Assembly: GCA_043752205.1 (NCBI GenBank) | Contig: JAYUYX010000141.1 | Coordinates: 14,304 to 78,303 of the forward strand | Origin: Chitinophagaceae bacterium | GTDB lineage: Bacteria; Bacteroidota; Bacteroidia; Chitinophagales; Chitinophagaceae | Direction of reading: 5' to 3' | DNA length: 64,000 nt | Part shown: piece after piece, positions 1 through 64,000 of the stretch | Layout of the letters: every line of letters starts with the position of its first letter | Numbering within the stretch: the stretch's first letter is position 1 | Notes under the pieces: model-generated | What the model was told of the DNA's origin: nothing | Seen by the model: only the letters and a program-made list of their open reading frames with translations | Database searches by the model: none | Translations under genes and position numbers: made by a program

Positions 1-82
1 AATTTAGAACTACCGGTGTTGTTCGTTGAAACCTGTTTCCATAATTATTAAAAGCCATTGTACAAATTTAGTTGTTTAATCT

Positions 83-1606
83 TTATTTCAGCTTCAGCAG
101 TACCACGCATTCTATATGGTGAGTATGCGGAAACATATCTACCGGCTGAATTTTTTCAATTGCATATTTTTGGCTAAGTAAACCAAGGTCACGGGCCTGT
201 GTTGCTGTATTGCAGCTTACGTAAACAATTTTGGGTGCCGAAATTTCCAGCAGTTTATTTATCAGTTTTTCATGCATACCGGCACGTGGCGGGTCGGTAA
301 TAATCACATCGGGTCTGCCATGCTCCGAAAAAAATGCATCGTTACATATTTTGATTACATCACCGCTGAAAAATTCGGCGTGGGTAATGTTATTTAATGC
401 CGCATTCAGTTTTGCATCGGCAATGGCTTCTTCTATTACCTCAACTCCAATAATCTTTTTTGCCTGCTTACTTAAAAAAATGCCAATGCTGCCGGTACCG
501 CAATAGAGATCGTACACAATTTCATTTCCGGTAAGTGCAGCAAAGTCCCTGGTTATTCTGTATAACTTTTCTGCCTGTTTTGTATTTGTTTGAAAGAATG
601 ATTTGGCAGATATCATGAATTCAAAAGCCTCACCACCGCTCCCAGAGCCCTGCGGAGGTTCTGCGGAAAGTTTTTCTGAGGCATAACCTTTACCAAAGTA
701 AACCAGTGGTGTAAGGTCGTAGATACTATCGTTCCATTTTGGATTGATGGTATAAAGCAAAGTAGTAATTTCCGGCACCTGCTGTAAGAGATGATCGAAT
801 AGTTTTTTCCTGTCTGCCTCTTCATCATAATTTAAACAGATGTTCACCATCAGCTCGCCGGTAGTACACAGCCGTATAATTATATTGCGTAACCAGCCGG
901 TATGTTCCCGTATATCGTAAAATGAAAGATTATTTTGTAGCGCAAATGCCCGTATGGTATTCCTGATCCTGTTATTTACATCGTCCATTAAAAAGCACTC
1001 CTCAATGTCTATCACTTTATCAAAAATGCGGGGAACATGAAAACCCAATGCACCAACACCCCATCCCCCTGAAAGGGGAGATTTAGAGTCTGGGAGTACA
1101 GAAAAATTTAATTTGTTATCAGAGTCTTCAAAAGCCCCTCCTTCGGAGGGGTTTGGGGAGGCCATCTCTTCGGGCAATAAATATCTTTTGTTACTAAAAG
1201 TAAACTCCAGTTTATTCCGGTAATACACCGTATCATCAGCCCCTACAATGGGTAAAATAGCGGGCAGCTCAATTTTGCCTATCCGCCTCAGGTTTTGTTC
1301 TACTTCCTGTTGCTTGTATTGCAATTGTTTTTCATAAGGCAACATCTGCCATTTACAGCCGCCGCAAACACCAAAATGTCGGCAGAACGGGGCAACCCTC
1401 TCTTTCGACAGCTGTTTTATCTTTAAAACTCTTCCTTCAGCCCAGTCCTTTTTATTTTTGGTAAGCAGTACATCTGCCGTATCGCCAGGTACAGCCCCTG
1501 AAATAAAAATCACTTTTCCATCAAGCTTTGCAAGAGCCTTTCCTTCGGCCGCATAATCTGTAATAATGAGGTCTTCAAGTATTATTTTCTTAGTCTTTTT
1601 TCTCAC
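83..1606 (-). CDS. rlmD: 23S rRNA (uracil-5-)-methyltransferase, RumA/RlmD family
   Basis: 507-aa ORF with an N-terminal TRAM-like region and the Fe-S Cys cluster CRHFGVCGGCKWQ. SAM-MTase motif DLYCGTGSIG and C-terminal VYVSCNTATQARD...FPHTHHIECV are typical of the family. It carries an extra insert of about 36 aa (see repeat feature). Confidence 0.9.
   Translation of the reverse strand: MRKKTKKIILEDLIITDYAAEGKALAKLDGKVIFISGAVPGDTADVLLTKNKKDWAEGRVLKIKQLSKERVAPFCRHFGVCGGCKWQMLPYEKQLQYKQQEVEQNLRRIGKIELPAILPIVGADDTVYYRNKLEFTFSNKRYLLPEEMASPNPSEGGAFEDSDNKLNFSVLPDSKSPLSGGWGVGALGFHVPRIFDKVIDIEECFLMDDVNNRIRNTIRAFALQNNLSFYDIREHTGWLRNIIIRLCTTGELMVNICLNYDEEADRKKLFDHLLQQVPEITTLLYTINPKWNDSIYDLTPLVYFGKGYASEKLSAEPPQGSGSGGEAFEFMISAKSFFQTNTKQAEKLYRITRDFAALTGNEIVYDLYCGTGSIGIFLSKQAKKIIGVEVIEEAIADAKLNAALNNITHAEFFSGDVIKICNDAFFSEHGRPDVIITDPPRAGMHEKLINKLLEISAPKIVYVSCNTATQARDLGLLSQKYAIEKIQPVDMFPHTHHIECVVLLKLK
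1056..1163. repeat. GC-rich palindromic insertion of about 108 nt, in frame, inside rlmD
   Basis: Two short GC-rich stem-loops (CCCC-TGAAA-GGGG and CCCCTCC-TTC-GGAGGGG) flank an AT-rich core. The ends are imperfectly inverted (CCCCATCCCC / GGGGTTTGGGG). Length is a multiple of 3 and it encodes ASPNPSEGGAFEDSDNKLNFSVLPDSKSPLSGGWGVG between conserved blocks KLEFTFSNKRY and ALGFHVP. Confidence 0.55.
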
Positions 1607-1731
1607 GGTTGCAAAAATACCGCATTAATCCCCAATTTAATTTTGTTAACGTTTTGTAATTGTTAAAGTGCAGCACCCCCTGTATGTGCACATAAACCAC
1701 CTATTTTAAATACATTTGCTATCCTTAAATC

Positions 1732-3177
1732 ATGATGAAAAAATATTTCGTTTTATTGTTTTTCACTTTAGCCGCAAGCCCTGCTTTTACTCAGGGGTAT
1801 CAGGTAACTTTTAAACCCCAGGGGTATAAAAGCGGTATCAGCTATCTTACCTATTACATGGGTACCAATTTTAATATTGCTGACTCTGCTGCCATTGGCA
1901 ATAATGGAACCGCTGTTTTTAAGGGTACCACCAACCTTGCGCCGGGCATTTATGCCATTTTTTTTCCTGGTAAGCAGTTGAGAACCGAGTTCCTGATAGA
2001 TAAAGAACAGGAGATAACAGTTACTGCCGACACAGCCGACCTGGTAAATAAAACGGTGGTAACAGGGTCAAAAGAAAATATTTTATACTCCCAGTACCAG
2101 AAAATAGCCGCAGTTAAAGGAAGGCTTATACAGCAGGAACGTAAGGCATATAGTGCATCTACCACCCAGGCTGATTCTTTATTGCACGAAAAAAATTACA
2201 CCGGCTACACTAACGAGCTAAATGAATACCGGGAGGGGATCATAAAAAATCAGCCCAATTCCATGATGGCCGCTTTATTAAGTGCTATGAAAGAGCCTGC
2301 ATACCCTGCAAAGATTCCGCTCACAAAGCAGGATAGCATCAATAATTATAATGAATACAAAAAACATTTCTGGGACGGCATTAGCTTTATGGATGGACGC
2401 ATCATACGTACACCCTTCTTTTTAAAAAAACTGGAACGCTATTATAGGGAAGTTATCTCTCCTGAACCTGATTCCATTATCAGGGATGTTGATTATAAAT
2501 TATTGCTGGCCAGATCTGCGCCGGAGATGTATAAGTTTTTGCTCAACTGGATTACAGACGAATTTATTAACCCGAAATACATGGGGCAGGATGCAGTTTT
2601 TGTTCACCTGTTTGAGAAATACCACAGTAAAGGTTTAAGCAGCTGGCTTAACGAAAAGCAAATGGAAGCCATCAGCCGCAGGGCTTATATGCTTATGGCA
2701 AACCTTATCGGTATAAAAGCTGCAGAGCTTGAAATGCTGAATACAGAAGACAAACCCACATCTTTATACAGCCTCGATGCAGACTATACAGTTATCTCTT
2801 TTTGGGACCCCAACTGCGGACATTGTAAAGAAGAGATACCAAGACTGGATTCTATTTACAGGGCAAGCTGGAAAAAGCACAATGTGAAAATTTTTGCGGT
2901 GCTAACCCCTGATAATAAACAAAGCGTAAAACCTGAATGGCTTAGTTTTATTAAAGATCATAACCTTGGTGAATGGACCCATGTATATAGAACAAAAGAA
3001 ATGGAAGATGCAGATTATGCTGCTATGAAGCCCAGCTTCAGGCAATTGTACGATATTACCTTAACACCAACTATGTATTTGCTGGATAAAGACAAAAGGA
3101 TCATAGGCAAGAAACTAACACTCCTGCAACTAAACGATTTACTCGAGGTAAAATGGAGTGCAGCTCCATCCAATTAA
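1732..3177 (+). CDS. thioredoxin-fold (TlpA/redoxin-like) exported protein with a long N-terminal domain
   Basis: Signal peptide MMKKYFVLLFFTLAASPAFTQ and a C-terminal thioredoxin fold with redox motif WDPNCGHC. The size and architecture match large TlpA-like proteins of Bacteroidota. Confidence 0.75.
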   Translation: MMKKYFVLLFFTLAASPAFTQGYQVTFKPQGYKSGISYLTYYMGTNFNIADSAAIGNNGTAVFKGTTNLAPGIYAIFFPGKQLRTEFLIDKEQEITVTADTADLVNKTVVTGSKENILYSQYQKIAAVKGRLIQQERKAYSASTTQADSLLHEKNYTGYTNELNEYREGIIKNQPNSMMAALLSAMKEPAYPAKIPLTKQDSINNYNEYKKHFWDGISFMDGRIIRTPFFLKKLERYYREVISPEPDSIIRDVDYKLLLARSAPEMYKFLLNWITDEFINPKYMGQDAVFVHLFEKYHSKGLSSWLNEKQMEAISRRAYMLMANLIGIKAAELEMLNTEDKPTSLYSLDADYTVISFWDPNCGHCKEEIPRLDSIYRASWKKHNVKIFAVLTPDNKQSVKPEWLSFIKDHNLGEWTHVYRTKEMEDADYAAMKPSFRQLYDITLTPTMYLLDKDKRIIGKKLTLLQLNDLLEVKWSAAPSN

Positions 3178-3190
3178 AACTAACTGACTG

Positions 3191-5128
3191 ATGAAAAAAA
3201 TTTTATTGCTGTTTGCATTCACAAGCTTTGCAACCGCTATCTTTTCACAAACATTATTTACTTATGGTAATCTCTCCGTAGATAAAGGGGAGTTTATCCG
3301 TGCTTACAACAAAAACAAAACGCCTGTTAACGATAAGGAAAAAGCATTACGGGAATATCTTGACCTGTATATAAAATTTAAGTTGAAGGTAAAAGCTGCT
3401 ATGGAATTAAGGCTTGATACCTTGCCCCAGTTACAGTACGATGCCCAGAGTTTTCGCAGCCAGATAGAAGACAGTTACCTTAACAATGACAAGGCATTAA
3501 CTGGCCTGTTGAATGAAGCATTTGACCGCAGCCAGAAAGACCTGCACGTGTTGCATTTTTACATTCCTGTTGATGCGGCTTCCACACCCGAAGACACATT
3601 GAAGGCTTTTAAATCTGTGTCTACATTATACAGCGCACTTGCCGCAGGCAAAACCGATTATGATAATTTAACAGCAGCTTCGCCGGTTAAGACCAATCAC
3701 TCTGACCTGGGTTATATTACCCTGTTTGCATTACCTTATGAATATGAAAGTTTGCTGTATAATTTAAAAACCGGCCAGGCCAGTAAACCTTACCGCACAA
3801 AAAAAGGATGGCATATTTTTAAATTAGCTGGCGAAAGAAAAGCAGTGGGCAAATGGAAAGTTGCACAAATACTCTTCTCTATACCGCCAGAAGCTGATGC
3901 TGCAGCAAAAATTGCTTATCAGAAAAAGGCTGATTCTGTTTATCAATTATTAATGAATGGTGAGGACTTTGGTAAAATGGCAAGATGGTTCAGTGATGAT
4001 AAAGTTACTTATGGCAACAATGGAGAAATGGGAGAATTTGGATCTGGTAAATATGAATCTTCTTTTGAGAACGAAGTTTTTAAGTTGAAGAAAAATAACG
4101 AGATCAGCAAACCCTTTTTAACTCCTTACGGTTATCATATTGTAAAGCGGTTGTCTCAATCGCCCGTATCTATGGATAAGAGCGATCTGGCTTACCTTTT
4201 TGAATTAAAACAAAAAGTACAGCAGGACCCAAGAATAAATACCGCAAAAGATCTTTTTGTAAAAGAAGTTTTAAAGCAGGTGGGGTTTAAAAAAACCGGC
4301 GCCTTTTCCGATGCTGATCTTTACCGCTATGCAGATAGTGTAATAGCAAAGCCAAATTCAAAAACAGATAATATAGCTATTTACCCCATTAGCAATAAAA
4401 CAATTTACAGTTTTGCAAAAACGAAATTAACTGGTAAAGCGTGGCTGGATTTTGTAAGAGAATATAAAGGCTCAGCTGAACTTTATAAGGGAGAAACCAA
4501 TGCCGCTTTAGTAGAAAAATTTATAACAACCACCGTAATGGATTATTATAAAAAAAATCTACAGGATTATAATACAGATTTCCGTTATCAGATGGAAGAG
4601 TTTAAAGATGGAAATGTACTGTTCGAGATAATGGAAAGAAATATTTGGGGGAAAGCTGCGGCAGATATGGAGGGATTACAAAAACATTATAATGCTAATA
4701 AAAATAAATATCTGTGGGCGGCGAGTGCTAATGTTATTTTATTTAACTGTGCCAGCAAAGCCATAGCTGAAAATGCAAGAGCCGCACTTGTACAGGGTAG
4801 GGATTGGAAAAAAATTGCAGAAGAAAGTAATAATAATATCCAGGCGGATTCGGGCAGGTTTGAGCTTTCACAGATCCCCGTTACAATCAATGCCGGAATG
4901 GCGCCGGGAACAATTTCTGAAATTATTATCAACACAACCGATGGCAATGCAAATTTTGTAAAACTTTTAAATCGTCATGATCCCAACCTCCCAAGAAATT
5001 TTGAAGAAGCAAGAGGATTGGTAATAAATGATTATCAAAACATATTAGAACAAAGATGGATAAATGACCTGAAGAGCAAAAACCCCGTCAAAATAAATGA
5101 AGCTGTTTTTCAGTCGTTATTAAAATAA
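3191..5128 (+). CDS. peptidyl-prolyl cis-trans isomerase, parvulin/SurA-like, exported
   Basis: Signal peptide plus two parvulin-like blocks (KGWHIFKL, PYGYHIVKR). It starts 13 nt after the preceding gene. Confidence 0.75.
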   Translation: MKKILLLFAFTSFATAIFSQTLFTYGNLSVDKGEFIRAYNKNKTPVNDKEKALREYLDLYIKFKLKVKAAMELRLDTLPQLQYDAQSFRSQIEDSYLNNDKALTGLLNEAFDRSQKDLHVLHFYIPVDAASTPEDTLKAFKSVSTLYSALAAGKTDYDNLTAASPVKTNHSDLGYITLFALPYEYESLLYNLKTGQASKPYRTKKGWHIFKLAGERKAVGKWKVAQILFSIPPEADAAAKIAYQKKADSVYQLLMNGEDFGKMARWFSDDKVTYGNNGEMGEFGSGKYESSFENEVFKLKKNNEISKPFLTPYGYHIVKRLSQSPVSMDKSDLAYLFELKQKVQQDPRINTAKDLFVKEVLKQVGFKKTGAFSDADLYRYADSVIAKPNSKTDNIAIYPISNKTIYSFAKTKLTGKAWLDFVREYKGSAELYKGETNAALVEKFITTTVMDYYKKNLQDYNTDFRYQMEEFKDGNVLFEIMERNIWGKAAADMEGLQKHYNANKNKYLWAASANVILFNCASKAIAENARAALVQGRDWKKIAEESNNNIQADSGRFELSQIPVTINAGMAPGTISEIIINTTDGNANFVKLLNRHDPNLPRNFEEARGLVINDYQNILEQRWINDLKSKNPVKINEAVFQSLLK

Positions 5129-5145
5129 TGACATAAACATGAAAG

Positions 5146-5186
5146 GAAAAAGCCTGCTGATCATTATGATTGGCAGGCTTTTTGTC
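5146..5186 (+). terminator. rho-independent terminator
   Basis: Stem AAAAAGCCTGC...GCAGGCTTTTT, with further pairing possible inside the loop, followed by a T-run. It lies 18 nt after the PPIase stop. Confidence 0.7.
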
Positions 5187-5257
5187 TAAGGGGCTATTAA
5201 GATAAAAAGGATACTTAAAGAATAACAGTATCCTAATTGTAAACTAAAAAATGAAAT

Positions 5258-5947
5258 ATGAAAAAATTGGTATTAGGATTAGTTCTAACAACAGCATTCA
5301 CTTTAGGCAGTAAAGCACAGGTTTATATTCAGGGTGGATTAAACCTTGCCAATATCAGTAAAACCAATGATGGTCAAACTGAAGAGAATAATATTCTTCC
5401 TTCCTTTAATGTTGGTGTGTTAGGCCGTTTTGGTTTGTCATCTACGTTTGATCTGGAATCAGGTCTTTTATTGACTGGCCATGGCTCAAAGGCTGAAACT
5501 TATTTCAATGGCGGGAACGATTATGTAAAAACAAAATTCAACCCTATTTATCTGCAGGTTCCATTAAATGCAGTTGTAAAAATTCCAATGACAAAAGAAT
5601 CTTCTGCATTTTTTCATGGAGGTCCTTATGTAGCGATGGGTATTGGCGGTAAGTCAAAAAGGGAATCAAAGATTGGCCCATTATTATCATCTTCTGAAAG
5701 CAGTATTGCATTTAGTAACGATGATCCCTTTACATCACAGCAGGAAGATGCCGGTTACAATAAATTAAAAAGATTTGATTTCGGTTTGAACTTTGGTGGT
5801 GGTGTTCAGTTCAGTCGTATAATATTAAAAGCCAATTACGGACTTGGGCTTGCAAAAATAAATTCAACAGAAAGTAACAATACCGCTAATGAAAAAAATA
5901 AGTATCGTACGCTTAGTTTTTCAGTAGGTATTCCACTGGGAAAATAA
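5258..5947 (+). CDS. outer-membrane beta-barrel protein (porin-family/OmpW-like)
   Basis: Signal peptide ending SKAQ, alternating hydrophobic beta-strand pattern and Gly-rich turns. The C-terminal strand SFSVGIPLGK is typical of small Bacteroidota OM barrels. Confidence 0.7.
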   Translation: MKKLVLGLVLTTAFTLGSKAQVYIQGGLNLANISKTNDGQTEENNILPSFNVGVLGRFGLSSTFDLESGLLLTGHGSKAETYFNGGNDYVKTKFNPIYLQVPLNAVVKIPMTKESSAFFHGGPYVAMGIGGKSKRESKIGPLLSSSESSIAFSNDDPFTSQQEDAGYNKLKRFDFGLNFGGGVQFSRIILKANYGLGLAKINSTESNNTANEKNKYRTLSFSVGIPLGK

Positions 5948-5966
5948 TAAACCCTGTGAAAACAAA

Positions 5967-5993
5967 AGCCCTCCTATCCGGAGGGTTTTTTTT
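5967..5993. terminator. bidirectional hairpin terminator between convergent genes
   Basis: CCCTCC-TATCC-GGAGGG stem-loop flanked by an A-run upstream and a T-run downstream. It sits between the OM barrel gene and metF. Confidence 0.65.
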
Positions 5994-6945
5994 ATACAAG
6001 TTGTTTTACTACGTTAGCTACCATATGCGGCCGGCCCAAAGTATAATAATGCAATACAGGTACTCCGAATTTTTTTAACTCCTGCGATTGATGCAACAAC
6101 CATTCTTCACCAACCTTTTCTACCTCTTCATCAGTGTTACATTTTAAAATGTCTTTGGTTAAAGCCATAGGCAGGTCAATATGAAATATTTTGGGCAGCA
6201 CTGTTAATTGCTTTTTGGTATAAATAGGTTTAAGCCCCGGAATGATTGGAACTGTGATCCCGATATCCCTGCATGCTTTTACAAAAGCAAAAAACTTCTC
6301 GTTATCAAAAAACATTTGAGTTACTATATAATCTGCACCCATATCAACTTTTAGTTTTAAATATTGCAGGTCGCTGTCCATATTTGGTGCTTCAAAATGT
6401 TTTTCAGGATAGCCTGCCACGCCAATGCAGAATTTTGTCTGGCTGGTGTTCTTCAGATCCTCCTGCAGGTATTTTCCAGCATTCAGGTCTGTAACCTGTT
6501 TTAGCAGGTCAGTTGCATATTCATGTCCGCCGGGTTCTGGTAAAAAAGCAGTTTCATTTTTGGCTGCATCGCCTCTTAATACAAGTACATTATCGATACC
6601 GAGGTAGTTCAGGTTTATTAAAGCGTCTTCCGTCTCGTTAATACCAAAGCCGCCACATATTAAATGCGGTACCGTATCCACACTGTATTTGTTCATAATT
6701 GCCGCACAAATACTTTCGGTGCCGGGACGTTTACGTACCACTACTTTTTCGAATGTACCATTGGGTGTTTTTTTGAATACATGCTCGCTACGGTGATAAG
6801 TCACATTTATATAAGCAGGCTTAAATTCCATTAAAGGATCCAGGTGCTGGTATAGTGACTGTATTCCCTTGCCCTTAAGCGGCGGTAAAATTTCAAAAGA
6901 TATAAGGGTATCCTTTGCCTGGTTAATGTGCTCTATTACTTTCAT
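5992..6945 (-). CDS. metF: methylenetetrahydrofolate reductase
   Basis: 317 aa. The N-terminus ISFEILPPLKG and the overall pattern (VTYH, GGFG, LRGD, GYPEKH, QMFFD) match the MetF family. Confidence 0.9.
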   Translation of the reverse strand: MKVIEHINQAKDTLISFEILPPLKGKGIQSLYQHLDPLMEFKPAYINVTYHRSEHVFKKTPNGTFEKVVVRKRPGTESICAAIMNKYSVDTVPHLICGGFGINETEDALINLNYLGIDNVLVLRGDAAKNETAFLPEPGGHEYATDLLKQVTDLNAGKYLQEDLKNTSQTKFCIGVAGYPEKHFEAPNMDSDLQYLKLKVDMGADYIVTQMFFDNEKFFAFVKACRDIGITVPIIPGLKPIYTKKQLTVLPKIFHIDLPMALTKDILKCNTDEEVEKVGEEWLLHQSQELKKFGVPVLHYYTLGRPHMVANVVKQLV

Positions 6946-7101
6946 GTATTAAATTAATATGCAAACTTAAGCAAGCTTGCATACATAATCAAAATGTATG
7001 AGCAGGCACAAGCAATAACTGTATCATCCATAATTTTATGATAATATCCCTATATAACCTGCCGCTTTGTTTTTGTTCTCTTACTTTTGTAAAAAAATAG
7101 T

Positions 7102-7863
7102 TTGAGTTTAACCATACATACCAAAGACCTTGTAAAGATTTATGGCAGCCGTACTGTTGTAAATAAAGTATCCTTTAATGTAAAACAGGGAGAGATTGTT
7201 GGTTTGCTTGGTCCTAACGGAGCAGGTAAAACAACATCCTTTTACCAGGTGGTTGGTTTAGTTAAACCTGACGAAGGAGAGGTTTTTTTAAACGACATCA
7301 ACATCACCAGGCTGCCCATGTATAAAAGGGCGCAAATGGGTATTGGCTACCTGCCGCAGGAAGCCAGTGTTTTCCGCAAGTTAAGTGTAGAAGATAATAT
7401 ACTGGCTGTGCTGGAAATGACAAAGCTGAGCAAGCAACAACAAAAAGATAAGCTGGAAACCCTGCTGGATGAATTTAATTTACAGCGGGTACGTAAAAAC
7501 AATGGCGACACTTTAAGTGGAGGCGAAAGGAGACGGACCGAAATTGCCCGTGCATTGGCTGTTGATCCCAAATTTATTTTACTTGATGAACCCTTTGCCG
7601 GTGTTGACCCTATTGCGGTAGAAGATATACAAGCCATTGTAGCTAAATTGAAGTTCAGAAATATTGGTATATTGATCACAGACCATAATGTAAATGAAAC
7701 CCTCTCTATTTGTGATCGGGCTTACTTATTGATTGATGGAAAAATTTTTACACACGGCACTGCTGAAGAGCTGGCAGGTGATGAACAGGTTCGCCGCTTA
7801 TACCTTGGTAAAAACTTTGAATTAAAGCGCAAGGATTATTTACATGATGAAGCTGCCCGTTAA
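7102..7863 (+). CDS. lptB: LPS export ABC transporter ATP-binding protein
   Basis: Walker [10 protein letters not shown], signature LSGGERRR and Walker [12 protein letters not shown]. Length and N-terminus are typical LptB. The only in-frame start is TTG at 7102, with a stop immediately upstream. Confidence 0.9.
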
Positions 7864-7883
7864 TTATATATCTTGTCGGTGAA

Positions 7884-9395
7884 ATGAAATTGCTCTCTTC
7901 AGTCATATCTAAATTAGCCCGCATGCGCCTTTGGCGTATCGAAAACTGGAGTAATCACCCCGTTGCATTACAGCGTGAAGTTTTACAGGATCTGGTTACT
8001 GCTGCACAATACACTGAGTTTGGAAGGAAATATAAATTTTCAAAATTATTTACGCTTAAAGAGTTTAAGAAAAATGTACCTATCCATGGCTATGATGATA
8101 TAAAATCCTACATCCTTAAAATGATGGAAGGTGAAGAAAACATTTTATGGAATACCCCGGTTAGCTGGTTTGCAAAATCTTCGGGTACCACATCAGATAA
8201 AAGCAAATTCATTCCCATAAGCGAAGAAAGCCTGTATGAAAATCATTTTAAAGCAAGCAAAGACCTCCTTAGTAATTATTACAAAAACTTTCCGTCCAGC
8301 GATCTCTTAACAGGCAAGGGACTGGTGGTTGGTGGCTCTCACCAGATAAGTAAAGTAAACGAGCTGGTTCAATATGGAGATCTGAGTGCAGTGCTTATGC
8401 AGAATTCTCCCTTTTGGGGGCAATGGATACGTACACCTGAGCTTAGCGTTGCTTTACTTGATGAATGGGAAAATAAGATCGAGCAATTGGCACAGGTAAC
8501 AGCTAATGAAAATGTAACTTCTTTAGCAGGTGTACCCACATGGACCTTATTGTTATTGAAAAGGATACTGGAGATAACAGGAAAACAAACAATAAAAGAA
8601 GTGTGGCCAAATTTAGAGCTTTACATTAATGGCGGTGTATCATTTGTTCCTTACAAAGATCAGTTTGACAAAATAATAGGCGACAAAATTAATTACCTGG
8701 AAATTTACAATGCAAGCGAGGGTTTTATAGCAGCGCAGGTTACGCCGGATGATGATGGTATGTTGTTGTTTACCAACCATGGCATCTTTTATGAGTTTAT
8801 GCCGGTTGAAGAACATGGAAATGATAATCCTCAAACAGTAGGATTAAAAAATGTTGTTCCCGGAAAAAACTATGCCCTTGTAATAAGCACCACCGGTGGC
8901 TTGTGGCGGTACCTGATCGGCGATACCGTTCAATTTACAAGCCTTAATCCATACAAAATAAAAATAACCGGCAGGTTAAAGCATTACATGAATGCTTTTG
9001 GCGAAGAAGTAATTGTAGATAACAGTGATAATGCAATTGCTTATGCTGCCGGAAAAACAAATGCTATTGTTAATGACTATACTGCGGCCCCTGTTTACTT
9101 CAGCGAAAACAGCAATGGCGCCCACGAATGGTTGATCGAGTTTGAAAAAGAACCCGATGATTTTGATAAATTTATTTTTGAGCTGGATGACCATTTAAAA
9201 AATGTAAACAGTGATTACGAGGCCAAGCGGCATAAAAATATTGCATTGAGGTTACCAATCGTACATAAATTAGCAACAGGCACATTTACAAACTGGCTAC
9301 GCAGTAAAGGAAAGCTTGGCGGACAGCATAAAGTTCCCAGGCTAAGCAATGAGCGAACAATGCTGGAAGAAATCTTAAGTTTATCCCTTAAATAA
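7884..9395 (+). CDS. GH3 (auxin-responsive-promoter) family acyl-adenylate-forming enzyme
   Basis: 503 aa. Adenylation motif SSGTTSDKSKFIP and the overall GH3 pattern (YNASEGF, RYLIGD) are present. Confidence 0.85.
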   Translation: MKLLSSVISKLARMRLWRIENWSNHPVALQREVLQDLVTAAQYTEFGRKYKFSKLFTLKEFKKNVPIHGYDDIKSYILKMMEGEENILWNTPVSWFAKSSGTTSDKSKFIPISEESLYENHFKASKDLLSNYYKNFPSSDLLTGKGLVVGGSHQISKVNELVQYGDLSAVLMQNSPFWGQWIRTPELSVALLDEWENKIEQLAQVTANENVTSLAGVPTWTLLLLKRILEITGKQTIKEVWPNLELYINGGVSFVPYKDQFDKIIGDKINYLEIYNASEGFIAAQVTPDDDGMLLFTNHGIFYEFMPVEEHGNDNPQTVGLKNVVPGKNYALVISTTGGLWRYLIGDTVQFTSLNPYKIKITGRLKHYMNAFGEEVIVDNSDNAIAYAAGKTNAIVNDYTAAPVYFSENSNGAHEWLIEFEKEPDDFDKFIFELDDHLKNVNSDYEAKRHKNIALRLPIVHKLATGTFTNWLRSKGKLGGQHKVPRLSNERTMLEEILSLSLK

Positions 9396-10225
9396 TGCAG
9401 CAAACTTTCACATGTAAAAACTGCGGCAACAACTACACCGATAAATTTTGTAATCATTGCGGTGAAAAAAGGTATGAGGAAAAAGATAAATCTGTGCACT
9501 ATCTTTTATCAGACGGTCTGCATTTTATAACACATTTTGAAGGTACGTTTTTTAATACCATTAGTACGCTTTTTAAAAGGCCGGGCAAGTTCTCAGTTGA
9601 TTATTGCAATGGTATACGTAAAAAATATTTTAAACCCCTTTCGCTTTTTCTTTTACTGGTGATCCTTTACCTGCTGTTTCCCATTTTTGATGGCCTAAAT
9701 GTAAAACCTTATGAGCATGTCAGGCATTCTCTTTATGGAGATTATGCCAGACGGGAAGCTATAAAAGTTATTCAGCAAAATAATTGGACCGATGCACAAC
9801 TTGGCGAAGCTTTCCGTCACTCATCAGAAAAAATATCAAAATTTTTATTATTCCTGATTATACCTGTTATGGCATTATTTTCATGGCTCATTGGTTTTAA
9901 AAAAAGGAAATATTTCTATGATAATTTTGTTTTTAGCATTGAAGTAAATTCATTTTTTATCCTGTGGGCTTTTTTGATCTTTCCGCTATTACTCCGGAGC
10001 TTCATTTATTTTTTTCCGGTATTGGGGGAGACTGACGCACCCTATATACTTGTAATAAACCTTAGTTTTTTTCTTCTTTATCTGGTTAACGCATCAAAAA
10101 GATTCTTTGGGTTCAATTGGTGGTATAGCATACTATATTCTGTTGTTTACGCATTTTTTCTGGCCATGTTCATCCATTACGTTTATAAATTCATTTTATT
10201 CTTTATAACAATACGCATGATCTAA
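9395..10225 (+). CDS. DUF3667-like membrane protein with N-terminal zinc ribbon
   Basis: The N-terminus CKNCGNNYTDKFCNHCG is a CxxC..CxxC ribbon, followed by several TM helices. Its ATG overlaps the GH3 stop (TAATG). Confidence 0.6.
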   Translation: MQQTFTCKNCGNNYTDKFCNHCGEKRYEEKDKSVHYLLSDGLHFITHFEGTFFNTISTLFKRPGKFSVDYCNGIRKKYFKPLSLFLLLVILYLLFPIFDGLNVKPYEHVRHSLYGDYARREAIKVIQQNNWTDAQLGEAFRHSSEKISKFLLFLIIPVMALFSWLIGFKKRKYFYDNFVFSIEVNSFFILWAFLIFPLLLRSFIYFFPVLGETDAPYILVINLSFFLLYLVNASKRFFGFNWWYSILYSVVYAFFLAMFIHYVYKFILFFITIRMI

Positions 10226-10319
10226 AAAAAATTAATTTACCGGAAGGCCTGCTTGATTATGATTTATTTACTTTTGTTGATACCTTTAAGCTCTAGGGAG
10301 CAAACATAAAAATGTACTT

Positions 10320-11075
10320 ATGAAATTATTAGAGGGGAAAAATGCAATCATAACCGGTGCGGCCCGGGGCATTGGAGAAGCCATTGCCATAAAATTTGCT
10401 GAGCATGGATGTAATATTGCCTTTACTTATATAAGCGATAGCAGTGCTCAAAGAGCAAAGGACCTCGAAGAAAAATTAAGCACAATGGGCGTTAAGGCAA
10501 AAGCTTATCAAAGCAATGCAGGCGATTTTGCGGCATGTGAAATTTTGGTGAATGATGTAGTAAGAGAATTTGGAACAGTTGATATCTGCGTAAACAATGC
10601 AGGCATATCAAAAGATAATTTATTGCTTCGCATGACGGCAGAGCAATGGGATGATGTGATGCAGGTAAATCTTAAGAGTGTTTTCAACATGACCAAACAT
10701 GTAATCAGGCCAATGATGAAAGCCCGTAGTGGCAGCATCATTAATATGAGCAGTGTTATTGGTGAAATGGGCAATGCGGGGCAAAGCAGTTATGCTGCAA
10801 GCAAAGCGGGTATATTGGGCTTTACTAAAAGCATTGCAAAAGAACTTGGCAGCCGCAATATCCGTTGTAATGCGGTAGCGCCGGGTTTTGTAGAAACAGA
10901 TATGACAAGTTATTTAAAAGAGGGCGAGGGTGCCGATAAATATAAGGCAGATATTCCTTTAGGAAGATTTGCAACTACTGAAGACATTGCCAATGTTTGC
11001 TTGTTCTTAGCCTGCGATATGGGCAGTTATCTTACCGGCCAGGTTATAAGTGCATGTGGGGGATTGAATATTTAA
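10320..11075 (+). CDS. fabG: 3-oxoacyl-ACP reductase
   Basis: SDR motifs TGAARGIGEAIA, NNAG and YAASKAG; 251 aa. Confidence 0.9.
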   Translation: MKLLEGKNAIITGAARGIGEAIAIKFAEHGCNIAFTYISDSSAQRAKDLEEKLSTMGVKAKAYQSNAGDFAACEILVNDVVREFGTVDICVNNAGISKDNLLLRMTAEQWDDVMQVNLKSVFNMTKHVIRPMMKARSGSIINMSSVIGEMGNAGQSSYAASKAGILGFTKSIAKELGSRNIRCNAVAPGFVETDMTSYLKEGEGADKYKADIPLGRFATTEDIANVCLFLACDMGSYLTGQVISACGGLNI

Positions 11076-11169
11076 AATTATTCTTTATACCTAAAGGATT
11101 CAAATAAACTCATAATTCATCATCAAAGAAATAGCAATGAGATTTTCCAACTTACCCAGCGTGAAACTA

Positions 11170-11820
11170 TCATCTCTTAATACTTGAGAATACCAAATCT
11201 TCCAAAAACATAACAATCTTTGACTCATCCTTCTCTTTACCAAAATCAGTAAGCGAGGGGAGATTATTCATAAAAAAATTTTGAAAATGTGCCATTTCAA
11301 TAATAGTGCTCGACAATGATTTTGGGTATCTATATTGGGGATTGCATTCAAGAATAATATCTCCAATTTTAGCACAAAGGTCTTTATATGGTTTAAACAG
11401 TTGGTCTTTATTATCTTCGGATACATGCTTGGTTAAGTAAGCTTTGGTGCCTTCTGCAATAATTATATGATGGAGAATGTTTTCATTTACATGACTGGTT
11501 TTAACATCATCTTCTACTACGGTAGCCAGTAATTTAATTACTCTTTTGAGCTTTTCAGTAGGGTCTTTAATATTATTGGTGTTAACCGCAACCCTGTATT
11601 CGAGCCAACTCCAATACCAGGCTGCTATATATATCAGCAATCGGTGCTTATTTTCAAAATACCTGTAAATACCCGCCTCGGTGGTACCAATATCTTGTGC
11701 CAGCTTTTTAAAGGTGAACGATTCAAATCCATTTTTATAAATCAACTGTATGCTGTGTAGTATGATCTTCTTTCCCAATTCAGATTGTTCGGGGTTTCTG
11801 AGAAATAATTTTTCATTCAT
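11170..11820 (-). CDS. TetR/AcrR family transcriptional regulator
   Basis: HTH block FTFKKLAQDIGTTEAGIYRYFENKHRLL. I prefer the ATG at 11820 (MNEKLF...) over the track start at 11904, which adds a non-homologous extension. Confidence 0.8.
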   Translation of the reverse strand: MNEKLFLRNPEQSELGKKIILHSIQLIYKNGFESFTFKKLAQDIGTTEAGIYRYFENKHRLLIYIAAWYWSWLEYRVAVNTNNIKDPTEKLKRVIKLLATVVEDDVKTSHVNENILHHIIIAEGTKAYLTKHVSEDNKDQLFKPYKDLCAKIGDIILECNPQYRYPKSLSSTIIEMAHFQNFFMNNLPSLTDFGKEKDESKIVMFLEDLVFSSIKR

Positions 11821-11940
11821 TTTTATTTGTAACTGTACTTCCATGTATTCCGGTTTAATGTAAAATTGCCCAACTCCCACTAAAACAGCAGGTCTTAAAT
11901 CCAATTGTCAAAATTAAGTAAAAGTTTTACATTTTAATAA

Positions 11941-11980
11941 GATAGTATTACTATCATTTGAAATAAATATACTATCATTG
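11941..11980. promoter_or_regulatory. candidate TetR operator array in the tetR/sulP divergent region
   Basis: Perfect 7-1-7 palindrome GATAGTA-T-TACTATC (11941-11955). The 10-mer TACTATCATT repeats at 11949 and 11970, a 21-bp phasing. Confidence 0.45.
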
Positions 11981-12007
11981 CATTACTAATAGCTAAAACC
12001 CGTAATT

Positions 12008-13567
12008 ATGAGTGTAAAAAATATGTTTAAAGAACTGAAAAGTGATTTGCCGGCGAGTATTGTCGTTTTTTTTGTGGCGGTTCCCTTGTGTCTTGGTATC
12101 GCCCTGGCATCAGGAGCTCCTCTGTTTGCCGGTATTATTGCCGGAATAGTTGGCGGTATTGTAGTGGGTATTGCCAGCGGTTCCCCTCTAGGAGTTAGTG
12201 GTCCGGCGGCCGGTTTAGCTGTAATTGTATTAACCTCTATTGCATCTCTTGGAGGATCGTGGGAATCTTTTCTGCTTGCTGTTGTTATAGCAGGTATAAT
12301 TCAGTTGTCTTTGGGTTTTGCCAAAGCTGGTTTTATTGCCTATTTCTTTCCTTCCTCAGTTATCAAAGGAATGCTTACGGGTATAGGGCTGCTGATTATT
12401 TTAAAACAGATACCTCATGCTTTAGGCTGGGATAAAGATGCTGTTGGAGATGATGCTTTCATACAGGCAGATGGCCAAAATACATTTTCTGAAATCTTCA
12501 GAGCATTTGAATTTATAACCCCCGGCGCAGTACTTATTGCCGCCATTTCATTAGCCATTCTTATATTTTGGGATAAGGTTTTAACAAAAAAGCACAAAAT
12601 TTTCGGAATGCTAAACGGGCCACTTGTAGTTGTCGTTTTAGGAATTGTAATGTTTAATTTATATAAAAACGGAACACTGAATTTTAGTTTAGCCGATGAC
12701 CAGGTTGTAAGAATTCCTGTTCCTGAAAATATAGCGGGTTTTTTTAGTCAGTTTACTTTTCCTGATTTTTCTGCAATCACAAATTTTGAAGTTTGGAAAA
12801 TTGCAATCGTTTTGGCAATTGTAGCTAGTTTAGAAACATTATTGTGTGTGGAAGCCACCGATAAAATGGATCCTTATAAAAGAATTACACCTACCAATAG
12901 AGAACTTAAAGCACAAGGTTTAGGTAATGTCCTTTCTGGTTTAATTGGTGGGTTGCCGGTTACGCAAGTTATTGTTCGCAGTACAGCTAATATAACATTT
13001 GGTGGAAAAACAAAAATGTCTGCCATTCTGCACGGCTTTTTCCTTTTATTAAGTGCCCTTACCATTGCAAGCCTTTTAAACATGATACCATTGGCAAGTT
13101 TAGCCGCTATTTTATTTATCGTAGGCTACAAATTAGCCAAACCTGCTCTTTTTATAAACATGTACAAACTAGGATGGGAGCAGTTTATTCCTTTTACAGC
13201 AACGGTTGTCGGCATATTGTTAACCGATCTTTTAATAGGTATTACAATAGGTATCTGTTTTGGAATTTTTTACACGTTACGTCATAGTTACCGCAACTCC
13301 CACCACATGAAAAATGTAATTACCTCAGGAGATGGGCATGAAATACACCATATAGAGCTGGCTCAGGAAGTTTCATTTTTTAATAAAGCGAGTGTGCTGC
13401 GGGCTTTAGAAGCAATTCCAGAAAATTCGAAAGTGTTTATTGATTTTTCCAAGTCAAAATCAATTGCCCATGATGTACTTGAATTATTAAAAGATTTTGA
13501 GACTAATGTCAAAACCAAGAACATCACCGTTGAGAAAATAAAATTTATTGAGCCGGCTTATTTATAA
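12008..13567 (+). CDS. SulP family inorganic anion (bicarbonate/sulfate) transporter with C-terminal STAS domain
   Basis: 519 aa, polytopic. Conserved SulP blocks LPLCLGIALASGAP, GVSGPAAGLA and NRELKAQGLGN are present, plus a C-terminal STAS-like domain. Confidence 0.9.
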   Translation: MSVKNMFKELKSDLPASIVVFFVAVPLCLGIALASGAPLFAGIIAGIVGGIVVGIASGSPLGVSGPAAGLAVIVLTSIASLGGSWESFLLAVVIAGIIQLSLGFAKAGFIAYFFPSSVIKGMLTGIGLLIILKQIPHALGWDKDAVGDDAFIQADGQNTFSEIFRAFEFITPGAVLIAAISLAILIFWDKVLTKKHKIFGMLNGPLVVVVLGIVMFNLYKNGTLNFSLADDQVVRIPVPENIAGFFSQFTFPDFSAITNFEVWKIAIVLAIVASLETLLCVEATDKMDPYKRITPTNRELKAQGLGNVLSGLIGGLPVTQVIVRSTANITFGGKTKMSAILHGFFLLLSALTIASLLNMIPLASLAAILFIVGYKLAKPALFINMYKLGWEQFIPFTATVVGILLTDLLIGITIGICFGIFYTLRHSYRNSHHMKNVITSGDGHEIHHIELAQEVSFFNKASVLRALEAIPENSKVFIDFSKSKSIAHDVLELLKDFETNVKTKNITVEKIKFIEPAYL

Positions 13568-13588
13568 TCAATTTAAAACTAAAATTAG

Positions 13589-14239
13589 ATGAAAACATTA
13601 ACTAAAGAAATGCAAAATGCCATCACCCCTGCAATGGCAATGGATATTTTAAAGAAAGGGAATGAAAGGTTTATGAATAACCTTAAAGCAAATCGTAACC
13701 TGTTGCAACAGGCAAACGAAACATCAGACGGGCAACATCCGTTTGCTGTTATTTTAAGTTGTATTGATTCCCGTACTTCGGCAGAGTTGATTTTTGACCA
13801 GGGATTGGGCGATGTGTTTAGTGTTCGTATTGCCGGCAATATCATCAATGAAGATATTTTGGGCAGCATGGAATTTGGCTGCAAAGTTGCCGGTGCAAAA
13901 ATTATAGTAGTGTTGGGACACACCAAATGCGGCGCAGTGAGAGGGGCATGCGACCATGTAGAAATGGGCAACCTCACAGCATTATTAAGCAAGATACAGC
14001 CTGCAGTTTATGATGAAAATACTATAAAAGAGAATCGCAATTCAGAGAACAGTGAATTTGTAGAAAAAGTAGCGATCATCAATGTAAAAAGAACGGTACA
14101 TGCCATTATGGAACGCAGCACCATTTTAAAGGAAATGATACAATCGGGTGCCATTGGTATTGTGGGAGGTACACATGATATTACAACAGGTGAGGTAAAT
14201 TTTCATGATGATACTTTAATTATTAACGATCCTAAGTAA
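13589..14239 (+). CDS. beta-class carbonic anhydrase
   Basis: Zinc-ligand motifs SCIDSR and GHTKCGAV; 216 aa. It starts 21 nt after sulP. Confidence 0.9.
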   Translation: MKTLTKEMQNAITPAMAMDILKKGNERFMNNLKANRNLLQQANETSDGQHPFAVILSCIDSRTSAELIFDQGLGDVFSVRIAGNIINEDILGSMEFGCKVAGAKIIVVLGHTKCGAVRGACDHVEMGNLTALLSKIQPAVYDENTIKENRNSENSEFVEKVAIINVKRTVHAIMERSTILKEMIQSGAIGIVGGTHDITTGEVNFHDDTLIINDPK

Positions 14240-14245
14240 AACCAC

Positions 14246-14283
14246 TTCAGGCAGATGTAAAAATCTGCCTGAATATTTTTTTC
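14246..14283 (+). terminator. rho-independent terminator
   Basis: Perfect 11-bp stem TTCAGGCAGAT/ATCTGCCTGAA with loop GTAAAA, followed by TATTTTTTT. Confidence 0.8.
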
Positions 14284-14414
14284 AATCGCCATGTTGTATT
14301 ACAAATCCCTTATCCTCTTCATAAAACCCATATGAAACAATACATACTATGATTGTCATCAGTAAATAGAACACAAAAAACAATTTAATTGTACTTTAAT
14401 TAATACGATTTAAC

Positions 14415-15257
14415 ATGAAAAAAATAATTGTACCCACGGACTTCTCGCTTAACGCTGACAAAGCACTCCATTTTGCCGTTCAAATTGCCAAACAGGCAAA
14501 GGCAGAAATAATTTTAGTACATGCATGTGATCTGATTGACAGTCCTTTTAAAGACAATCAGACTTTATATAAAGAGCATAACCAGACAATAACTGACAAG
14601 TCAAATAAGAACCTGTCATTATTAAAACGGGGTATTGAGGCCACTGAAAAGCTTTCTATAAATATAAAGCTGTATAAAGGCACGGTAACTGATACAATTC
14701 TACAGGCTTCTGAAGAGCATCTTGCCAACCTTGTTATAATGGGTACATTGGGCAAGGCAGGACTACATGAAAAAATATTTGGCAGCAAAACTGCACAAAT
14801 AATTGGGGAAACGAATGTACCACTAATTGCTGTTCCACTTTTGTACGAGTGGAAGGTTCCCGAAAAAATTCTGCTGGTAATAAATTATTTTGACGAGCAA
14901 TCCGATAATATTAACCCCGTCTTTGAACTGGCAGGATTGTATAATGCCACAGTACATATTGCCATATTTACTGACGTAGATTCGGCCCAAGCTTTTGACT
15001 ATCTAAAGGATAAAAGAAGCATTACTGCTTATGAAGAAAAACTCAAAACCCGGTATAAACATGTCAGTATAAAGTCTGTTCATTTAGACGGCAGCAGGTT
15101 TCAGGAAACTATTGAAGAATACATACATGAACAATCTATTGATATGGTGGCAATGATAAACCACAAACGAACATTCCTGGAAAGCATTTTTAATGGCAGT
15201 ATGACAAAGAAAATGTCATACCATACACGAATACCATTGTTAACCATTCCTGCATAA
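14415..15257 (+). CDS. universal stress protein (tandem Usp domains)
   Basis: 280 aa. The N-terminus KKIIVPTDFS is typical, as is the second-domain ending with a G-x2-G-x9-G-like block and C-terminal PLLTIP. Confidence 0.8.
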   Translation: MKKIIVPTDFSLNADKALHFAVQIAKQAKAEIILVHACDLIDSPFKDNQTLYKEHNQTITDKSNKNLSLLKRGIEATEKLSINIKLYKGTVTDTILQASEEHLANLVIMGTLGKAGLHEKIFGSKTAQIIGETNVPLIAVPLLYEWKVPEKILLVINYFDEQSDNINPVFELAGLYNATVHIAIFTDVDSAQAFDYLKDKRSITAYEEKLKTRYKHVSIKSVHLDGSRFQETIEEYIHEQSIDMVAMINHKRTFLESIFNGSMTKKMSYHTRIPLLTIPA

Positions 15258-15288
15258 AGGATAAAATGATTATAAAAAAACAGATAAA

Positions 15289-15618
15289 ATGAAAATAGAT
15301 ATTCAATCTCCCGGCTTTACAGTTAACCAGGCACTTACTAGCTTTATAAAGGAAAAAGTGGAAAAGCTATCCCGGTACTACGGCGAAATTATTTCATGTG
15401 AAGTAGCACTCAGGCTTGATAATTCAGACACGAAAGAAAATAAACTATGTGAAATCAGGTTGGCTATACCAGGGAACGACCTATTAGCAAGTTCACAATG
15501 CAAAACTTTTGAAGAAGCTGTCTCAACTGTAGTTGAAATAATAAAGGGGCAAATAAAAAGAAAGAAAACAAAAATTATAGGTACGAGAAATGATATTGTA
15601 CCACAACCTATAATATGA
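15289..15618 (+). CDS. hpf: ribosome hibernation promoting factor / RaiA family (short form)
   Basis: 109 aa. The N-terminus MKIDIQSPGFTVNQALTSFIKEKVEKL and its size match the sigma-54 modulation / HPF family. Confidence 0.8.
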   Translation: MKIDIQSPGFTVNQALTSFIKEKVEKLSRYYGEIISCEVALRLDNSDTKENKLCEIRLAIPGNDLLASSQCKTFEEAVSTVVEIIKGQIKRKKTKIIGTRNDIVPQPII

Positions 15619-15733
15619 AATGAGCCGGACTATCGATTACCGGCCGAGCCAATTTAAATCAGGGGTTTCCCGAAATCAATTTTCATTGTTTCTGAGCTGG
15701 TTTACAATGTGTTCAACTAATTAATAAAAATGT

Positions 15734-17410
15734 ATGTCAGCAACAAGTCCGGTTAACAGGATACTGAACCTTTTAAAACTGGAAAAAAAAGAGATCACCG
15801 CGGTTTATTTTTACGCCATTTTAAACGGCCTTATACAACTTTCATTACCCTTGGGGGTGCAGGCTATTGTTAGTTTTGTACTGGGTGCTTCAATGAGAGC
15901 TTCGTTGATAGTATTGATCATACTAGTAGTACTGGGCGTACTTGTTACCGGTATTATGCAGGTAAATCAGGTAAAAGTTATTGAAAAAATTCAACAGAAA
16001 ATATTTGTACGTTACGCTTTTATTTTTGCTAACCACATTCCCAAATTAGACCTCAAAAAATCAGACAATGCCTATCTCCCTGAACTTGTCAACCAGTTTT
16101 TTGATGTGCCCATACTGCAAAAAAACTTATCAAAAATATTATTAGATATACCTATTGCCAGTATCAATATATTATTCGGATTGATATTACTATCATTTTA
16201 TCACCCGGCATTTATACTTTTTGGCTTAATTCTAATTATTCTGTTATCATTAATACTTCGATACACCGGCCACAGAGGCCTTCAAACCAGTATAGATGAA
16301 AGCACCTATAAATATAAAGTGGCCGGTTGGTTAGGAGAAACAGCAAGGGTTATCAAATCCATCAAATTTGCAAAAAGGAATACCCTGCACCTGCAAAAGA
16401 CTGATGAGTATGTAACCGGCTATCTGAATGCCCGCAATAAGCATTTCCGGATACTGTTGTTCCAATACAATGTGCTGGTATTGTTTAAAACTGTTATCAC
16501 CGCTGCTATGCTCATTGTTGGCACAATATTATTAGTAAATCAGCAATTGAATATCGGCCAGTTTATTGCAGCAGAAATCATCATACTCCTTATACTTAAT
16601 GCTGTAGAAAAGCTGATAACTAATTTAAGCAGCGTATATGATACATTAACATCCATAGAGAAAATATCCGGCTTTACTGAAAAGCCGGTGGAAGAAAATG
16701 GTTCTGTTCAATTACCGGATATCAGTAATGGATTAAAAATAGAAATGAGAAATTTGAGTTTCGGTTATAATAATGAAACAGATGTATTAAATAGTATTTC
16801 GCTACAAATAAACCCGGGAGATAAAATTTGTGTAATGGGCAAAGATAGTTCAGGAAAATCTACCCTGCTCCGTTTAATGACAGGAGCATATACTGATTTT
16901 AAAGGCACACTTTTGATGGATGATATTCCAGTTGGCAATTATGATTTGGCATCACTTCGTTCGCAGATAGGTGTGTTGATAAATCAGCAGGAGATTTTTA
17001 AAGGCACGGTATGGGAAAACATTTCTTTGGGCAATAATAATATTTCCATACAATCAGCAATTGACATAGCTGCAAAAGTTGGGCTGAATGATTTTATTGA
17101 TACACAGAAAAATGGGTATGATACTATGCTTGACCCAACCGGTAAGCGGCTGCCCCGGAATGTAATCCATAAAATTTTATTAGTACGGGCAATCATCGGC
17201 AAGCCCCGCTTATTACTGTTGGAAGATCCGTGGATGAATGTCCAAAACGGTCACCGCCAGCAAATTATTGAGTTGTTAAATCAAATTAAGAATACCACAG
17301 TGGTTGTTGTCAGCAATGATGAAGACTTTGCAAAACAATGTGATAAGATCATCTTCATTGACGAAGGCATTGCCAGCATAAAAGAAAATGGTAAATCACA
17401 AAACAAGTAA
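15734..17410 (+). CDS. ABC exporter (fused TMD-NBD, no C39 peptidase domain) with a degenerate NBD
   Basis: Six-TM ABC_membrane-like N-half. Walker A GKDSSGKST is intact. The signature is RLPRNV instead of LSGGQ, Walker B is LLLLED instead of hhhhDE, and the H-loop position reads VVSNDE. Confidence 0.8.
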   Translation: MSATSPVNRILNLLKLEKKEITAVYFYAILNGLIQLSLPLGVQAIVSFVLGASMRASLIVLIILVVLGVLVTGIMQVNQVKVIEKIQQKIFVRYAFIFANHIPKLDLKKSDNAYLPELVNQFFDVPILQKNLSKILLDIPIASINILFGLILLSFYHPAFILFGLILIILLSLILRYTGHRGLQTSIDESTYKYKVAGWLGETARVIKSIKFAKRNTLHLQKTDEYVTGYLNARNKHFRILLFQYNVLVLFKTVITAAMLIVGTILLVNQQLNIGQFIAAEIIILLILNAVEKLITNLSSVYDTLTSIEKISGFTEKPVEENGSVQLPDISNGLKIEMRNLSFGYNNETDVLNSISLQINPGDKICVMGKDSSGKSTLLRLMTGAYTDFKGTLLMDDIPVGNYDLASLRSQIGVLINQQEIFKGTVWENISLGNNNISIQSAIDIAAKVGLNDFIDTQKNGYDTMLDPTGKRLPRNVIHKILLVRAIIGKPRLLLLEDPWMNVQNGHRQQIIELLNQIKNTTVVVVSNDEDFAKQCDKIIFIDEGIASIKENGKSQNK

Positions 17411-17412
17411 CC

Positions 17413-18726
17413 ATGAACAATCATCATATCAACTCCTATTCGCATATTTACCTTTATAATAAAAACAGCAAAGTAAAACTGTGGTTTTATTTCTGTGTAT
17501 TGATATTTATCATTTTTTTATTCTTGCCCTGGACACAAAATATCAGGTCAAAAGGTTCTGTAACTACACTATTCCAGGATCAACGGCCACAACAGGTAAA
17601 TACGATTATCGGCGGTAGGGTAATAAAATGGTACATTAAAGAAGGGGATTATGTAAAAGCAGGTGATACATTGGTACAATTAACGGAAGTAAAAGTAGAT
17701 TACCTCGACCCGAATTTAGTACAGCGTACACAGGAACAACTGGCGGGCAAACAATTATCCGTAGACTATTATAAGAAAAAAGTAGGTGTAACCCAACAAC
17801 AAATTGGCGCTATTAACACAGGACTTGAGTTAAAACTGAACCAGTTATCAAACAAGTTGAACCAGTTAAAGTTAAAGGTAGAGGCCGACAGCGCCGAAGC
17901 AGCAGCAGCCAATAATGACTTTATAATCGGCATCAAACAATTTAACCGGCAAAAAGCTATGTATGACAGCGGTCTTGTTTCGTTAACTCAATTAGAAATA
18001 AGAAACCAACAATATCAGAACGCAACAGCGAAAAACATCAGCGCTGTAAATAAATTAGCCAACAGTAAACAGGACTTAACGATAACAAAAATTGAAATGA
18101 GTGCTTTGCAGCAGGAAAACCTTGAAAAAGTAGCCAAAGCTCAGGGAGAACAATTTCAATCTCTTACTCAAATAGCAAGTGGCCAGGCGGATGTTGCGAA
18201 GTTAGAAAACCAATATGCCAATTATATTATCCGCAACGGTATGTATTATTTACTTGCATCGCAAAGCGGACAAATTGTGAAGGCTCAAAAAGCAGGCATT
18301 GGTGAGTTTGTAAAAGAAGGTGATATGATTGCCGAAATAGTGCCTGATAAAATTCAGTATGCCGTGGAAATGTATGTGCAGCCGGTTGACCTGCCTTTGA
18401 TCGCAGCAGGCCAAAAAGTGCGTTTCCTTTTCGATGGATTTCCCGCAATCGTATTTAGCGGATGGCCAAAAGCATCTTCGGGCACATTTGGTGGTGAGAT
18501 TGTAGCTGTGGAAAGCAATGTAAGTGTGAACGGGAAATTCAGGGTGCTGGTAAAAGAGGATGTGGCTGACAAACCATGGCCAAAAGAATTAAAAATAGGG
18601 GCTGGCGCAAATGGCATTACTTTATTAAAAGATGTGATGGTGTGGTATGAGATATGGCGCAATATCAATGGCTTTCCGCCAGATTATTACAAAAAAGAAG
18701 AACTGAAACAAAAAGAAAAAAAATGA
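17413..18726 (+). CDS. HlyD-family membrane fusion protein
   Basis: Single N-terminal TM, lipoyl-like block GDYVKAGDTLVQL, long coiled-coil and a beta-barrel C-terminus. It starts 2 nt after the ABC stop. Confidence 0.85.
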   Translation: MNNHHINSYSHIYLYNKNSKVKLWFYFCVLIFIIFLFLPWTQNIRSKGSVTTLFQDQRPQQVNTIIGGRVIKWYIKEGDYVKAGDTLVQLTEVKVDYLDPNLVQRTQEQLAGKQLSVDYYKKKVGVTQQQIGAINTGLELKLNQLSNKLNQLKLKVEADSAEAAAANNDFIIGIKQFNRQKAMYDSGLVSLTQLEIRNQQYQNATAKNISAVNKLANSKQDLTITKIEMSALQQENLEKVAKAQGEQFQSLTQIASGQADVAKLENQYANYIIRNGMYYLLASQSGQIVKAQKAGIGEFVKEGDMIAEIVPDKIQYAVEMYVQPVDLPLIAAGQKVRFLFDGFPAIVFSGWPKASSGTFGGEIVAVESNVSVNGKFRVLVKEDVADKPWPKELKIGAGANGITLLKDVMVWYEIWRNINGFPPDYYKKEELKQKEKK

Positions 18727-20135
18727 GCCCGTTAAAATATCTCATGCTATTTGCTGTTTTAATTATATTGACTCCTGCTAAGGCGCAGGACTCATTGAAA
18801 AAATTATCGGCCCAACAGGTGATGGAAATAGTAAAACAATTCCACCCAGTGGTAAGGCAGGCAGATATTTTTATTGAAAAGGCAAAAGCGGATGTCACTA
18901 TTGCAAAAGGAATGTTTGACCCCGTGTTGCAAAATGAAACGGCACAAAAAACTTTTGATGGCAATAACTATTATTATTACAACCGTCCTGAACTTGCCAT
19001 CCCTACCTGGTTTGGTGTGGAAGTAATTGCAGGGTTAGAATATTTATCCGGCAGCCGAACCGATCCCGTAGAAACAAAAGGGAAAACCAGTTATTTCGGT
19101 ATAAGTGTGCCGTTGGCAAAAAACTTGTTAATGGATAAAAGAAGAGCTGCATTACAAACGGCAAAGATTTTTCGGGAAGCCTCAACCATTGAAAAAAAAA
19201 ATATACTGAATAACCTGCTCCATGACGCGATGAAAAGCTACTGGAACTGGGCGCAGCAATACCAGGTATATAAAATATTAACTGATGCGGTATTGGTTAA
19301 TGAAAAAAGAGTTAAGCTGATAGAAACTGCATTTCGCCTTGGCGAGCGGCCCGCAATTGATACTACCGAAGCTTTGACCCAACTGCAGAATTTTGAATTA
19401 CTGAAAAGCCAGGCCTATCTTGATTTTCAAAATACAGGCCTGGAACTTTCTGTTTATTTGTGGACAGCGGATACACAACCGTACAACCTTCCCGCAAGTA
19501 TCATTCCCGGTGATGAGTTACAGTTTTTAAACATTGCTGCTGCTTCCATTCCGGAATTAAATAATTTTTTGGAAGCGGCTACGCAAAATCATCCGGAGCT
19601 CATTATTTACAAATACAAATTGAATGTATTAAGTGTTGAAAAGAAATTAAAATTTCAGGATTTGTTACCTACTGTAAATTTTAGATACAACCAGTTGGGT
19701 AAAGGATATGATGTACTGAAAACTGCCACCGGCCCATTGTTTGAAAATAATTTTCAATATGGTCTCTCATTGGGTATTCCACTTCGTCTGTCGCAGGGAA
19801 GAGGCGGGTATAAGAAGGCGAAATTGAATATTACGGAAACACAGTTACAGCTGAGTCAAAAAAAAATACAGGTAGAAATTAAGGTAAAAAGCTACTTCAA
19901 TGAATTGATGACACTGAAAAATCAGGTAGCTTTACAGGAAAAAGCCTATAAAAATTATAAGGATTTACAGCGGGGAGAGGAAACCCGGTTTCAGGCAGGT
20001 GAGAGTTCATTATTTCTCATCAATCTTAGAGAAAATAAAACGCTGGAAGCTTTACAAAAATTACAGGAACTGAAAGCCAAATATTTTAAAAGTGAGAATG
20101 CTTTGCAATGGGCTGCCGGTTTACTTATTCAATAA
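18723..20135 (+). CDS. TolC-family outer-membrane efflux protein
   Basis: Signal peptide MSPLKYLMLFAVLIILTPAKAQ and duplicated OEP repeat pattern. The ATG at 18723 overlaps the HlyD stop (ATGA), and the track start at 18654 lies inside hlyD. Confidence 0.85.
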   Translation: MSPLKYLMLFAVLIILTPAKAQDSLKKLSAQQVMEIVKQFHPVVRQADIFIEKAKADVTIAKGMFDPVLQNETAQKTFDGNNYYYYNRPELAIPTWFGVEVIAGLEYLSGSRTDPVETKGKTSYFGISVPLAKNLLMDKRRAALQTAKIFREASTIEKKNILNNLLHDAMKSYWNWAQQYQVYKILTDAVLVNEKRVKLIETAFRLGERPAIDTTEALTQLQNFELLKSQAYLDFQNTGLELSVYLWTADTQPYNLPASIIPGDELQFLNIAAASIPELNNFLEAATQNHPELIIYKYKLNVLSVEKKLKFQDLLPTVNFRYNQLGKGYDVLKTATGPLFENNFQYGLSLGIPLRLSQGRGGYKKAKLNITETQLQLSQKKIQVEIKVKSYFNELMTLKNQVALQEKAYKNYKDLQRGEETRFQAGESSLFLINLRENKTLEALQKLQELKAKYFKSENALQWAAGLLIQ

Positions 20136-20155
20136 TTATTAAAAAAATTAAAACC

Positions 20156-20461
20156 ATGAAATGTCCAAATTGCGAAGAAACATTAGTTATGACAGAAAGA
20201 CAAGGTGTAGAAATAGATTATTGTCCCAAATGCCGTGGCGTTTGGTTAGATAAAGGAGAGCTTGATAAAATCATTGAAAAGTCCTCGTCTGCCGAATCAT
20301 CTCAACAATTGAAATCTCAGGATGAAAAACGAAATCGGGAGCATGATGACAATGACGACGACGATGAAAGTTTTTTTAACCGAAACCGGAATAATGATAA
20401 TAAAACTAACCCCAACCGAAGAAAAGGTGGATTCCTAGGCAACTTATTCGATTTTGATTAA
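20156..20461 (+). CDS. TFIIB-type zinc-ribbon protein with an acidic disordered tail
   Basis: MKCPNCE...DYCPKCRGVWLDKGELDKI zinc ribbon, followed by a low-complexity acidic tail ending GFLGNLFDFD. The preferred ATG at 20156 lies 20 nt after the tolC stop. Confidence 0.65.
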   Translation: MKCPNCEETLVMTERQGVEIDYCPKCRGVWLDKGELDKIIEKSSSAESSQQLKSQDEKRNREHDDNDDDDESFFNRNRNNDNKTNPNRRKGGFLGNLFDFD

Positions 20462-20533
20462 AAGCAGAAAAAAATATAGTAATAATTTACAGAATTATAT
20501 AGACATCCTTACTATCATTAAAAAATCCTGATT

Positions 20534-21292
20534 ATGGAATATGAAATTATTGTTTCACTTTTAACGCTGATAGCTTTGGAAGTTATCCTGGGAATAGACA
20601 ACGTTATTTTCATATCCATCTTAGCTAATAAATTGCCGGCAGATCAGCAAAAAAAAGCAAGACTTTATGGATTAATACTGGCTATGGTTTTGCGGTTGGT
20701 TTTATTGGCAATGATAGCCTGGATAATGAAATTAAACAATGACCTATTTACTCTTTTTAATCAAGGTATATCAGTAAAAGATTTGATACTGATATCAGGC
20801 GGATTATTTCTATTGTATAAAAGTTCTGCAGAAATATATCATAAAATGGAAGGAGAGCAGGGTAACCAAACCAAAAATATTAAAGCGGCCACATTTACCC
20901 AGGTGATTTTGCAAATTTTAATAATGGACCTAGTTTTTTCAATTGATTCTATTATTACAGCAATAGGAATGGTAAAAGAAGTATGGATTATGTATGTGGC
21001 TATTATTGTTACTGTTTTAATCATGTTGGTAGCGGCTGAACCAATCAGCAGGTTTGTAAATAAACATCCGTCATTCAAAATGCTTGCACTTTCCTTCTTA
21101 TTGCTGATCGGGTTTGCCCTTGTAAGTGAGGGTTTTGGTATAGAAATTCCAAAAGGGTACATCTATTTTTCAATGGCTTTTTCAATGCTGGTAAGTATTT
21201 TCCAAATGCGGATGCACAGAAATAATAAACCCGTAACAACACATGAACATTATAAAGAAGGAGAAGATAAATTGCCTAAAAATGTATTGTAA
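20534..21292 (+). CDS. TerC family integral membrane protein
   Basis: 252 aa, multi-TM. The motifs LEVILGIDNVIFIS and DLVFSIDSIITAIGM are the duplicated TerC signature. Confidence 0.85.
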   Translation: MEYEIIVSLLTLIALEVILGIDNVIFISILANKLPADQQKKARLYGLILAMVLRLVLLAMIAWIMKLNNDLFTLFNQGISVKDLILISGGLFLLYKSSAEIYHKMEGEQGNQTKNIKAATFTQVILQILIMDLVFSIDSIITAIGMVKEVWIMYVAIIVTVLIMLVAAEPISRFVNKHPSFKMLALSFLLLIGFALVSEGFGIEIPKGYIYFSMAFSMLVSIFQMRMHRNNKPVTTHEHYKEGEDKLPKNVL

Positions 21293-21310
21293 TAATAGGG
21301 GGGCTAAAAA

Positions 21311-22018
21311 ATGAAAATATTAAAAAAATATTCATTTACAATACTGTTCTCGTTCATTAGTAATCTCTGCTTTTCTCAGAATTTTGACTTAGGAAGTTGG
21401 AACATTTTAAATGTTAAATATAAAATAAATGAAAAATGGAGTGTTTTTGGTGAAGTACAAATACGTTCGTTAAAATTCTATACAAACTTTCATTATCACG
21501 AATATAAGGGAGGGATATCTTTTAAAGCCTTCAAAAATGTTACCCTTACAATTGGTGCCGGTGATTATGATACCTATAAAGAAGGCGGCAACTTTTTAAG
21601 GCCTAAAAATAATGATGAATTCCGATTGTGGCCACAGATCAATATTATACAACCGCTTGGAGCTTTTAACATGGAACATCGGTACAGAGCAGAATTCCGA
21701 TTTACCAGCAATGGTTTTAAAAATAGATTTAGGTATAGATTAGGAGTTACATATCCTTTTGGAAAAGATAAATCAGGTTTCAAGCCTTATCAACTCAGTT
21801 TAAACAATGAAATATTTTTTACAGGCAAAGAACCCTATTTTGAAAGAAACAGGATATTAGTTTCAGTTGGGTATAGAATAACAAAGCAAACTACTTTTCA
21901 ATTGGGATATTTACACCAATTTGATTACAAAATAAATGATGAAACCGGTCGTGATTTTTTACAAATGGGATTGTATGCAGAGTTATTTAATAAATTGAAA
22001 AGTAATAAATCCCGGTGA
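21311..22018 (+). CDS. DUF2490-like outer-membrane beta-barrel protein
   Basis: Signal peptide and an aromatic-rich alternating strand pattern; 235 aa. The assignment is from recollection of the family's size and pattern only. Confidence 0.5.
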   Translation: MKILKKYSFTILFSFISNLCFSQNFDLGSWNILNVKYKINEKWSVFGEVQIRSLKFYTNFHYHEYKGGISFKAFKNVTLTIGAGDYDTYKEGGNFLRPKNNDEFRLWPQINIIQPLGAFNMEHRYRAEFRFTSNGFKNRFRYRLGVTYPFGKDKSGFKPYQLSLNNEIFFTGKEPYFERNRILVSVGYRITKQTTFQLGYLHQFDYKINDETGRDFLQMGLYAELFNKLKSNKSR

Positions 22019-22106
22019 TTATACTTCCAGGATTACGTTTACTAAATGAATATTATTTAAAGCTGAATTTTAAGATTTACTTTCCTTCATAAAACATCCT
22101 TACTAT

Positions 22107-23984
22107 TTATGACGACCTGAACGCCACCGGGTGGTTTAATTTTTTATGAAGCCCCAAAAATATGCGGCAATAAATACGAATTGCCGCCAGCTCAATAAAA
22201 ATAAAACAAAGCGCCATCATTATAATTAACGCTACCTGGTTACTGTGCACATAGGTAAACAATACATCCATTCCAATAAATGCGGTTGTTACCGGGAAGC
22301 CTAAAATACCTGTTGCAGCAATTAAAAATAACAAAGAAGTTGTTTTTTGCTCATATACATAACCATGGTATTTATTCAGCGTAATATCGTTATCAATTGC
22401 CCTGGTCTTTTGCAGACAAAAATAACCCAGGCAAAAAGCTGCCAGAATTCCACTTGCATAAAAAATGATCTCAATTGAATTTACATGTTCAGCATTTATA
22501 CAGATTGCTGAAAGAATAAAAGTATGTGCTACTAAGATATACACCCATGCTGTTAAAGCCGATTTTCGGTGAGCAAAAGCAAAAAGTATCAATGCCAGTG
22601 CAATGCTTATTAAAACAATTGATATGCTGTGGTTATTTACAACGACAAATTCGGGCTTGTATACCGAAGCAACGAAAGCCCCTAGCCCCACAACGGCAAA
22701 AAATATGACAGCAGCTGTTGACTGTAAGAATTGTAATTGCATGCCAATCCATTTAAAAGGGCTCCATAAATATTTGAACATCGTTGTATCAAGGTTAAAC
22801 TCTTTAATGCCCAGTACATACAATGCGGTTCTTATTTTTGATACCGGTTTATCCTGCGGGGGGTGGTAATGAAAATACTGATGATGTACCAGGTAATTTA
22901 ATACAGATGGAGAAACCAATAATTGATATGTTCTTAAAAAAGCATTGCCTGCAAAATGTACCAATGCTAATACGTGAAATCCTAATGCTACTTCAATAAA
23001 TATTATGCCTATCTGCGCTGCAGATGAATAGGCTATCTGAGTTTTTACAGTTGGTTGTACCCTGGCGATCAATGTAGCAACAATACCTGTTAATGCACCA
23101 ACGATTATAATTGCAATTTTGATCCAGAGCATATCCTGCCAGAAAGGCCAGGTGCGTAATAATAAGAATACGCCTATATGTACGCTTAATGAACCGTAAA
23201 ATATAGCCGATGATGAAGTGGGGCCTTCCATAGCACGGGGCAGCCAGCTTGTAAATGGAAACTGTGCTGATTTTATCATGGCGGCCAATACGATCATGAT
23301 AACAATAAAGAGGGCCATATTACCGCTACCTGATTGTACAGCTGTTTGCTTCGCTTCTTCCAGTTGCGAAAAATTTATATTCTGGTTTGTAAGATGATGC
23401 ATCATCCACATGGCCAGTATCAGCGCTACATCGCTAATCCTGTAATAGGATAATGTTTTGAAAGCATTTTTTACAGGCAAATACCTGTTCCTGTAAAATG
23501 CGATCAGCAGGAATGAGGATATACCAATCAATTCCCAACCTACAAACATGGTTTCAAAGTTGCCGGAAAAAATGATCAGATTATAGCCAAGCGCAAAGAA
23601 CAGGATGGTATTAAAGAAGCGCTTATAACCTTCATCACGGTGCATATAATAACGGCTGAACTTTGATACCAGGAAAAATAATACAGCGCCCACAATACTG
23701 TACACGGCTGTTATATGATCATAATAGAACTGAATTGCGAAAACAAAATGATCGGTTTGGTAAAGCGTAACGAATTGCTCATTAACAGGGATGCGTCCAT
23801 TTACAAACCACAACACCGCATATGCTACTGCAGCAATAATGTAAAACGCTTTTGTAACCTGAACAATTAATATGATCGGTTTTTCCTGTTTATTCTGCCA
23901 CAGCAACGTGGCAAAAAACGCAATCAGCGGTATAATAACAAACAGGCTGATTGATTGGTTAAGTATGTTATCGAATTGGTTCAT
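22107..23984 (-). CDS. dabB: NuoL/MrpA-like proton-conducting membrane subunit (PF00361), DabB candidate
   Basis: 625 aa, about 14+ TM. The conserved ND5/NuoL block FVGWELIGISSFLLIAFY and AMIKSAQFPFTSWLPRAMEGPTSSSA are present. No other complex I genes are nearby, and it lies directly downstream of a DUF2309 gene. Confidence 0.8.
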   Translation of the reverse strand: MNQFDNILNQSISLFVIIPLIAFFATLLWQNKQEKPIILIVQVTKAFYIIAAVAYAVLWFVNGRIPVNEQFVTLYQTDHFVFAIQFYYDHITAVYSIVGAVLFFLVSKFSRYYMHRDEGYKRFFNTILFFALGYNLIIFSGNFETMFVGWELIGISSFLLIAFYRNRYLPVKNAFKTLSYYRISDVALILAMWMMHHLTNQNINFSQLEEAKQTAVQSGSGNMALFIVIMIVLAAMIKSAQFPFTSWLPRAMEGPTSSSAIFYGSLSVHIGVFLLLRTWPFWQDMLWIKIAIIIVGALTGIVATLIARVQPTVKTQIAYSSAAQIGIIFIEVALGFHVLALVHFAGNAFLRTYQLLVSPSVLNYLVHHQYFHYHPPQDKPVSKIRTALYVLGIKEFNLDTTMFKYLWSPFKWIGMQLQFLQSTAAVIFFAVVGLGAFVASVYKPEFVVVNNHSISIVLISIALALILFAFAHRKSALTAWVYILVAHTFILSAICINAEHVNSIEIIFYASGILAAFCLGYFCLQKTRAIDNDITLNKYHGYVYEQKTTSLLFLIAATGILGFPVTTAFIGMDVLFTYVHSNQVALIIMMALCFIFIELAAIRIYCRIFLGLHKKLNHPVAFRSS

Positions 23985-24069
23985 TGATATTTTTTGTTTC
24001 TGTTATTTATTTCTGTTACATAATACATATCCTGGCAAAACCAAGTTTCCCAACGGGGGACGCAAGGCT

Positions 24070-26598
24070 TTAATCCAATAAATACACCGGCAGATTTTCT
24101 TCGGTGGCATGTACAATATGGTTGGTTTCCATTTCACTGGCACCTTCAATAAATTCTTCCATATTGTGAATAGTTTTTATAGCATCTGCACCGGTAATAG
24201 GATCGTACTTGCTAAATGCCCCATCTTTAAAATAATAGAATTGCTTTTCGCCCGGGTGCAATGCAATGATATGTACCCATTCATTTTTATACCATTCAAA
24301 TACTTCTGGCGAAGATTGAATAGCCTGCAAAACGATCTCCGGTTTTTGTTCAACGATAACCAACAATCTTACGGGATCATGTACCTCGATCATCTGCCAG
24401 GGCAAACCTGGACGCAGATCACCATCGCTACTGTTGGCAACACCAAACAAGCCAAGCACATTGTGCGGAAGTTTGGTGCCTGCTCCCATTTTAATATTAT
24501 CAACTCTGCTGAAATAATACTCCAGGTTTATACCGCCACAAACTAAACCAATAGGCCTCATTACTGCAGATAGTATAGATCCATCCGCATCGGTTGTATG
24601 ATCATAACTGTTTAAAAAAGCCCGGCGGTCAAGGAATAACCCTTTGGTGATATGCCTGCGGCCGATGATGGCTAAAGTGTTGGTACCATGCCCTAACTCA
24701 GGTCTGGGTTCAAATAAAGAAACGGAACGGTTATGAATGGCCTTACGCACCTGTTCTAATTCCTGCCTGGTATTGATAGATGAGAATCTCCTGCTTCTTT
24801 CTTTTGCATTTAAGTTAAGAGCGGTTTCAAAATTCTGTTTATTCAATATATTTTGCGTTGCATTTTCTCCAGTTAAAATATCTTCATCATAGTAGCCAAT
24901 TACATCAGCAGCTGTATCATGCATGCTGCCAACGAACTGGGTTTTATCGGTAAGTTCAATTCCTTTTGATTGAAGTATCTCTCTTACTTTTTTATGATTT
25001 AAGATATATGCCTGTACCCTTGCATTGGTAGCCCCTGGCCTTCCGCTGCAGGCGCCGCAATCGTGTGCACCATGGTGTGGGTTGTTTGCACTGCTGCTGC
25101 CATGCGCAACAATATAAACTATCCGGGCAAAATCCCTGATCAATCCAATACCTCTTAAAAAACCTTCGGCTCTTGTAACCATCTCATCTAAAGTGTATCC
25201 TACCTGCAACCCATTTTCTACATCTTCAGTATTCTTATTTTCTATGGTTAAAGTTGAGCGGCCATCCATATGCCCGTATGCATTTGAAATGGCAGGGCTC
25301 ATTTTTGGTTTAAACAGGTTTTGAATTGTTTTGGCAAATGCCCAGAATCCAAAGCTCATGCTTAATGCAAAGCCGGTTAAAAATCCATGTGTATGTTTAC
25401 TGTAAAGCGGTTCATCTTTTTTAGACAATGCAGCATCAAATTCTTTAATGAGGTATTTTGGCGTAACCGGGGCGGGGCATAACTTATCATAGAATTTACT
25501 TCCCTGTTGCTGGAAGTAGAATTCAACACCGAAGAAACCAGGTGCACCAAAGGTTTCGCAATTTTTATCTACAGCTTCAATATGCCTGCGGATCGAATCC
25601 TCCCTTTCGTCAATACAGAATATGGCCTGGAAAGTTTTTTCCATTGCAGGCGTTTTTATATCAACGATCAGCATGCCTTTTAGTACCGAATCATAATAAC
25701 TCCATTCAAAAGCATCCTGCCATAATTCTATAACTGTTGCAAATTCCGTTTTAGCAATATCTGCAAGCAGGTCAAGCGGGGGTTCTTTTACCTGCTCAGA
25801 TAATGGCTGCCATTTATTTCCCAGCTCATGGTTCAACATGTCAAGCTCAAACAATAATTCAAATTCAATTAGCTCCTGCAGGGTTATCATTTTCCTGTCG
25901 AGCAGCGTTTGCGGGTTATCTTCAACAGCAGAAATAAATCCACTCCACCCATGATGTGCAAACTGCTGGTCAAATAAATACTGCTCAAAATATTCTTCTT
26001 TACCAACAATCGTTTTTAATAATTCAGTAATGGAGTAATTGCCAGATACAAATTTTTGTTTGATAGCTTTTGTTTTGAAAAAGCTAACACCACTATTTTT
26101 CTCAAGCATTTTCATGCTCTCAATAAAATTTCGGTTGGCAACAGGGAAGCTGTCCACAGCAATTCCCTGGTCTAAAAAAGCACAAAGGATACGGAACAAT
26201 ATAGGATGTACTTTATTATCCAGGTCTATGCTATAAACTTCTTTCCAGTGTTTTCGCAACTGGCCAATGCGTGGGCGGGTAATGGTATCATAGTTTCCTG
26301 TCAGCAGTTTTTGTTTCCATTCTTCAATAGCCCCTTTGCCTTTTTTATTGGTTATCACCATTTCAAGAATGTCTTTCCTTATCCTGCCGCTTTTATACAT
26401 TTCCCTGTATTCGGGCAATTGCAAATGCACCTGTAAACCAAATATACCAGAGGCTTTAAAAATGGCATCATAGAATTTCATGTGCTGAAAAGCATGCAGG
26501 GTATTATGATGGATAAAATCCTTTAGCGCCTGCTGTGATGGCAGGTGATGCTTTAATTCATGTATAACATGTGCTTCGTTAAAAGAATGATTACTCAT
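24070..26598 (-). CDS. dabA: DUF2309 (PF10070) protein, DabA candidate
   Basis: About 842 aa. Motifs FCIDERED and AHGSSSANNPHHGAHDCGACSG correspond to the Cys/Asp...His/Cys zinc-site pattern described for DabA. I prefer the ATG at 26598 (MSNHSF...) because the track start at 26631 is a TTG inside a hairpin. Confidence 0.85.
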   Translation of the reverse strand: MSNHSFNEAHVIHELKHHLPSQQALKDFIHHNTLHAFQHMKFYDAIFKASGIFGLQVHLQLPEYREMYKSGRIRKDILEMVITNKKGKGAIEEWKQKLLTGNYDTITRPRIGQLRKHWKEVYSIDLDNKVHPILFRILCAFLDQGIAVDSFPVANRNFIESMKMLEKNSGVSFFKTKAIKQKFVSGNYSITELLKTIVGKEEYFEQYLFDQQFAHHGWSGFISAVEDNPQTLLDRKMITLQELIEFELLFELDMLNHELGNKWQPLSEQVKEPPLDLLADIAKTEFATVIELWQDAFEWSYYDSVLKGMLIVDIKTPAMEKTFQAIFCIDEREDSIRRHIEAVDKNCETFGAPGFFGVEFYFQQQGSKFYDKLCPAPVTPKYLIKEFDAALSKKDEPLYSKHTHGFLTGFALSMSFGFWAFAKTIQNLFKPKMSPAISNAYGHMDGRSTLTIENKNTEDVENGLQVGYTLDEMVTRAEGFLRGIGLIRDFARIVYIVAHGSSSANNPHHGAHDCGACSGRPGATNARVQAYILNHKKVREILQSKGIELTDKTQFVGSMHDTAADVIGYYDEDILTGENATQNILNKQNFETALNLNAKERSRRFSSINTRQELEQVRKAIHNRSVSLFEPRPELGHGTNTLAIIGRRHITKGLFLDRRAFLNSYDHTTDADGSILSAVMRPIGLVCGGINLEYYFSRVDNIKMGAGTKLPHNVLGLFGVANSSDGDLRPGLPWQMIEVHDPVRLLVIVEQKPEIVLQAIQSSPEVFEWYKNEWVHIIALHPGEKQFYYFKDGAFSKYDPITGADAIKTIHNMEEFIEGASEMETNHIVHATEENLPVYLLD

Positions 26599-26612
26599 AT
26601 AAAATAAAAATT

Positions 26613-26634
26613 GGGTTGGAGGTTTCTCCAACCC
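26613..26634 (-). terminator. terminator-like hairpin between the beta-CA stop and dabA start
   Basis: Perfect 9-bp stem GGGTTGGAG/CTCCAACCC with a 4-nt loop. On the minus strand it is followed by AATTTTTATTTTAT. It begins 11 nt after the CA stop and ends 15 nt before the dabA ATG. Confidence 0.5.
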
Positions 26635-26644
26635 TGTTAAAAAA

Positions 26645-27334
26645 TTAATGCCTTAATTCTGCCAAACTGAATTTGGGATTTTTTTCGTCCTTTATATAGG
26701 ACACTTCCTTATAAAACTCCACCTTACCGGTATCTATATTATGCATAGCCCCAACAATCCCTATTTCGCCCTTGTCCAGCATTTCTTCCAGAATAAAACT
26801 ACGCTCAATAATATTTTTCACTCCCCGTTTCACATTTAATGAAGATACATTTTCAACAAATTTTCCGTTTTTTGAATTTCTTTTATCTACGGCCGTTGTT
26901 TCAGATTCAGCATAAACAGCGGGTTGCAATTTGGATAATAGCTCTGTAAGATTTCCCATTTCCACATGGTCGCAGGCCCCTTTTACTGCTCCACATTTGG
27001 TGTGTCCAAGAACGACAATAAGCTTTGATCCTGCTACCTTACAGGCAAACTCCATACTGCCAAGTATGTCGGTATTCACAATATTACCGGCAATTCGGAT
27101 AGAAAAAACATCGCCCAATCCCTGGTCGAAAATTAACTCAGCGGAAGTGCGGCTGTCAATACAGCTAAGTATGGTGGCAAATGGCCATTGCCCGTCACGG
27201 GTGGCATTCACCTGGGCTAATAAATCTCTCTGTGCTTTCAGGTTTTTAACAAAGCGGCCATTACCTTCCTGTAAAATTTCCAATGCCATCCTGGGTGTTA
27301 AACTAGATTGTGTTTCTTTTGTATGAACTCTCAT
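26645..27334 (-). CDS. beta-class carbonic anhydrase (paralogue of 13589-14239)
   Basis: SCIDSR and GHTKCGAV motifs. The catalytic core is near-identical to the first copy at protein level. Confidence 0.9.
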   Translation of the reverse strand: MRVHTKETQSSLTPRMALEILQEGNGRFVKNLKAQRDLLAQVNATRDGQWPFATILSCIDSRTSAELIFDQGLGDVFSIRIAGNIVNTDILGSMEFACKVAGSKLIVVLGHTKCGAVKGACDHVEMGNLTELLSKLQPAVYAESETTAVDKRNSKNGKFVENVSSLNVKRGVKNIIERSFILEEMLDKGEIGIVGAMHNIDTGKVEFYKEVSYIKDEKNPKFSLAELRH

Positions 27335-27372
27335 AATTTTTTATAGTATTTTTTTTGATAAACTAATATTGT

Positions 27373-28992
27373 TTAATGTGCAGATTGTACACTTTCTGTG
27401 TTTTCAATTTTATAGACTTCTTTAAAACCTATCAATTGCAGCTGTATATTCTTTAATGGAACTTTAATATCCTTAAACTCTTTGATCAGCCCTAGCACGT
27501 CATAATCAATATATCGTGTATTGGAAGCATCAATTATTACCGAGGTGTTTTTTGGGATATGATCCAATGTCTCCCGGATAGCTGCTTTATTCAAAAATGA
27601 TACTTCTTCCGAAAGTTTGATAGTAACAGTATCTCCTTCTCTATGTTTTTCTGAATGAAAAAAGTAAGAGTTCTTAAGATTTCCGTGTAAAAGAGCACCA
27701 ATAGCCGCTACGATTCCCGCCAGTACTCCTATAACAAGTCCTTTACCACTTAATGCCGGTATTATTGCAAATAGGTCAACAGCAATGATCACCAACACGG
27801 TGACTATAAAAGGTATGAATTGGTATTTTCCGGCCTTCCAAAATCCTTTGAATACAGAAGGGTTGGCCAATTTCCAACCTGTTAGGATCAGAATGGCGGC
27901 AAGCGCTCCTTTGGGCATCATATTCAATATCCCGGGAATTAATATCACGGTTAGCAGCAATAACATCGCATGGAAAATTGCAGAGAGCTTAGTTTTCGCT
28001 CCTGCATTTACGTTAGCACTGCTTCTTACTATCACACTTGTTATTGGCAAACCTCCAATTAAACCCGATAAAGTATTGCCTGCACCCTGTGCCATTAACT
28101 CCCTGTTAGTATTGGTTACTCTCCTTTCCGGATCCAGGTTATCAATAGCTTCTATACTCAACAAGCTTTCTAACGACGCTATTATGGCAATGATAAAGCC
28201 ATACATAATAACAGTGCCGTTTGTAAATCCACTAAAATCGGGGAGTGTAAAAAATCCAAAAAACTCACTGGCGTTTTGTGCTACAGGTAATTTTATCAGG
28301 TGAGACTCTTCTATAATTTGTAAATTACTACTTGATGCAATCCAGATCTGATTGAGCACAATAGCCAACACTACCGCTACCAATGCGCTGGGGATATAAG
28401 GTAATTTTTTCTTTAAAGGAGATCTATCCCATAATACCATTATTAGTATAGAAAGAAGGGAAATGATAACAACCCCTACTTCAATTTTTTGTAAGGGGAT
28501 TAACAGTTCGTGCCAGTCGCCACCGGTAAAGGGCATTACATCAATCAGATGGCCAGACTCATCTTTATCTCTTCCGAATATATGCGGAATTTGCTTGGCA
28601 ATAATTAATATACCAATGCTGGTAAGCAAACCTTTTATAACGCTTGATGGAATATAATTGGCAATTCCGCCCAGCTTTAATGCACCTAATGCTATTTGTA
28701 TTAACCCTGCCAGCACAACCGCACATAAAAAGAGGCCATAATTCTCTAACCCTCCCAGGGCTATAATGGCTCCAGATACCAGTGTAGCCAATCCTGCAGC
28801 CGGACCGCTAACGCTCAATGGTGAATTACTTAACGAGCCTACAACCAGGCCGCCAATGATACCGGCAATTAAACCGCTAAAAGGCGTGGCTCCACTAGCT
28901 ACAGCAATAGCTATACATAATGGTAAGGCAACCAGAAAAACAACCAGGCCCGCAGGTAGGTCATTTTTTAAATAATTTGTATTGATTTTCAT
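27373..28992 (-). CDS. SulP family anion transporter with STAS domain (paralogue of 12008-13567)
   Basis: 539 aa with the same conserved SulP blocks (LPLCIAIAVASGA, SVSGPAAGLA, NRELMAQGAGN) and a C-terminal STAS domain. Confidence 0.9.
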   Translation of the reverse strand: MKINTNYLKNDLPAGLVVFLVALPLCIAIAVASGATPFSGLIAGIIGGLVVGSLSNSPLSVSGPAAGLATLVSGAIIALGGLENYGLFLCAVVLAGLIQIALGALKLGGIANYIPSSVIKGLLTSIGILIIAKQIPHIFGRDKDESGHLIDVMPFTGGDWHELLIPLQKIEVGVVIISLLSILIMVLWDRSPLKKKLPYIPSALVAVVLAIVLNQIWIASSSNLQIIEESHLIKLPVAQNASEFFGFFTLPDFSGFTNGTVIMYGFIIAIIASLESLLSIEAIDNLDPERRVTNTNRELMAQGAGNTLSGLIGGLPITSVIVRSSANVNAGAKTKLSAIFHAMLLLLTVILIPGILNMMPKGALAAILILTGWKLANPSVFKGFWKAGKYQFIPFIVTVLVIIAVDLFAIIPALSGKGLVIGVLAGIVAAIGALLHGNLKNSYFFHSEKHREGDTVTIKLSEEVSFLNKAAIRETLDHIPKNTSVIIDASNTRYIDYDVLGLIKEFKDIKVPLKNIQLQLIGFKEVYKIENTESVQSAH

Positions 28993-29139
28993 CTTGTATT
29001 TAGTTTTAGCTATATGTTTTGCTTTTCTGTACCGAAAAGTTTTAAAGGTGCCTTAAACAAGACCATTAAGAAATGGTAACATTGCTTTGTTGTAGAGTGT
29101 GGCTTTAGTTAGCCACTAACTAGAAAGGGGTGTCCAGGA

Positions 29140-29511
29140 TCAGCACCTGTTCGGGGGAGGAACAAGCAGTTCTCCATGATAAGCGATATAAGTGTCTACA
29201 TTATCAAGTTTATGATACTGCATGGCTAAAGAAAAGAAAAAGTCTGTTTTGTGATTGTCGTGGAGAAATTCTTCTGAAACAGAATTGCTACCAGGTGTTT
29301 TTTCTTCAGTATTAGCACCAGGTGTTTTAGTGGTTTCTTCTTCGCTACCGGCAAGTGGGGCGGAAGTTTTTTCCATCTTATGCTTTTTGGCCACTTCCTG
29401 CTGGCTTGCTATCAGAAAAGGGGTGCTCACCGTAAGCCACATCAATGCCAGTATCATTACAACGGCAGATACCAGTTGGTAAACACTATATATTTTACGG
29501 CTTTTCCTCAT
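29140..29511 (-). CDS. hypothetical single-pass membrane protein
   Basis: 123 aa. One N-terminal TM (YQLVSAVVMILALMWLTVSTPFLIA), an acidic Thr/Glu-rich linker with internal repeat TKTPGAN/EKTPGSN, and a His-rich C-terminus ending HGELLVPPP. It is co-directional with and upstream of sulP. I recognise no family. Confidence 0.45.
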   Translation of the reverse strand: MRKSRKIYSVYQLVSAVVMILALMWLTVSTPFLIASQQEVAKKHKMEKTSAPLAGSEEETTKTPGANTEEKTPGSNSVSEEFLHDNHKTDFFFSLAMQYHKLDNVDTYIAYHGELLVPPPNRC

Positions 29512-29626
29512 AAAGAGGCTGCAAGATACTGCATAACATTTTTTAAACCAACATTTAAGGGAGCTTCAACATGGAAGTAATAAAAATATGACAGAGATAT
29601 AACAGTAGTTTCTAATTATTGTTGGT

Positions 29627-30391
29627 CTAGCTACGGCTTTTAAATTTTTCAATGGCGTTTTTTGTGAAATCGCTAAGAACCAGTTTACCACTGATGGCAG
29701 CTCTTTCTTTTAATAATTCATCCCAGTGCTCCGTGCCTTTCCAGAATATTTTTTTCATTTCGGCCATTGCCAGCGGGTTTGAATGTGCTAATGTATTTGC
29801 AAGCCTGTCAACAGCTTCGTCCATGTTTTCAATGCTTTCATGTACTTCTGCAAACAAACCTTTTCTTTTTGCCCAATCTGTACTTCGCCAACCTGCAGCA
29901 TCAATTGCAAGGGCGCTGAAAGGGCCAACACCTATTTTTCTTTCTATTGCCGGACCAACCACAAAGGGGCCAATACCTACTGCCAATTCACTCAATTTTA
30001 TTTCGGCCTTATTTGTTGCAATAGCATAATCAACTGCTGCTGCTAAACCCACTCCGCCGCCAACACATTTTCCCTGTATCCTGCCGATTATAAATTTGGG
30101 GCATTTTCGCATGGCATTGATCACATTAGCAAAACCACTAAAAAACTGCAACCCCTCTTTTTCATTTTTAATAGAAACCAGTTCATCAAAACTTGCACCT
30201 GAGCAAAATGTTTTATCGCCCCCGCTTTTTAAAATGATCACCCTGGTATCATCATGTGTGCCAGCAAAATGAATTTCACGGGCAAGCTGCTCTAAAATTT
30301 TCCCCGGCAAACTGTTACTTTGCGGATGAAAAAATTCAATAGTGTTTATGCCGTGTTCTATATGGCTTGTTACATATGCTTCTGTGTTCAT
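29627..30391 (-). CDS. enoyl-CoA hydratase/isomerase (crotonase) family protein
   Basis: 254 aa. Oxyanion-hole blocks FCSGASFDE and GKCVGGGVGLAAAVD are present. Confidence 0.85.
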   Translation of the reverse strand: MNTEAYVTSHIEHGINTIEFFHPQSNSLPGKILEQLAREIHFAGTHDDTRVIILKSGGDKTFCSGASFDELVSIKNEKEGLQFFSGFANVINAMRKCPKFIIGRIQGKCVGGGVGLAAAVDYAIATNKAEIKLSELAVGIGPFVVGPAIERKIGVGPFSALAIDAAGWRSTDWAKRKGLFAEVHESIENMDEAVDRLANTLAHSNPLAMAEMKKIFWKGTEHWDELLKERAAISGKLVLSDFTKNAIEKFKSRS

Positions 30392-30421
30392 AAAAATGTT
30401 TTCTCTAATAAAAGTATAATC

Positions 30422-32494
30422 TTATTGCGCTTTCTTAGCTACCATTGTTAAAATAGTTGCAACACCCGTTACCTCATTTGTTTCATCTATCATTTCTACC
30501 AACCACTTAACTATTCCCTTATCAATATCATCGCCTCTTTTAAAATCTTCTGGTTTTTCTACAACACGTTTATCATTCAGTAATTTTTGTTTGCAGGTAA
30601 AACGGATATGAATTTCGCTGCCGGGGTAAACGGGTTTAGTGAACCGCAGTTCATCAATACCGTAATTCAACAGCACCGGATTCTTCGCATAGCTATCAAC
30701 AAATAATCCTGCTGCAATGCTCATAATAAAATAACCGTGTGCCACCTGCTGCTCAAACATGGTGCCTTCAAAATCGGTGGTTTTAATATGAGCATAAAAA
30801 TGATCGCCGCTCAGGTCAGCAAACTTATCAATGTCTTCTGATGTGATCACTCTTTTTTCTGTGATGATCTGTTCTCCGATCTCCAGCTCTTCAAAATATT
30901 TAGTAAAGGGGTGTTTGCCGGAATCTTTTCCCTTTGCATATTGCTGGTAAATATTGGTGATGGCGGTAATGGTTGTTGGCGATCCCTGAATAGCAGTGCG
31001 CTGCAGGTAATGCTTTACGCCACGCAATCCGCCCATCTCTTCGCCGCCGCCGGCCCGGCCCGGGCCGCCATGCACCAGTAACGGTAATGGAGAACCATGG
31101 CCTGTACTTTCTTTAGCACATTCGTTATTTAAAATTAAAATACGGCCATGGTGCGTTGCTGCACCAATAACATATTGCTGTGCCAGTTTATGATCGGCAG
31201 TAACAATGGTGGAACATAAACTTCCTTTACCGAGTTTGCTTAATGCGATCGCATCTTCCGCATTTTTGTATGGCATGATGGTACTTACTGGTCCAAATGC
31301 TTCTACCTCGTGCACCGCTTTTGCATTAAACGGATCTTTATTCATTAATAATATCGGCGACATAAATGCACCTTTGTCTGCATCTGCATCAATTACTTCA
31401 ACACTGTCCAGGCTGCCATAAATTATTTGTGAAGACACCAGTAGTTTTTGTACCTGCTCTTTTACTTCCTGCCGCTGTGACTGCCCGGCAAGCGAGCCCA
31501 TTCTTACTTTTTCATTCAATGGATTTCCGATCACCGTTTGTGCCAGCGCTGTATTGATCCCTTTCCAAACATCTTCCATTTTATTTTCCGGTACAAATAT
31601 GCGGCGTATGCCTGTGCAGCGTTGTCCAGCCTTCAAAGTCATTTCCCGTCGCACTTCTTTAATAAAGATATCCCACTCAGGCATTCCCGGTGCTACATCT
31701 TGGCCAAGCACAATGCAATTAAGCGAATCTGCTTCCATATTAAAAGGCACATTCTCTTTTAAAATATTGGGATTCGTTTTTAACATCAACCCTGTTGATG
31801 CTGAGCCTGTAAATGTTACTACATCCTGTGAGTTAACATGATCTAATATATCTCCTGCGCCGCCGCACAATAATTGTAATGAGCCTTCGGGTAAAATTTT
31901 ACTGGCAATGATCTCTTTTACTACCGCTTCGGTAACATAGCATGTAACACTTGCTGGCTTTACAACGCAGGGCATACCTGCCAATAAATTAACGGCAATT
32001 TTTTCAAGCATACCCCATACGGGAAAATTAAATGCGTTGATATGTACAGCAACGCCTTCTTTAGGTACTAGAATATGCGTACCCATAAAAGTATTATTCT
32101 GGCTTAGGTTATGGCTGTCGCCATCAACACAAAAAACATCATTGGGAAATTTGCGGCGTAGTGATGCATTGGCAAAAAGATTGCCGATACCACCTTCAAT
32201 ATCTACCCAGCTATCTGCTTTTGTTGCGCCCGTCTTATAACTGATGGCATAAAATTTATCCAGGTGGTTTCTTAAATGAAGGGCCAGTGCCTTCAGCATA
32301 TTTCCCCGCTCATGAAAGGTCATTTTTCTTAACGCCGGGTTACCAACAGTTCTACCGTATTCAAGAATATTTTTAAAATCAAATCCTTTTGTTGTTGCGA
32401 TAGCAACAGCTTCGCCGGTAACAGCATTAAATAATTGTTGTCCGTCTCCATCTCCTGTTATCCAGTTACCGGTTATATAGTTTTCAAGTTTCAT
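30422..32494 (-). CDS. paaZ: bifunctional aldehyde dehydrogenase / MaoC-hydratase, PaaZ-like
   Basis: The N-terminal ALDH contains TGATKADSWVDIEGGIGNLF, close to E. coli PaaZ as I recall it. The C-terminus is a MaoC hot-dog domain. The ATG at 32494 (MKLENYITGNW) is preferred over the track start. Confidence 0.85.
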   Translation of the reverse strand: MKLENYITGNWITGDGDGQQLFNAVTGEAVAIATTKGFDFKNILEYGRTVGNPALRKMTFHERGNMLKALALHLRNHLDKFYAISYKTGATKADSWVDIEGGIGNLFANASLRRKFPNDVFCVDGDSHNLSQNNTFMGTHILVPKEGVAVHINAFNFPVWGMLEKIAVNLLAGMPCVVKPASVTCYVTEAVVKEIIASKILPEGSLQLLCGGAGDILDHVNSQDVVTFTGSASTGLMLKTNPNILKENVPFNMEADSLNCIVLGQDVAPGMPEWDIFIKEVRREMTLKAGQRCTGIRRIFVPENKMEDVWKGINTALAQTVIGNPLNEKVRMGSLAGQSQRQEVKEQVQKLLVSSQIIYGSLDSVEVIDADADKGAFMSPILLMNKDPFNAKAVHEVEAFGPVSTIMPYKNAEDAIALSKLGKGSLCSTIVTADHKLAQQYVIGAATHHGRILILNNECAKESTGHGSPLPLLVHGGPGRAGGGEEMGGLRGVKHYLQRTAIQGSPTTITAITNIYQQYAKGKDSGKHPFTKYFEELEIGEQIITEKRVITSEDIDKFADLSGDHFYAHIKTTDFEGTMFEQQVAHGYFIMSIAAGLFVDSYAKNPVLLNYGIDELRFTKPVYPGSEIHIRFTCKQKLLNDKRVVEKPEDFKRGDDIDKGIVKWLVEMIDETNEVTGVATILTMVAKKAQ

Positions 32495-32636
32495 GCAATC
32501 GTATCTTTTTATAAAGATCAAAGTTAACAAGAGAAGTTGTCTAAAACACAGCTTCCCACAAAGCCGCAAAATACACAAAGGCATTTTTGACGATCATTAT
32601 ACATGCTTTGTGGTCTTCGTTCCTTTGTGGGAAATA

Positions 32637-33104
32637 TTAGAACAACCCGAATTGTTTCAGGTGGTGTGTTACATGTTTATAATGCAGTAAAATCCATTCT
32701 TCAAAATTCAACTCTCCAAAAACAGGGTGAATGGTTTGCTTGCCGGTATGGTCTTTAAAGTATTGTTCAAAATAAGCAATGGCGCTTTCCAGTTTGCCAA
32801 GAGCTTCTTCCATTGTTGCATGCCTGAGTGGTAAAGGTTCTTCGCCTATCACCGTGATAGGGGCTTTTGTATTTTCCCTGAATTCCTTATCGCTTAACAG
32901 GAACTCTTTATACTTAGGTAAATGTTCAGCAGGGGTTACCAGGTCGAATTTTATTTTTTCGGTTGATACATAAAAAAAAGCAGCAACATGCTCTATCATC
33001 TGCTGTGTATTCATCTTGCCCCATTTTCCAACTGCATCAGCAGCTATCTTTTTAAATAAAGGCATTGCTTCTTTGGTAACAAAGTGTAGCTTTTGCTGAT
33101 CCAT
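32637..33104 (-). CDS. DinB-superfamily / DUF1569-like protein
   Basis: About 155 aa helical protein with His-containing motifs (MIEHV, HYKHVTHHLKQFGL) typical of DinB-like four-helix bundles. The start at 33104 avoids overlap with adk. Confidence 0.55.
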   Translation of the reverse strand: MDQQKLHFVTKEAMPLFKKIAADAVGKWGKMNTQQMIEHVAAFFYVSTEKIKFDLVTPAEHLPKYKEFLLSDKEFRENTKAPITVIGEEPLPLRHATMEEALGKLESAIAYFEQYFKDHTGKQTIHPVFGELNFEEWILLHYKHVTHHLKQFGLF

Positions 33105-33135
33105 GGCTGGTATTTTAATAACTAATGTAATGGCT

Positions 33136-33711
33136 TTATGCCCGTTGATCAATTTCTTCGCAAAGCCTGTTGAATATCTCCTCTACAGATCCTTCTCCTT
33201 TCACCATTACTACCTTATCAAACTGTTGATAATAATCTGCCACTGCTGCTGTTTTGGTGCGGTATTCTACTATCCGAGCCCTGATAACGCTATCGTTGGT
33301 ATCATCACTTCTGCCACTTGTCTCTCCTCTTTTCAATAATCTTTTTATCAGTTCTTCTTCGCTTACATCTAAAGCCAGCATTACCGCAATGGGGGCCTTT
33401 TTTAAATCCAATAATCTGTCAAGTGCTTTGGCCTGTGCCGGTGTTCTTGGAAAACCATCAAATAAAAATCCTTTAGCTCCCGGGTTTTCATCCAAGGCTG
33501 AACTGATCATACCAATCACCACTTCATCCGGTACCAGCTGTCCTTTATCCATAAAATTCTGTGCTTCCTTACCAAGTGCTGTCTGGTTACATATTTCACT
33601 ACGCAACAGGTCGCCTGTACTCAGGTGCTTAAGGCCATACCTGGCGATCAATTTTTCGCTTTGTGTACCTTTTCCACTACCGGGGGGTCCAAATAAAATT
33701 AAATTAAACAT
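33136..33711 (-). CDS. adk: adenylate kinase
   Basis: P-loop GPPGSGKGTQ, LSTGDLLR and DGFPRT; 191 aa counted from the ATG at 33711 (MFNLILFG). Confidence 0.92.
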   Translation of the reverse strand: MFNLILFGPPGSGKGTQSEKLIARYGLKHLSTGDLLRSEICNQTALGKEAQNFMDKGQLVPDEVVIGMISSALDENPGAKGFLFDGFPRTPAQAKALDRLLDLKKAPIAVMLALDVSEEELIKRLLKRGETSGRSDDTNDSVIRARIVEYRTKTAAVADYYQQFDKVVMVKGEGSVEEIFNRLCEEIDQRA

Positions 33712-33848
33712 ATAATTTATTCCTGATGAAGAAAGCAAATATAACAATCGTACTTTAAATATTAACACAAACATTAACAGGTTTAAAATCTTAAAATATC
33801 CTGTTTTCGTACATTAAAAACTATTTATACCGAAATTTGTTTAATCAT

Positions 33849-34409
33849 ATGCAAGCTTATATTTACATAACACTCATCGTTTCTTTATTAGTAACGGGCT
33901 GCGCCGATGGAACTGTTAAACAAACAAACACTACTACTATGGAATCCAATAAAAATACAAATCCTGTTTTTTCTAAAACCGATACTGCCAAATTAGACAT
34001 CAGCAATGATGAATGGAAAAAGGTTTTACCTGCCGATGTTTATAATATTGCCCGTGAAAAAGGAACTGAAAGGGCTTTCACCGGTAAATTTTGGGACCAT
34101 AAAGAAGGCGGTACCTATTACTGCGCTGCTTGCGGCAATGCCTTGTTCAACAGTAATGGTAAATTCGACAGTAACTGCGGCTGGCCAAGTTTTTTTGAAC
34201 CCATTAGTAAAGGAAGCATAATTTATGCACCGGACAATACCTATGGCATGAAGCGTACAGAAGTAATGTGCGGCAAATGTAAAGCGCACTTAGGCCATGT
34301 ATTTGAAGATGGCCCTCCTCCAACCGGTTTACGTTATTGCATCAATTCAGTGATACTCGATTTTGAGAAAGCAACTGATGCTGAGAAAGCTTTTGATAAA
34401 AAGAGCTGA
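33849..34409 (+). CDS. msrB: peptide-methionine (R)-S-oxide reductase, lipoprotein form
   Basis: Lipobox LLVTGC, zinc Cys pairs CAACGNALF and CGKCKAH, and the catalytic motif RYCINS. Confidence 0.9.
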   Translation: MQAYIYITLIVSLLVTGCADGTVKQTNTTTMESNKNTNPVFSKTDTAKLDISNDEWKKVLPADVYNIAREKGTERAFTGKFWDHKEGGTYYCAACGNALFNSNGKFDSNCGWPSFFEPISKGSIIYAPDNTYGMKRTEVMCGKCKAHLGHVFEDGPPPTGLRYCINSVILDFEKATDAEKAFDKKS

Positions 34410-34898
34410 TCAATCTGCTTTTCTAACACAAACTAAATGACAAAGTTCCACTTTGCCTACATTATAAAAGGCGCCGCTGTAAAAATATTTCGTTACTGCC
34501 TGCGTTCCGTTTGCTTCTGTTGAACTCCAGATGGTCATTTTCTCATCCAACTTAAGTTTCTCAAAATTGATATGTATCACATTGGTTTCTTCCTTGCAGG
34601 GAAGATACCAGTCTGTATATCCGCCGGCGGTAAGGCTGTCGCAAACCTTTGCTGCATAAGGCTTTCCTTCGTAACCAGTATTTTTACCAACGGCAGCTAC
34701 AATGGCTTTGGTGTTGGCTGCACCATCTGTTTCGCTTTGTGCCGGATTACCAATTTGCTCATAACCACCCCAAGTAATGCGATCCATAAAAGTCATATCG
34801 GCTATCATAAGCTTTTTACCATTGCCCTCAATTGTTGAAATTTTTTGGGCTGCTGCATGAGCAGAAAAGAATAACACAACGATCAATATATATTTCAT
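34410..34898 (-). CDS. DUF1566 (Lcl C-terminal-like) domain exported protein
   Basis: Signal peptide and the motif GGYTDWYLPCKEE typical of DUF1566. Its stop abuts the msrB stop (TGATCA). Confidence 0.55.
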   Translation of the reverse strand: MKYILIVVLFFSAHAAAQKISTIEGNGKKLMIADMTFMDRITWGGYEQIGNPAQSETDGAANTKAIVAAVGKNTGYEGKPYAAKVCDSLTAGGYTDWYLPCKEETNVIHINFEKLKLDEKMTIWSSTEANGTQAVTKYFYSGAFYNVGKVELCHLVCVRKAD

Positions 34899-35055
34899 AA
34901 CAATAATTTAGAGAGGTAAATAAAGTATAAATTTTTGAGAATATCTGTAAAATTTATCCCTCAATGTGTTACCGGCATATTCCAAAATACCCATTCATCA
35001 TTTCTTATTTGCCGGCTCGTCTTTTTTTTGCACCTTCATTGCCTAAATACTAACA

Positions 35056-38000
35056 ATGAAAAATTTTACTTCGCTTGTTTTAGGTTTAATGCTCATCGGT
35101 TCTTATAATAACGCATTTGCCCAAAAACTTTCTCTTGACCAGTTTAAAAATTTAAAACCTCGTAATATTGGCCCAGCCGGTATGAGTGGTCGTATCACTA
35201 CAATTGATGCTGTAGTAAGTAATCCTAATATTTTTTATGTAGGTGCAGCAAGTGGCGGTGTATGGAAAACCGAGAATAGCGGCCAATCATGGACACCAAT
35301 TTTTGATGAGCAGCCCATACAGAATATTGGCGCTATCGCTATTCAACAATCCAATCCTTCAGTAGTTTGGGTAGGAACAGGAGAAGGTAATCCCAGGAAT
35401 TCATTAAACCTGGGTGGAGGTATTTATAAAAGTCTGGATGCCGGCAAGACCTGGAAAAAAATGGGGCTGGATAAAACTATTTGTATACACCGGGTGGTTA
35501 TCGATCCGGTTAATCCTAATACCGTTTATGCAGCAGCAATTGGCAACCCATATGCAGAACATCCTGAGCGTGGCGTTTTTAAAACTACTGATGGTGGCGA
35601 AACCTGGAGTAAAATCCTGTATGCAAATGATACTACGGGTTGTGCCGACCTTATTATGGATCCATCAAACCCCAATAAATTGATAGCTGCCATGTGGCAG
35701 TTCCGCAGAACACCATGGAATTTAAAAAGTGGTGGTAAAGGAAGTGGTTTATTTATAACTGTGGATGGCGGTAAAAACTGGAAGCAATTAAATAAAGAGG
35801 ATGGAATGCCCGAAGGCCAACTTGGAAGAATTGGCGTGGCTTTCAGCCGCAGCATGCCCAGCAGGGTTTATGCAAAAGTAGAAGCAACAAAAAATGGTTT
35901 ATACAAAAGCGATGACGGCGGTTTTAAATGGACCCTGGTAAACAGTAACGCATCAGAAGTAACTGATCGTCCTTTTTACTACCAGGAAATTTATGTTGAT
36001 CCAAAAAATGAGAACAGGATATATGATGTGCATTCAACCATAACTTTCAGTGAAGATGGCGGCAAATCTTTTTCAACGATGATACCGTATTCAGGTATTC
36101 ATCCAGATCATCATGCCTGGTGGATACATCCCGAAGATGCTAACCTGATCATTGAAGGTAATGATGGCGGTATTGGTATTTCAAGAGACCGTGGTAAGAC
36201 CTGGGTGTTTGATGAAAAAATTCCGGTGGGCCAGTTCTACCATGTAAATGTTGATAATGAAATTCCTTACAATGTAATGGGCGGTATGCAGGATAATGGC
36301 AGCTGGCTTGGTCCGGCTTACACCTGGACAAACGGTGGCATTAGAAATTATTACTGGAGCAATGTTGGCGGTGGAGATGGCTTTGATGTAGTGTCGGACC
36401 CCGAAGATGCAAGCTGGGTGTATAGTATGAGCCAGGGTGGAAGTGTTGGCAGAAGAAACTGGAAAACAGGTGAGGGATGGTTCATCAGGCCACCGGCACT
36501 GGACCCTAAAACCAAACTACGCTTTAACTGGAACTCGGCTATTGCGCTTGATCCCTTTGATACAAAAACAGTTTACTACGGCAGCCAGTATGTACATAAG
36601 AGTACCGATAAGGGTGTGAGTTGGGATATTATATCTCCTGATCTTACATCAAATGATACAGTAAAAATTAATGCCTATCAAAATACCGGGGGTTTAACGC
36701 TGGATATAACCGGTGCAGAAACCCATTGCAGTATTCTTGCCATTGAACCCTCAAAAAAAGAAAGAGGAACCATATGGGTGACTACAGATGATGGTAATGT
36801 GCAGCTTACCAGGGATGGCGGAAAAACGTGGACATCTTTTTATGGAAAGATCCCGGGCATGCCGGCTGGTTGTTGGTTACCGCAGGTAAAAGCATCTGTA
36901 TATAATGCTGCTGAAGCATTTGTTGTTGCCAATGATTATCGCCGTGGCGATATGAAGCCTTATATTTTTCGTACCACAGATTATGGTAAAACATGGTCAA
37001 GAATGATCGATGAAAATAAAGTGAAAGGTTATGCATTATCTATAATGCAGGATCCTACACAACCCAACCTGATATTTGTTGGTACAGAAAATGGTTTATG
37101 GATAAGCCTGGATAATGGAAGCTCCTTTGAGCAATTTAAAAATGGGTATCCTTCTGTTTCCACATATGATCTTGCAATACAGGAACGTGAAGCCGACCTG
37201 GTAATAGCAACATTTGGACGTGCGCTTTGGGTATTGGATGATATCAGGCCCCTAAGAAAAGCAGCAGCTAATAAAGGCATGAAGTTTACTGCACCAATAA
37301 CTGTTTTTGCCTCACCCGGCGCATACCAGGCCCAATACAAGGCGGCAACAGGATATGAGTGGAGCACTTATGGTTTATATGATGCCGAGAACAGGAGACG
37401 TGGTGCCCCGGTTTCTTTTTTCATCAATAAACAAAAACAGGATACGGCTGTAAAACAAAAGCTGGATACGGCAGCAAAGCAACCGCCTGTTATTGTACCT
37501 GCTGAACCAGCCACCCCGGTTGCTGCACACCAAACCGGTGGAGCCGGACGTGCTGGACGTGGGGGTTCAGGAGGAGGAGGCAGGTCAGACAGCGCAATGG
37601 TGAAAGTTTTTAATTCGAATAATGAACTAATAAGAACTTTACGTTGGGCAGTTGATTCAGGGTTCAACAAAATGTATTGGGGCATGGATGAAAAAGGTTT
37701 CCGACAGCCAGGTTCGGCTAAACCATTACCTGGTGCGCCAGAGCCGGGAGGCTTTGCTGTTTTGCCAGGTACTTATAAATTGGTAATGACTTATGCAAGA
37801 ATATCGGATTCCACATATATAACGGTTAAGGACGATCCCCGGTTAGGCAACCGTAATGATATAAAACTTGCACAGCGTAGCGTATATGACCGCTTAAGAA
37901 AAAGTGCTGAAAAATTAACTACAGGAATGGACCAGTTAACCGAAAGCGATGAGTTGCTCACCAAAATGCTTGCTCAATTAAAAGGCATGGAAGGAAAAGA

Positions 38001-38334
38001 AATAGATTCGCTAAGAAAATCAACAACTAAAATGCAGGATACCATAAAAAGCATCCGTGAGTTGATCAGCGGTAAAACAAGCACTGCACAAGGTATTACC
38101 AGATCGCCTGAATTAACCGTCATGACATCTTTACAAACAGCGCAGCAATCCATCGGCAGTAAGATGGTGGCTCCTGGCCCACAGGTAACAATACTTGTGG
38201 AAAATGCAGAGAAAGCAGTAAAAGAGGTTACAGATAAAATAAATAATTTTTACAGCAGCAAATGGGTAGCCTACCGACAGCAGGTAGAAAATACCAAAGT
38301 AAACCTGTTTAAAGATTATAAAGCTATTGAATAA
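35056..38334 (+). CDS. large exported BNR/Asp-box repeat (sortilin-VPS10-like) protein
   Basis: 1092 aa with a signal peptide and at least 10 Asp-box motifs (SxDxGxTW): TENSGQSW, SLDAGKTW, TTDGGETW, TVDGGKNW, SRDRGKTW, STDKGVSW, TRDGGKTW, TTDYGKTW and others. Confidence 0.8.
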   Translation: MKNFTSLVLGLMLIGSYNNAFAQKLSLDQFKNLKPRNIGPAGMSGRITTIDAVVSNPNIFYVGAASGGVWKTENSGQSWTPIFDEQPIQNIGAIAIQQSNPSVVWVGTGEGNPRNSLNLGGGIYKSLDAGKTWKKMGLDKTICIHRVVIDPVNPNTVYAAAIGNPYAEHPERGVFKTTDGGETWSKILYANDTTGCADLIMDPSNPNKLIAAMWQFRRTPWNLKSGGKGSGLFITVDGGKNWKQLNKEDGMPEGQLGRIGVAFSRSMPSRVYAKVEATKNGLYKSDDGGFKWTLVNSNASEVTDRPFYYQEIYVDPKNENRIYDVHSTITFSEDGGKSFSTMIPYSGIHPDHHAWWIHPEDANLIIEGNDGGIGISRDRGKTWVFDEKIPVGQFYHVNVDNEIPYNVMGGMQDNGSWLGPAYTWTNGGIRNYYWSNVGGGDGFDVVSDPEDASWVYSMSQGGSVGRRNWKTGEGWFIRPPALDPKTKLRFNWNSAIALDPFDTKTVYYGSQYVHKSTDKGVSWDIISPDLTSNDTVKINAYQNTGGLTLDITGAETHCSILAIEPSKKERGTIWVTTDDGNVQLTRDGGKTWTSFYGKIPGMPAGCWLPQVKASVYNAAEAFVVANDYRRGDMKPYIFRTTDYGKTWSRMIDENKVKGYALSIMQDPTQPNLIFVGTENGLWISLDNGSSFEQFKNGYPSVSTYDLAIQEREADLVIATFGRALWVLDDIRPLRKAAANKGMKFTAPITVFASPGAYQAQYKAATGYEWSTYGLYDAENRRRGAPVSFFINKQKQDTAVKQKLDTAAKQPPVIVPAEPATPVAAHQTGGAGRAGRGGSGGGGRSDSAMVKVFNSNNELIRTLRWAVDSGFNKMYWGMDEKGFRQPGSAKPLPGAPEPGGFAVLPGTYKLVMTYARISDSTYITVKDDPRLGNRNDIKLAQRSVYDRLRKSAEKLTTGMDQLTESDELLTKMLAQLKGMEGKEIDSLRKSTTKMQDTIKSIRELISGKTSTAQGITRSPELTVMTSLQTAQQSIGSKMVAPGPQVTILVENAEKAVKEVTDKINNFYSSKWVAYRQQVENTKVNLFKDYKAIE

Positions 38335-38351
38335 GCAGTATCATGTATTTT

Positions 38352-38378
38352 AAAAGCGGCTCTCAAGCCGCTTTTTTT
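38352..38378 (+). terminator. rho-independent terminator
   Basis: AAAAGCGGC-TCTCAA-GCCGCTTTT followed by a T-run, 18 nt after the BNR gene stop. It lies inside the spurious N-terminal extension of the next ORF. Confidence 0.8.
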
Positions 38379-38432
38379 ATTCTTTGCCATACTCCCCGTA
38401 AATTTTTACTTTTGCCACTTAATGATAAGTTT

Positions 38433-39698
38433 ATGGGTAATGTAAAATTGAGTGTGCTGGCAGAAACACTGCAGGCTTCCGAAATTGTGCGCCTGGGTGC
38501 AACCATCAAAGAAAAGATGAGCGAAGGCGAAAAAATTTACAATTATACCATTGGAGATTTTGATTCTGCCATATTTCCTATCCCTGCCGAGTTGGAATCC
38601 GAAATTATAGATGCCTACAAAAATGGTTTTACTAACTATCCAACTGCCGAGGGCAACCTGGATTTAAGAGAAGCTGTTTCCGCATTCATGTCATCCCGGG
38701 CTGGTTTACATTATGAAACAAACGAGATACTGATTGCTGCAGGAGGACGGCCGTTGATATATGCTTTGTATCGTGCTATTGTGGATAAAGCTGATAAAGT
38801 AATTTATCCTGCGCCAAGCTGGAATAATAATCATTATGTGCATTTTACGGAGGGTGAACATATCATTCTGGAAGCAGAAAGAGAAAATAATTTTATGATC
38901 TCGGCCGCACAAATTAAGGAGCACATAAAAGGAGCCACACTACTTTCAATATGCTCTCCTTTAAATCCTACGGGTACAACCTTTGGCAAGAACGAGTTGA
39001 TGGCTATTTGCGACCTGGTTGTTGAAGAGAATAAAAGCCGCAGGGAAGGAGAAAAAAAACTTTACCTGATGTATGACCAGATCTACTGGACACTTACTTT
39101 TGGTGATACCGCACATTATAACCCGGTTACGCTTAATCCGGAAATGAAAGCGTATACCATTTTTATTGATGGCATAAGCAAGGCTTTTGCAGCCACAGGC
39201 GTACGTGTTGGCTGGGCTTTGGGGCCTGCAGAGATTTTGGTAAAAATGCGTTCTATCAACAGCCATGTTGGTGCATGGGCACCTATGGCCGAGCAAAAAG
39301 CAGTTGCTAAATATTTATTAAGAACAGATGCTATTAATAATTACTTTGCGCATTTTAAAACAGAAATTAGCCTCCGTTTACAAAAGATTTTTGATGGCAT
39401 ACAGCAAATGAAAAAAGAAGGTTTTACTGTTGATGCCATTTCACCTGAAGCAGCTATTTACCTCACTATACAAATTGAATATGCCGGCAAAAAAACTCCT
39501 GAAGGCAAATTACTGGCTACCCAGGCAGATGTTACTTCCTATATTTTAGATGAAGCAAAATTAGCCATCGTGCCTTTTTATTGTTTTGGTGCAAAGCCTG
39601 TAAGTAGCTGGTACAGGTTAAGTGTGGGCACCTGCAAAAAAGAAGAGATTGATGAAATGCTGGCTGCCTTAAAGGGGGCATTAAATAAATTGAGTTGA
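38433..39698 (+). CDS. class I/II pyridoxal-phosphate aminotransferase (aspartate aminotransferase-like)
   Basis: About 421 aa from the ATG at 38433. The PLP-lysine block is DGISKAFAATGVRVGW, with PSWNNN and NPTG motifs. Confidence 0.85.
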   Translation: MGNVKLSVLAETLQASEIVRLGATIKEKMSEGEKIYNYTIGDFDSAIFPIPAELESEIIDAYKNGFTNYPTAEGNLDLREAVSAFMSSRAGLHYETNEILIAAGGRPLIYALYRAIVDKADKVIYPAPSWNNNHYVHFTEGEHIILEAERENNFMISAAQIKEHIKGATLLSICSPLNPTGTTFGKNELMAICDLVVEENKSRREGEKKLYLMYDQIYWTLTFGDTAHYNPVTLNPEMKAYTIFIDGISKAFAATGVRVGWALGPAEILVKMRSINSHVGAWAPMAEQKAVAKYLLRTDAINNYFAHFKTEISLRLQKIFDGIQQMKKEGFTVDAISPEAAIYLTIQIEYAGKKTPEGKLLATQADVTSYILDEAKLAIVPFYCFGAKPVSSWYRLSVGTCKKEEIDEMLAALKGALNKLS

Positions 39699-39717
39699 AG
39701 GGAATAAAAAATTACAA

Positions 39718-39966
39718 TTAATTTTTACAGTTTAAAAACACAAAGGGTTTTAATTCTTTTTGACGGATCAGCCTGCGGAGCTTTAAGGGCTTAATAATTA
39801 TCTTGTATTTATTGAGATCAATGATCTCGTGGGTAACAATCAGGTTGTCTATACTTTCAATGGTATACAATAACTGATGAAGTAATTCTACCTCATGTTC
39901 TATTGACTGTGGAGTCATTAACTCCTGGTTGAACAAAACCAGTAAGTCCCGGTTTGAATTGTTCAT
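39718..39966 (-). CDS. hypothetical small protein
   Basis: 82-aa ORF with no recognisable motif. It starts 24 nt downstream of a small lipoprotein ORF on the same strand. Confidence 0.35.
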   Translation of the reverse strand: MNNSNRDLLVLFNQELMTPQSIEHEVELLHQLLYTIESIDNLIVTHEIIDLNKYKIIIKPLKLRRLIRQKELKPFVFLNCKN

Positions 39967-39990
39967 AGTTGCTTTAGTTAATACCTGCTG

Positions 39991-40116
39991 TTAATAACCA
40001 ACCATTCCAGATTTGTTGGGGCAACCGCAGCCCTTCTTAGTAGAAGCACAGCCTGTTGATACCAGTACGGTTACCATAATTAATAGCAGTAATGTTAATT
40101 TATTAAGTTGTTTCAT
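39991..40116 (-). CDS. small lipoprotein (41 aa; below the ORF-track length cut-off)
   Basis: Hand translation gives MKQLNKLTLLLLIMVTVLVSTGCASTKKGCGCPNKSGMVGY*. It has a textbook signal peptide with lipobox (VSTGC) and a Cys-rich mature peptide of about 19 aa. Confidence 0.4.
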   Translation of the reverse strand: MKQLNKLTLLLLIMVTVLVSTGCASTKKGCGCPNKSGMVGY

Positions 40117-40171
40117 AATCTTCAGAATAGCAATTTAAACTATTTTCACAAATATTTATTGCATTGTTTTG

Positions 40172-41296
40172 ATGAAAGACACAAATTTTAACACCCAAGC
40201 TAAAAAACCGCGTGTTCTGGTAGCGCCCCTTGATTGGGGACTTGGCCATGCAACCCGCTGCATTCCAATTATATTTAAATTATTACAAGAAAATTGTGAT
40301 GTAATTATTGCCGCAGAAGGGGCCGGCAAAATTTTATTGCAAAAAGAGTTTCCCCATTTGGATTGTATTGAGTTAAAAGGATACGGGATACAATATGGCC
40401 GTAATAGATTCCTTATGCCATTGAAACTCATCTTGCAATTTCCAAAACTGGTTTACAGCATATTTACTGAAAACAGGTGGCTGAAACATGTTGTTGCAGC
40501 ATATAAAATAGATGCAGTCATCTCTGATAATCGTCTTGGTTTGTCTCACAAAAAAATTTCTTCCGTTTATATTACTCACCAATTAAAAATAAAAACAGGT
40601 AATATTTTTACAGACCGGATTGCACAAAAAATTCATTACCATTTTATAAATAAATATCGAAACTGTTGGGTCCCTGATGCAAAAGGAGAAGTTAATTTAA
40701 CTGGAGAGTTATCGCACCCGGTCATTTTTCCAAAAACGCCGGTATCATATATTGGCCCTTTATCCAGATTTGAAAAAATAAATATTGAAAATAAATATGA
40801 CCTCTGCATAATTTTATCGGGGCCCGAACCACAAAGAACTATTTTTGAAAATATTATTCTGAATGATTTAAATAATGTGCCGGGGAAAAAAATTTTGCTA
40901 AGGGGCCTGCCAGGCAAAAATTTGCCTGATCCAATAAGTAACCCATTAATTGAAATTAAGTGCCACTTGCCTGGTGCTGAAATGAATATGGTGATTCAAC
41001 AATCAAAATTAATTATAAGCCGCTGTGGTTACAGTACTGTAATGGATCTAGTTAAACTGCAGAAAAAAGCGATACTTGTTCCAACTCCGGGCCAGACAGA
41101 ACAGGAATACCTTGCAACTTATTTACAACAGCAACAGTTATTTTATTGTGTTATGCAAAATAAGTTTTCATTGGCTGATGCTTTAAAAAAGGAAAAGGAA
41201 TACAACTATAAGGAGCTAAGAGTAGATCAAATCGAATATGCAAAAGTGATTGATGATTTTGTAAAGGAATTACAAATCAATAGTGAAGATATTTAA
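40172..41296 (+). CDS. GT-B glycosyltransferase (MurG/GT28-like, UDP-glycosyltransferase family)
   Basis: N-terminal motif VLVAPLDWGLGHATRCIPI and a C-terminal nucleotide-sugar block SRCGYSTVMDL...PTPGQTEQ. Confidence 0.7.
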   Translation: MKDTNFNTQAKKPRVLVAPLDWGLGHATRCIPIIFKLLQENCDVIIAAEGAGKILLQKEFPHLDCIELKGYGIQYGRNRFLMPLKLILQFPKLVYSIFTENRWLKHVVAAYKIDAVISDNRLGLSHKKISSVYITHQLKIKTGNIFTDRIAQKIHYHFINKYRNCWVPDAKGEVNLTGELSHPVIFPKTPVSYIGPLSRFEKINIENKYDLCIILSGPEPQRTIFENIILNDLNNVPGKKILLRGLPGKNLPDPISNPLIEIKCHLPGAEMNMVIQQSKLIISRCGYSTVMDLVKLQKKAILVPTPGQTEQEYLATYLQQQQLFYCVMQNKFSLADALKKEKEYNYKELRVDQIEYAKVIDDFVKELQINSEDI

Positions 41297-43226
41297 ACCC
41301 CCTACCAATTTTTTTAAGATCGAGTGCGGCTGAATAACCTGTTGCATACCATTCATCGCTTTTTTCTAAACTTTCTAATGGTAGTTCATTTAATAAACCA
41401 GGTAATGAGGTACTTGTAATCACAGGCTTCCTAATGGTTGGCAATGCGTTTGATTGTGTTGCATATCCTATCCAGGTTTTTTTGCCGGCCAACACAGCAA
41501 GAACATTCTTACAAAAATTGCCAGGTTTTTTTTGAAAAAAAATAATTATAGGTAATGCAACAATAAAAACCATGGCAACAATTACATCAACTATCCTTTT
41601 ATTCCGTCGTTGTATAGGTAATCCGATGTTATATATTTTTGTATCTGCTATATACCCGCCGCTGCTGTCCTTACTATCACTTCCTACAATGCTGCTACTC
41701 CCCGATGCATGAAATTTATTGCGTACACTCTCCGGTAACATCTTAATGGCTTCAATAATCTCTTTGAAGCTTAATCCGTTTTCGCAAAATATGATTTCCT
41801 TTACTGTATATTTTTTTACAAGCATCGGTAACTGCTTAATATTGCCAAGCGTTGTAGCAGATTCTGCTTCATGATTGACTACCCGGCCCAAAACCCGTTT
41901 AGGCATTCCGGCTTTTTCCATCAGGGCAGTAATAGCTAGAAAATCATTTTTTGCGGCAACTACGATAGTTTGCCTGCGCTCTTCATATTCGTTGCCCGTT
42001 TCCAGGTAGCGCCATTTTATAAATAACAGCCGCATGGTATTCATTAATACAAAGCCAAGTAAAATACCCGATACCAATATCCCCCTCGAAAACCTTACAG
42101 TTTCAGGCAGTAAAGCATACACACTTAATAAAACAAGGGCCGAAATGCAGGTTGAGCGTATTAATTGCGTTTGCTTATAGCCCTTATCGTAGAGGCCGCT
42201 ATAAAATGCTGTAATTAAAAACAGGGCTGTAAAAGCAGGAAAAGCAATAAATAAAACATTGGGCGAATAGTTAACTTCCTGTCTTATGTAACTACTCCAT
42301 AAGAATTTGGTTATCCAGAATGCAGTTAAGATAATTCCAGCATCCAGGATAGGTAAGCCAATTTTTTTTAAAAGATTTCCGATAGCAGAAAAAGCAGCTC
42401 TGATGATAATTGCAACCTGAATTAAAAAAATAAAGATGCCAGCTTTGCTTCCGCTATAATGCTTCTTTACAAAAAAGCTCATGGCTTTATAAAATAATCT
42501 TACGTAATTAAGGCTTCCTCTCTTTGTACTCTCTCCTTTAAAATGTATAATGGTAGTTTCTGAAAAATAATAATTCTTATACCCGGCTTTCTGTATCCGG
42601 TAACTAAGGTCTACATCCTCTCCATACATAAAAAAACCTTCGTCAAAATTTCCAATTTCGCATAATATAATTTTGGGTATCATCATAAAAGCTCCTGCTA
42701 ATACATCTACTTCATGATTTTCATCTTCAGGCAAATGGCCAAGGTGATACCTTGCAAAAAATTTTGTCCTTGGAAATAACATTGCAAGACCGGATAACTT
42801 ACATAAAGAAGTTAATGGTGACGGAAAAGCTCTTTTACTTTCTTTTAAAAAATTACCTGAGCCGTCAATCATCTTAACGCCTAATGCTCCCGCTTTTTTG
42901 TTTGTTGCAAAAAAGTGCAGGCATTTTTCTACACAGTCTTCAGCTAATATGGTATCGGGGTTTAAAAAAAGTATAAGCTCTCCTTTGGCCAATTCAAGAG
43001 CCTGGTTATTTGCTTTTGCAAAACCGACATTGGCATCATTCCATATAAATTGTACTGATGGAAAAGCTATTTCAAGGAAAGGCCTGCTTCCATCCGTTGA
43101 GTTATTATCAACCACTATAATTTCAGCATCAATTCTCAAACAGGCTTTTTTAACGGAATACAGGCATTGCTCCAGGAAATATTTTACATTATAGTTTACT
43201 ATTATCACCGACAATTGCATAATCAA
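41277..43226 (-). CDS. GT2 glycosyltransferase fused to a polytopic membrane / Rossmann-like C-terminal module
   Basis: The N-terminal GT-A fold has LSVIIVNYN, VVDNNSTDGS and DxD-like EDVDLSYR. The C-terminal half has about 5 TM helices, a Rossmann-like segment and KRIVDVIVAMVFIVALPIIIF, resembling the N-terminal part of WcaJ-type sugar transferases. Confidence 0.75.
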   Translation of the reverse strand: MIMQLSVIIVNYNVKYFLEQCLYSVKKACLRIDAEIIVVDNNSTDGSRPFLEIAFPSVQFIWNDANVGFAKANNQALELAKGELILFLNPDTILAEDCVEKCLHFFATNKKAGALGVKMIDGSGNFLKESKRAFPSPLTSLCKLSGLAMLFPRTKFFARYHLGHLPEDENHEVDVLAGAFMMIPKIILCEIGNFDEGFFMYGEDVDLSYRIQKAGYKNYYFSETTIIHFKGESTKRGSLNYVRLFYKAMSFFVKKHYSGSKAGIFIFLIQVAIIIRAAFSAIGNLLKKIGLPILDAGIILTAFWITKFLWSSYIRQEVNYSPNVLFIAFPAFTALFLITAFYSGLYDKGYKQTQLIRSTCISALVLLSVYALLPETVRFSRGILVSGILLGFVLMNTMRLLFIKWRYLETGNEYEERRQTIVVAAKNDFLAITALMEKAGMPKRVLGRVVNHEAESATTLGNIKQLPMLVKKYTVKEIIFCENGLSFKEIIEAIKMLPESVRNKFHASGSSSIVGSDSKDSSGGYIADTKIYNIGLPIQRRNKRIVDVIVAMVFIVALPIIIFFQKKPGNFCKNVLAVLAGKKTWIGYATQSNALPTIRKPVITSTSLPGLLNELPLESLEKSDEWYATGYSAALDLKKIGRGFKYLHY

Positions 43227-43326
43227 ATATACTTATACAAAGCTTAATTTCATTTCTATCAATATAATACGCTGCTAAGCAATATTGCAATCAACCGGTA
43301 TAAGGAAGCCTTTGTATATTTGCGCC

Positions 43327-44112
43327 ATGTTAAAAACAACGCTGTTAAATGCCGTAGAGGCGGGCGCCAGGCAACTGCGGTATTATTTTAATAACGCAGA
43401 TCTGAAGATCAGTAATAAAGAAGGGATCAATAACTGGGTTACAGAAGCTGATCATGCCGCAGAAAAAGCAATCATTGAAGTTATTAAAGCAGATTTTCCC
43501 GATCATTTTATTTTAAGTGAGGAGGTTGGTGAAATTGCAACTAACAGCAACACAAAATGGATCATTGACCCAATTGACGGCACCATCAATTTTGCCAGCG
43601 GCATACCGCTTTGTTGTGTAAGTATCGGTGTAGAGCAAAATGGAGAAATGATATTTGGTGCTGTTTACAATCCATTCATCAATGAATTGTTTTTTGCAGA
43701 AAAAGGGCTGGGCGCTTCTTTAAATAACAAAAAGATCAGCGTAAGTAAAAAGTCGGAGCTGATACATAGCTGCCTGGTTACCGGTTTTCCATATGCTTAC
43801 TTAGATATGGAGAACGGCCCGCTGGAAGTATTTGAACGTTTTGTGCGTAAAGGTGTGCCAGTCCGCAGGCTGGGCAGTGCGGCTATTGACCTGTGTTGGG
43901 TTGCCGCCGGAAGGTTTGAAGGTTTTTTTGAACATAGCCTCAGTGCATGGGATTCGGCTGCCGGGTATTTAATTGTTGAAGAAGCAGGAGGTAAGGTAAC
44001 AGATATGAATGGAAATAAATATTCCCCTTATCAAAAAAAGATCGTGGCAACAAATGGATTGATACATGATGAATTGATAGAAGTGATACATAACAGGAAG
44101 ACATTGGGCTAA
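43327..44112 (+). CDS. suhB: inositol monophosphatase family protein
   Basis: Motifs LSEE, WIIDPIDGTINF and WDSAAG. The ATG at 43327 is preceded by TATATTTG, which matches the Bacteroidota -7 box pattern TAnnTTTG. Confidence 0.85.
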   Translation: MLKTTLLNAVEAGARQLRYYFNNADLKISNKEGINNWVTEADHAAEKAIIEVIKADFPDHFILSEEVGEIATNSNTKWIIDPIDGTINFASGIPLCCVSIGVEQNGEMIFGAVYNPFINELFFAEKGLGASLNNKKISVSKKSELIHSCLVTGFPYAYLDMENGPLEVFERFVRKGVPVRRLGSAAIDLCWVAAGRFEGFFEHSLSAWDSAAGYLIVEEAGGKVTDMNGNKYSPYQKKIVATNGLIHDELIEVIHNRKTLG

Positions 44113-44195
44113 GAGAAGAAAAGAGACAAGGAGGCCAAGAAGGTACTCTCCTTCAGCTCATTTTCTCTTTGTTCTCTTTGCTAAAAATTTATATA

Positions 44196-45221
44196 ATGGA
44201 AGAACGTACAGAAATATCTACTCTCGGTGAATTTGGTTTAATTGACCATCTTACCCGAAACAATGAAATAAAAAATGCATCCACAATTTTAAGTGTGGGT
44301 GATGATGCTGCAGTGATCGATCATTTTGGCCGGCAAACTGTGATTACAACCGACCTATTGGTAGAAGGTATTCATTTTGACCTGATGTACACTCCATTAA
44401 AACACCTTGGCTATAAATCTGTGATCGTTAACATCAGTGATATTTATGCCATGAATGCAATACCAACTCAAATTGTTATCAGTATTGCTATAAGTAATAA
44501 GTTCAGCGTAGAGGCATTAGATGAATTCTATGATGGTGTGTATGCTGCCTGTGATAAATATAATGTAGATCTGGTTGGCGGAGATACTACTACATCGCAA
44601 CGTGGTTTTGTAATAAGTATTACCGCTATTGGTGAAGTTGCACCAGATACTTTTGTAAAAAGAGATGGTGCAAAAGTTAATGACCTTATTTGTGTAAGTG
44701 GCGATCTGGGCGGTGCTTTTTTAGGATTAACTATTTTGGAAAGAGAAAAGAAAATATTTGAAGAAACCGGTGCACAGCCGGACCTGGAAGACAGGGCATA
44801 TATTGTGGGCCGATTATTGAAGCCTGAGGCACGTAAAGATGTTATCGAATATTTTGCAGAGCACAAAATTGTACCAACAAGTATGATGGACATCAGCGAT
44901 GGACTAAGCAGCGAAATGCTACACATTTGTAAGCAAAGTAGTGTAGGCTGTGTTTTGTACGAAGACAAACTTCCTTTAAATGAAGACAGTAAAGATTTTG
45001 CATACAAGCTTGAACTTGATCCTACTGCCTGCGCTTTAAGTGGTGGTGAAGATTATGAATTGTTGTTTACTGTTGCGCAGGCCGACCATGAAAAGATAAT
45101 GGCTAACAATGGCCTGAGTATTATCGGTTATATTACCGAAGCCAGTGAAGGAAAAATATTTATTACCCGTGGGGGAAATAAGCATGAGCTTGTGGCACAG
45201 GGTTGGAATCATTTGAAATAA
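44196..45221 (+). CDS. thiL: thiamine-monophosphate kinase
   Basis: AIR-synthase-related fold with VGDDAAV, DLLVEGIHF, GGDTT and GGEDYELLFT. Confidence 0.85.
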   Translation: MEERTEISTLGEFGLIDHLTRNNEIKNASTILSVGDDAAVIDHFGRQTVITTDLLVEGIHFDLMYTPLKHLGYKSVIVNISDIYAMNAIPTQIVISIAISNKFSVEALDEFYDGVYAACDKYNVDLVGGDTTTSQRGFVISITAIGEVAPDTFVKRDGAKVNDLICVSGDLGGAFLGLTILEREKKIFEETGAQPDLEDRAYIVGRLLKPEARKDVIEYFAEHKIVPTSMMDISDGLSSEMLHICKQSSVGCVLYEDKLPLNEDSKDFAYKLELDPTACALSGGEDYELLFTVAQADHEKIMANNGLSIIGYITEASEGKIFITRGGNKHELVAQGWNHLK

Positions 45222-45224
45222 AAA

Positions 45225-46724
45225 ATGAAAGCTTTAAAAAATATCTTCCTTTTATTATTTGTTCTGCTTTTATACTCGTGCGCCTCCACTAAAAGTTACA
45301 ATCCGCAAAAAAAGTTCTCCGTACAGCAATTACAGGAAGATTATTCTTTATTAAGAAATATCCTGGAAACAAAACATCCATCGCTTTACTGGTATACCGG
45401 AAAGGATAGTATGGATATGTATTTTGAAAAATATTATGCGGCTATTAAAGATAGCATGACCGAGCAGCAGTTTGGCTGGAAAATACTTGCACCACTTACT
45501 GATAAGATCCATTGCGGCCATACCAGCTTTGGCAGGAGCAAGGCATACAATAAATGGGCTGCCGATAAAAAATTCCCCTCTTTTCCGCTTTTTATGAAAG
45601 TGTGGAATGATACTATGGCTGTTACCAAGAACCTCAACAGGAAAGATTCCATTTTAAAAAGAGGAACACTTATCACTTCGATAAATGGATTAAGAAATCA
45701 GGAACTGAAAGAAGTAATGTTCAATTACATGACAGAAGACGGGTATGCCAATAATGTAAATTATTTAAGGCTCAGCAATAATTTTCCTTATTACCACCGT
45801 AATATTTTTGGAGTAAGCAGAACGTATGCCGTTACTTATTTAGATAGCGCCGGGAAAGAACAATTAAAAAACATTCCTGCTTTTGAAATGATCGTTGACA
45901 GCAGTAAAAAAATAAAAGACAGTGTTTTAACAACAAGGCAGCCCAGGGACAAAAAACAAACACGTCAAAAAAAATTACTGGAGCTACGTTCCCTCGCCGT
46001 AGATACCGCAAACAATACAGCCATAATTACCATTAATACTTTTTCTTCGGGAAGCCTGCGTAAATTTTACAGGCAAACTTTCAGGTACATTAAAAAAACG
46101 GGCATTGCTAATGTAGTGCTTGATATCAGGAGTAATGGTGGCGGAAGGATCAGGCTGTCAACTTTATTAACTAAATATGTAAGCCGGACCAATTTTAAAG
46201 TTGCTGATACTTCTTTTGCTGTTACAAAATCGTTGCGACCATATTCAAAATACATTAAAGATGGTTTTGTAAATAATCTCGGACTTTTTTTTCTTACTAA
46301 GAAAAATAAAGATGGGCTTTACCATTTTGGCCACTGGGAAAGAAAAACATACAAGCCCAAAAAGCAAAATCATTATGGGGGTAACTTGTATGTACTTATT
46401 AATGGGAATACTTTTTCGGCGGCAGCCTTATTTAGTAATGCTGTAAAAGGTCAGCCGGGCGTTATGTTTGTAGGAGAAGAAACTGGCGGCGGCTGGCATG
46501 GCAACAATGGTATTTTAATTCCGGATATTATTTTACCTAACACCAGTTTAAAGGTAAGGCTGCCTTTGTTCAGGCTGGTGCAGTATAATCATAAACCAAA
46601 AGATGGTAGGGGCATTGAGCCCGACATTTTTATTGGAACCAATTATGATGCGCTTTTAAAAGGCATTGATCATAAAATGAAAGTTGTTATGGAAATAATC
46701 CAGGAAAAAAAGAGCAGGAATTAA
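45225..46724 (+). CDS. S41-family peptidase-like exported protein
   Basis: Lipoprotein-type signal (LLYSC). The C-terminal S41 block is VLDIRSNGGG...VLINGNTFSAAALF, containing the Ser nucleophile context. Confidence 0.7.
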   Translation: MKALKNIFLLLFVLLLYSCASTKSYNPQKKFSVQQLQEDYSLLRNILETKHPSLYWYTGKDSMDMYFEKYYAAIKDSMTEQQFGWKILAPLTDKIHCGHTSFGRSKAYNKWAADKKFPSFPLFMKVWNDTMAVTKNLNRKDSILKRGTLITSINGLRNQELKEVMFNYMTEDGYANNVNYLRLSNNFPYYHRNIFGVSRTYAVTYLDSAGKEQLKNIPAFEMIVDSSKKIKDSVLTTRQPRDKKQTRQKKLLELRSLAVDTANNTAIITINTFSSGSLRKFYRQTFRYIKKTGIANVVLDIRSNGGGRIRLSTLLTKYVSRTNFKVADTSFAVTKSLRPYSKYIKDGFVNNLGLFFLTKKNKDGLYHFGHWERKTYKPKKQNHYGGNLYVLINGNTFSAAALFSNAVKGQPGVMFVGEETGGGWHGNNGILIPDIILPNTSLKVRLPLFRLVQYNHKPKDGRGIEPDIFIGTNYDALLKGIDHKMKVVMEIIQEKKSRN

Positions 46725-46725
46725 T

Positions 46726-47514
46726 TTATTCTATGTTGAATGAGTCCGCATCTTTCCAGAAAGGAAACTTTGTTCTTACTTCCTCCAGTAATTCTTTCTG
46801 AAGTATTATTGTATTTACATCTTCCTCATCTGCCATGTGATAAAGCACCTGGCCTGTAGGATCTATCACCAAACTATTGCCGCTGTAATAAATATTGTTT
46901 GCATCGGTACCTACACGATTCACACCAACCACATAACATTGATTTTCTATCGCCCGGGCACACAATAAAGTTTTCCAGGCATGGCTGCGGCGTTCTGGCC
47001 AGTTGGCAACATATATTAACACATCATATTCAGTGCTCTCCTCTTTGTTCTTTTGTCTTGCCCACACAGGAAATCTAAGGTCATAGCAAACCAGTAAATT
47101 TATTTTCCAGCCTTTTACCGAGGCTATTAATCTTTTATTGCCGGGGCGGTAATGTTTATCTTCTTCGCCATACGCAAATAAATGCCGCTTGTCGTAAGAT
47201 CCATATTGGCCATTGGGTAACATCCATACCAGCCGGTTATAATAATTTTCTTCTTCTTTTATCATCAGGCTTCCGGTAAGTACAATATTATTTTCCCTGC
47301 TTACTCTTTTCATCCATTCGATCGTTTCGCCTCCCATCGTTTCTGCTAATACTTCGGGCCGCATACTGAAACCCGTGGTAAACATTTCGGGCAGCACTAC
47401 AATTTCTGTTTTCTCTTCCATGCCCGTAATCTTTTGTTCCAGCATCCGCAGGTTGGCGGCTTTATTTTCCCAGGTTAAATTGCTTTGTATGGTAGTAATA
47501 GTTAGCGTAGGCAT
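46726..47514 (-). CDS. carbon-nitrogen hydrolase (omega-amidase/YafV-like)
   Basis: Glu-Lys-Cys triad contexts VLPEMF, YDKRHLF and LVCYDLRFP; 262 aa. Confidence 0.85.
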   Translation of the reverse strand: MPTLTITTIQSNLTWENKAANLRMLEQKITGMEEKTEIVVLPEMFTTGFSMRPEVLAETMGGETIEWMKRVSRENNIVLTGSLMIKEEENYYNRLVWMLPNGQYGSYDKRHLFAYGEEDKHYRPGNKRLIASVKGWKINLLVCYDLRFPVWARQKNKEESTEYDVLIYVANWPERRSHAWKTLLCARAIENQCYVVGVNRVGTDANNIYYSGNSLVIDPTGQVLYHMADEEDVNTIILQKELLEEVRTKFPFWKDADSFNIE

Positions 47515-47746
47515 GAATTTGAGTTATACACGAATTTACGAATAGAAAGGATAACTAATGGCCCATTTCATGTTTTATCAGCCCATTAAAAAACAAAACT
47601 GTAAATTTGCATTCCACTTCCTTTCATAGACGGCCTGTTGCAGGCTACCTGCCTACCGGCAGGCAGGTGTGGTAATAATAATTTTCCTGCTGATTCAGAA
47701 TATGCAACGTCTTTGCCAGCCCATACAAACATAAATAAACCATTTA

Positions 47747-49003
47747 ATGGCATTTAAAAAATTAGATCTTATTGATCCTATCCTCAAAGCATTAATCACC
47801 GAAGGATACACAATTCCAACACCAATTCAGGCACAAAGTATTCCCTTGATCTTAGAAGAAAGAGACCTGCTGGGTTGTGCGCAAACAGGAACCGGCAAAA
47901 CTGCAGCATTTGCAATTCCTATTTTACAGCTGCTATATAAGAACAAAGGAGAAGAGCGTGGTCCGCATAAAATAAAAGTGCTCATCTTAACACCAACACG
48001 TGAGCTTGCCATACAGATAGATGAAAGTTTTGCTGCTTATGGTAAACACACTGGCTTAACGCATACTGTAATTTTTGGCGGTGTGTCACAATTACATCAA
48101 ACAAATATTTTAAGAAGAGGCGTAGATATTTTAGTGGCAACACCCGGCCGTTTACTCGACCTGATAAGCCAGGGTTTTATTGATCTTAAATTTCTGAAAA
48201 TATTTGTACTTGATGAAGCAGACCGTATGCTTGACATGGGATTTATACACGATGTAAAAAGGATCATCACCAAGCTGCCTGCAAAACGGCAAACACTTTT
48301 TTTCTCGGCCACTATGCCGCCCGAAATTCAAAAGCTGGCAAATGTTCTTTTAACCAATCCTGCAAAAGTTGAGGTTACGCCGGTGTCTTCAACTGTTGAT
48401 GCTATTGAACAAAGCTTGTATTATGTAGGTAAAGCAGAAAAGCCAATCCTGTTATTACATTTATTAAAGGATGAAGATATTGTAACTGCATTGGTGTTTA
48501 CCAGAACCAAACATGGTGCTGATAAAGTTGTAAAATTTTTACACCGCCAAGAAATTACTGCAGCCGCTATTCATGGCAATAAGTCGCAAAATGCCAGGCA
48601 GCATGCATTAGGCCAATTTAAAACCGGAAAGTTACGGGTGTTGGTAGCTACTGATATTGCAGCCCGTGGTATTGATATTGATGACCTGAGCCATGTAATA
48701 AATTTTGAGTTGCCTAATGTTGCTGAGACTTATGTACATCGTATTGGCCGTACAGGAAGAGCGGGCAATACAGGTATTGCCATTTCTTTTTGCGATGCAG
48801 ATGAAAGAAGTGAATTAAAAGATATTCAAAAATTGATCGGCATTAACATACCCGTTATTCATAATCATCCTTATCTATTAAGTGCATCTGCTTTATCTAC
48901 CCCTTCGGCACCGGCACAAAAACCGGGACCCAAGCGTTCCCGTGGTTATGGCTCGAATGATAGGGGAAAGAGCAGGAATTTTAATAGCCGAAGGCAGGGA
49001 TAA
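47747..49003 (+). CDS. rhlE: DEAD-box ATP-dependent RNA helicase
   Basis: Q-motif, AQTGTGKT, PTRELA, DEAD, SAT and HRIGRTGRAG, followed by a basic C-terminal tail. Confidence 0.9.
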   Translation: MAFKKLDLIDPILKALITEGYTIPTPIQAQSIPLILEERDLLGCAQTGTGKTAAFAIPILQLLYKNKGEERGPHKIKVLILTPTRELAIQIDESFAAYGKHTGLTHTVIFGGVSQLHQTNILRRGVDILVATPGRLLDLISQGFIDLKFLKIFVLDEADRMLDMGFIHDVKRIITKLPAKRQTLFFSATMPPEIQKLANVLLTNPAKVEVTPVSSTVDAIEQSLYYVGKAEKPILLLHLLKDEDIVTALVFTRTKHGADKVVKFLHRQEITAAAIHGNKSQNARQHALGQFKTGKLRVLVATDIAARGIDIDDLSHVINFELPNVAETYVHRIGRTGRAGNTGIAISFCDADERSELKDIQKLIGINIPVIHNHPYLLSASALSTPSAPAQKPGPKRSRGYGSNDRGKSRNFNSRRQG

Positions 49004-49075
49004 ACAAAATACCAGCCATGCGTATTGTACGATAGTTTATTGGTTGTATATTCAACTTCTAAAACTAACTAAATT

Positions 49076-49588
49076 ATGAAACATTCTTTTTTAAAGCTAA
49101 TAGGCGTTATTATTGTAACGATCCTTTTTAGTTCTTGTGCAAATGAAGCTACTAAAACCGAAACGGCTTCTTCATTCAGCCTCGACAGCGCCAAGGCAGA
49201 TATTACTGCCAGTAACAAAGTATTTGGCTCCAGTTTTGGTACGGGTGATTCTGCAGCATTTGCAAACCTTTATACAACGGATGGTTGTATGAACCCCCCA
49301 AATATGCCTAAGCTATGCGGCCAGGCAGGTATCGCTGCGTTTTTTAACGAGGGCTATAAGGGTGGCATTAAAAATATTGCCCTTACCACTGAAGAAGTTT
49401 TGGGCGGAAAAGATGGAGTTGTAGAAACGGGAAAATATGAAGTGTTTATTGCTGACAATGTATCGGTAGAAAAGGGAAAATATATTGTGATGTGGAAAGA
49501 AGAAAACGGAAAATGGAAAATGCACAGGGATAGCTGGAATTCAGACGCCCCACCGGCACCAGCTCCCGCTCCTGCAGAAAAAAAATAA
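49076..49588 (+). CDS. DUF4440/SnoaL-like (NTF2 fold) lipoprotein
   Basis: Lipobox FSSC, an NTF2-like core ending WKMHRDSWNSD, and a Pro/Ala tail. Confidence 0.6.
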   Translation: MKHSFLKLIGVIIVTILFSSCANEATKTETASSFSLDSAKADITASNKVFGSSFGTGDSAAFANLYTTDGCMNPPNMPKLCGQAGIAAFFNEGYKGGIKNIALTTEEVLGGKDGVVETGKYEVFIADNVSVEKGKYIVMWKEENGKWKMHRDSWNSDAPPAPAPAPAEKK

Positions 49589-49610
49589 TTCTTTAATTTT
49601 TTATATTTTT

Positions 49611-49640
49611 AAAACCGATGTTTAATGCTTCGGTTTTTTT
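49611..49640 (+). terminator. rho-independent terminator
   Basis: AAAACCGA...TCGGTTTT stem followed by a T-run, 22 nt after the stop. Confidence 0.7.
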
Positions 49641-49716
49641 TATGGCTTTAGGGTTAAAATAAAAATGTTAATTTCATTTAGTTTATTGCTGATCTGTTTT
49701 TAAAATACTTGATAAT

Positions 49717-50808
49717 ATGGCCGCCCGTAAATATTTATCTTACCTTTTTAACCCGATGGAATTATTGCGTACTAAAAAAGTATTGCAGGTAAATCCTACT
49801 ATAGCTTCTCCGCGGAAAGAACCAGAGCAAATAAAAATATTTGTACATGATTATGATGCCACTCATTTCGAGGTTAGGGAAATAAGCTCTATTACAGATA
49901 GTTTTAATTACCTGGCCTCTCCTACAACAACCTGGATAAATCTGGATGGTCTTCGTAAAGCCGATGTTGAGGAATTGAGTAACCATTATGGTATTCACTA
50001 TCTGATAACAGAAGATATTCTTAGCATGGGGCAGCGCCCAAAAATGGACGATATCAATGGTCTTATGTTTTGCGTTTTAAATATGCTTTATTTTAACGAA
50101 AAAGATTCTACTGTAGAGACAGAGCAGATCAGCATTGTGCTGGGAAAGGATTTTGTTATTAGTTACCAGGAAGATGCATCAAGGGATGTTTTTAATCCAC
50201 TGCGGGAACGGCTAAAAATCAATAGCAGCAAGGTTCGGCAAAACGGTGCCGATTTTCTTTTTTATTCGCTTATTGATATGATCGTTGATAATTATTACCT
50301 CGTTATGGAAAAACTTGGTGAAAAGATTGAAATACTTGAAGAAGATATTATACGAAATGCCAACAAGCGTACACTTGCAAAGATCAATATGCTTAGAAAG
50401 GAAATGATCATATTAAAACGAAGTATAGGGCCTGTGAGAGAATTGGTAAATGGCATTTTAAGAAGCGAAAGCGACCTGATAGAAGAAAGAACAGAAAAAT
50501 ATTTTAAAGATGTGTATGATCATATCATCCAGGCAAATGATCTTTCGGAAAACTACAGGGATATGATGATGAACCTGCAGGATCTATACCTGAGTAATGT
50601 GAATTTAAAAATGAACGAGGTGATGAAAGTTATGGCAGTGGTAACCTGTTTATTAGCGCCGGCAACAGTAATTGGCGGAATATTCGGGATGAATTTTGAT
50701 GTTATTCCTTTTGCACACGAACAGATCGGCTTCTATTCTATTGTAGGTTTAATGATCTTTATCCCGCTACTGATGTTATATATATTTAAGAAAAGAGGAT
50801 GGTTTTAA
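49717..50808 (+). CDS. corA: magnesium/cobalt transporter CorA
   Basis: The C-terminus has two TM helices with the GMNF signature (IFGMNF). The start is uncertain: 49717, or 49756 (MELLRTKK). Confidence 0.9.
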   Translation: MAARKYLSYLFNPMELLRTKKVLQVNPTIASPRKEPEQIKIFVHDYDATHFEVREISSITDSFNYLASPTTTWINLDGLRKADVEELSNHYGIHYLITEDILSMGQRPKMDDINGLMFCVLNMLYFNEKDSTVETEQISIVLGKDFVISYQEDASRDVFNPLRERLKINSSKVRQNGADFLFYSLIDMIVDNYYLVMEKLGEKIEILEEDIIRNANKRTLAKINMLRKEMIILKRSIGPVRELVNGILRSESDLIEERTEKYFKDVYDHIIQANDLSENYRDMMMNLQDLYLSNVNLKMNEVMKVMAVVTCLLAPATVIGGIFGMNFDVIPFAHEQIGFYSIVGLMIFIPLLMLYIFKKRGWF

Positions 50809-51320
50809 ACCGCTCTTGGTTTTTTATAAATAGGTACAGTGCTACAGGGTTCGCCATACATAATGCTTTTTACAACCGGCCTTAACAATGCGGTTATGGC
50901 TACATAAGCTGTTTCAGAAACAGGCAATTCGCCACAGCCCTTAACTACCACCCGTTGGTCTTTGTAATCTTCCGGGTTGATTTTTTCTATATTTTTTAAA
51001 AACAGGTTTTTGTGTAAAAAATCTGCATCGCCAAAAATGATATCTTTTGCTATGGGCTGTAGATAGCTTGATACAAGCATGTAAGCCCACATGGGTATCA
51101 CAGCATCGGCGCTACAAGTAAGTGCTATGTTTTTATTTGTGTAGGGAGTAAGATCAAGGTTTTTCATAGCTTCTCTGAAATCTTTTTCTTTCAGGATAAG
51201 CCCCATGAAAAGATGATCCTTCATATCAAAAACTGCAATCTCTTCTTTAGGATAAAAGTCTTCCAGATTGAGCGTAATTATCCCGCTCTCCGAAACTTTA
51301 TTTACAAACACTTCATCCAT
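50805..51320 (-). CDS. DUF2480 family protein
   Basis: About 171 aa. The N-terminus MDEVFVNKVSESGIITLNLEDFYP matches my recollection of this Bacteroidota-specific family. The track's longer start runs through a terminator hairpin. Confidence 0.6.
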   Translation of the reverse strand: MDEVFVNKVSESGIITLNLEDFYPKEEIAVFDMKDHLFMGLILKEKDFREAMKNLDLTPYTNKNIALTCSADAVIPMWAYMLVSSYLQPIAKDIIFGDADFLHKNLFLKNIEKINPEDYKDQRVVVKGCGELPVSETAYVAITALLRPVVKSIMYGEPCSTVPIYKKPRAV

Positions 51321-51332
51321 GGCACAAAGATA

Positions 51333-51368
51333 AAACAAAACAGCCATCACTATAATGATGGCTGTTTT
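51333..51368 (-). terminator. rho-independent terminator of the PpiD-like gene
   Basis: 12-bp perfect stem AACAGCCATCA(C)/TGATGGCTGTT. On the minus strand it is followed by TTTTGTTTTAT. Confidence 0.75.
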
Positions 51369-51392
51369 CTATAAAAGGAATAAAATGTTGTA

Positions 51393-53537
51393 TTAAAAGA
51401 ATTCGCTCCTGTTATCTTTAATGGTAGCTTTTTTGCGTAGCCCTTCAAACCAATTTGATACTGCCTGGTTACGTAATGCTGTAGTTTGCTGCAGCCTCAG
51501 CTGAATTTTATCTTCATTAGGATCGACCGCTTTTTCAACAATAGCATTTACCCTGAAAACATATACGCCGGATTTACCGATAACCGGCGCGGACACTTTA
51601 TTTAAATTGGCTTTATTAAATATGGCACCAATCACTTTAGGTTCGTTCCCAATTCCGGTAATGATCTGCGATTTAAATATTATTGAAGAATCAGCACCAG
51701 CAGTTAAAATTTCTGTTGCATATTTTGAAGCGGCAGTTTCTAAGGTTGGATTAGCGCCCAGGTTCTTTATAATCTGTTCTGCTTTCTTTTCTTCCCTGAT
51801 CACTTGTACAGGGTTTACAGTAGTATTAAGCTTTGCAGTTTCAACATCCTGTGTACCTTCTTTATAAACCTTATCAACAGTAGCTACTACAAATTGGTCG
51901 CCAACAGTCATTGGGTCGCTCACATCTCCTTTTTTAGCTTCAAACACCCAACGTACCAATTGTCTTGCATCCTGCATCTGCTGACCTATCTGTGCATCGT
52001 TCTCTTTAATTAATGTAGGGTTAGATGTTTTGCTGATGCCTTTACTTTTTAAATATTCATCAAATTTCTTTAGATCTTTTATTGCAGAAAGCTTTAATGC
52101 TTCATTGCTTGCTTTATTAATAGTTTCTTCACTTGCAAAGATCTCTTTAGCTAAAAATCCAATTTTATAAGCTGGGCTTGCCCCTTTCTGGCTTATCACC
52201 TCCATAATATGGTATCCAAACTGGGTTTTCACTACACCTTTAGATCCTGCAGGTTTTTCAAAACTGTATTTATTAAATTCAGGGACCATAGCACCATAAC
52301 CAAAAGTTCCCAGGTCGCCGCCTTTATCTTTACTTCCATCAGCAGAATATTGCAAAGCCAACATAGCAAAGTTTGCTCCGCCGTTAACAGCGTTGTAAAT
52401 ACTATCTGCACGTTTTTTAGCAATACTATCTTCCAGTAAGGGTTCGCCTGTTTGAGAATTTACTGTAGCAATTAATATGTGCCTTACGTGAGCACTATCT
52501 GGCAAAGTTTTACTTCCTAGTATTTTTGCCATTACATAATTCTTATTATCTACATAGGGTCCATAAACTGAACCTGCAGGTAACCTGATGATTGAATCCA
52601 GTGCGGTGCTTTGGATCTTTGATTTTGGTAGATAGTTGGTATCAAAATCTATAGTTGATGTATTTCTCGCTAAAAAGGTTTTAAGATTTGTTTCGTTTGT
52701 AAAATCATTTCTTAAAGCCTCTACAACAGCTTTTATATTCGCACTATCTGCGGGGCTTGGCAACTGGCTGAAACTTACATAAGATATCATACGGCCTGCT
52801 TCCTGCTTAAAAAGATCTTTATGCTTTTCTATATATTTTTCAATTTCAGCATCGGTAACAGTAATTGAGCTGTCGCTGATGCTTTGGTAGGGAACCTGCA
52901 CATAAGAAATATTTGCAAAACTCTTACTTTCCTTTGCGTCTTTTTCTTCCATCCAGGTTGGATAATAGGCACTGGCATTTAATAAGGCAAAATATTTTGT
53001 TGAAACACTGGTTAATTTTTGAGGCTCGATGATCTGTGTGTTTACCATATCCCATTGTTCGCCTTTCATTTTTTTGATATTGGCCATAGCTTGTCCCACC
53101 TTACTCATGTCTAATTTGCCTGTAGCAGGATCAACCATTGACTTGTCCTGCATAAGGGGATTAGAGGGGTCGTTGCTCTTTAATACATTATCCAGTTCTT
53201 TTGAGGTAAATTCAATACCAAGTTTTGAAGCCTCGGCATAAAATACCTTTTCAGCTACAATTTGATTCCAAACCTGCTCACGTATCTGGGCTGATCGGCT
53301 GTTGGTAGGTTTTTGACCTGATTGTTGCTCTTCCTGGGTTTCTAAATTTCTTACTTTCTTGGAAAATTCATTCTGCTCAACAGGCTGTCCATTTACTTTA
53401 CCAATACTTCCCGAACCTGCACTATAATTATTGCCACCCTGTTTGGCATCCATTAATATGAAGCCAATTAAGCTAAGTGATATCACTACAATAACAATTG
53501 CAGCTCCTTTTTCACGAATTCCCTGAATAATTTGCAT
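51393..53537 (-). CDS. ppiD: periplasmic chaperone / peptidyl-prolyl isomerase, PpiD-like
   Basis: 714 aa. N-terminal TM anchor, SurA-N-like domain, central parvulin block (HVRHILI...FGYHIMEV) and a long C-terminal chaperone region. Confidence 0.8.
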   Translation of the reverse strand: MQIIQGIREKGAAIVIVVISLSLIGFILMDAKQGGNNYSAGSGSIGKVNGQPVEQNEFSKKVRNLETQEEQQSGQKPTNSRSAQIREQVWNQIVAEKVFYAEASKLGIEFTSKELDNVLKSNDPSNPLMQDKSMVDPATGKLDMSKVGQAMANIKKMKGEQWDMVNTQIIEPQKLTSVSTKYFALLNASAYYPTWMEEKDAKESKSFANISYVQVPYQSISDSSITVTDAEIEKYIEKHKDLFKQEAGRMISYVSFSQLPSPADSANIKAVVEALRNDFTNETNLKTFLARNTSTIDFDTNYLPKSKIQSTALDSIIRLPAGSVYGPYVDNKNYVMAKILGSKTLPDSAHVRHILIATVNSQTGEPLLEDSIAKKRADSIYNAVNGGANFAMLALQYSADGSKDKGGDLGTFGYGAMVPEFNKYSFEKPAGSKGVVKTQFGYHIMEVISQKGASPAYKIGFLAKEIFASEETINKASNEALKLSAIKDLKKFDEYLKSKGISKTSNPTLIKENDAQIGQQMQDARQLVRWVFEAKKGDVSDPMTVGDQFVVATVDKVYKEGTQDVETAKLNTTVNPVQVIREEKKAEQIIKNLGANPTLETAASKYATEILTAGADSSIIFKSQIITGIGNEPKVIGAIFNKANLNKVSAPVIGKSGVYVFRVNAIVEKAVDPNEDKIQLRLQQTTALRNQAVSNWFEGLRKKATIKDNRSEFF

Positions 53538-53908
53538 AAGTATACTATATTAAATTTTGGAGGGCAAAAATAGGGTAAAAATGTATATAAATTAAGATTT
53601 AAAAGGGGTTAGGTACATATATTATATTATGGCTGTATACTCTATTATCAGGGCTACGCTTGCAATCAGCTTCTGTAACTTGCCAAGAGAACTCACTTTT
53701 TGGTAGATTTCAACACCTGTTTGTTGATAAGGTTGATTTACTGTGGGTAACCCTGCTTTTCTTCCTTTGAAAATATGGGTAAAATGATCAAAGTTTTATG
53801 AAAGTAAAAATGAAATACCTGGTGTTGTTATTAAGTTATCTTTTATACCGGTATTATCAACAGGGTTAAATTATGTATATATCAAAATTGTTTCCACCGT
53901 AGCAATTA

Positions 53909-53922
53909 TTAACAGCTGTTAA
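53909..53922. promoter_or_regulatory. perfect 14-bp palindrome TTAACAGCTGTTAA (operator candidate)
   Basis: Lies in the 590-nt ORF-free nadA/ppiD divergent region. The same 7-nt arms recur at 54139-54154, and a half-site occurs at 54073-54080. Confidence 0.4.
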
Positions 53923-54128
53923 GAAAAAAGTATAAAATTTAGGTGATTGTCAGGTGGTGTAGGTTCTAGTGATTAAAAGGTAAAAATAAAAATGTTAATT
54001 AGTTGTGTATGAGCGTTAATAAACTAAAGGTTTTAATTTTGCAATAGTTGCTGTTTTTATTCTTTCCACAAATTAACAGCCCTAGTAGTAGTAGATGATT
54101 ATATAAATAAGTAGTATTAATACATATT

Positions 54129-55133
54129 ATGGTAGATATTAACAGTGCTGTTAAAGCAATAAATACAAAAGGTTTTCTGGATGTTGATATAGATCCATCA
54201 ATTGATTTATTTGCGGAAATTGAAAAATTAAAAAAAGAAAAGAATGCGATAATACTGGCACATTATTACCAGGAGCCCGATATACAGGATGTGGCTGATT
54301 ATATAGGAGATAGTTTAGGCCTGGCACAACAGGCTGTAAAAACTGAAGCTGATATAATAGTATTTGCCGGTGTTCATTTTATGGCCGAAACTGCTAAAAT
54401 ACTTAATCCATCAAAAAAGGTTTTATTGCCAGATCTAAAAGCTGGTTGTTCTTTGAGTGATTCAGCACCCCCCCCACTGTTTAAACTCTTTAGAGATAAG
54501 TATCCTGAACATAAGGTTATAACTTACATTAACTGTTCTGCCGGTATTAAAGCATTAAGCGATATTATCTGTACTTCTTCTAATGCCCAAAAAATAGTTG
54601 AAAGCTTACCGGTTGATCAACCCGTCATTTTTGCTCCTGATAAGAACCTTGGGGCTTATATCAACAAACAGACGGGTAGAAATATGTTACTCTGGAACGG
54701 AGCCTGTATGGTTCACGAGATATTTAGCTTAGAGAAAATAATAAAATTGAAAATCCGACATCCTAAAGCTAAAGTTATTGCTCACCCGGAATGTGAGGAC
54801 CCTGTTTTAAAGATAACTGATTATATAGGCAGCACTACGGGCTTATTGAATTATACAAAAACAAACGAGGCCACTGAATTTATTGTAGCTACAGAAACAG
54901 GTATTTTGCACCAAATGCAAAAATCAAGTCCGCATAAAACTTTTATTCCGGCACCACCAAATAACAGTTGTGCCTGTAATGATTGCCCACATATGAAATT
55001 AAACACCTTGGAAAAATTATATTTGTGCCTGAAATATGAATTACCTGAAATAATAATGGATGAAGATTTAAGGCTGGCTGCAAAAAAACCTATTGATGAA
55101 ATGCTTAAAATAAGCGCACTATATGGACTTTAA
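54129..55133 (+). CDS. nadA: quinolinate synthase
   Basis: 334 aa with [15 protein letters not shown] and Fe-S Cys contexts ([21 protein letters not shown]). Confidence 0.92.
54139..54154. promoter_or_regulatory. inverted repeat TTAACAG-TG-CTGTTAA overlapping nadA codons 4-9
   Basis: It has the same 7-nt arms as the palindrome at 53909-53922, with a 2-nt spacer. Confidence 0.35.
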
Positions 55134-55638
55134 AAAAATATGTGGTTCTTTAAAAACAATATCTGTTATTAGTTTTACTTTACTTTTTTTTACCGGTTGT
55201 ATAAATAAAGATAAAAGCAATACTGATAATACTTTTTATATTGAATTGATAAATTTTTCTAATGACAGCCTGAAACAACATGTTTCTGAAAATATCTTTG
55301 GAAAAGTTTCATTTTATAAGAATAATAACCTTGAGATATTATCCTTAAACTATGCAACTGATAATTTACCAGATATGCACTATTTTAAAAATGCAGCAAC
55401 TTTAAAAAAAGATATAAAGGCGGATACCAAAAAAATAAGAATAGAGTTTAAAGGGAATTTTTCTCTTGATAGTATTAAATATTCACTTGAAAAATATAAG
55501 TACAAAAATAATCAATGGATTAAAACATCAAATATGGGTGAGATAAGAAACATGAAAAGCTTTGTGCAACCGAAGAATATAATAGATGAATTTGTGAGAC
55601 TAATAGTTTTAAACACAGTACAATACTCATATAATTAA
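55123..55638 (+). CDS. hypothetical lipoprotein
   Basis: Signal peptide with lipobox FFTGC; Asn/Lys-rich, 171 aa. It overlaps the nadA 3' end by 11 nt. Confidence 0.5.
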
Positions 55639-55647
55639 AGATAATTT

Positions 55648-56050
55648 ATGTCAATTCCTTCCGTTGATCTAAGTTATTTTTTATCCGGCGATGTTACAAA
55701 GAAAAAAGATTTTGTACAAAACTTAGGGAAAGCATATGAAGACATAGGATTTGTTGCGGTTAAAAACCATGAAATTTTAGATGACCTGATCGCTGATTTA
55801 TATAAATACGTACAACAATTTTTCTCATTTCCATTAGAGCAAAAAAAAATTATGGGATTAAGGACTTGCGGGTCAACGTGGATATACCAGCTTTGGTAAA
55901 GAGCATGCAAAAGGAAGCGAGGCACCAGACTTAAAAGAGTTTTTTCAATACGGGCAAATAGCCCGGAAAGGTTTTAGTGAAGAAATTTACCCTGATAATG
56001 TTTCTGTAAAAGAGATTGAGAGAGATCGGATTGAAGGTTTAATAGAATGA
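55648..56050 (+). pseudogene. 2OG-Fe(II) oxygenase (isopenicillin-N-synthase-like) remnant, frameshifted and 3'-truncated
   Basis: Frame 1 encodes a DIOX_N-like start (MSIPSVDLSYF...GFVAVKNH...FFSFPLEQKK). After an A9 run (55841-55849), homology continues in the +1 frame (GLAGQRGYTSFGKEHAKGSEAPDLKEFFQYGQ...YPDNV) and stops at 56050. The HxD...H catalytic domain is absent. Confidence 0.7.
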
Positions 56051-56093
56051 AAAGAATTTTAATAGTTGCCATTATTAACTGCAAATATTATTA

Positions 56094-57344
56094 TTGAAAA
56101 AATTGCTTCGGCATATTCCCTTTTTAAAAGCGGTGTTCATACACAGCATAACTGCTTTTGGTGGCCCACAAGGCCACATAGGTATGGTTTTAAAAACTTT
56201 CGTAGATAGGCGGAGAGACCTTACCAAGGAAGAGTTAATGGAATATATATCTTTTTGCCAACTTTTGCCCGGCGCCTCATCTACACAAACCCTCACACTT
56301 ATTGGTTATAAACGGGGGGGGATAAAACTTGCTGTTCTTACACTCCTTATTTGGATATTGCCTGCCTGCATTTTAATGGGCGGCCTTTCTTTTATTGTTG
56401 GTGATATTGGACAGAGCCGGATTCAAACAGGTTTATTTCAGTTCATACAACCTATGGCGATTGGCTTTTTAGCTTATGCTGCATTTAAGGCTTACCTGGT
56501 AAGTATAAAAAATACAATCACATTGGTAATAATGCTGGTTGCACTTGTTGCTACTTTTTTGCTTTTTAAAACCCCCTGGGTAATACCAGTGTTAATTGTG
56601 TGCGGGGGGATTGCCACCAACTTCAGTAATAGGCGTATACCGGAAAAAGAAGTGGTGAAACCTAAACAGATCCGATGGACGAATATCTGGCTCTTTGTAC
56701 TCATTTTTGCTGTTGCCGGTTTGTTAAGTGAAACAGCACGAAAGCAAAATTGGGAAAATAAAAAATCATATAATCTTTTTGAAAACTTTTATCGCTTTGG
56801 TTCTTTTGTATTTGGTGGCGGCGATGTATTAATCCCATTAATGCTTGATCAATATGTTGTACGTCCAACATCGGAAAGGGTAGTTAAAAATAACCCGGAT
56901 ATTATTAAAGTAGAAAAGGAAGAATTATTAACAGGAGCAGGAATGGTAAGAGCAATACCAGGCCCTGTTTTTTCAATTGCCTCTTTTATGGGTGGAATAG
57001 CATTAAAAAAAGAAGGGGCTAAAGTGCAATTGCTGGGTTGTGTAATTGGGGCTGTGGCTATCTTTTTACCTAGCGCACTGCTGGTTTTATTTTTTTTTCC
57101 GGTATGGCAAATCCTTAAAAAATTTGTTGTTGTATTTCGTTCGCTCGAGGGCATCAACGCTGCCGTAGTAGGCATTATGTTTGCGGCAACGCTATATTTA
57201 TTGAAAGATATTTTTATTTATCCTCAACCAGTACTTGTATTAAACATTGCTGTTATTGCAGGCACCTTTTTAATCTTACAATTTTCTAAGATACCGACGC
57301 CTTTTATTGTTTTGTTTTGCCTTGCACTAGGATTCTTGGTCTGA
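56094..57344 (+). CDS. chrA: chromate transporter (fused double-CHR)
   Basis: 416 aa with [10 protein letters not shown] and LPGASSTQ in the first half and [10 protein letters not shown] and IPGPVFS in the second. It has a TTG start. Confidence 0.88.
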
Positions 57345-57917
57345 TCAGGTGCGATAATAACCCCCTATCTCAATTTCTTCTTTCACAACATCGGGCACTA
57401 AGAATCTAATTGATTTCTTATTTTTAAGCAACTTACGAATATGAGTAGACGAAATATCCAGCAACGGCGCATCTAATAAATGCACAGTTGCACTAAAGTC
57501 ATCGATTACCTCAAATCCCCGGCGTAAATAAATATAAATTGGATAGTTTTTTATGATCACTTCATAGTTCTTCCATTTATTGAGATTTTGAAATCCATCG
57601 CTTCCCATAAGGATAGAAAATTCGTGTTCAGGATATTTTTCTTTTAGATAAGCAAGACTATTTACTGTATAAGAAGGTTTAGGTAAACCAAATTCAACAT
57701 TGCTTACTTTTAAATTATTTTCGCCATCAATAGCAGTCTTAATCAGGTGAAGCCGATGATATTCATTAAGTAAAGAAGCGGATTTTTTAAAGGGGTTTTG
57801 CGGCGAAACGACAAACCAAACCTGGTTCAGGCTGGTCTCGTTAATTACATGGTTAGCTATTATAAGATGCCCGTTGTGCACCGGGTTAAAAGAGCCAAAG
57901 TAAAGTCCGATCTTCAT
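57345..57917 (-). CDS. nadD: nicotinate-nucleotide adenylyltransferase
   Basis: GSFNPVHNGH (HxGH motif) and a C-terminal ISSTHIR (ISST motif). Confidence 0.9.
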   Translation of the reverse strand: MKIGLYFGSFNPVHNGHLIIANHVINETSLNQVWFVVSPQNPFKKSASLLNEYHRLHLIKTAIDGENNLKVSNVEFGLPKPSYTVNSLAYLKEKYPEHEFSILMGSDGFQNLNKWKNYEVIIKNYPIYIYLRRGFEVIDDFSATVHLLDAPLLDISSTHIRKLLKNKKSIRFLVPDVVKEEIEIGGYYRT

Positions 57918-57939
57918 GATAGAGCTTGTAAAAATGTAT

Positions 57940-58167
57940 TTATTTTTCTTCTACCCAAATCTTTTCAGCTTCATTTATCCTTAAACTTAAGCGGTATCCT
58001 GCAATAGTAATTGAAATGGGATCACCCAGCGGAGCTTTTTGGTCTATTTTTACTATTTCCCCTGGAATGCAGCCCATTTCCATCAACTTTAAAAAAATAT
58101 CATCATTTTCAAAAGAAATAATAGTCCCTGATCGTCCAACTTTCATTTCCGATAATCTTTTCTTCAT
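57940..58167 (-). CDS. feoA: FeoA-family small protein
   Basis: 75 aa, SH3-like, with LSEMKVGRSGTIISF...MGCIPGEIVKI...ISITIAGYRLSLR. Confidence 0.8.
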   Translation of the reverse strand: MKKRLSEMKVGRSGTIISFENDDIFLKLMEMGCIPGEIVKIDQKAPLGDPISITIAGYRLSLRINEAEKIWVEEK

Positions 58168-58246
58168 TACTCAAGCCTTTAATAATCTGATTGCAAATGT
58201 ATCAAATCAATATTGTTATCTAATTTCGAGATGAGAAAATAAGTGT

Positions 58247-58687
58247 ATGCAAACAGTACAATTTTACAATAATGATCGGGCCCCGACCCTAAAGAACCGG
58301 AAAAAGCTAAAGATCTTCCTGGCTAAACTATTTAAGCGGGAAACAAAAACATTGCATAGTCTCACCTATATCTTTAGCTCCGACCAATACATTTTGAAGA
58401 TCAATAATGAATTTCTTAAGCATGATTTTTTTACAGACATCATAACCTTTGACCTGAGCGTGGATAAGCAGCAAACCATAGGAGAGATATATATAAGTAC
58501 TGATAGAGTTAAAGAGAACGCAAAGAATTTAGGTATCACCTTCAATATTGAACTCCACCGGGTTATAATTCATGGCGCCCTTCATCTCTGTGGGTATAAG
58601 GATAAGAAAATTAATGAAATTGCAGAAATGAGGAGAAAGGAAGATTACTATCTTTTAAAGTATTCGAAACAAACCCCCAACTTGTAA
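58247..58687 (+). CDS. ybeY: rRNA maturation endoribonuclease YbeY
   Basis: Zinc motif HGALHLCGYKD (H-x3-H-x5-H context); 146 aa. Confidence 0.9.
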   Translation: MQTVQFYNNDRAPTLKNRKKLKIFLAKLFKRETKTLHSLTYIFSSDQYILKINNEFLKHDFFTDIITFDLSVDKQQTIGEIYISTDRVKENAKNLGITFNIELHRVIIHGALHLCGYKDKKINEIAEMRRKEDYYLLKYSKQTPNL

Positions 58688-58775
58688 GAATAAAGAGATA
58701 TTGTTCCACAAAAAACAGTTTCACAATGAAACAGTGTCCCGTGGAACATTGTATCTTTGAATAAAAAGATGAATT

Positions 58776-59402
58776 ATGCCTAGAAAAAAATGGGAAGCTA
58801 ACAAGGATATTACCGAATCACTGTTGAAATTCCGGGAAAAGAGGAAATGGCAAATCAATTTGCGACGTTATGTGATTGAGAAAAGCCCGTGTCCCCAGTA
58901 CGCACCATATTTCGCTCTTGATATCCAAAGCATACGACAATGGTTTGAATACCAATTTTCGGAAGAACTGAATTGGGATAATTTTGGAAAATGTTGGCAA
59001 TTTGATCATATTATACCTGTAGTCTATTTTGATCACTCGGTTGAAATCGAATTGAAAATGTGTTGGAACTTTACAAATTTAAGAGTAGAGCCATTTCAGC
59101 TTAATAAAAACAGAGGAAGTAGAATCGATGTTTTGGGGGCTAAATCCTATTTCGATGAATTATATCAAAAAACAGGGTATTTGATGGCCCAGGCTCTTAA
59201 GGATAAATTAGAGAGAATTGCACTTTCTGAATTAGCCAGCTCTGAGCCGCAACAGCGCTTTCTCAACGAGCATAAGGATTACCTTGAACAAATCGAAAAT
59301 TATTCCACTTTCGAGTTTGAACTTCTAAACAGCGGACGATCCATAAAGGATGTCAGATATGAGATTGATTTAATAAGTAAAATTGCCTCAAGGCTTCAAT
59401 AA
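58776..59402 (+). CDS. hypothetical protein with an HNH/His-Me-finger-like motif
   Basis: Central block CWQFDHIIPVVYF...CWNFTNLRVEPFQLNKNRGS has the D-H...N...N spacing of HNH nucleases. I recognise nothing else in it. Confidence 0.45.
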   Translation: MPRKKWEANKDITESLLKFREKRKWQINLRRYVIEKSPCPQYAPYFALDIQSIRQWFEYQFSEELNWDNFGKCWQFDHIIPVVYFDHSVEIELKMCWNFTNLRVEPFQLNKNRGSRIDVLGAKSYFDELYQKTGYLMAQALKDKLERIALSELASSEPQQRFLNEHKDYLEQIENYSTFEFELLNSGRSIKDVRYEIDLISKIASRLQ

Positions 59403-59420
59403 CAAAGTATCTTTACACTC

Positions 59421-61289
59421 ATGTTTTCAAATTATGACGTTATTGTAATAGGTGGAGGTCATGCTGGTTGTGAGGCGGCAGCTTCTGCAGCCAACCTGGG
59501 AAGCAAGGTTTTGTTGATAACCATGAACTTACAAACTATTGCCCAAATGAGCTGTAACCCTGCGATGGGGGGTATTGCTAAAGGCCAGATCGTTAGAGAG
59601 ATCGATGCCATGGGAGGATATAGTGGTATAGTTACAGATAAGAGTATGATCCAGTTCCGTATGCTGAACAGGTCCAAAGGGCCAGCAATGTGGAGTCCCC
59701 GTGTTCAAAGTGATAGGATGTTATTTGCCGCAACCTGGCGGGAAATGCTTGAAAAAACACCAAATGTTGATTTTTATCAGGATACAGTACAGGGAGTTTT
59801 AGTTAAGGATGGAAGGGTGTACGGCGTTAGTACGGGTTTAGGTCATGACATAAAAGCCAAAGCAGTAATATTGACAAATGGTACTTTTTTAAATGGCGTA
59901 ATACATATAGGTGAGAAAAATTTTGGAGGGGGGAGAATGGCGGAAAAAGCATCAACAGGAATAACTGAACAATTGGTTTCTTTAGGATTTGAAACAGATC
60001 GGTTAAAAACGGGAACCCCACCCAGAATTGATGGAAGAAGCCTTGACTATACAAAAATGGAGGAACAGAAAGGAGACGAAGAGATTGTAGGATTCAGCTA
60101 TTTAAATATTGATAAAATTAAGCCTGAACAACAAAAAAGCTGCTGGATAACATATACAAATGATAAAGTACACGAATTATTGAAAACGGGGTTTGAAAAA
60201 AGCCCTATGTATCAAGGCCGCATTCACGGTACCGGGCCTAGATATTGTCCGAGTATAGAAGATAAAATAAGCCGGTTTGCACAAAGGGACCGCCATCAAT
60301 TATTTGTTGAGCCTGAGGGTAACAATACAGTTGAGATATATGTTAATGGATTCTCAACATCTTTGCCAGAAAATATTCAGTATCAAGCACTTAAACTTGT
60401 CCCTGGATTTGAAAATTGTAAAATGTTCCGCCCAGGATATGCAATCGAATATGATTTTTTTCCACCAACCCAACTAAAATTCAGCTTAGAAACAAAACTG
60501 GTTGAGAACCTATTCTTTGCCGGGCAAATTAACGGCACTACTGGATATGAAGAAGCTGCTTGTCAGGGTTTAATGGCAGGTATTAATGCTCATCAGAAAA
60601 CTACAGAGCAAGAACCGGTTATTCTAAAAAGAAGTGAAGCATATATTGGAGTGTTAATCGATGATTTGATAAATAAAGGAACGGACGAACCTTATCGAAT
60701 GTTTACAAGCCGTGCAGAGTTCAGAACATTATTGCGACAGGATAATGCGGACCTTCGGTTAACAGAGAAAAGTTACCGGCTGGGTTTGGCCTCACAAGAG
60801 AGGATGGAAAAGGTAAAAATCAAAAGAGAAAATATCGAAAAAATTAAAGCCGCCCTGGCTGCTATGAGTCTTGATCCCGAAGAGACTGCAGGTTTTTTAG
60901 AAAGCGTACAATCTTCAGCGTTACTAAGTAAACAGAAAGCCGCACAGGTTTTACTGAGGCCAATGATCAGTTTGAAGCAAATGATTAATTATATTCCCAA
61001 AGTAGAACAAGCGCTTTCGGGATTTGATAGTGAAACACTGGAGCAGGCAGAGATTCAGATCAAGTACGACACATATATTGAAAAGGAAAAAGAATTGGTT
61101 TCTAAAATGAGCCAATTGGAAGACTTGATCATACCAGAGAATTTCAATTATGAAAAACTGGTTTCATTGAGTAATGAGGCCCGCCAAAAATTTACAAAGA
61201 TTAAACCAAGAACACTGGGACAAGCTTCCAGAATCTCTGGAGTTAATCCAAGCGATGTACAGATATTAATGGTTTTTATGGGCAGATAA
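59421..61289 (+). CDS. mnmG: tRNA uridine 5-carboxymethylaminomethyl modification enzyme
   Basis: FAD motif VIVIGGGHAGCEAA and the full-length GidA pattern; 622 aa. Confidence 0.95.
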   Translation: MFSNYDVIVIGGGHAGCEAAASAANLGSKVLLITMNLQTIAQMSCNPAMGGIAKGQIVREIDAMGGYSGIVTDKSMIQFRMLNRSKGPAMWSPRVQSDRMLFAATWREMLEKTPNVDFYQDTVQGVLVKDGRVYGVSTGLGHDIKAKAVILTNGTFLNGVIHIGEKNFGGGRMAEKASTGITEQLVSLGFETDRLKTGTPPRIDGRSLDYTKMEEQKGDEEIVGFSYLNIDKIKPEQQKSCWITYTNDKVHELLKTGFEKSPMYQGRIHGTGPRYCPSIEDKISRFAQRDRHQLFVEPEGNNTVEIYVNGFSTSLPENIQYQALKLVPGFENCKMFRPGYAIEYDFFPPTQLKFSLETKLVENLFFAGQINGTTGYEEAACQGLMAGINAHQKTTEQEPVILKRSEAYIGVLIDDLINKGTDEPYRMFTSRAEFRTLLRQDNADLRLTEKSYRLGLASQERMEKVKIKRENIEKIKAALAAMSLDPEETAGFLESVQSSALLSKQKAAQVLLRPMISLKQMINYIPKVEQALSGFDSETLEQAEIQIKYDTYIEKEKELVSKMSQLEDLIIPENFNYEKLVSLSNEARQKFTKIKPRTLGQASRISGVNPSDVQILMVFMGR

Positions 61290-61300
61290 AAAAAATAATT

Positions 61301-61819
61301 ATGAGCCTGAATTTCAAAAGCAACACTCCTAAAGAATTGATCTTTGAGCATATTGCAGAATACCTGCATATGCAAAATCTTAAAATAGATAAGCAGGATA
61401 ATACCCGTCCGTGGGGGGGCTTTTTTGTGATAAAAGAAAACGAATCTGAAAAATTCATCAACCTGTATTTTCCTGAACTTGCTGGTAGCGGAGAATTAAA
61501 TATTTCCTGGAAACTTAGTCCGAAAATTTTAATAGTGGCACCTGATAAAAAACTAAGCTGGCAATATCATAATCGCCGGGCTGAAGTATGGAAGCTTATT
61601 GGTGGAACAGCAGCGATTGTAACAAGCGACACAGACGAAGAAAAAGAAACCCTGTATTTAAAGATTGGGGATATTATACATTTACAACAAGGCGAAAGAC
61701 ATCGACTGATTGGTCTGGAAACCTGGGGAATTGTTGCAGAAATATGGCGACATACAGATGCTGGGCATCCAAGTGATGAGGAGGATATCGTAAGAATACA
61801 GGATGATTTTGGAAGATAA
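61301..61819 (+). CDS. cupin-fold protein, type II phosphomannose isomerase-like
   Basis: RPWGGFFVI, LSWQYHNRRAEVWKLIGG and GERHRL match the cupin motifs of the PMI type II C-terminal domain. Confidence 0.7.
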   Translation: MSLNFKSNTPKELIFEHIAEYLHMQNLKIDKQDNTRPWGGFFVIKENESEKFINLYFPELAGSGELNISWKLSPKILIVAPDKKLSWQYHNRRAEVWKLIGGTAAIVTSDTDEEKETLYLKIGDIIHLQQGERHRLIGLETWGIVAEIWRHTDAGHPSDEEDIVRIQDDFGR

Positions 61820-61959
61820 TTTTATCATGTTTAAATAAAATGAAATCATAAAATTTTGCAAAATAGGTGCTGTTGGGTATTGTTTGTTATGCAATCAAGA
61901 TTTAATTTTCCTCTATTATTAAGCATCTTATTTAATTATTGTAACCACTATTACTGCTG

Positions 61960-63933
61960 ATGAAATATTTTTTATTTCTTCTTTCTGTGTTTATCACAAA
62001 TAACTCGATTGCGCAAAATAAGCTGGCCCTTATTATAGCAGTGGGAGAATATCCGGCAGCAAGTAAAATACCTCCAATAGCATCTACAAATGATATAAAG
62101 TATATTAAAACAGCGTTAAGCAGAAACGGGTTTGAAGAAAAAAATATTGACACATTAATTAATAGTAAGGCAACTAAAGCTGCTATTTTAAATGCACTTA
62201 GTCAACTTTCAAAAAAAGCAAAACAAAATGATGTTGTTGTTATTCACTTCTCGTGCCATGGCCAACAAATAAGAGATCAAAAAACAATTGAGCTGGGTAA
62301 AGATGAGGACGATGGATACGACGAGGCATTTTTACCTTATGACGCCATGGCAAAATATAGTCCTACAGGCTACAAAGGGCAAAATCATTTGCGTGATGAT
62401 GACCTTTATCCCATCCTTCTAGGCATTAGGAAAAAACTAGGTACAGCAGGAAGCCTGTTAGTGCTTTTAGATGCCTGCCACTCCGGAACAGGTACACGTT
62501 CCGAAAGTTTTGTAGTAACAAGGGGCGAACCAATTCCTTTTGCTAACCCCGAAAATCCGATAGATTCAGTCATAAATCTATCGGCTGCAGAAGGCCAGGG
62601 CTTTTTTGAGGCTATGTCCGATTCTGTTTCTAATATGGTTGTAATAAGCGCCTCCTCTCCTCACCAGGAAAATAAGCAAGTAAAAATTAATAATGAAGAA
62701 CTGGGTTCTTTGTCTTATTCTTTTTATAAGGCATTAAACGAAATGACCGCTGGTAACACTTATCAATTGTTATTTGAAAAAATAAGGGCAACCATGCAGG
62801 CTTTTATACCTGAACAAATACCCATGATTGAAGGCAATGAACAGCAACTTATTTTTAGCGGAAAATACCAACCTAAAGAAAACAAGGTTTATATAAGGGT
62901 TGGTTATAAAGAAAGTATAAGTACAAAAGACTCGATATTTACTGTTGATAAGGGCTTGCTGGATAATATAGCCAATGGAACCCGTTGTAAAATATATAAA
63001 GCAGAAAGTAAAGAAGTGTATACCAATGCCGTAATAAAAAGGGTTGAAAATTTCAGAAGTTATGGGGTTGCTGAAAAAAGCCTAAACAAGAATGAATTGT
63101 ATGAAGTGCAGATGGAGGAGGAGAATTACGGCAACCTGGAAGCAGGGTTAAAACTTAGTTTTTTAGCAGCTGATGCTGCATCAAAAATGCTGGAAAAGCA
63201 GGTTAAACAATTTATAAAACCTTATAGTTTTTTAAAAATTTCAGACAAACCCGACTTTCAGTTAGAAGTAAAAAATACCAAAGAAGGAAAAATAGCAACG
63301 CTTACAGACAGGAATAACAAACCGGTTTGGGGGGCCAGCCTTCTAAACAGGGATTCACTATCTGTCGAAGAGAAAAAACAATTTATTCTTAATATAAAGA
63401 AAGCGTTAAGAATAAAATATTTACGTACCATGCCTGATGGGGGCCAACTAGCTCAATATGTTTCAGCAGAAATCATTCCTGTAAAAGAATACAACAAATC
63501 CGCAGGAATAGAATTGGAAGTTGGGGATGGATATGCCATTCATATCAGAAACAACAGTAGCCAAAATCTTTACTATACCATTTTAGATATTTATCCTGAT
63601 AATAATGTTGAGATCATGTATCCCTACAATGGAAAAGAACCAGCAGATTATATTGTAGAGAAAAATAATGTAGTTGTAAGAAAACTTGCGGTAAGCAAAG
63701 GCTCGCCAACGGGTGTGGAAATTTTGAAAATAATAGTTTCAAAAGAACCGATGGATCTAAGAAGTGTCTTTGAGAAAAAAATCACAAGAGAGAATATGCA
63801 ATCTTTTCAAACTGTAATAGATGATTTGTTTAATGAAAATCAGGGAAAAGCCGCAACAAGAGGTGAAGTATCCAATATAAAAGCGGAAGAAATAGGAATA
63901 GTTAGTGTGAGTTTTATTATAAAAAAGCAATAA
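61960..63933 (+). CDS. exported caspase-family (peptidase C14) protein with a DUF4384-like C-terminal region
   Basis: Signal peptide MKYFLFLLSVFITNNSIAQ. The catalytic dyad contexts are VVIHFSCHGQQ (His) and LVLLDACHSGTG (Cys). A C-terminal beta-rich region of about 300 aa follows. Confidence 0.8.
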   Translation: MKYFLFLLSVFITNNSIAQNKLALIIAVGEYPAASKIPPIASTNDIKYIKTALSRNGFEEKNIDTLINSKATKAAILNALSQLSKKAKQNDVVVIHFSCHGQQIRDQKTIELGKDEDDGYDEAFLPYDAMAKYSPTGYKGQNHLRDDDLYPILLGIRKKLGTAGSLLVLLDACHSGTGTRSESFVVTRGEPIPFANPENPIDSVINLSAAEGQGFFEAMSDSVSNMVVISASSPHQENKQVKINNEELGSLSYSFYKALNEMTAGNTYQLLFEKIRATMQAFIPEQIPMIEGNEQQLIFSGKYQPKENKVYIRVGYKESISTKDSIFTVDKGLLDNIANGTRCKIYKAESKEVYTNAVIKRVENFRSYGVAEKSLNKNELYEVQMEEENYGNLEAGLKLSFLAADAASKMLEKQVKQFIKPYSFLKISDKPDFQLEVKNTKEGKIATLTDRNNKPVWGASLLNRDSLSVEEKKQFILNIKKALRIKYLRTMPDGGQLAQYVSAEIIPVKEYNKSAGIELEVGDGYAIHIRNNSSQNLYYTILDIYPDNNVEIMYPYNGKEPADYIVEKNNVVVRKLAVSKGSPTGVEILKIIVSKEPMDLRSVFEKKITRENMQSFQTVIDDLFNENQGKAATRGEVSNIKAEEIGIVSVSFIIKKQ

Positions 63934-64000
63934 ATGTATCCATTGAAATTACCTTTAAAAAAATATTATCTCTTTGCCTTATTACTGTTGATAAGCGCTT
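63934..64000 (+). CDS. partial ORF (5' end only), signal-peptide-like
   Basis: The ATG directly follows the caspase stop (TAAATG). It encodes MYPLKLPLKKYYLFALLLLISA... and is truncated by the window edge. Confidence 0.3.
   Translation, partial: MYPLKLPLKKYYLFALLLLISA

What the first reader, a model, noticed from the sequence alone, without database searches (positions are those of the whole stretch)
22107..28992. sulP - beta-CA - dabA - dabB: three inorganic-carbon modules in one co-directional block of an apparently heterotrophic Bacteroidota genome
**Seen in the sequence.**
- Four minus-strand ORFs follow each other with gaps of 38, 46 and 85 nt.
- They are a SulP/STAS transporter (539 aa), a beta-carbonic anhydrase (SCIDSR, GHTKCGAV), a DUF2309 protein and a NuoL/MrpA-like PF00361 subunit.
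- The DUF2309 protein carries FCIDERED and HGSS..HHGAHDCGACSG.
- No other complex I genes are nearby.

**Established knowledge.**
- DUF2309 (DabA) plus a PF00361 subunit (DabB) form an energy-coupled CO2-to-bicarbonate pump, first characterised in Halothiobacillus.
- SulP-CA pairs are an independent bicarbonate module.

**Inference.**
- The 64 kb contains no RuBisCO or carboxysome genes.
- A soluble CA next to a vectorial CO2-hydrating pump is counter-intuitive, because cytosolic CA dissipates accumulated bicarbonate in CCM organisms.
- The unit may therefore work differently, for example in CO2/bicarbonate scavenging for carboxylases or pH homeostasis at low CO2 or alkaline pH, possibly with a SulP-STAS/CA metabolon.
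- To my knowledge this four-gene architecture has not been characterised as a unit.
Basis: partly seen in the sequence, partly recalled or inferred. Interest (0 to 1): 0.7.

Follow-up and report, generated by a model that had tools for sequence, protein, structure and literature searches.

The report
Bicarbonate transporter, carbonic anhydrase, CO2 pump operon
A soil/freshwater Bacteroidota bacterium keeps a bicarbonate-type transporter, a carbonic anhydrase and an energy-driven CO2-to-bicarbonate pump side by side; the grouping recurs in many relatives, in some of which the transporter and pump are fused into one protein, so the parts probably work together, but nobody has tested how.

Summary
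Four minus-strand genes lie at 22107-28992: sulP, a beta-carbonic anhydrase (CA), dabA and dabB. The gaps (38, 46, 85 nt) and all quoted motifs are as stated. The 64 kb holds no RuBisCO, carboxysome or other complex I genes among the ORFs scanned.

- A conserved 123-aa membrane protein gene with a conserved promoter-like block probably starts the unit.
- A conserved terminator-like hairpin sits between CA and dabA.
- A second sulP-CA-usp set lies 8 kb away.

The linkage is not chance. Of 53 species-level genomes with enough flank, 38 link SulP to dabAB and 25 link both SulP and a beta-CA. Gene order varies, and three different CA clades fill the CA slot. About 40 protein clusters are SulP::DabA fusions.

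The most likely function is an inorganic-carbon supply module for a heterotroph, with dabAB as a lower-expressed add-on to a sulP-CA core. Transport direction is untested. A bicarbonate-efflux role (proton retention or anion exchange) remains open.

There are precedents: a 2017 note of SulP next to ybcC-nuoL operons, and the B. subtilis ndhF-mpsB-canC operon. This is therefore a new variant of a known kind, of moderate interest.

The parts
29521..29551 (-). Promoter-like block upstream of the 123-aa gene. It reads TTGG, 19 nt, TATCTTGC, then 9 nt to the ATG, which resembles the Bacteroidota -33/-7 type.
   Evidence: It is the only conserved non-coding block in an alignment of 13 related loci. 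Assignment as a promoter is by inference. An exact TAnnTTTG is not present in the window copy.
29140..29511 (-). hyp123, a conserved small single-pass membrane protein and the probable first gene of the unit. It has an N-terminal TM helix, an acidic linker and a conserved C-terminus (SEEYLHDxH...YxAFHGELLVPPPN).
   Evidence: It has no Pfam or NCBIfam match. It lies directly upstream of the SulP/CA/Dab genes in 13 loci. In the reciprocal look-ups L084-L087 it does the same, although L085/L086 lack dabAB. It has 282 homologous clusters; none of the 120 listed has a Pfam domain, and nearly all that carry a name are called 'hypothetical'.
27373..28992 (-). SulP/SLC26-family anion transporter with a weak C-terminal STAS domain. 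Its presumed substrate is bicarbonate.
   Evidence: PF00916 scores 216 bits; STAS scores 21.0 bits, below the cut-off. It falls below the BicA and DauA equivalog cut-offs. Its best solved relative is the BicA TM domain 6KI1, E = 3e-25.
26645..27334 (-). Cytoplasmic beta-class carbonic anhydrase. The ORF leaves no room for a signal peptide.
   Evidence: PF00484 scores 136 bits. NCBIfam PRK15219 scores 252 bits against a cut-off of 221. The C-D-R-H-C catalytic set is present. Its closest solved structure is M. tuberculosis Rv3588c, 1YM3/2A5V, E = 5e-28.
26603..26634 (-). Terminator-like hairpin (GGGTTGGAG-AAAC-CTCCAACCC) followed by a T-rich run. It ends 4 nt before the dabA ATG.
   Evidence: The scan found it and the sequence confirms it. 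Folding gives -17 kcal/mol with z = -4.3. It is conserved in L001, L003 and L087, with a G.U change in L001 and a both-sided change in L003. L002 has an unrelated stem at the same place. L085 has a strong terminator hairpin right after CA even though dabAB is absent.
24070..26598 (-). dabA (PF10070/DUF2309/YbcC/MpsB family), the catalytic subunit of a vectorial CO2 hydratase.
   Evidence: PF10070 scores 683 bits. PDB 9rd0_A (DabA2) matches at E = 2e-58, with the Zn ligands and Asp-Arg dyad conserved.
22107..23984 (-). dabB, the NuoL/MrpA-like PF00361 membrane subunit.
   Evidence: It matches PF00361 and PF00662. It falls below all NuoL/MrpA/NdhF equivalog cut-offs. It matches the N-terminal ~370 residues of NuoL/ND5 and DabB2. 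It follows dabA in 79 of 81 loci; the two exceptions are contigs that end just after dabA.
21311..22018 (+). DUF2490 protein with a signal peptide and an outer-membrane-barrel-like sequence. It is a recurrent member of the neighbourhood. Here it is inverted, so it is convergent with dabB.
   Evidence: PF10677 scores 142 bits; the sequence is. It is the co-directional gene directly after dabB in L001, L087 and L089, and lies next to SulP or dabA in L028, L036, L038 and L076.
12008..15257 (+). A second, paralogous module: SulP2 (12008-13567), beta-CA2 (13589-14239) and a tandem-Usp protein (14415-15257). It is not part of the operon but shares the theme.
   Evidence: Pfam matches are. SulP and SulP2 are 47% identical; CA and CA2 are 67% identical.

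Best explanation
**What it is.** This is a conserved inorganic-carbon (DIC) handling locus of a Ferruginibacter-like, presumably heterotrophic Chitinophagaceae bacterium.

**Likely layout (inferred).** It forms one transcription unit: promoter-like block, hyp123, sulP, beta-CA, leaky terminator hairpin, dabA, dabB.

**Likely roles.**
- DabAB uses the proton-motive force to hydrate CO2 irreversibly to HCO3- in the cytoplasm. This is shown for H. neapolitanus DAB2 and inferred here from conserved catalytic residues.
- SulP moves HCO3- across the inner membrane (inferred).
- The soluble beta-CA equilibrates CO2 and HCO3- (inferred from intact catalytic residues).

**Purpose.** Together they secure HCO3-/CO2 for biosynthetic and anaplerotic carboxylases when CO2 is scarce. 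This matches the redundant CA plus MpsAB systems of B. subtilis.

**Architecture.** The core is hyp123-sulP-CA. dabAB is a downstream add-on reached only by read-through of the hairpin, so the costly pump is probably made at a lower level than the cheap route. SulP and DabA probably associate physically, because in many relatives they are one polypeptide.
For: **Family assignments and catalytic residues**

**Mechanism of the paradigm**
- PMC13144422 and bioRxiv 10.1101/476713.
- The latter already noted DabA in RuBisCO-less heterotrophs and proposed that it supplies bicarbonate to biotin carboxylases.

**Linkage statistics**
- Among the 53 loci with enough flank, SulP is linked in 38, CA in 26 and both in 25.
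- Both are linked in 13 of 13 loci where DabA is at least 70% identical to the window's, and in 11 of 16 at 57-70% identity.

**Selection for the combination rather than inheritance of one arrangement**
- Orders seen include SulP-CA-DabAB, CA-SulP-DabAB, SulP-DUF2490-CA-DabAB, SulP::DabA-DabB-CA and SulP::DabA-DabB-DUF2490-CA.
- Three beta-CA clades fill the CA slot (at least 61%, about 50% and about 22% identity to the window CA). Almost all linked copies keep C-D-R-H-C.

**Fusions**
- About 40 clusters are SulP::DabA fusions. One is in the complete genome of the isolate Sorangium sp. So ce590.

**Modularity**
- L085/L086 have hyp-SulP-CA-terminator-DUF2490 with no dabAB, between flanks like those of L001.

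**Operon signals**
- A conserved promoter-like block lies only upstream of hyp123.
- The conserved hairpin has a both-sided change in one stem pair in L003.

**Precedent**
- B. subtilis ndhF-mpsB-canC is one operon. CanB, CanC or MpsAB alone each support growth in air.
Against: - No expression or transport data exist for any Bacteroidota member.
- A cytosolic CA should dissipate any HCO3- accumulated above equilibrium. Fan et al. 2021 (PMC8552792) argue this and saw no benefit from co-expression.
- A unidirectional hydratase fused to a transporter makes most kinetic sense if the transporter removes the product, that is, exports HCO3-.
- The SulP is not a BicA orthologue: 126 bits against a cut-off of 880.
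- The DabAB here differ from DAB2 at three positions discussed for coupling: DabA K423 for E444, DabA H637 for L658, and DabB E151 for I151. Gating could therefore differ.
- Heterotrophy is inferred from taxonomy and 64 kb only.
- The promoter and terminator assignments are sequence-based only.
Confidence: 0.55

Rival explanations
1. **Bicarbonate efflux machine.** CA and the PMF-driven DabAB make HCO3- plus H+ from (mostly metabolic) CO2, and SulP carries the HCO3- out. The purpose would be one of two things. It could retain protons for cytoplasmic pH homeostasis at alkaline external pH. Or the outward HCO3- gradient could drive uptake of another anion (sulfate, chloride and so on) by SLC26-type exchange.
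For: - DabA is a one-way hydratase. Fusing it to SulP gives product channelling only if SulP takes HCO3- away.
- The same logic applies to the known SulP::CA fusions.
- Many characterised SLC26 relatives are anion/HCO3- exchangers (established knowledge). Chloride/anion exchangers are among the solved relatives.
- Neighbours and fusion partners are stress- or pH-flavoured. TerC/Alx-family genes sit beside or inside the cluster (L016), and Usp sits next to SulP2 and is fused to SulP elsewhere.
- Under this model CA and pump are parallel sources rather than antagonists, so the CA paradox disappears.
Against: - Every experimentally studied DAB/MpsAB system supports growth at low CO2, that is, DIC supply.
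- The best solved relative of this SulP is the importer BicA.
- There is no direct evidence for direction.
- The alkaline-habitat link was not examined here.
Confidence: 0.22
2. **Two independent modules that merely sit together.** On this reading sulP-CA is one complete unit ending at its own terminator, and dabAB is a separately acquired cassette. There is no functional coupling beyond a shared general theme.
For: - A terminator-like hairpin lies between CA and dabA.
- sulP-CA pairs exist on their own, in the same window and in L012, L038 and L075.
- L085/L086 lack dabAB between flanks like those of L001.
- dabAB occurs alone in CPR and other genomes.
Against: - The hairpin ends 4 nt before the dabA ATG, so there is no room for a promoter between them.
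- Linkage persists through at least five gene orders and three CA clades.
- SulP::DabA fusions are frequent.
- The CA can also sit after dabB.
Confidence: 0.13
3. **Cation pump rather than carbon pump.** DabAB here would act mainly as a cation (Na+/H+) translocating or membrane-potential system, as first proposed for S. aureus Mps. SulP and CA would serve charge or pH balance.
For: - DabB keeps both NuoL-type ion pairs, including the TM5 Glu that DabB2 has lost.
- DabA has Lys/Arg where DabA2 has the coupling residue Glu444.
- NCBI names some fusions 'Na-translocating system protein MpsB'.
Against: - The Zn site and Asp-Arg dyad are invariant in all 81 DabA sequences, which argues that CO2/HCO3- chemistry is the selected function.
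- MpsAB itself was re-interpreted as a DIC supply system.
Confidence: 0.05

Closest known systems
DAB2 (DabA2/DabB2) of Halothiobacillus neapolitanus, a PMF-coupled vectorial carbonic anhydrase (PDB 9RD0; PMC13144422; Desmarais et al. 2019)
   Same: - It is a two-gene PF10070 plus PF00361 system.
- The Cys-His-Cys Zn site and Asp-Arg dyad are conserved.
- The N-terminal ~370 residues of DabB align.
   Different: - The host is heterotrophic, with no carboxysome or RuBisCO nearby.
- Sequence matches to the solved chains are modest: E = 2e-58 for DabA over only its C-terminal 55%, and E = 9e-28 for DabB.
- DabA has His637 where DabA2 has Leu658, a residue 'strictly conserved' among DabA2 homologues.
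- DabA has Lys423 where DabA2 has Glu444.
- DabB has Glu151 where DabB2 has Ile151.
- Here the genes are linked to SulP, a beta-CA and a small membrane protein.
Bacillus subtilis ndhF-mpsB(ybcC)-canC(ybcF) operon and S. aureus mpsAB(C)
   Same: - The host is a heterotroph.
- A beta-CA is co-transcribed with a DabB/DabA-type complex.
- The systems are redundant DIC suppliers needed for growth in air.
- A small third membrane protein (MpsC, Hneap_0908) accompanies some systems. This is comparable in idea to hyp123, but no homology was shown.
   Different: - Gene order is nuoL-like first, then ybcC, then CA.
- No SulP is present.
- The phylum is different.
- In the Bacillus operon the CA is the last gene, whereas here it precedes the pump and is followed by a terminator-like hairpin.
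COGNAT 'clade C' ybcC-then-nuoL operons with COG0659 (SulP) and COG1008 (NuoM) neighbours (Klimchuk et al. 2017, PMC5700660)
   Same: - The gene order is the same (ybcC/dabA upstream of the nuoL-like gene), and SulP is a frequent neighbour.
- The Sorangium locus L088 matches that description exactly.
   Different: - That paper predates the discovery of DAB function and proposed an unknown exergonic enzyme.
- It does not mention carbonic anhydrase.
- The passages read say nothing of SulP::DabA fusions or the small membrane protein.
SulP-CA gene pairs and SulP::CA fusion proteins (Felce & Saier 2004); cyanobacterial BicA
   Same: - A SulP transporter is paired with a beta-CA.
- SulP::CA fusions appear in the same homology search.
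- BicA is the best solved relative of the TM domain.
   Different: - The SulP here is not a BicA orthologue.
- The function of SulP-CA pairs in heterotrophs has not been shown experimentally.
- Here the pair is extended by an energised CO2 hydratase.
Cyanobacterial CO2 uptake NDH-1(3/4)-CupA/B working alongside BicA/SbtA
   Same: - It follows the same logic: a bicarbonate transporter plus a vectorial CO2-hydrating complex built on a NuoL/NdhF-type subunit.
   Different: - The hydratase subunit is unrelated (CupA/B against DabA).
- That system is part of a carboxysome CCM, in which cytosolic CA is harmful. Here a cytosolic CA is part of the conserved set.

Membership tests
DabA (PF10070 / DUF2309 / YbcC / MpsB) | Full-length match to PF10070 above the gathering score | tested here: met
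   683 bits against a cut-off of 25, covering model positions 1-747.
DabA (PF10070 / DUF2309 / YbcC / MpsB) | Beta-CA-like Zn site (Cys351, His524, Cys539) and Asp353-Arg355 dyad of DabA2 | tested here: met
   Aligned residues are C328, D330, R332, H499 and C514 in 842-aa numbering. They are invariant in 81 relatives.
DabA (PF10070 / DUF2309 / YbcC / MpsB) | Encoded next to a PF00361 (DabB) partner, with no other complex I genes | tested here: met
   dabB lies 85 nt downstream. The pair is kept in 79 of 81 loci; the two exceptions are contigs that end just after dabA. No other complex I genes are in the 64 kb.
DabA2 subtype (H. neapolitanus DAB2-like) | [quoted passage not shown] | tested here: not met
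   The ungapped alignment RPEWGLAGN against RPELGHGTN puts His637 at this position. It is His in 81 of 81 relatives. The window protein therefore belongs to a different DabA subclade.
DabA2 subtype (H. neapolitanus DAB2-like) | Glu444 at the tip of the membrane-inserted finger-like motif, essential in DAB2 | tested here: inconclusive
   The aligned residue is Lys423, anchored by the conserved Pro 8 residues downstream. Across 81 relatives it is K 48, R 24, Q 5, E 3 and S 1. Alignment in this loop region has low confidence.
DabB (DAB-type PF00361 subunit) | PF00361 antiporter-like core that is not a NuoL/MrpA/NdhF orthologue | tested here: met
   PF00361 scores 143 bits and PF00662 31 bits. All NCBIfam NuoL/MrpA/NdhF models score far below their cut-offs. 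Only residues ~12-373 align to NuoL/ND5/DabB2.
DabB (DAB-type PF00361 subunit) | DabB2-specific loss of the TM5 Glu (Ile151), with Lys235/Asp185 retained | tested here: not met
   The window has Glu151 (VGWELIG), Arg182, Asp185 and Lys238. Glu151, Asp185 and Lys238 are conserved in all 79 relatives, and Arg182 in 78 of 79. The arrangement is NuoL-like rather than DabB2-like. The match to DabB2 Ile151 is inferred from shared numbering and the NuoL/ND5 alignment; the DabB2 alignment itself was not displayed.
DAB/DAC function | Energy-coupled DIC accumulation; rescue of CA-free E. coli in air | not testable with these tools
   This needs an experiment.
Beta-carbonic anhydrase (PF00484) | Pfam match plus the Cys-Asp-Arg-His-Cys catalytic set | tested here: met
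   PF00484 scores 136 bits. NCBIfam PRK15219 scores 252 bits against 221. The SCIDSR and GHTKCG motifs are present.
SulP/SLC26 transporter | PF00916 transmembrane core plus a C-terminal STAS domain | tested here: met
   PF00916 scores 216 bits. STAS scores 21.0 bits, just under the 22.6 cut-off, so the STAS part is only weakly supported.
BicA-type bicarbonate transporter | Equivalog-level match to NF050096 (BicA) | tested here: not met
   126 bits against a cut-off of 880. DauA scores 173 against 614. BicA's TM domain is nevertheless the best solved relative. The substrate is unknown.
Carboxysome-based CO2-concentrating mechanism | RuBisCO and carboxysome shell/CA genes linked to the DIC transporters | tested here: not met
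   None are found in the 64 kb. The rest of the genome was not available.

The most novel reading that the evidence does not exclude
SulP, DabA and DabB (perhaps with hyp123) form one membrane supercomplex. In it a one-way, PMF-driven CO2 hydratase hands its bicarbonate directly to an SLC26-type transporter. That would make a bacterial 'bicarbonate transport metabolon' working in the efflux or exchange direction, for proton retention at high pH or for HCO3--driven anion uptake. This would give DAB complexes a physiological role outside carbon concentration. It would also explain why a cytosolic CA is selected for, not against, in the same operon.
Probability: 0.2. Interest if true: 0.8.

Novelty: new variant of a known kind. 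Interest (0 to 1): 0.55.

Why it matters
DAB/MpsAB complexes are found in many heterotrophs and pathogens, but their role there is poorly understood. The common view is that a bicarbonate pump and a cytosolic carbonic anhydrase should not coexist.

This locus and its relatives cut against that view. In a large part of the Bacteroidota the pump, a SulP transporter and a beta-CA are kept together. The grouping survives gene shuffling and CA replacement, and SulP and DabA are often one protein.

That has two consequences:
- It gives a concrete, testable handle on two open questions: what SulP-CA pairs do (open since 2004), and how DABs are used outside autotrophy.
- It points to natural SulP::DabA-DabB assemblies as targets for structural work and for engineering bicarbonate uptake.

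It is not a new kind of system, and none of the functional reading is demonstrated.

Tried and rejected
**Searches that gave nothing**
- Exact look-ups of the window's CA and DabA in the contig index found nothing on record.
- A sigma-70 promoter scan found fewer sites than in shuffles and is not suited to Bacteroidota.
- The exact Bacteroidota -7 motif TAnnTTTG is absent from the spacers upstream of sulP and hyp123. The promoter-like block was found only by aligning relatives.
- Rfam found nothing, at gathering threshold over 64 kb and at E of at most 1 over 20000-30500. The hairpin is therefore not a known riboswitch or leader.

**Features checked and dropped**
- The hyp123-sulP spacer has a palindrome (TAGTTAG-TGG-CTAACTA, about 29106-29122). 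It is not conserved in relatives.
- A terminator-like hairpin at 22164-22187 lies inside the dabB coding region and was treated as chance.

**Literature**
- Searches for SulP::DabA fusions or a described sulP-CA-dabAB unit found none in the held library. The library is incomplete.

**Readings rejected**
- That the CA is periplasmic. The maximal ORF has no room for a signal peptide.
- That dabB is a stray complex I gene.
- That SulP::DabA is an assembly artefact. About 40 clusters exist, including one in a complete isolate genome.

**Not attempted**
- Structure prediction, because sequence matches to the solved DAB2 already place the catalytic residues.
- Whether this beta-CA has the allosteric bicarbonate site of type II enzymes.

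Full report
**1.

ORF listing and translation give four consecutive minus-strand genes:
- sulP, 27373-28992, 539 aa
- a beta-carbonic anhydrase, 26645-27334, 229 aa
- dabA, 24070-26598, 842 aa from the ATG. The mechanical ORF extends to a TTG at 26631, but an identical 842-aa protein (P0001) is on record from NCBI.
- dabB, 22107-23984, 625 aa

The gaps are 38, 46 and 85 nt, as reported.

Pfam confirms the families:
- PF00916, 216 bits. The STAS domain scores only 21.0 bits against a 22.6 cut-off.
- PF00484, 136 bits.
- PF10070, 683 bits over the full length.
- PF00361 plus PF00662.

NCBIfam places the CA in the PRK15219 subfamily, above its cut-off. It leaves DabB far below every NuoL/MrpA/NdhF model, and SulP far below both the BicA and DauA equivalogs. 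All quoted motifs are present.

Pfam scans of 50 further ORFs across the window found no RuBisCO, carboxysome or further complex I genes. Two ORFs of at least 110 aa outside any larger ORF (58247-58687, 61301-61819) and all ORFs under 110 aa were not scanned.

The closest homologues are from Ferruginibacter and Chitinophagaceae MAGs. 'Bacteroidota, presumably heterotrophic' is therefore reasonable, although only 64 kb was seen.

**2. DabA and DabB compared with the solved paradigm**

The window DabA matches the cryo-EM chain of H. neapolitanus DabA2 (9RD0_A) at E = 2e-58. The Zn ligands C351/H524/C539 and the D353-R355 dyad described in PMC13144422 align to C328, H499, C514, D330 and R332. These are invariant in a 30-sequence diverse alignment and in 81 related loci.

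Three positions that the structural paper discusses for gating or coupling differ:
[quoted passage not shown] Here it is His637, and it is His in 81 of 81 relatives.
- **Glu444 of the membrane 'finger'.** It aligns to Lys423. Across relatives this position is K or R in 72 of 81. The alignment confidence here is moderate.
- **DabB2 Ile151.** Here it is Glu151, and the R182, D185 and K238 partners are also kept. This is the NuoL-like state. The match to DabB2 position 151 is inferred from shared numbering and the NuoL/ND5 alignment.

The proteins are clearly DAB-family. They belong to a subclade other than DAB2, the one with dabA upstream of dabB.

**3. The unit is larger and more structured than reported**

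*A fifth gene.* A 123-aa ORF (29140-29511) lies upstream on the same strand and has no Pfam or NCBIfam match.
- It is a conserved single-pass membrane protein with a conserved His-rich C-terminus.
- It lies directly upstream of the SulP/CA/Dab genes in 13 loci found through DabA. The same holds in reciprocal look-ups starting from its own homologues, although L085/L086 lack dabAB.
- It has 282 homologous clusters. None of the 120 listed has a Pfam domain, and nearly all that carry a name are called 'hypothetical'.

*A promoter-like block.* The only conserved non-coding block in these loci lies just upstream of this gene. It looks like a Bacteroidota -33/-7 promoter: TTGG, 19 nt, TAtyTTTGCA, then about 9 nt to the ATG. 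It sits at window 29521-29551.

*A terminator-like hairpin.* Between CA and dabA there is a perfect 9-bp GC-rich hairpin followed by a T-run, at 26603-26634. It ends 4 nt before the dabA ATG.
- It folds at -17 kcal/mol with z = -4.3.
- It is conserved in L001, L003 and L087. L001 has one G.U change, and L003 has a change on both sides of one stem pair.
- L002 has an unrelated stem at the same place.

*Loci without dabAB.* In L085/L086 the flanks resemble those of L001 but dabAB is absent. The CA gene is again followed immediately by a strong terminator hairpin and then DUF2490.

My reading (inference) is as follows. hyp123-sulP-CA is the core transcript. The genes behind the hairpin are expressed by read-through at a lower level. 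dabAB is a module that has been inserted or lost at that point.

**4. The linkage is far beyond chance and is under selection**

A scan of one genome per GTDB species returned the 80 closest DabA loci out of more than 589, at 52-90% identity and mostly Bacteroidota. Synteny by tblastn gave the following counts.

| DabA identity to the window | Loci with enough flank | SulP linked | Beta-CA linked | Both linked |
|---|---|---|---|---|
| All | 53 | 38 | 26 | 25 |
| At least 70% | 13 | 13 | 13 | 13 |
| 57-70% | 16 | 14 | 12 | 11 |
| 50-57% | 24 | 11 | 1 | 1 |

Gene order varies:
- hyp-SulP-CA-DabA-DabB (the window type)
- hyp-CA-SulP-DabA-DabB
- SulP with a different CA, then DabA-DabB
- SulP-DUF2490-CA-DabA-DabB (Flavobacterium laiguense, a cultured strain)
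- SulP-CA-TerC-DabA-DabB
- SulP-DabA-DabB
- DabA-DabB-SulP

The CA slot is filled by three distinct beta-CA clades, at least 61%, about 50% and about 22% identical to the window CA. Almost all linked copies keep the C-D-R-H-C set.

*Fusions.* A representative search revealed a 1390-aa SulP::DabA fusion.
- Its locus reads hyp125, SulP::DabA, DabB, CA.
- A homology search with it found about 40 clusters of such fusions, 1185-1602 aa long. They come from Saprospiraceae, Lewinella, other Bacteroidota, and the complete genome of Sorangium sp. So ce590.
- The junction is a continuous STAS, ~35-aa linker, DabA reading frame.
- The same search shows SulP fused to beta-CA (known), Usp, PII and (as called ORFs) DUF2490.

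Every one of these partner domains except PII is a separate gene next to SulP or SulP2 in this window.

**5. What else is in the window**

- A second paralogous set lies 8 kb away: SulP2, CA2 and a tandem Usp at 12008-15257, with a divergent TetR. SulP2 is 47% and CA2 is 67% identical to the first pair.
- DUF2490 (21311-22018) has a signal peptide and looks like an outer-membrane barrel. In relatives it is the co-directional gene right after dabB. Here it is inverted.
- A TerC-family gene follows.

**6. How it most likely works**

*Established or directly supported:*
- DAB complexes hydrate CO2 to HCO3- in the cytoplasm, driven by the PMF.
- The catalytic residues are intact here.
- The CA is cytoplasmic and has an intact active site.

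*Inferred:*
- SulP carries HCO3-.
- The set supplies HCO3-/CO2 to the carboxylases of a heterotroph when CO2 is limiting.
- sulP-CA is the default route, and dabAB is a read-through, lower-level, energised supplement.

*On the CA paradox.* The B. subtilis operon ndhF-mpsB-canC shows that a beta-CA co-transcribed with a DAB-type complex exists in a heterotroph. There, CanB, CanC or MpsAB alone each suffice in air. It is not unprecedented.

*The main rival.* The main rival is the efflux direction. A one-way hydratase fused to a transporter makes most sense if the transporter removes the product. That would give proton retention at alkaline pH, or HCO3--driven anion exchange. CA and pump would then be parallel sources rather than antagonists. 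I cannot decide the direction with sequence data.

*Probabilities:*
- DIC supply: 0.55
- Efflux or exchange: 0.22
- Uncoupled neighbours: 0.13
- Cation pump: 0.05

**7. Novelty**

- SulP next to ybcC-then-nuoL operons was noted in 2017, before DAB function was known. That paper does not mention CA, and the passages read say nothing of fusions.
- DabA in RuBisCO-less heterotrophs was noted in 2018-19.
- A CA in an mpsAB operon was studied in 2026.
- I found no paper in the held library describing the sulP-CA-dabAB set, the SulP::DabA fusions or the hyp123 family. The library is incomplete.

This is a new variant of a known kind. The gene identities are ordinary. The conserved, shuffled and fused association is the interesting part.

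**8. Verdict**

- Interest is 0.55.

Noticed in passing
window 11170-15257: A second sulP-beta-CA pair sits 8 kb from the first: SulP2 12008-13567 and CA2 13589-14239. SulP2 is 47% and CA2 is 67% identical to the first pair. A tandem universal-stress protein (14415-15257) follows, and a divergent TetR regulator (11170-11904) precedes it. SulP::Usp fusions exist in other organisms.
   Followed up: partly
window 29140-29511 (-): An unannotated family of ~123-aa single-pass membrane proteins is always the first gene of the SulP/CA(/Dab) cluster in Chitinophagaceae-like genomes. Its conserved C-terminus reads SEEYLHDxH...YxAFHGELLVPPPN. It has 282 homologous clusters; none of the 120 listed has a Pfam domain, and nearly all that carry a name are called hypothetical. 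Its function is unknown.
   Followed up: partly
window 21311-22018 (+); L001 14491-15234; L087 15295-16026; L089 13194-13895: DUF2490 has a signal peptide and an outer-membrane-barrel-like sequence. In relatives it is the co-directional gene right after dabB, or it sits between SulP and CA/dabA. In the window it is inverted. ORFs called as SulP::DUF2490 fusions exist (P0311-P0315), which is topologically odd for an outer-membrane barrel.
   Followed up: partly
L085 and L086, 8001-11616: Two metagenome contigs have hyp125-SulP-CA, a strong terminator hairpin, then DUF2490. There is no dabAB, yet the flanks (CitMHS, divergent CA, TerC, OEP, HlyD, ABC) are like those of L001, which has dabAB. So dabAB behaves as an insertable or deletable cassette.
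   Followed up: partly
L087 10823-13386: L087 is a relative with the same upstream synteny as the window (PaaZ-ECH-hyp123-SulP-CA). Its dabA matches in two reading frames that join near residue 273. This is either a frameshifted pseudogene or a sequencing error.
   Followed up: no
L042, L045, L048, L049, L056: dabA-dabB pairs about 55% identical to the Bacteroidota ones occur, without SulP or CA, in candidate-phyla-radiation genomes. One is the complete 1.45-Mb Saccharibacteria chromosome CP025011. This suggests horizontal transfer into very small genomes.
   Followed up: no
L001 6271-6906 (-); also L004, L006, L010, L015, L018, L019, L031, L072, L084, L085: Many relatives carry a third beta-CA, about 25% identical to the window CA, divergently transcribed just upstream of hyp123. 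In the window this position is occupied by an enoyl-CoA hydratase and PaaZ (29627-32584).
   Followed up: no
window 20534-21292 (+); L016 7289-7975: A TerC/YkoY-family membrane protein gene neighbours the cluster in several loci and sits inside it in L016 (SulP-CA-TerC-DabA-DabB). No yybP-ykoY or other riboswitch was detected in the window.
   Followed up: partly
window 56094-57344 (+): This is a chromate-transporter (Chr) family protein. Chr-family members have been reported to carry bicarbonate in some autotrophs. Here it is 27 kb away, and nothing links it to the cluster.
   Followed up: no
window 24070-26598 and 22107-23984; alignment A1: The DabA/DabB subclade with dabA upstream of dabB has an invariant His where DabA2 has Leu658. 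It has Lys/Arg where DabA2 has Glu444. It retains the TM5 Glu that DabB2 has replaced by Ile151. The coupling mechanism proposed for DAB2 may not transfer unchanged.
   Followed up: partly
L088 7001-14737 (Sorangium sp. So ce590, CP150346.1): The myxobacterial locus reads SulP::DabA (1602 aa), DabB (474 aa), then a second PF00361 protein (505 aa, NuoM-like), with no CA. It matches the 2017 COGNAT 'clade C' description and comes from a cultured isolate.
   Followed up: no
L037 6545 onward: One locus, labelled Pirellula, has a 758-aa ORF just upstream of a normal CA and dabAB. It matches SulP and a CA-like region. In that region two of the Zn-ligand positions are not Cys (G-D-R-H-S), so it may be a degenerate SulP::CA fusion.
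   Followed up: no
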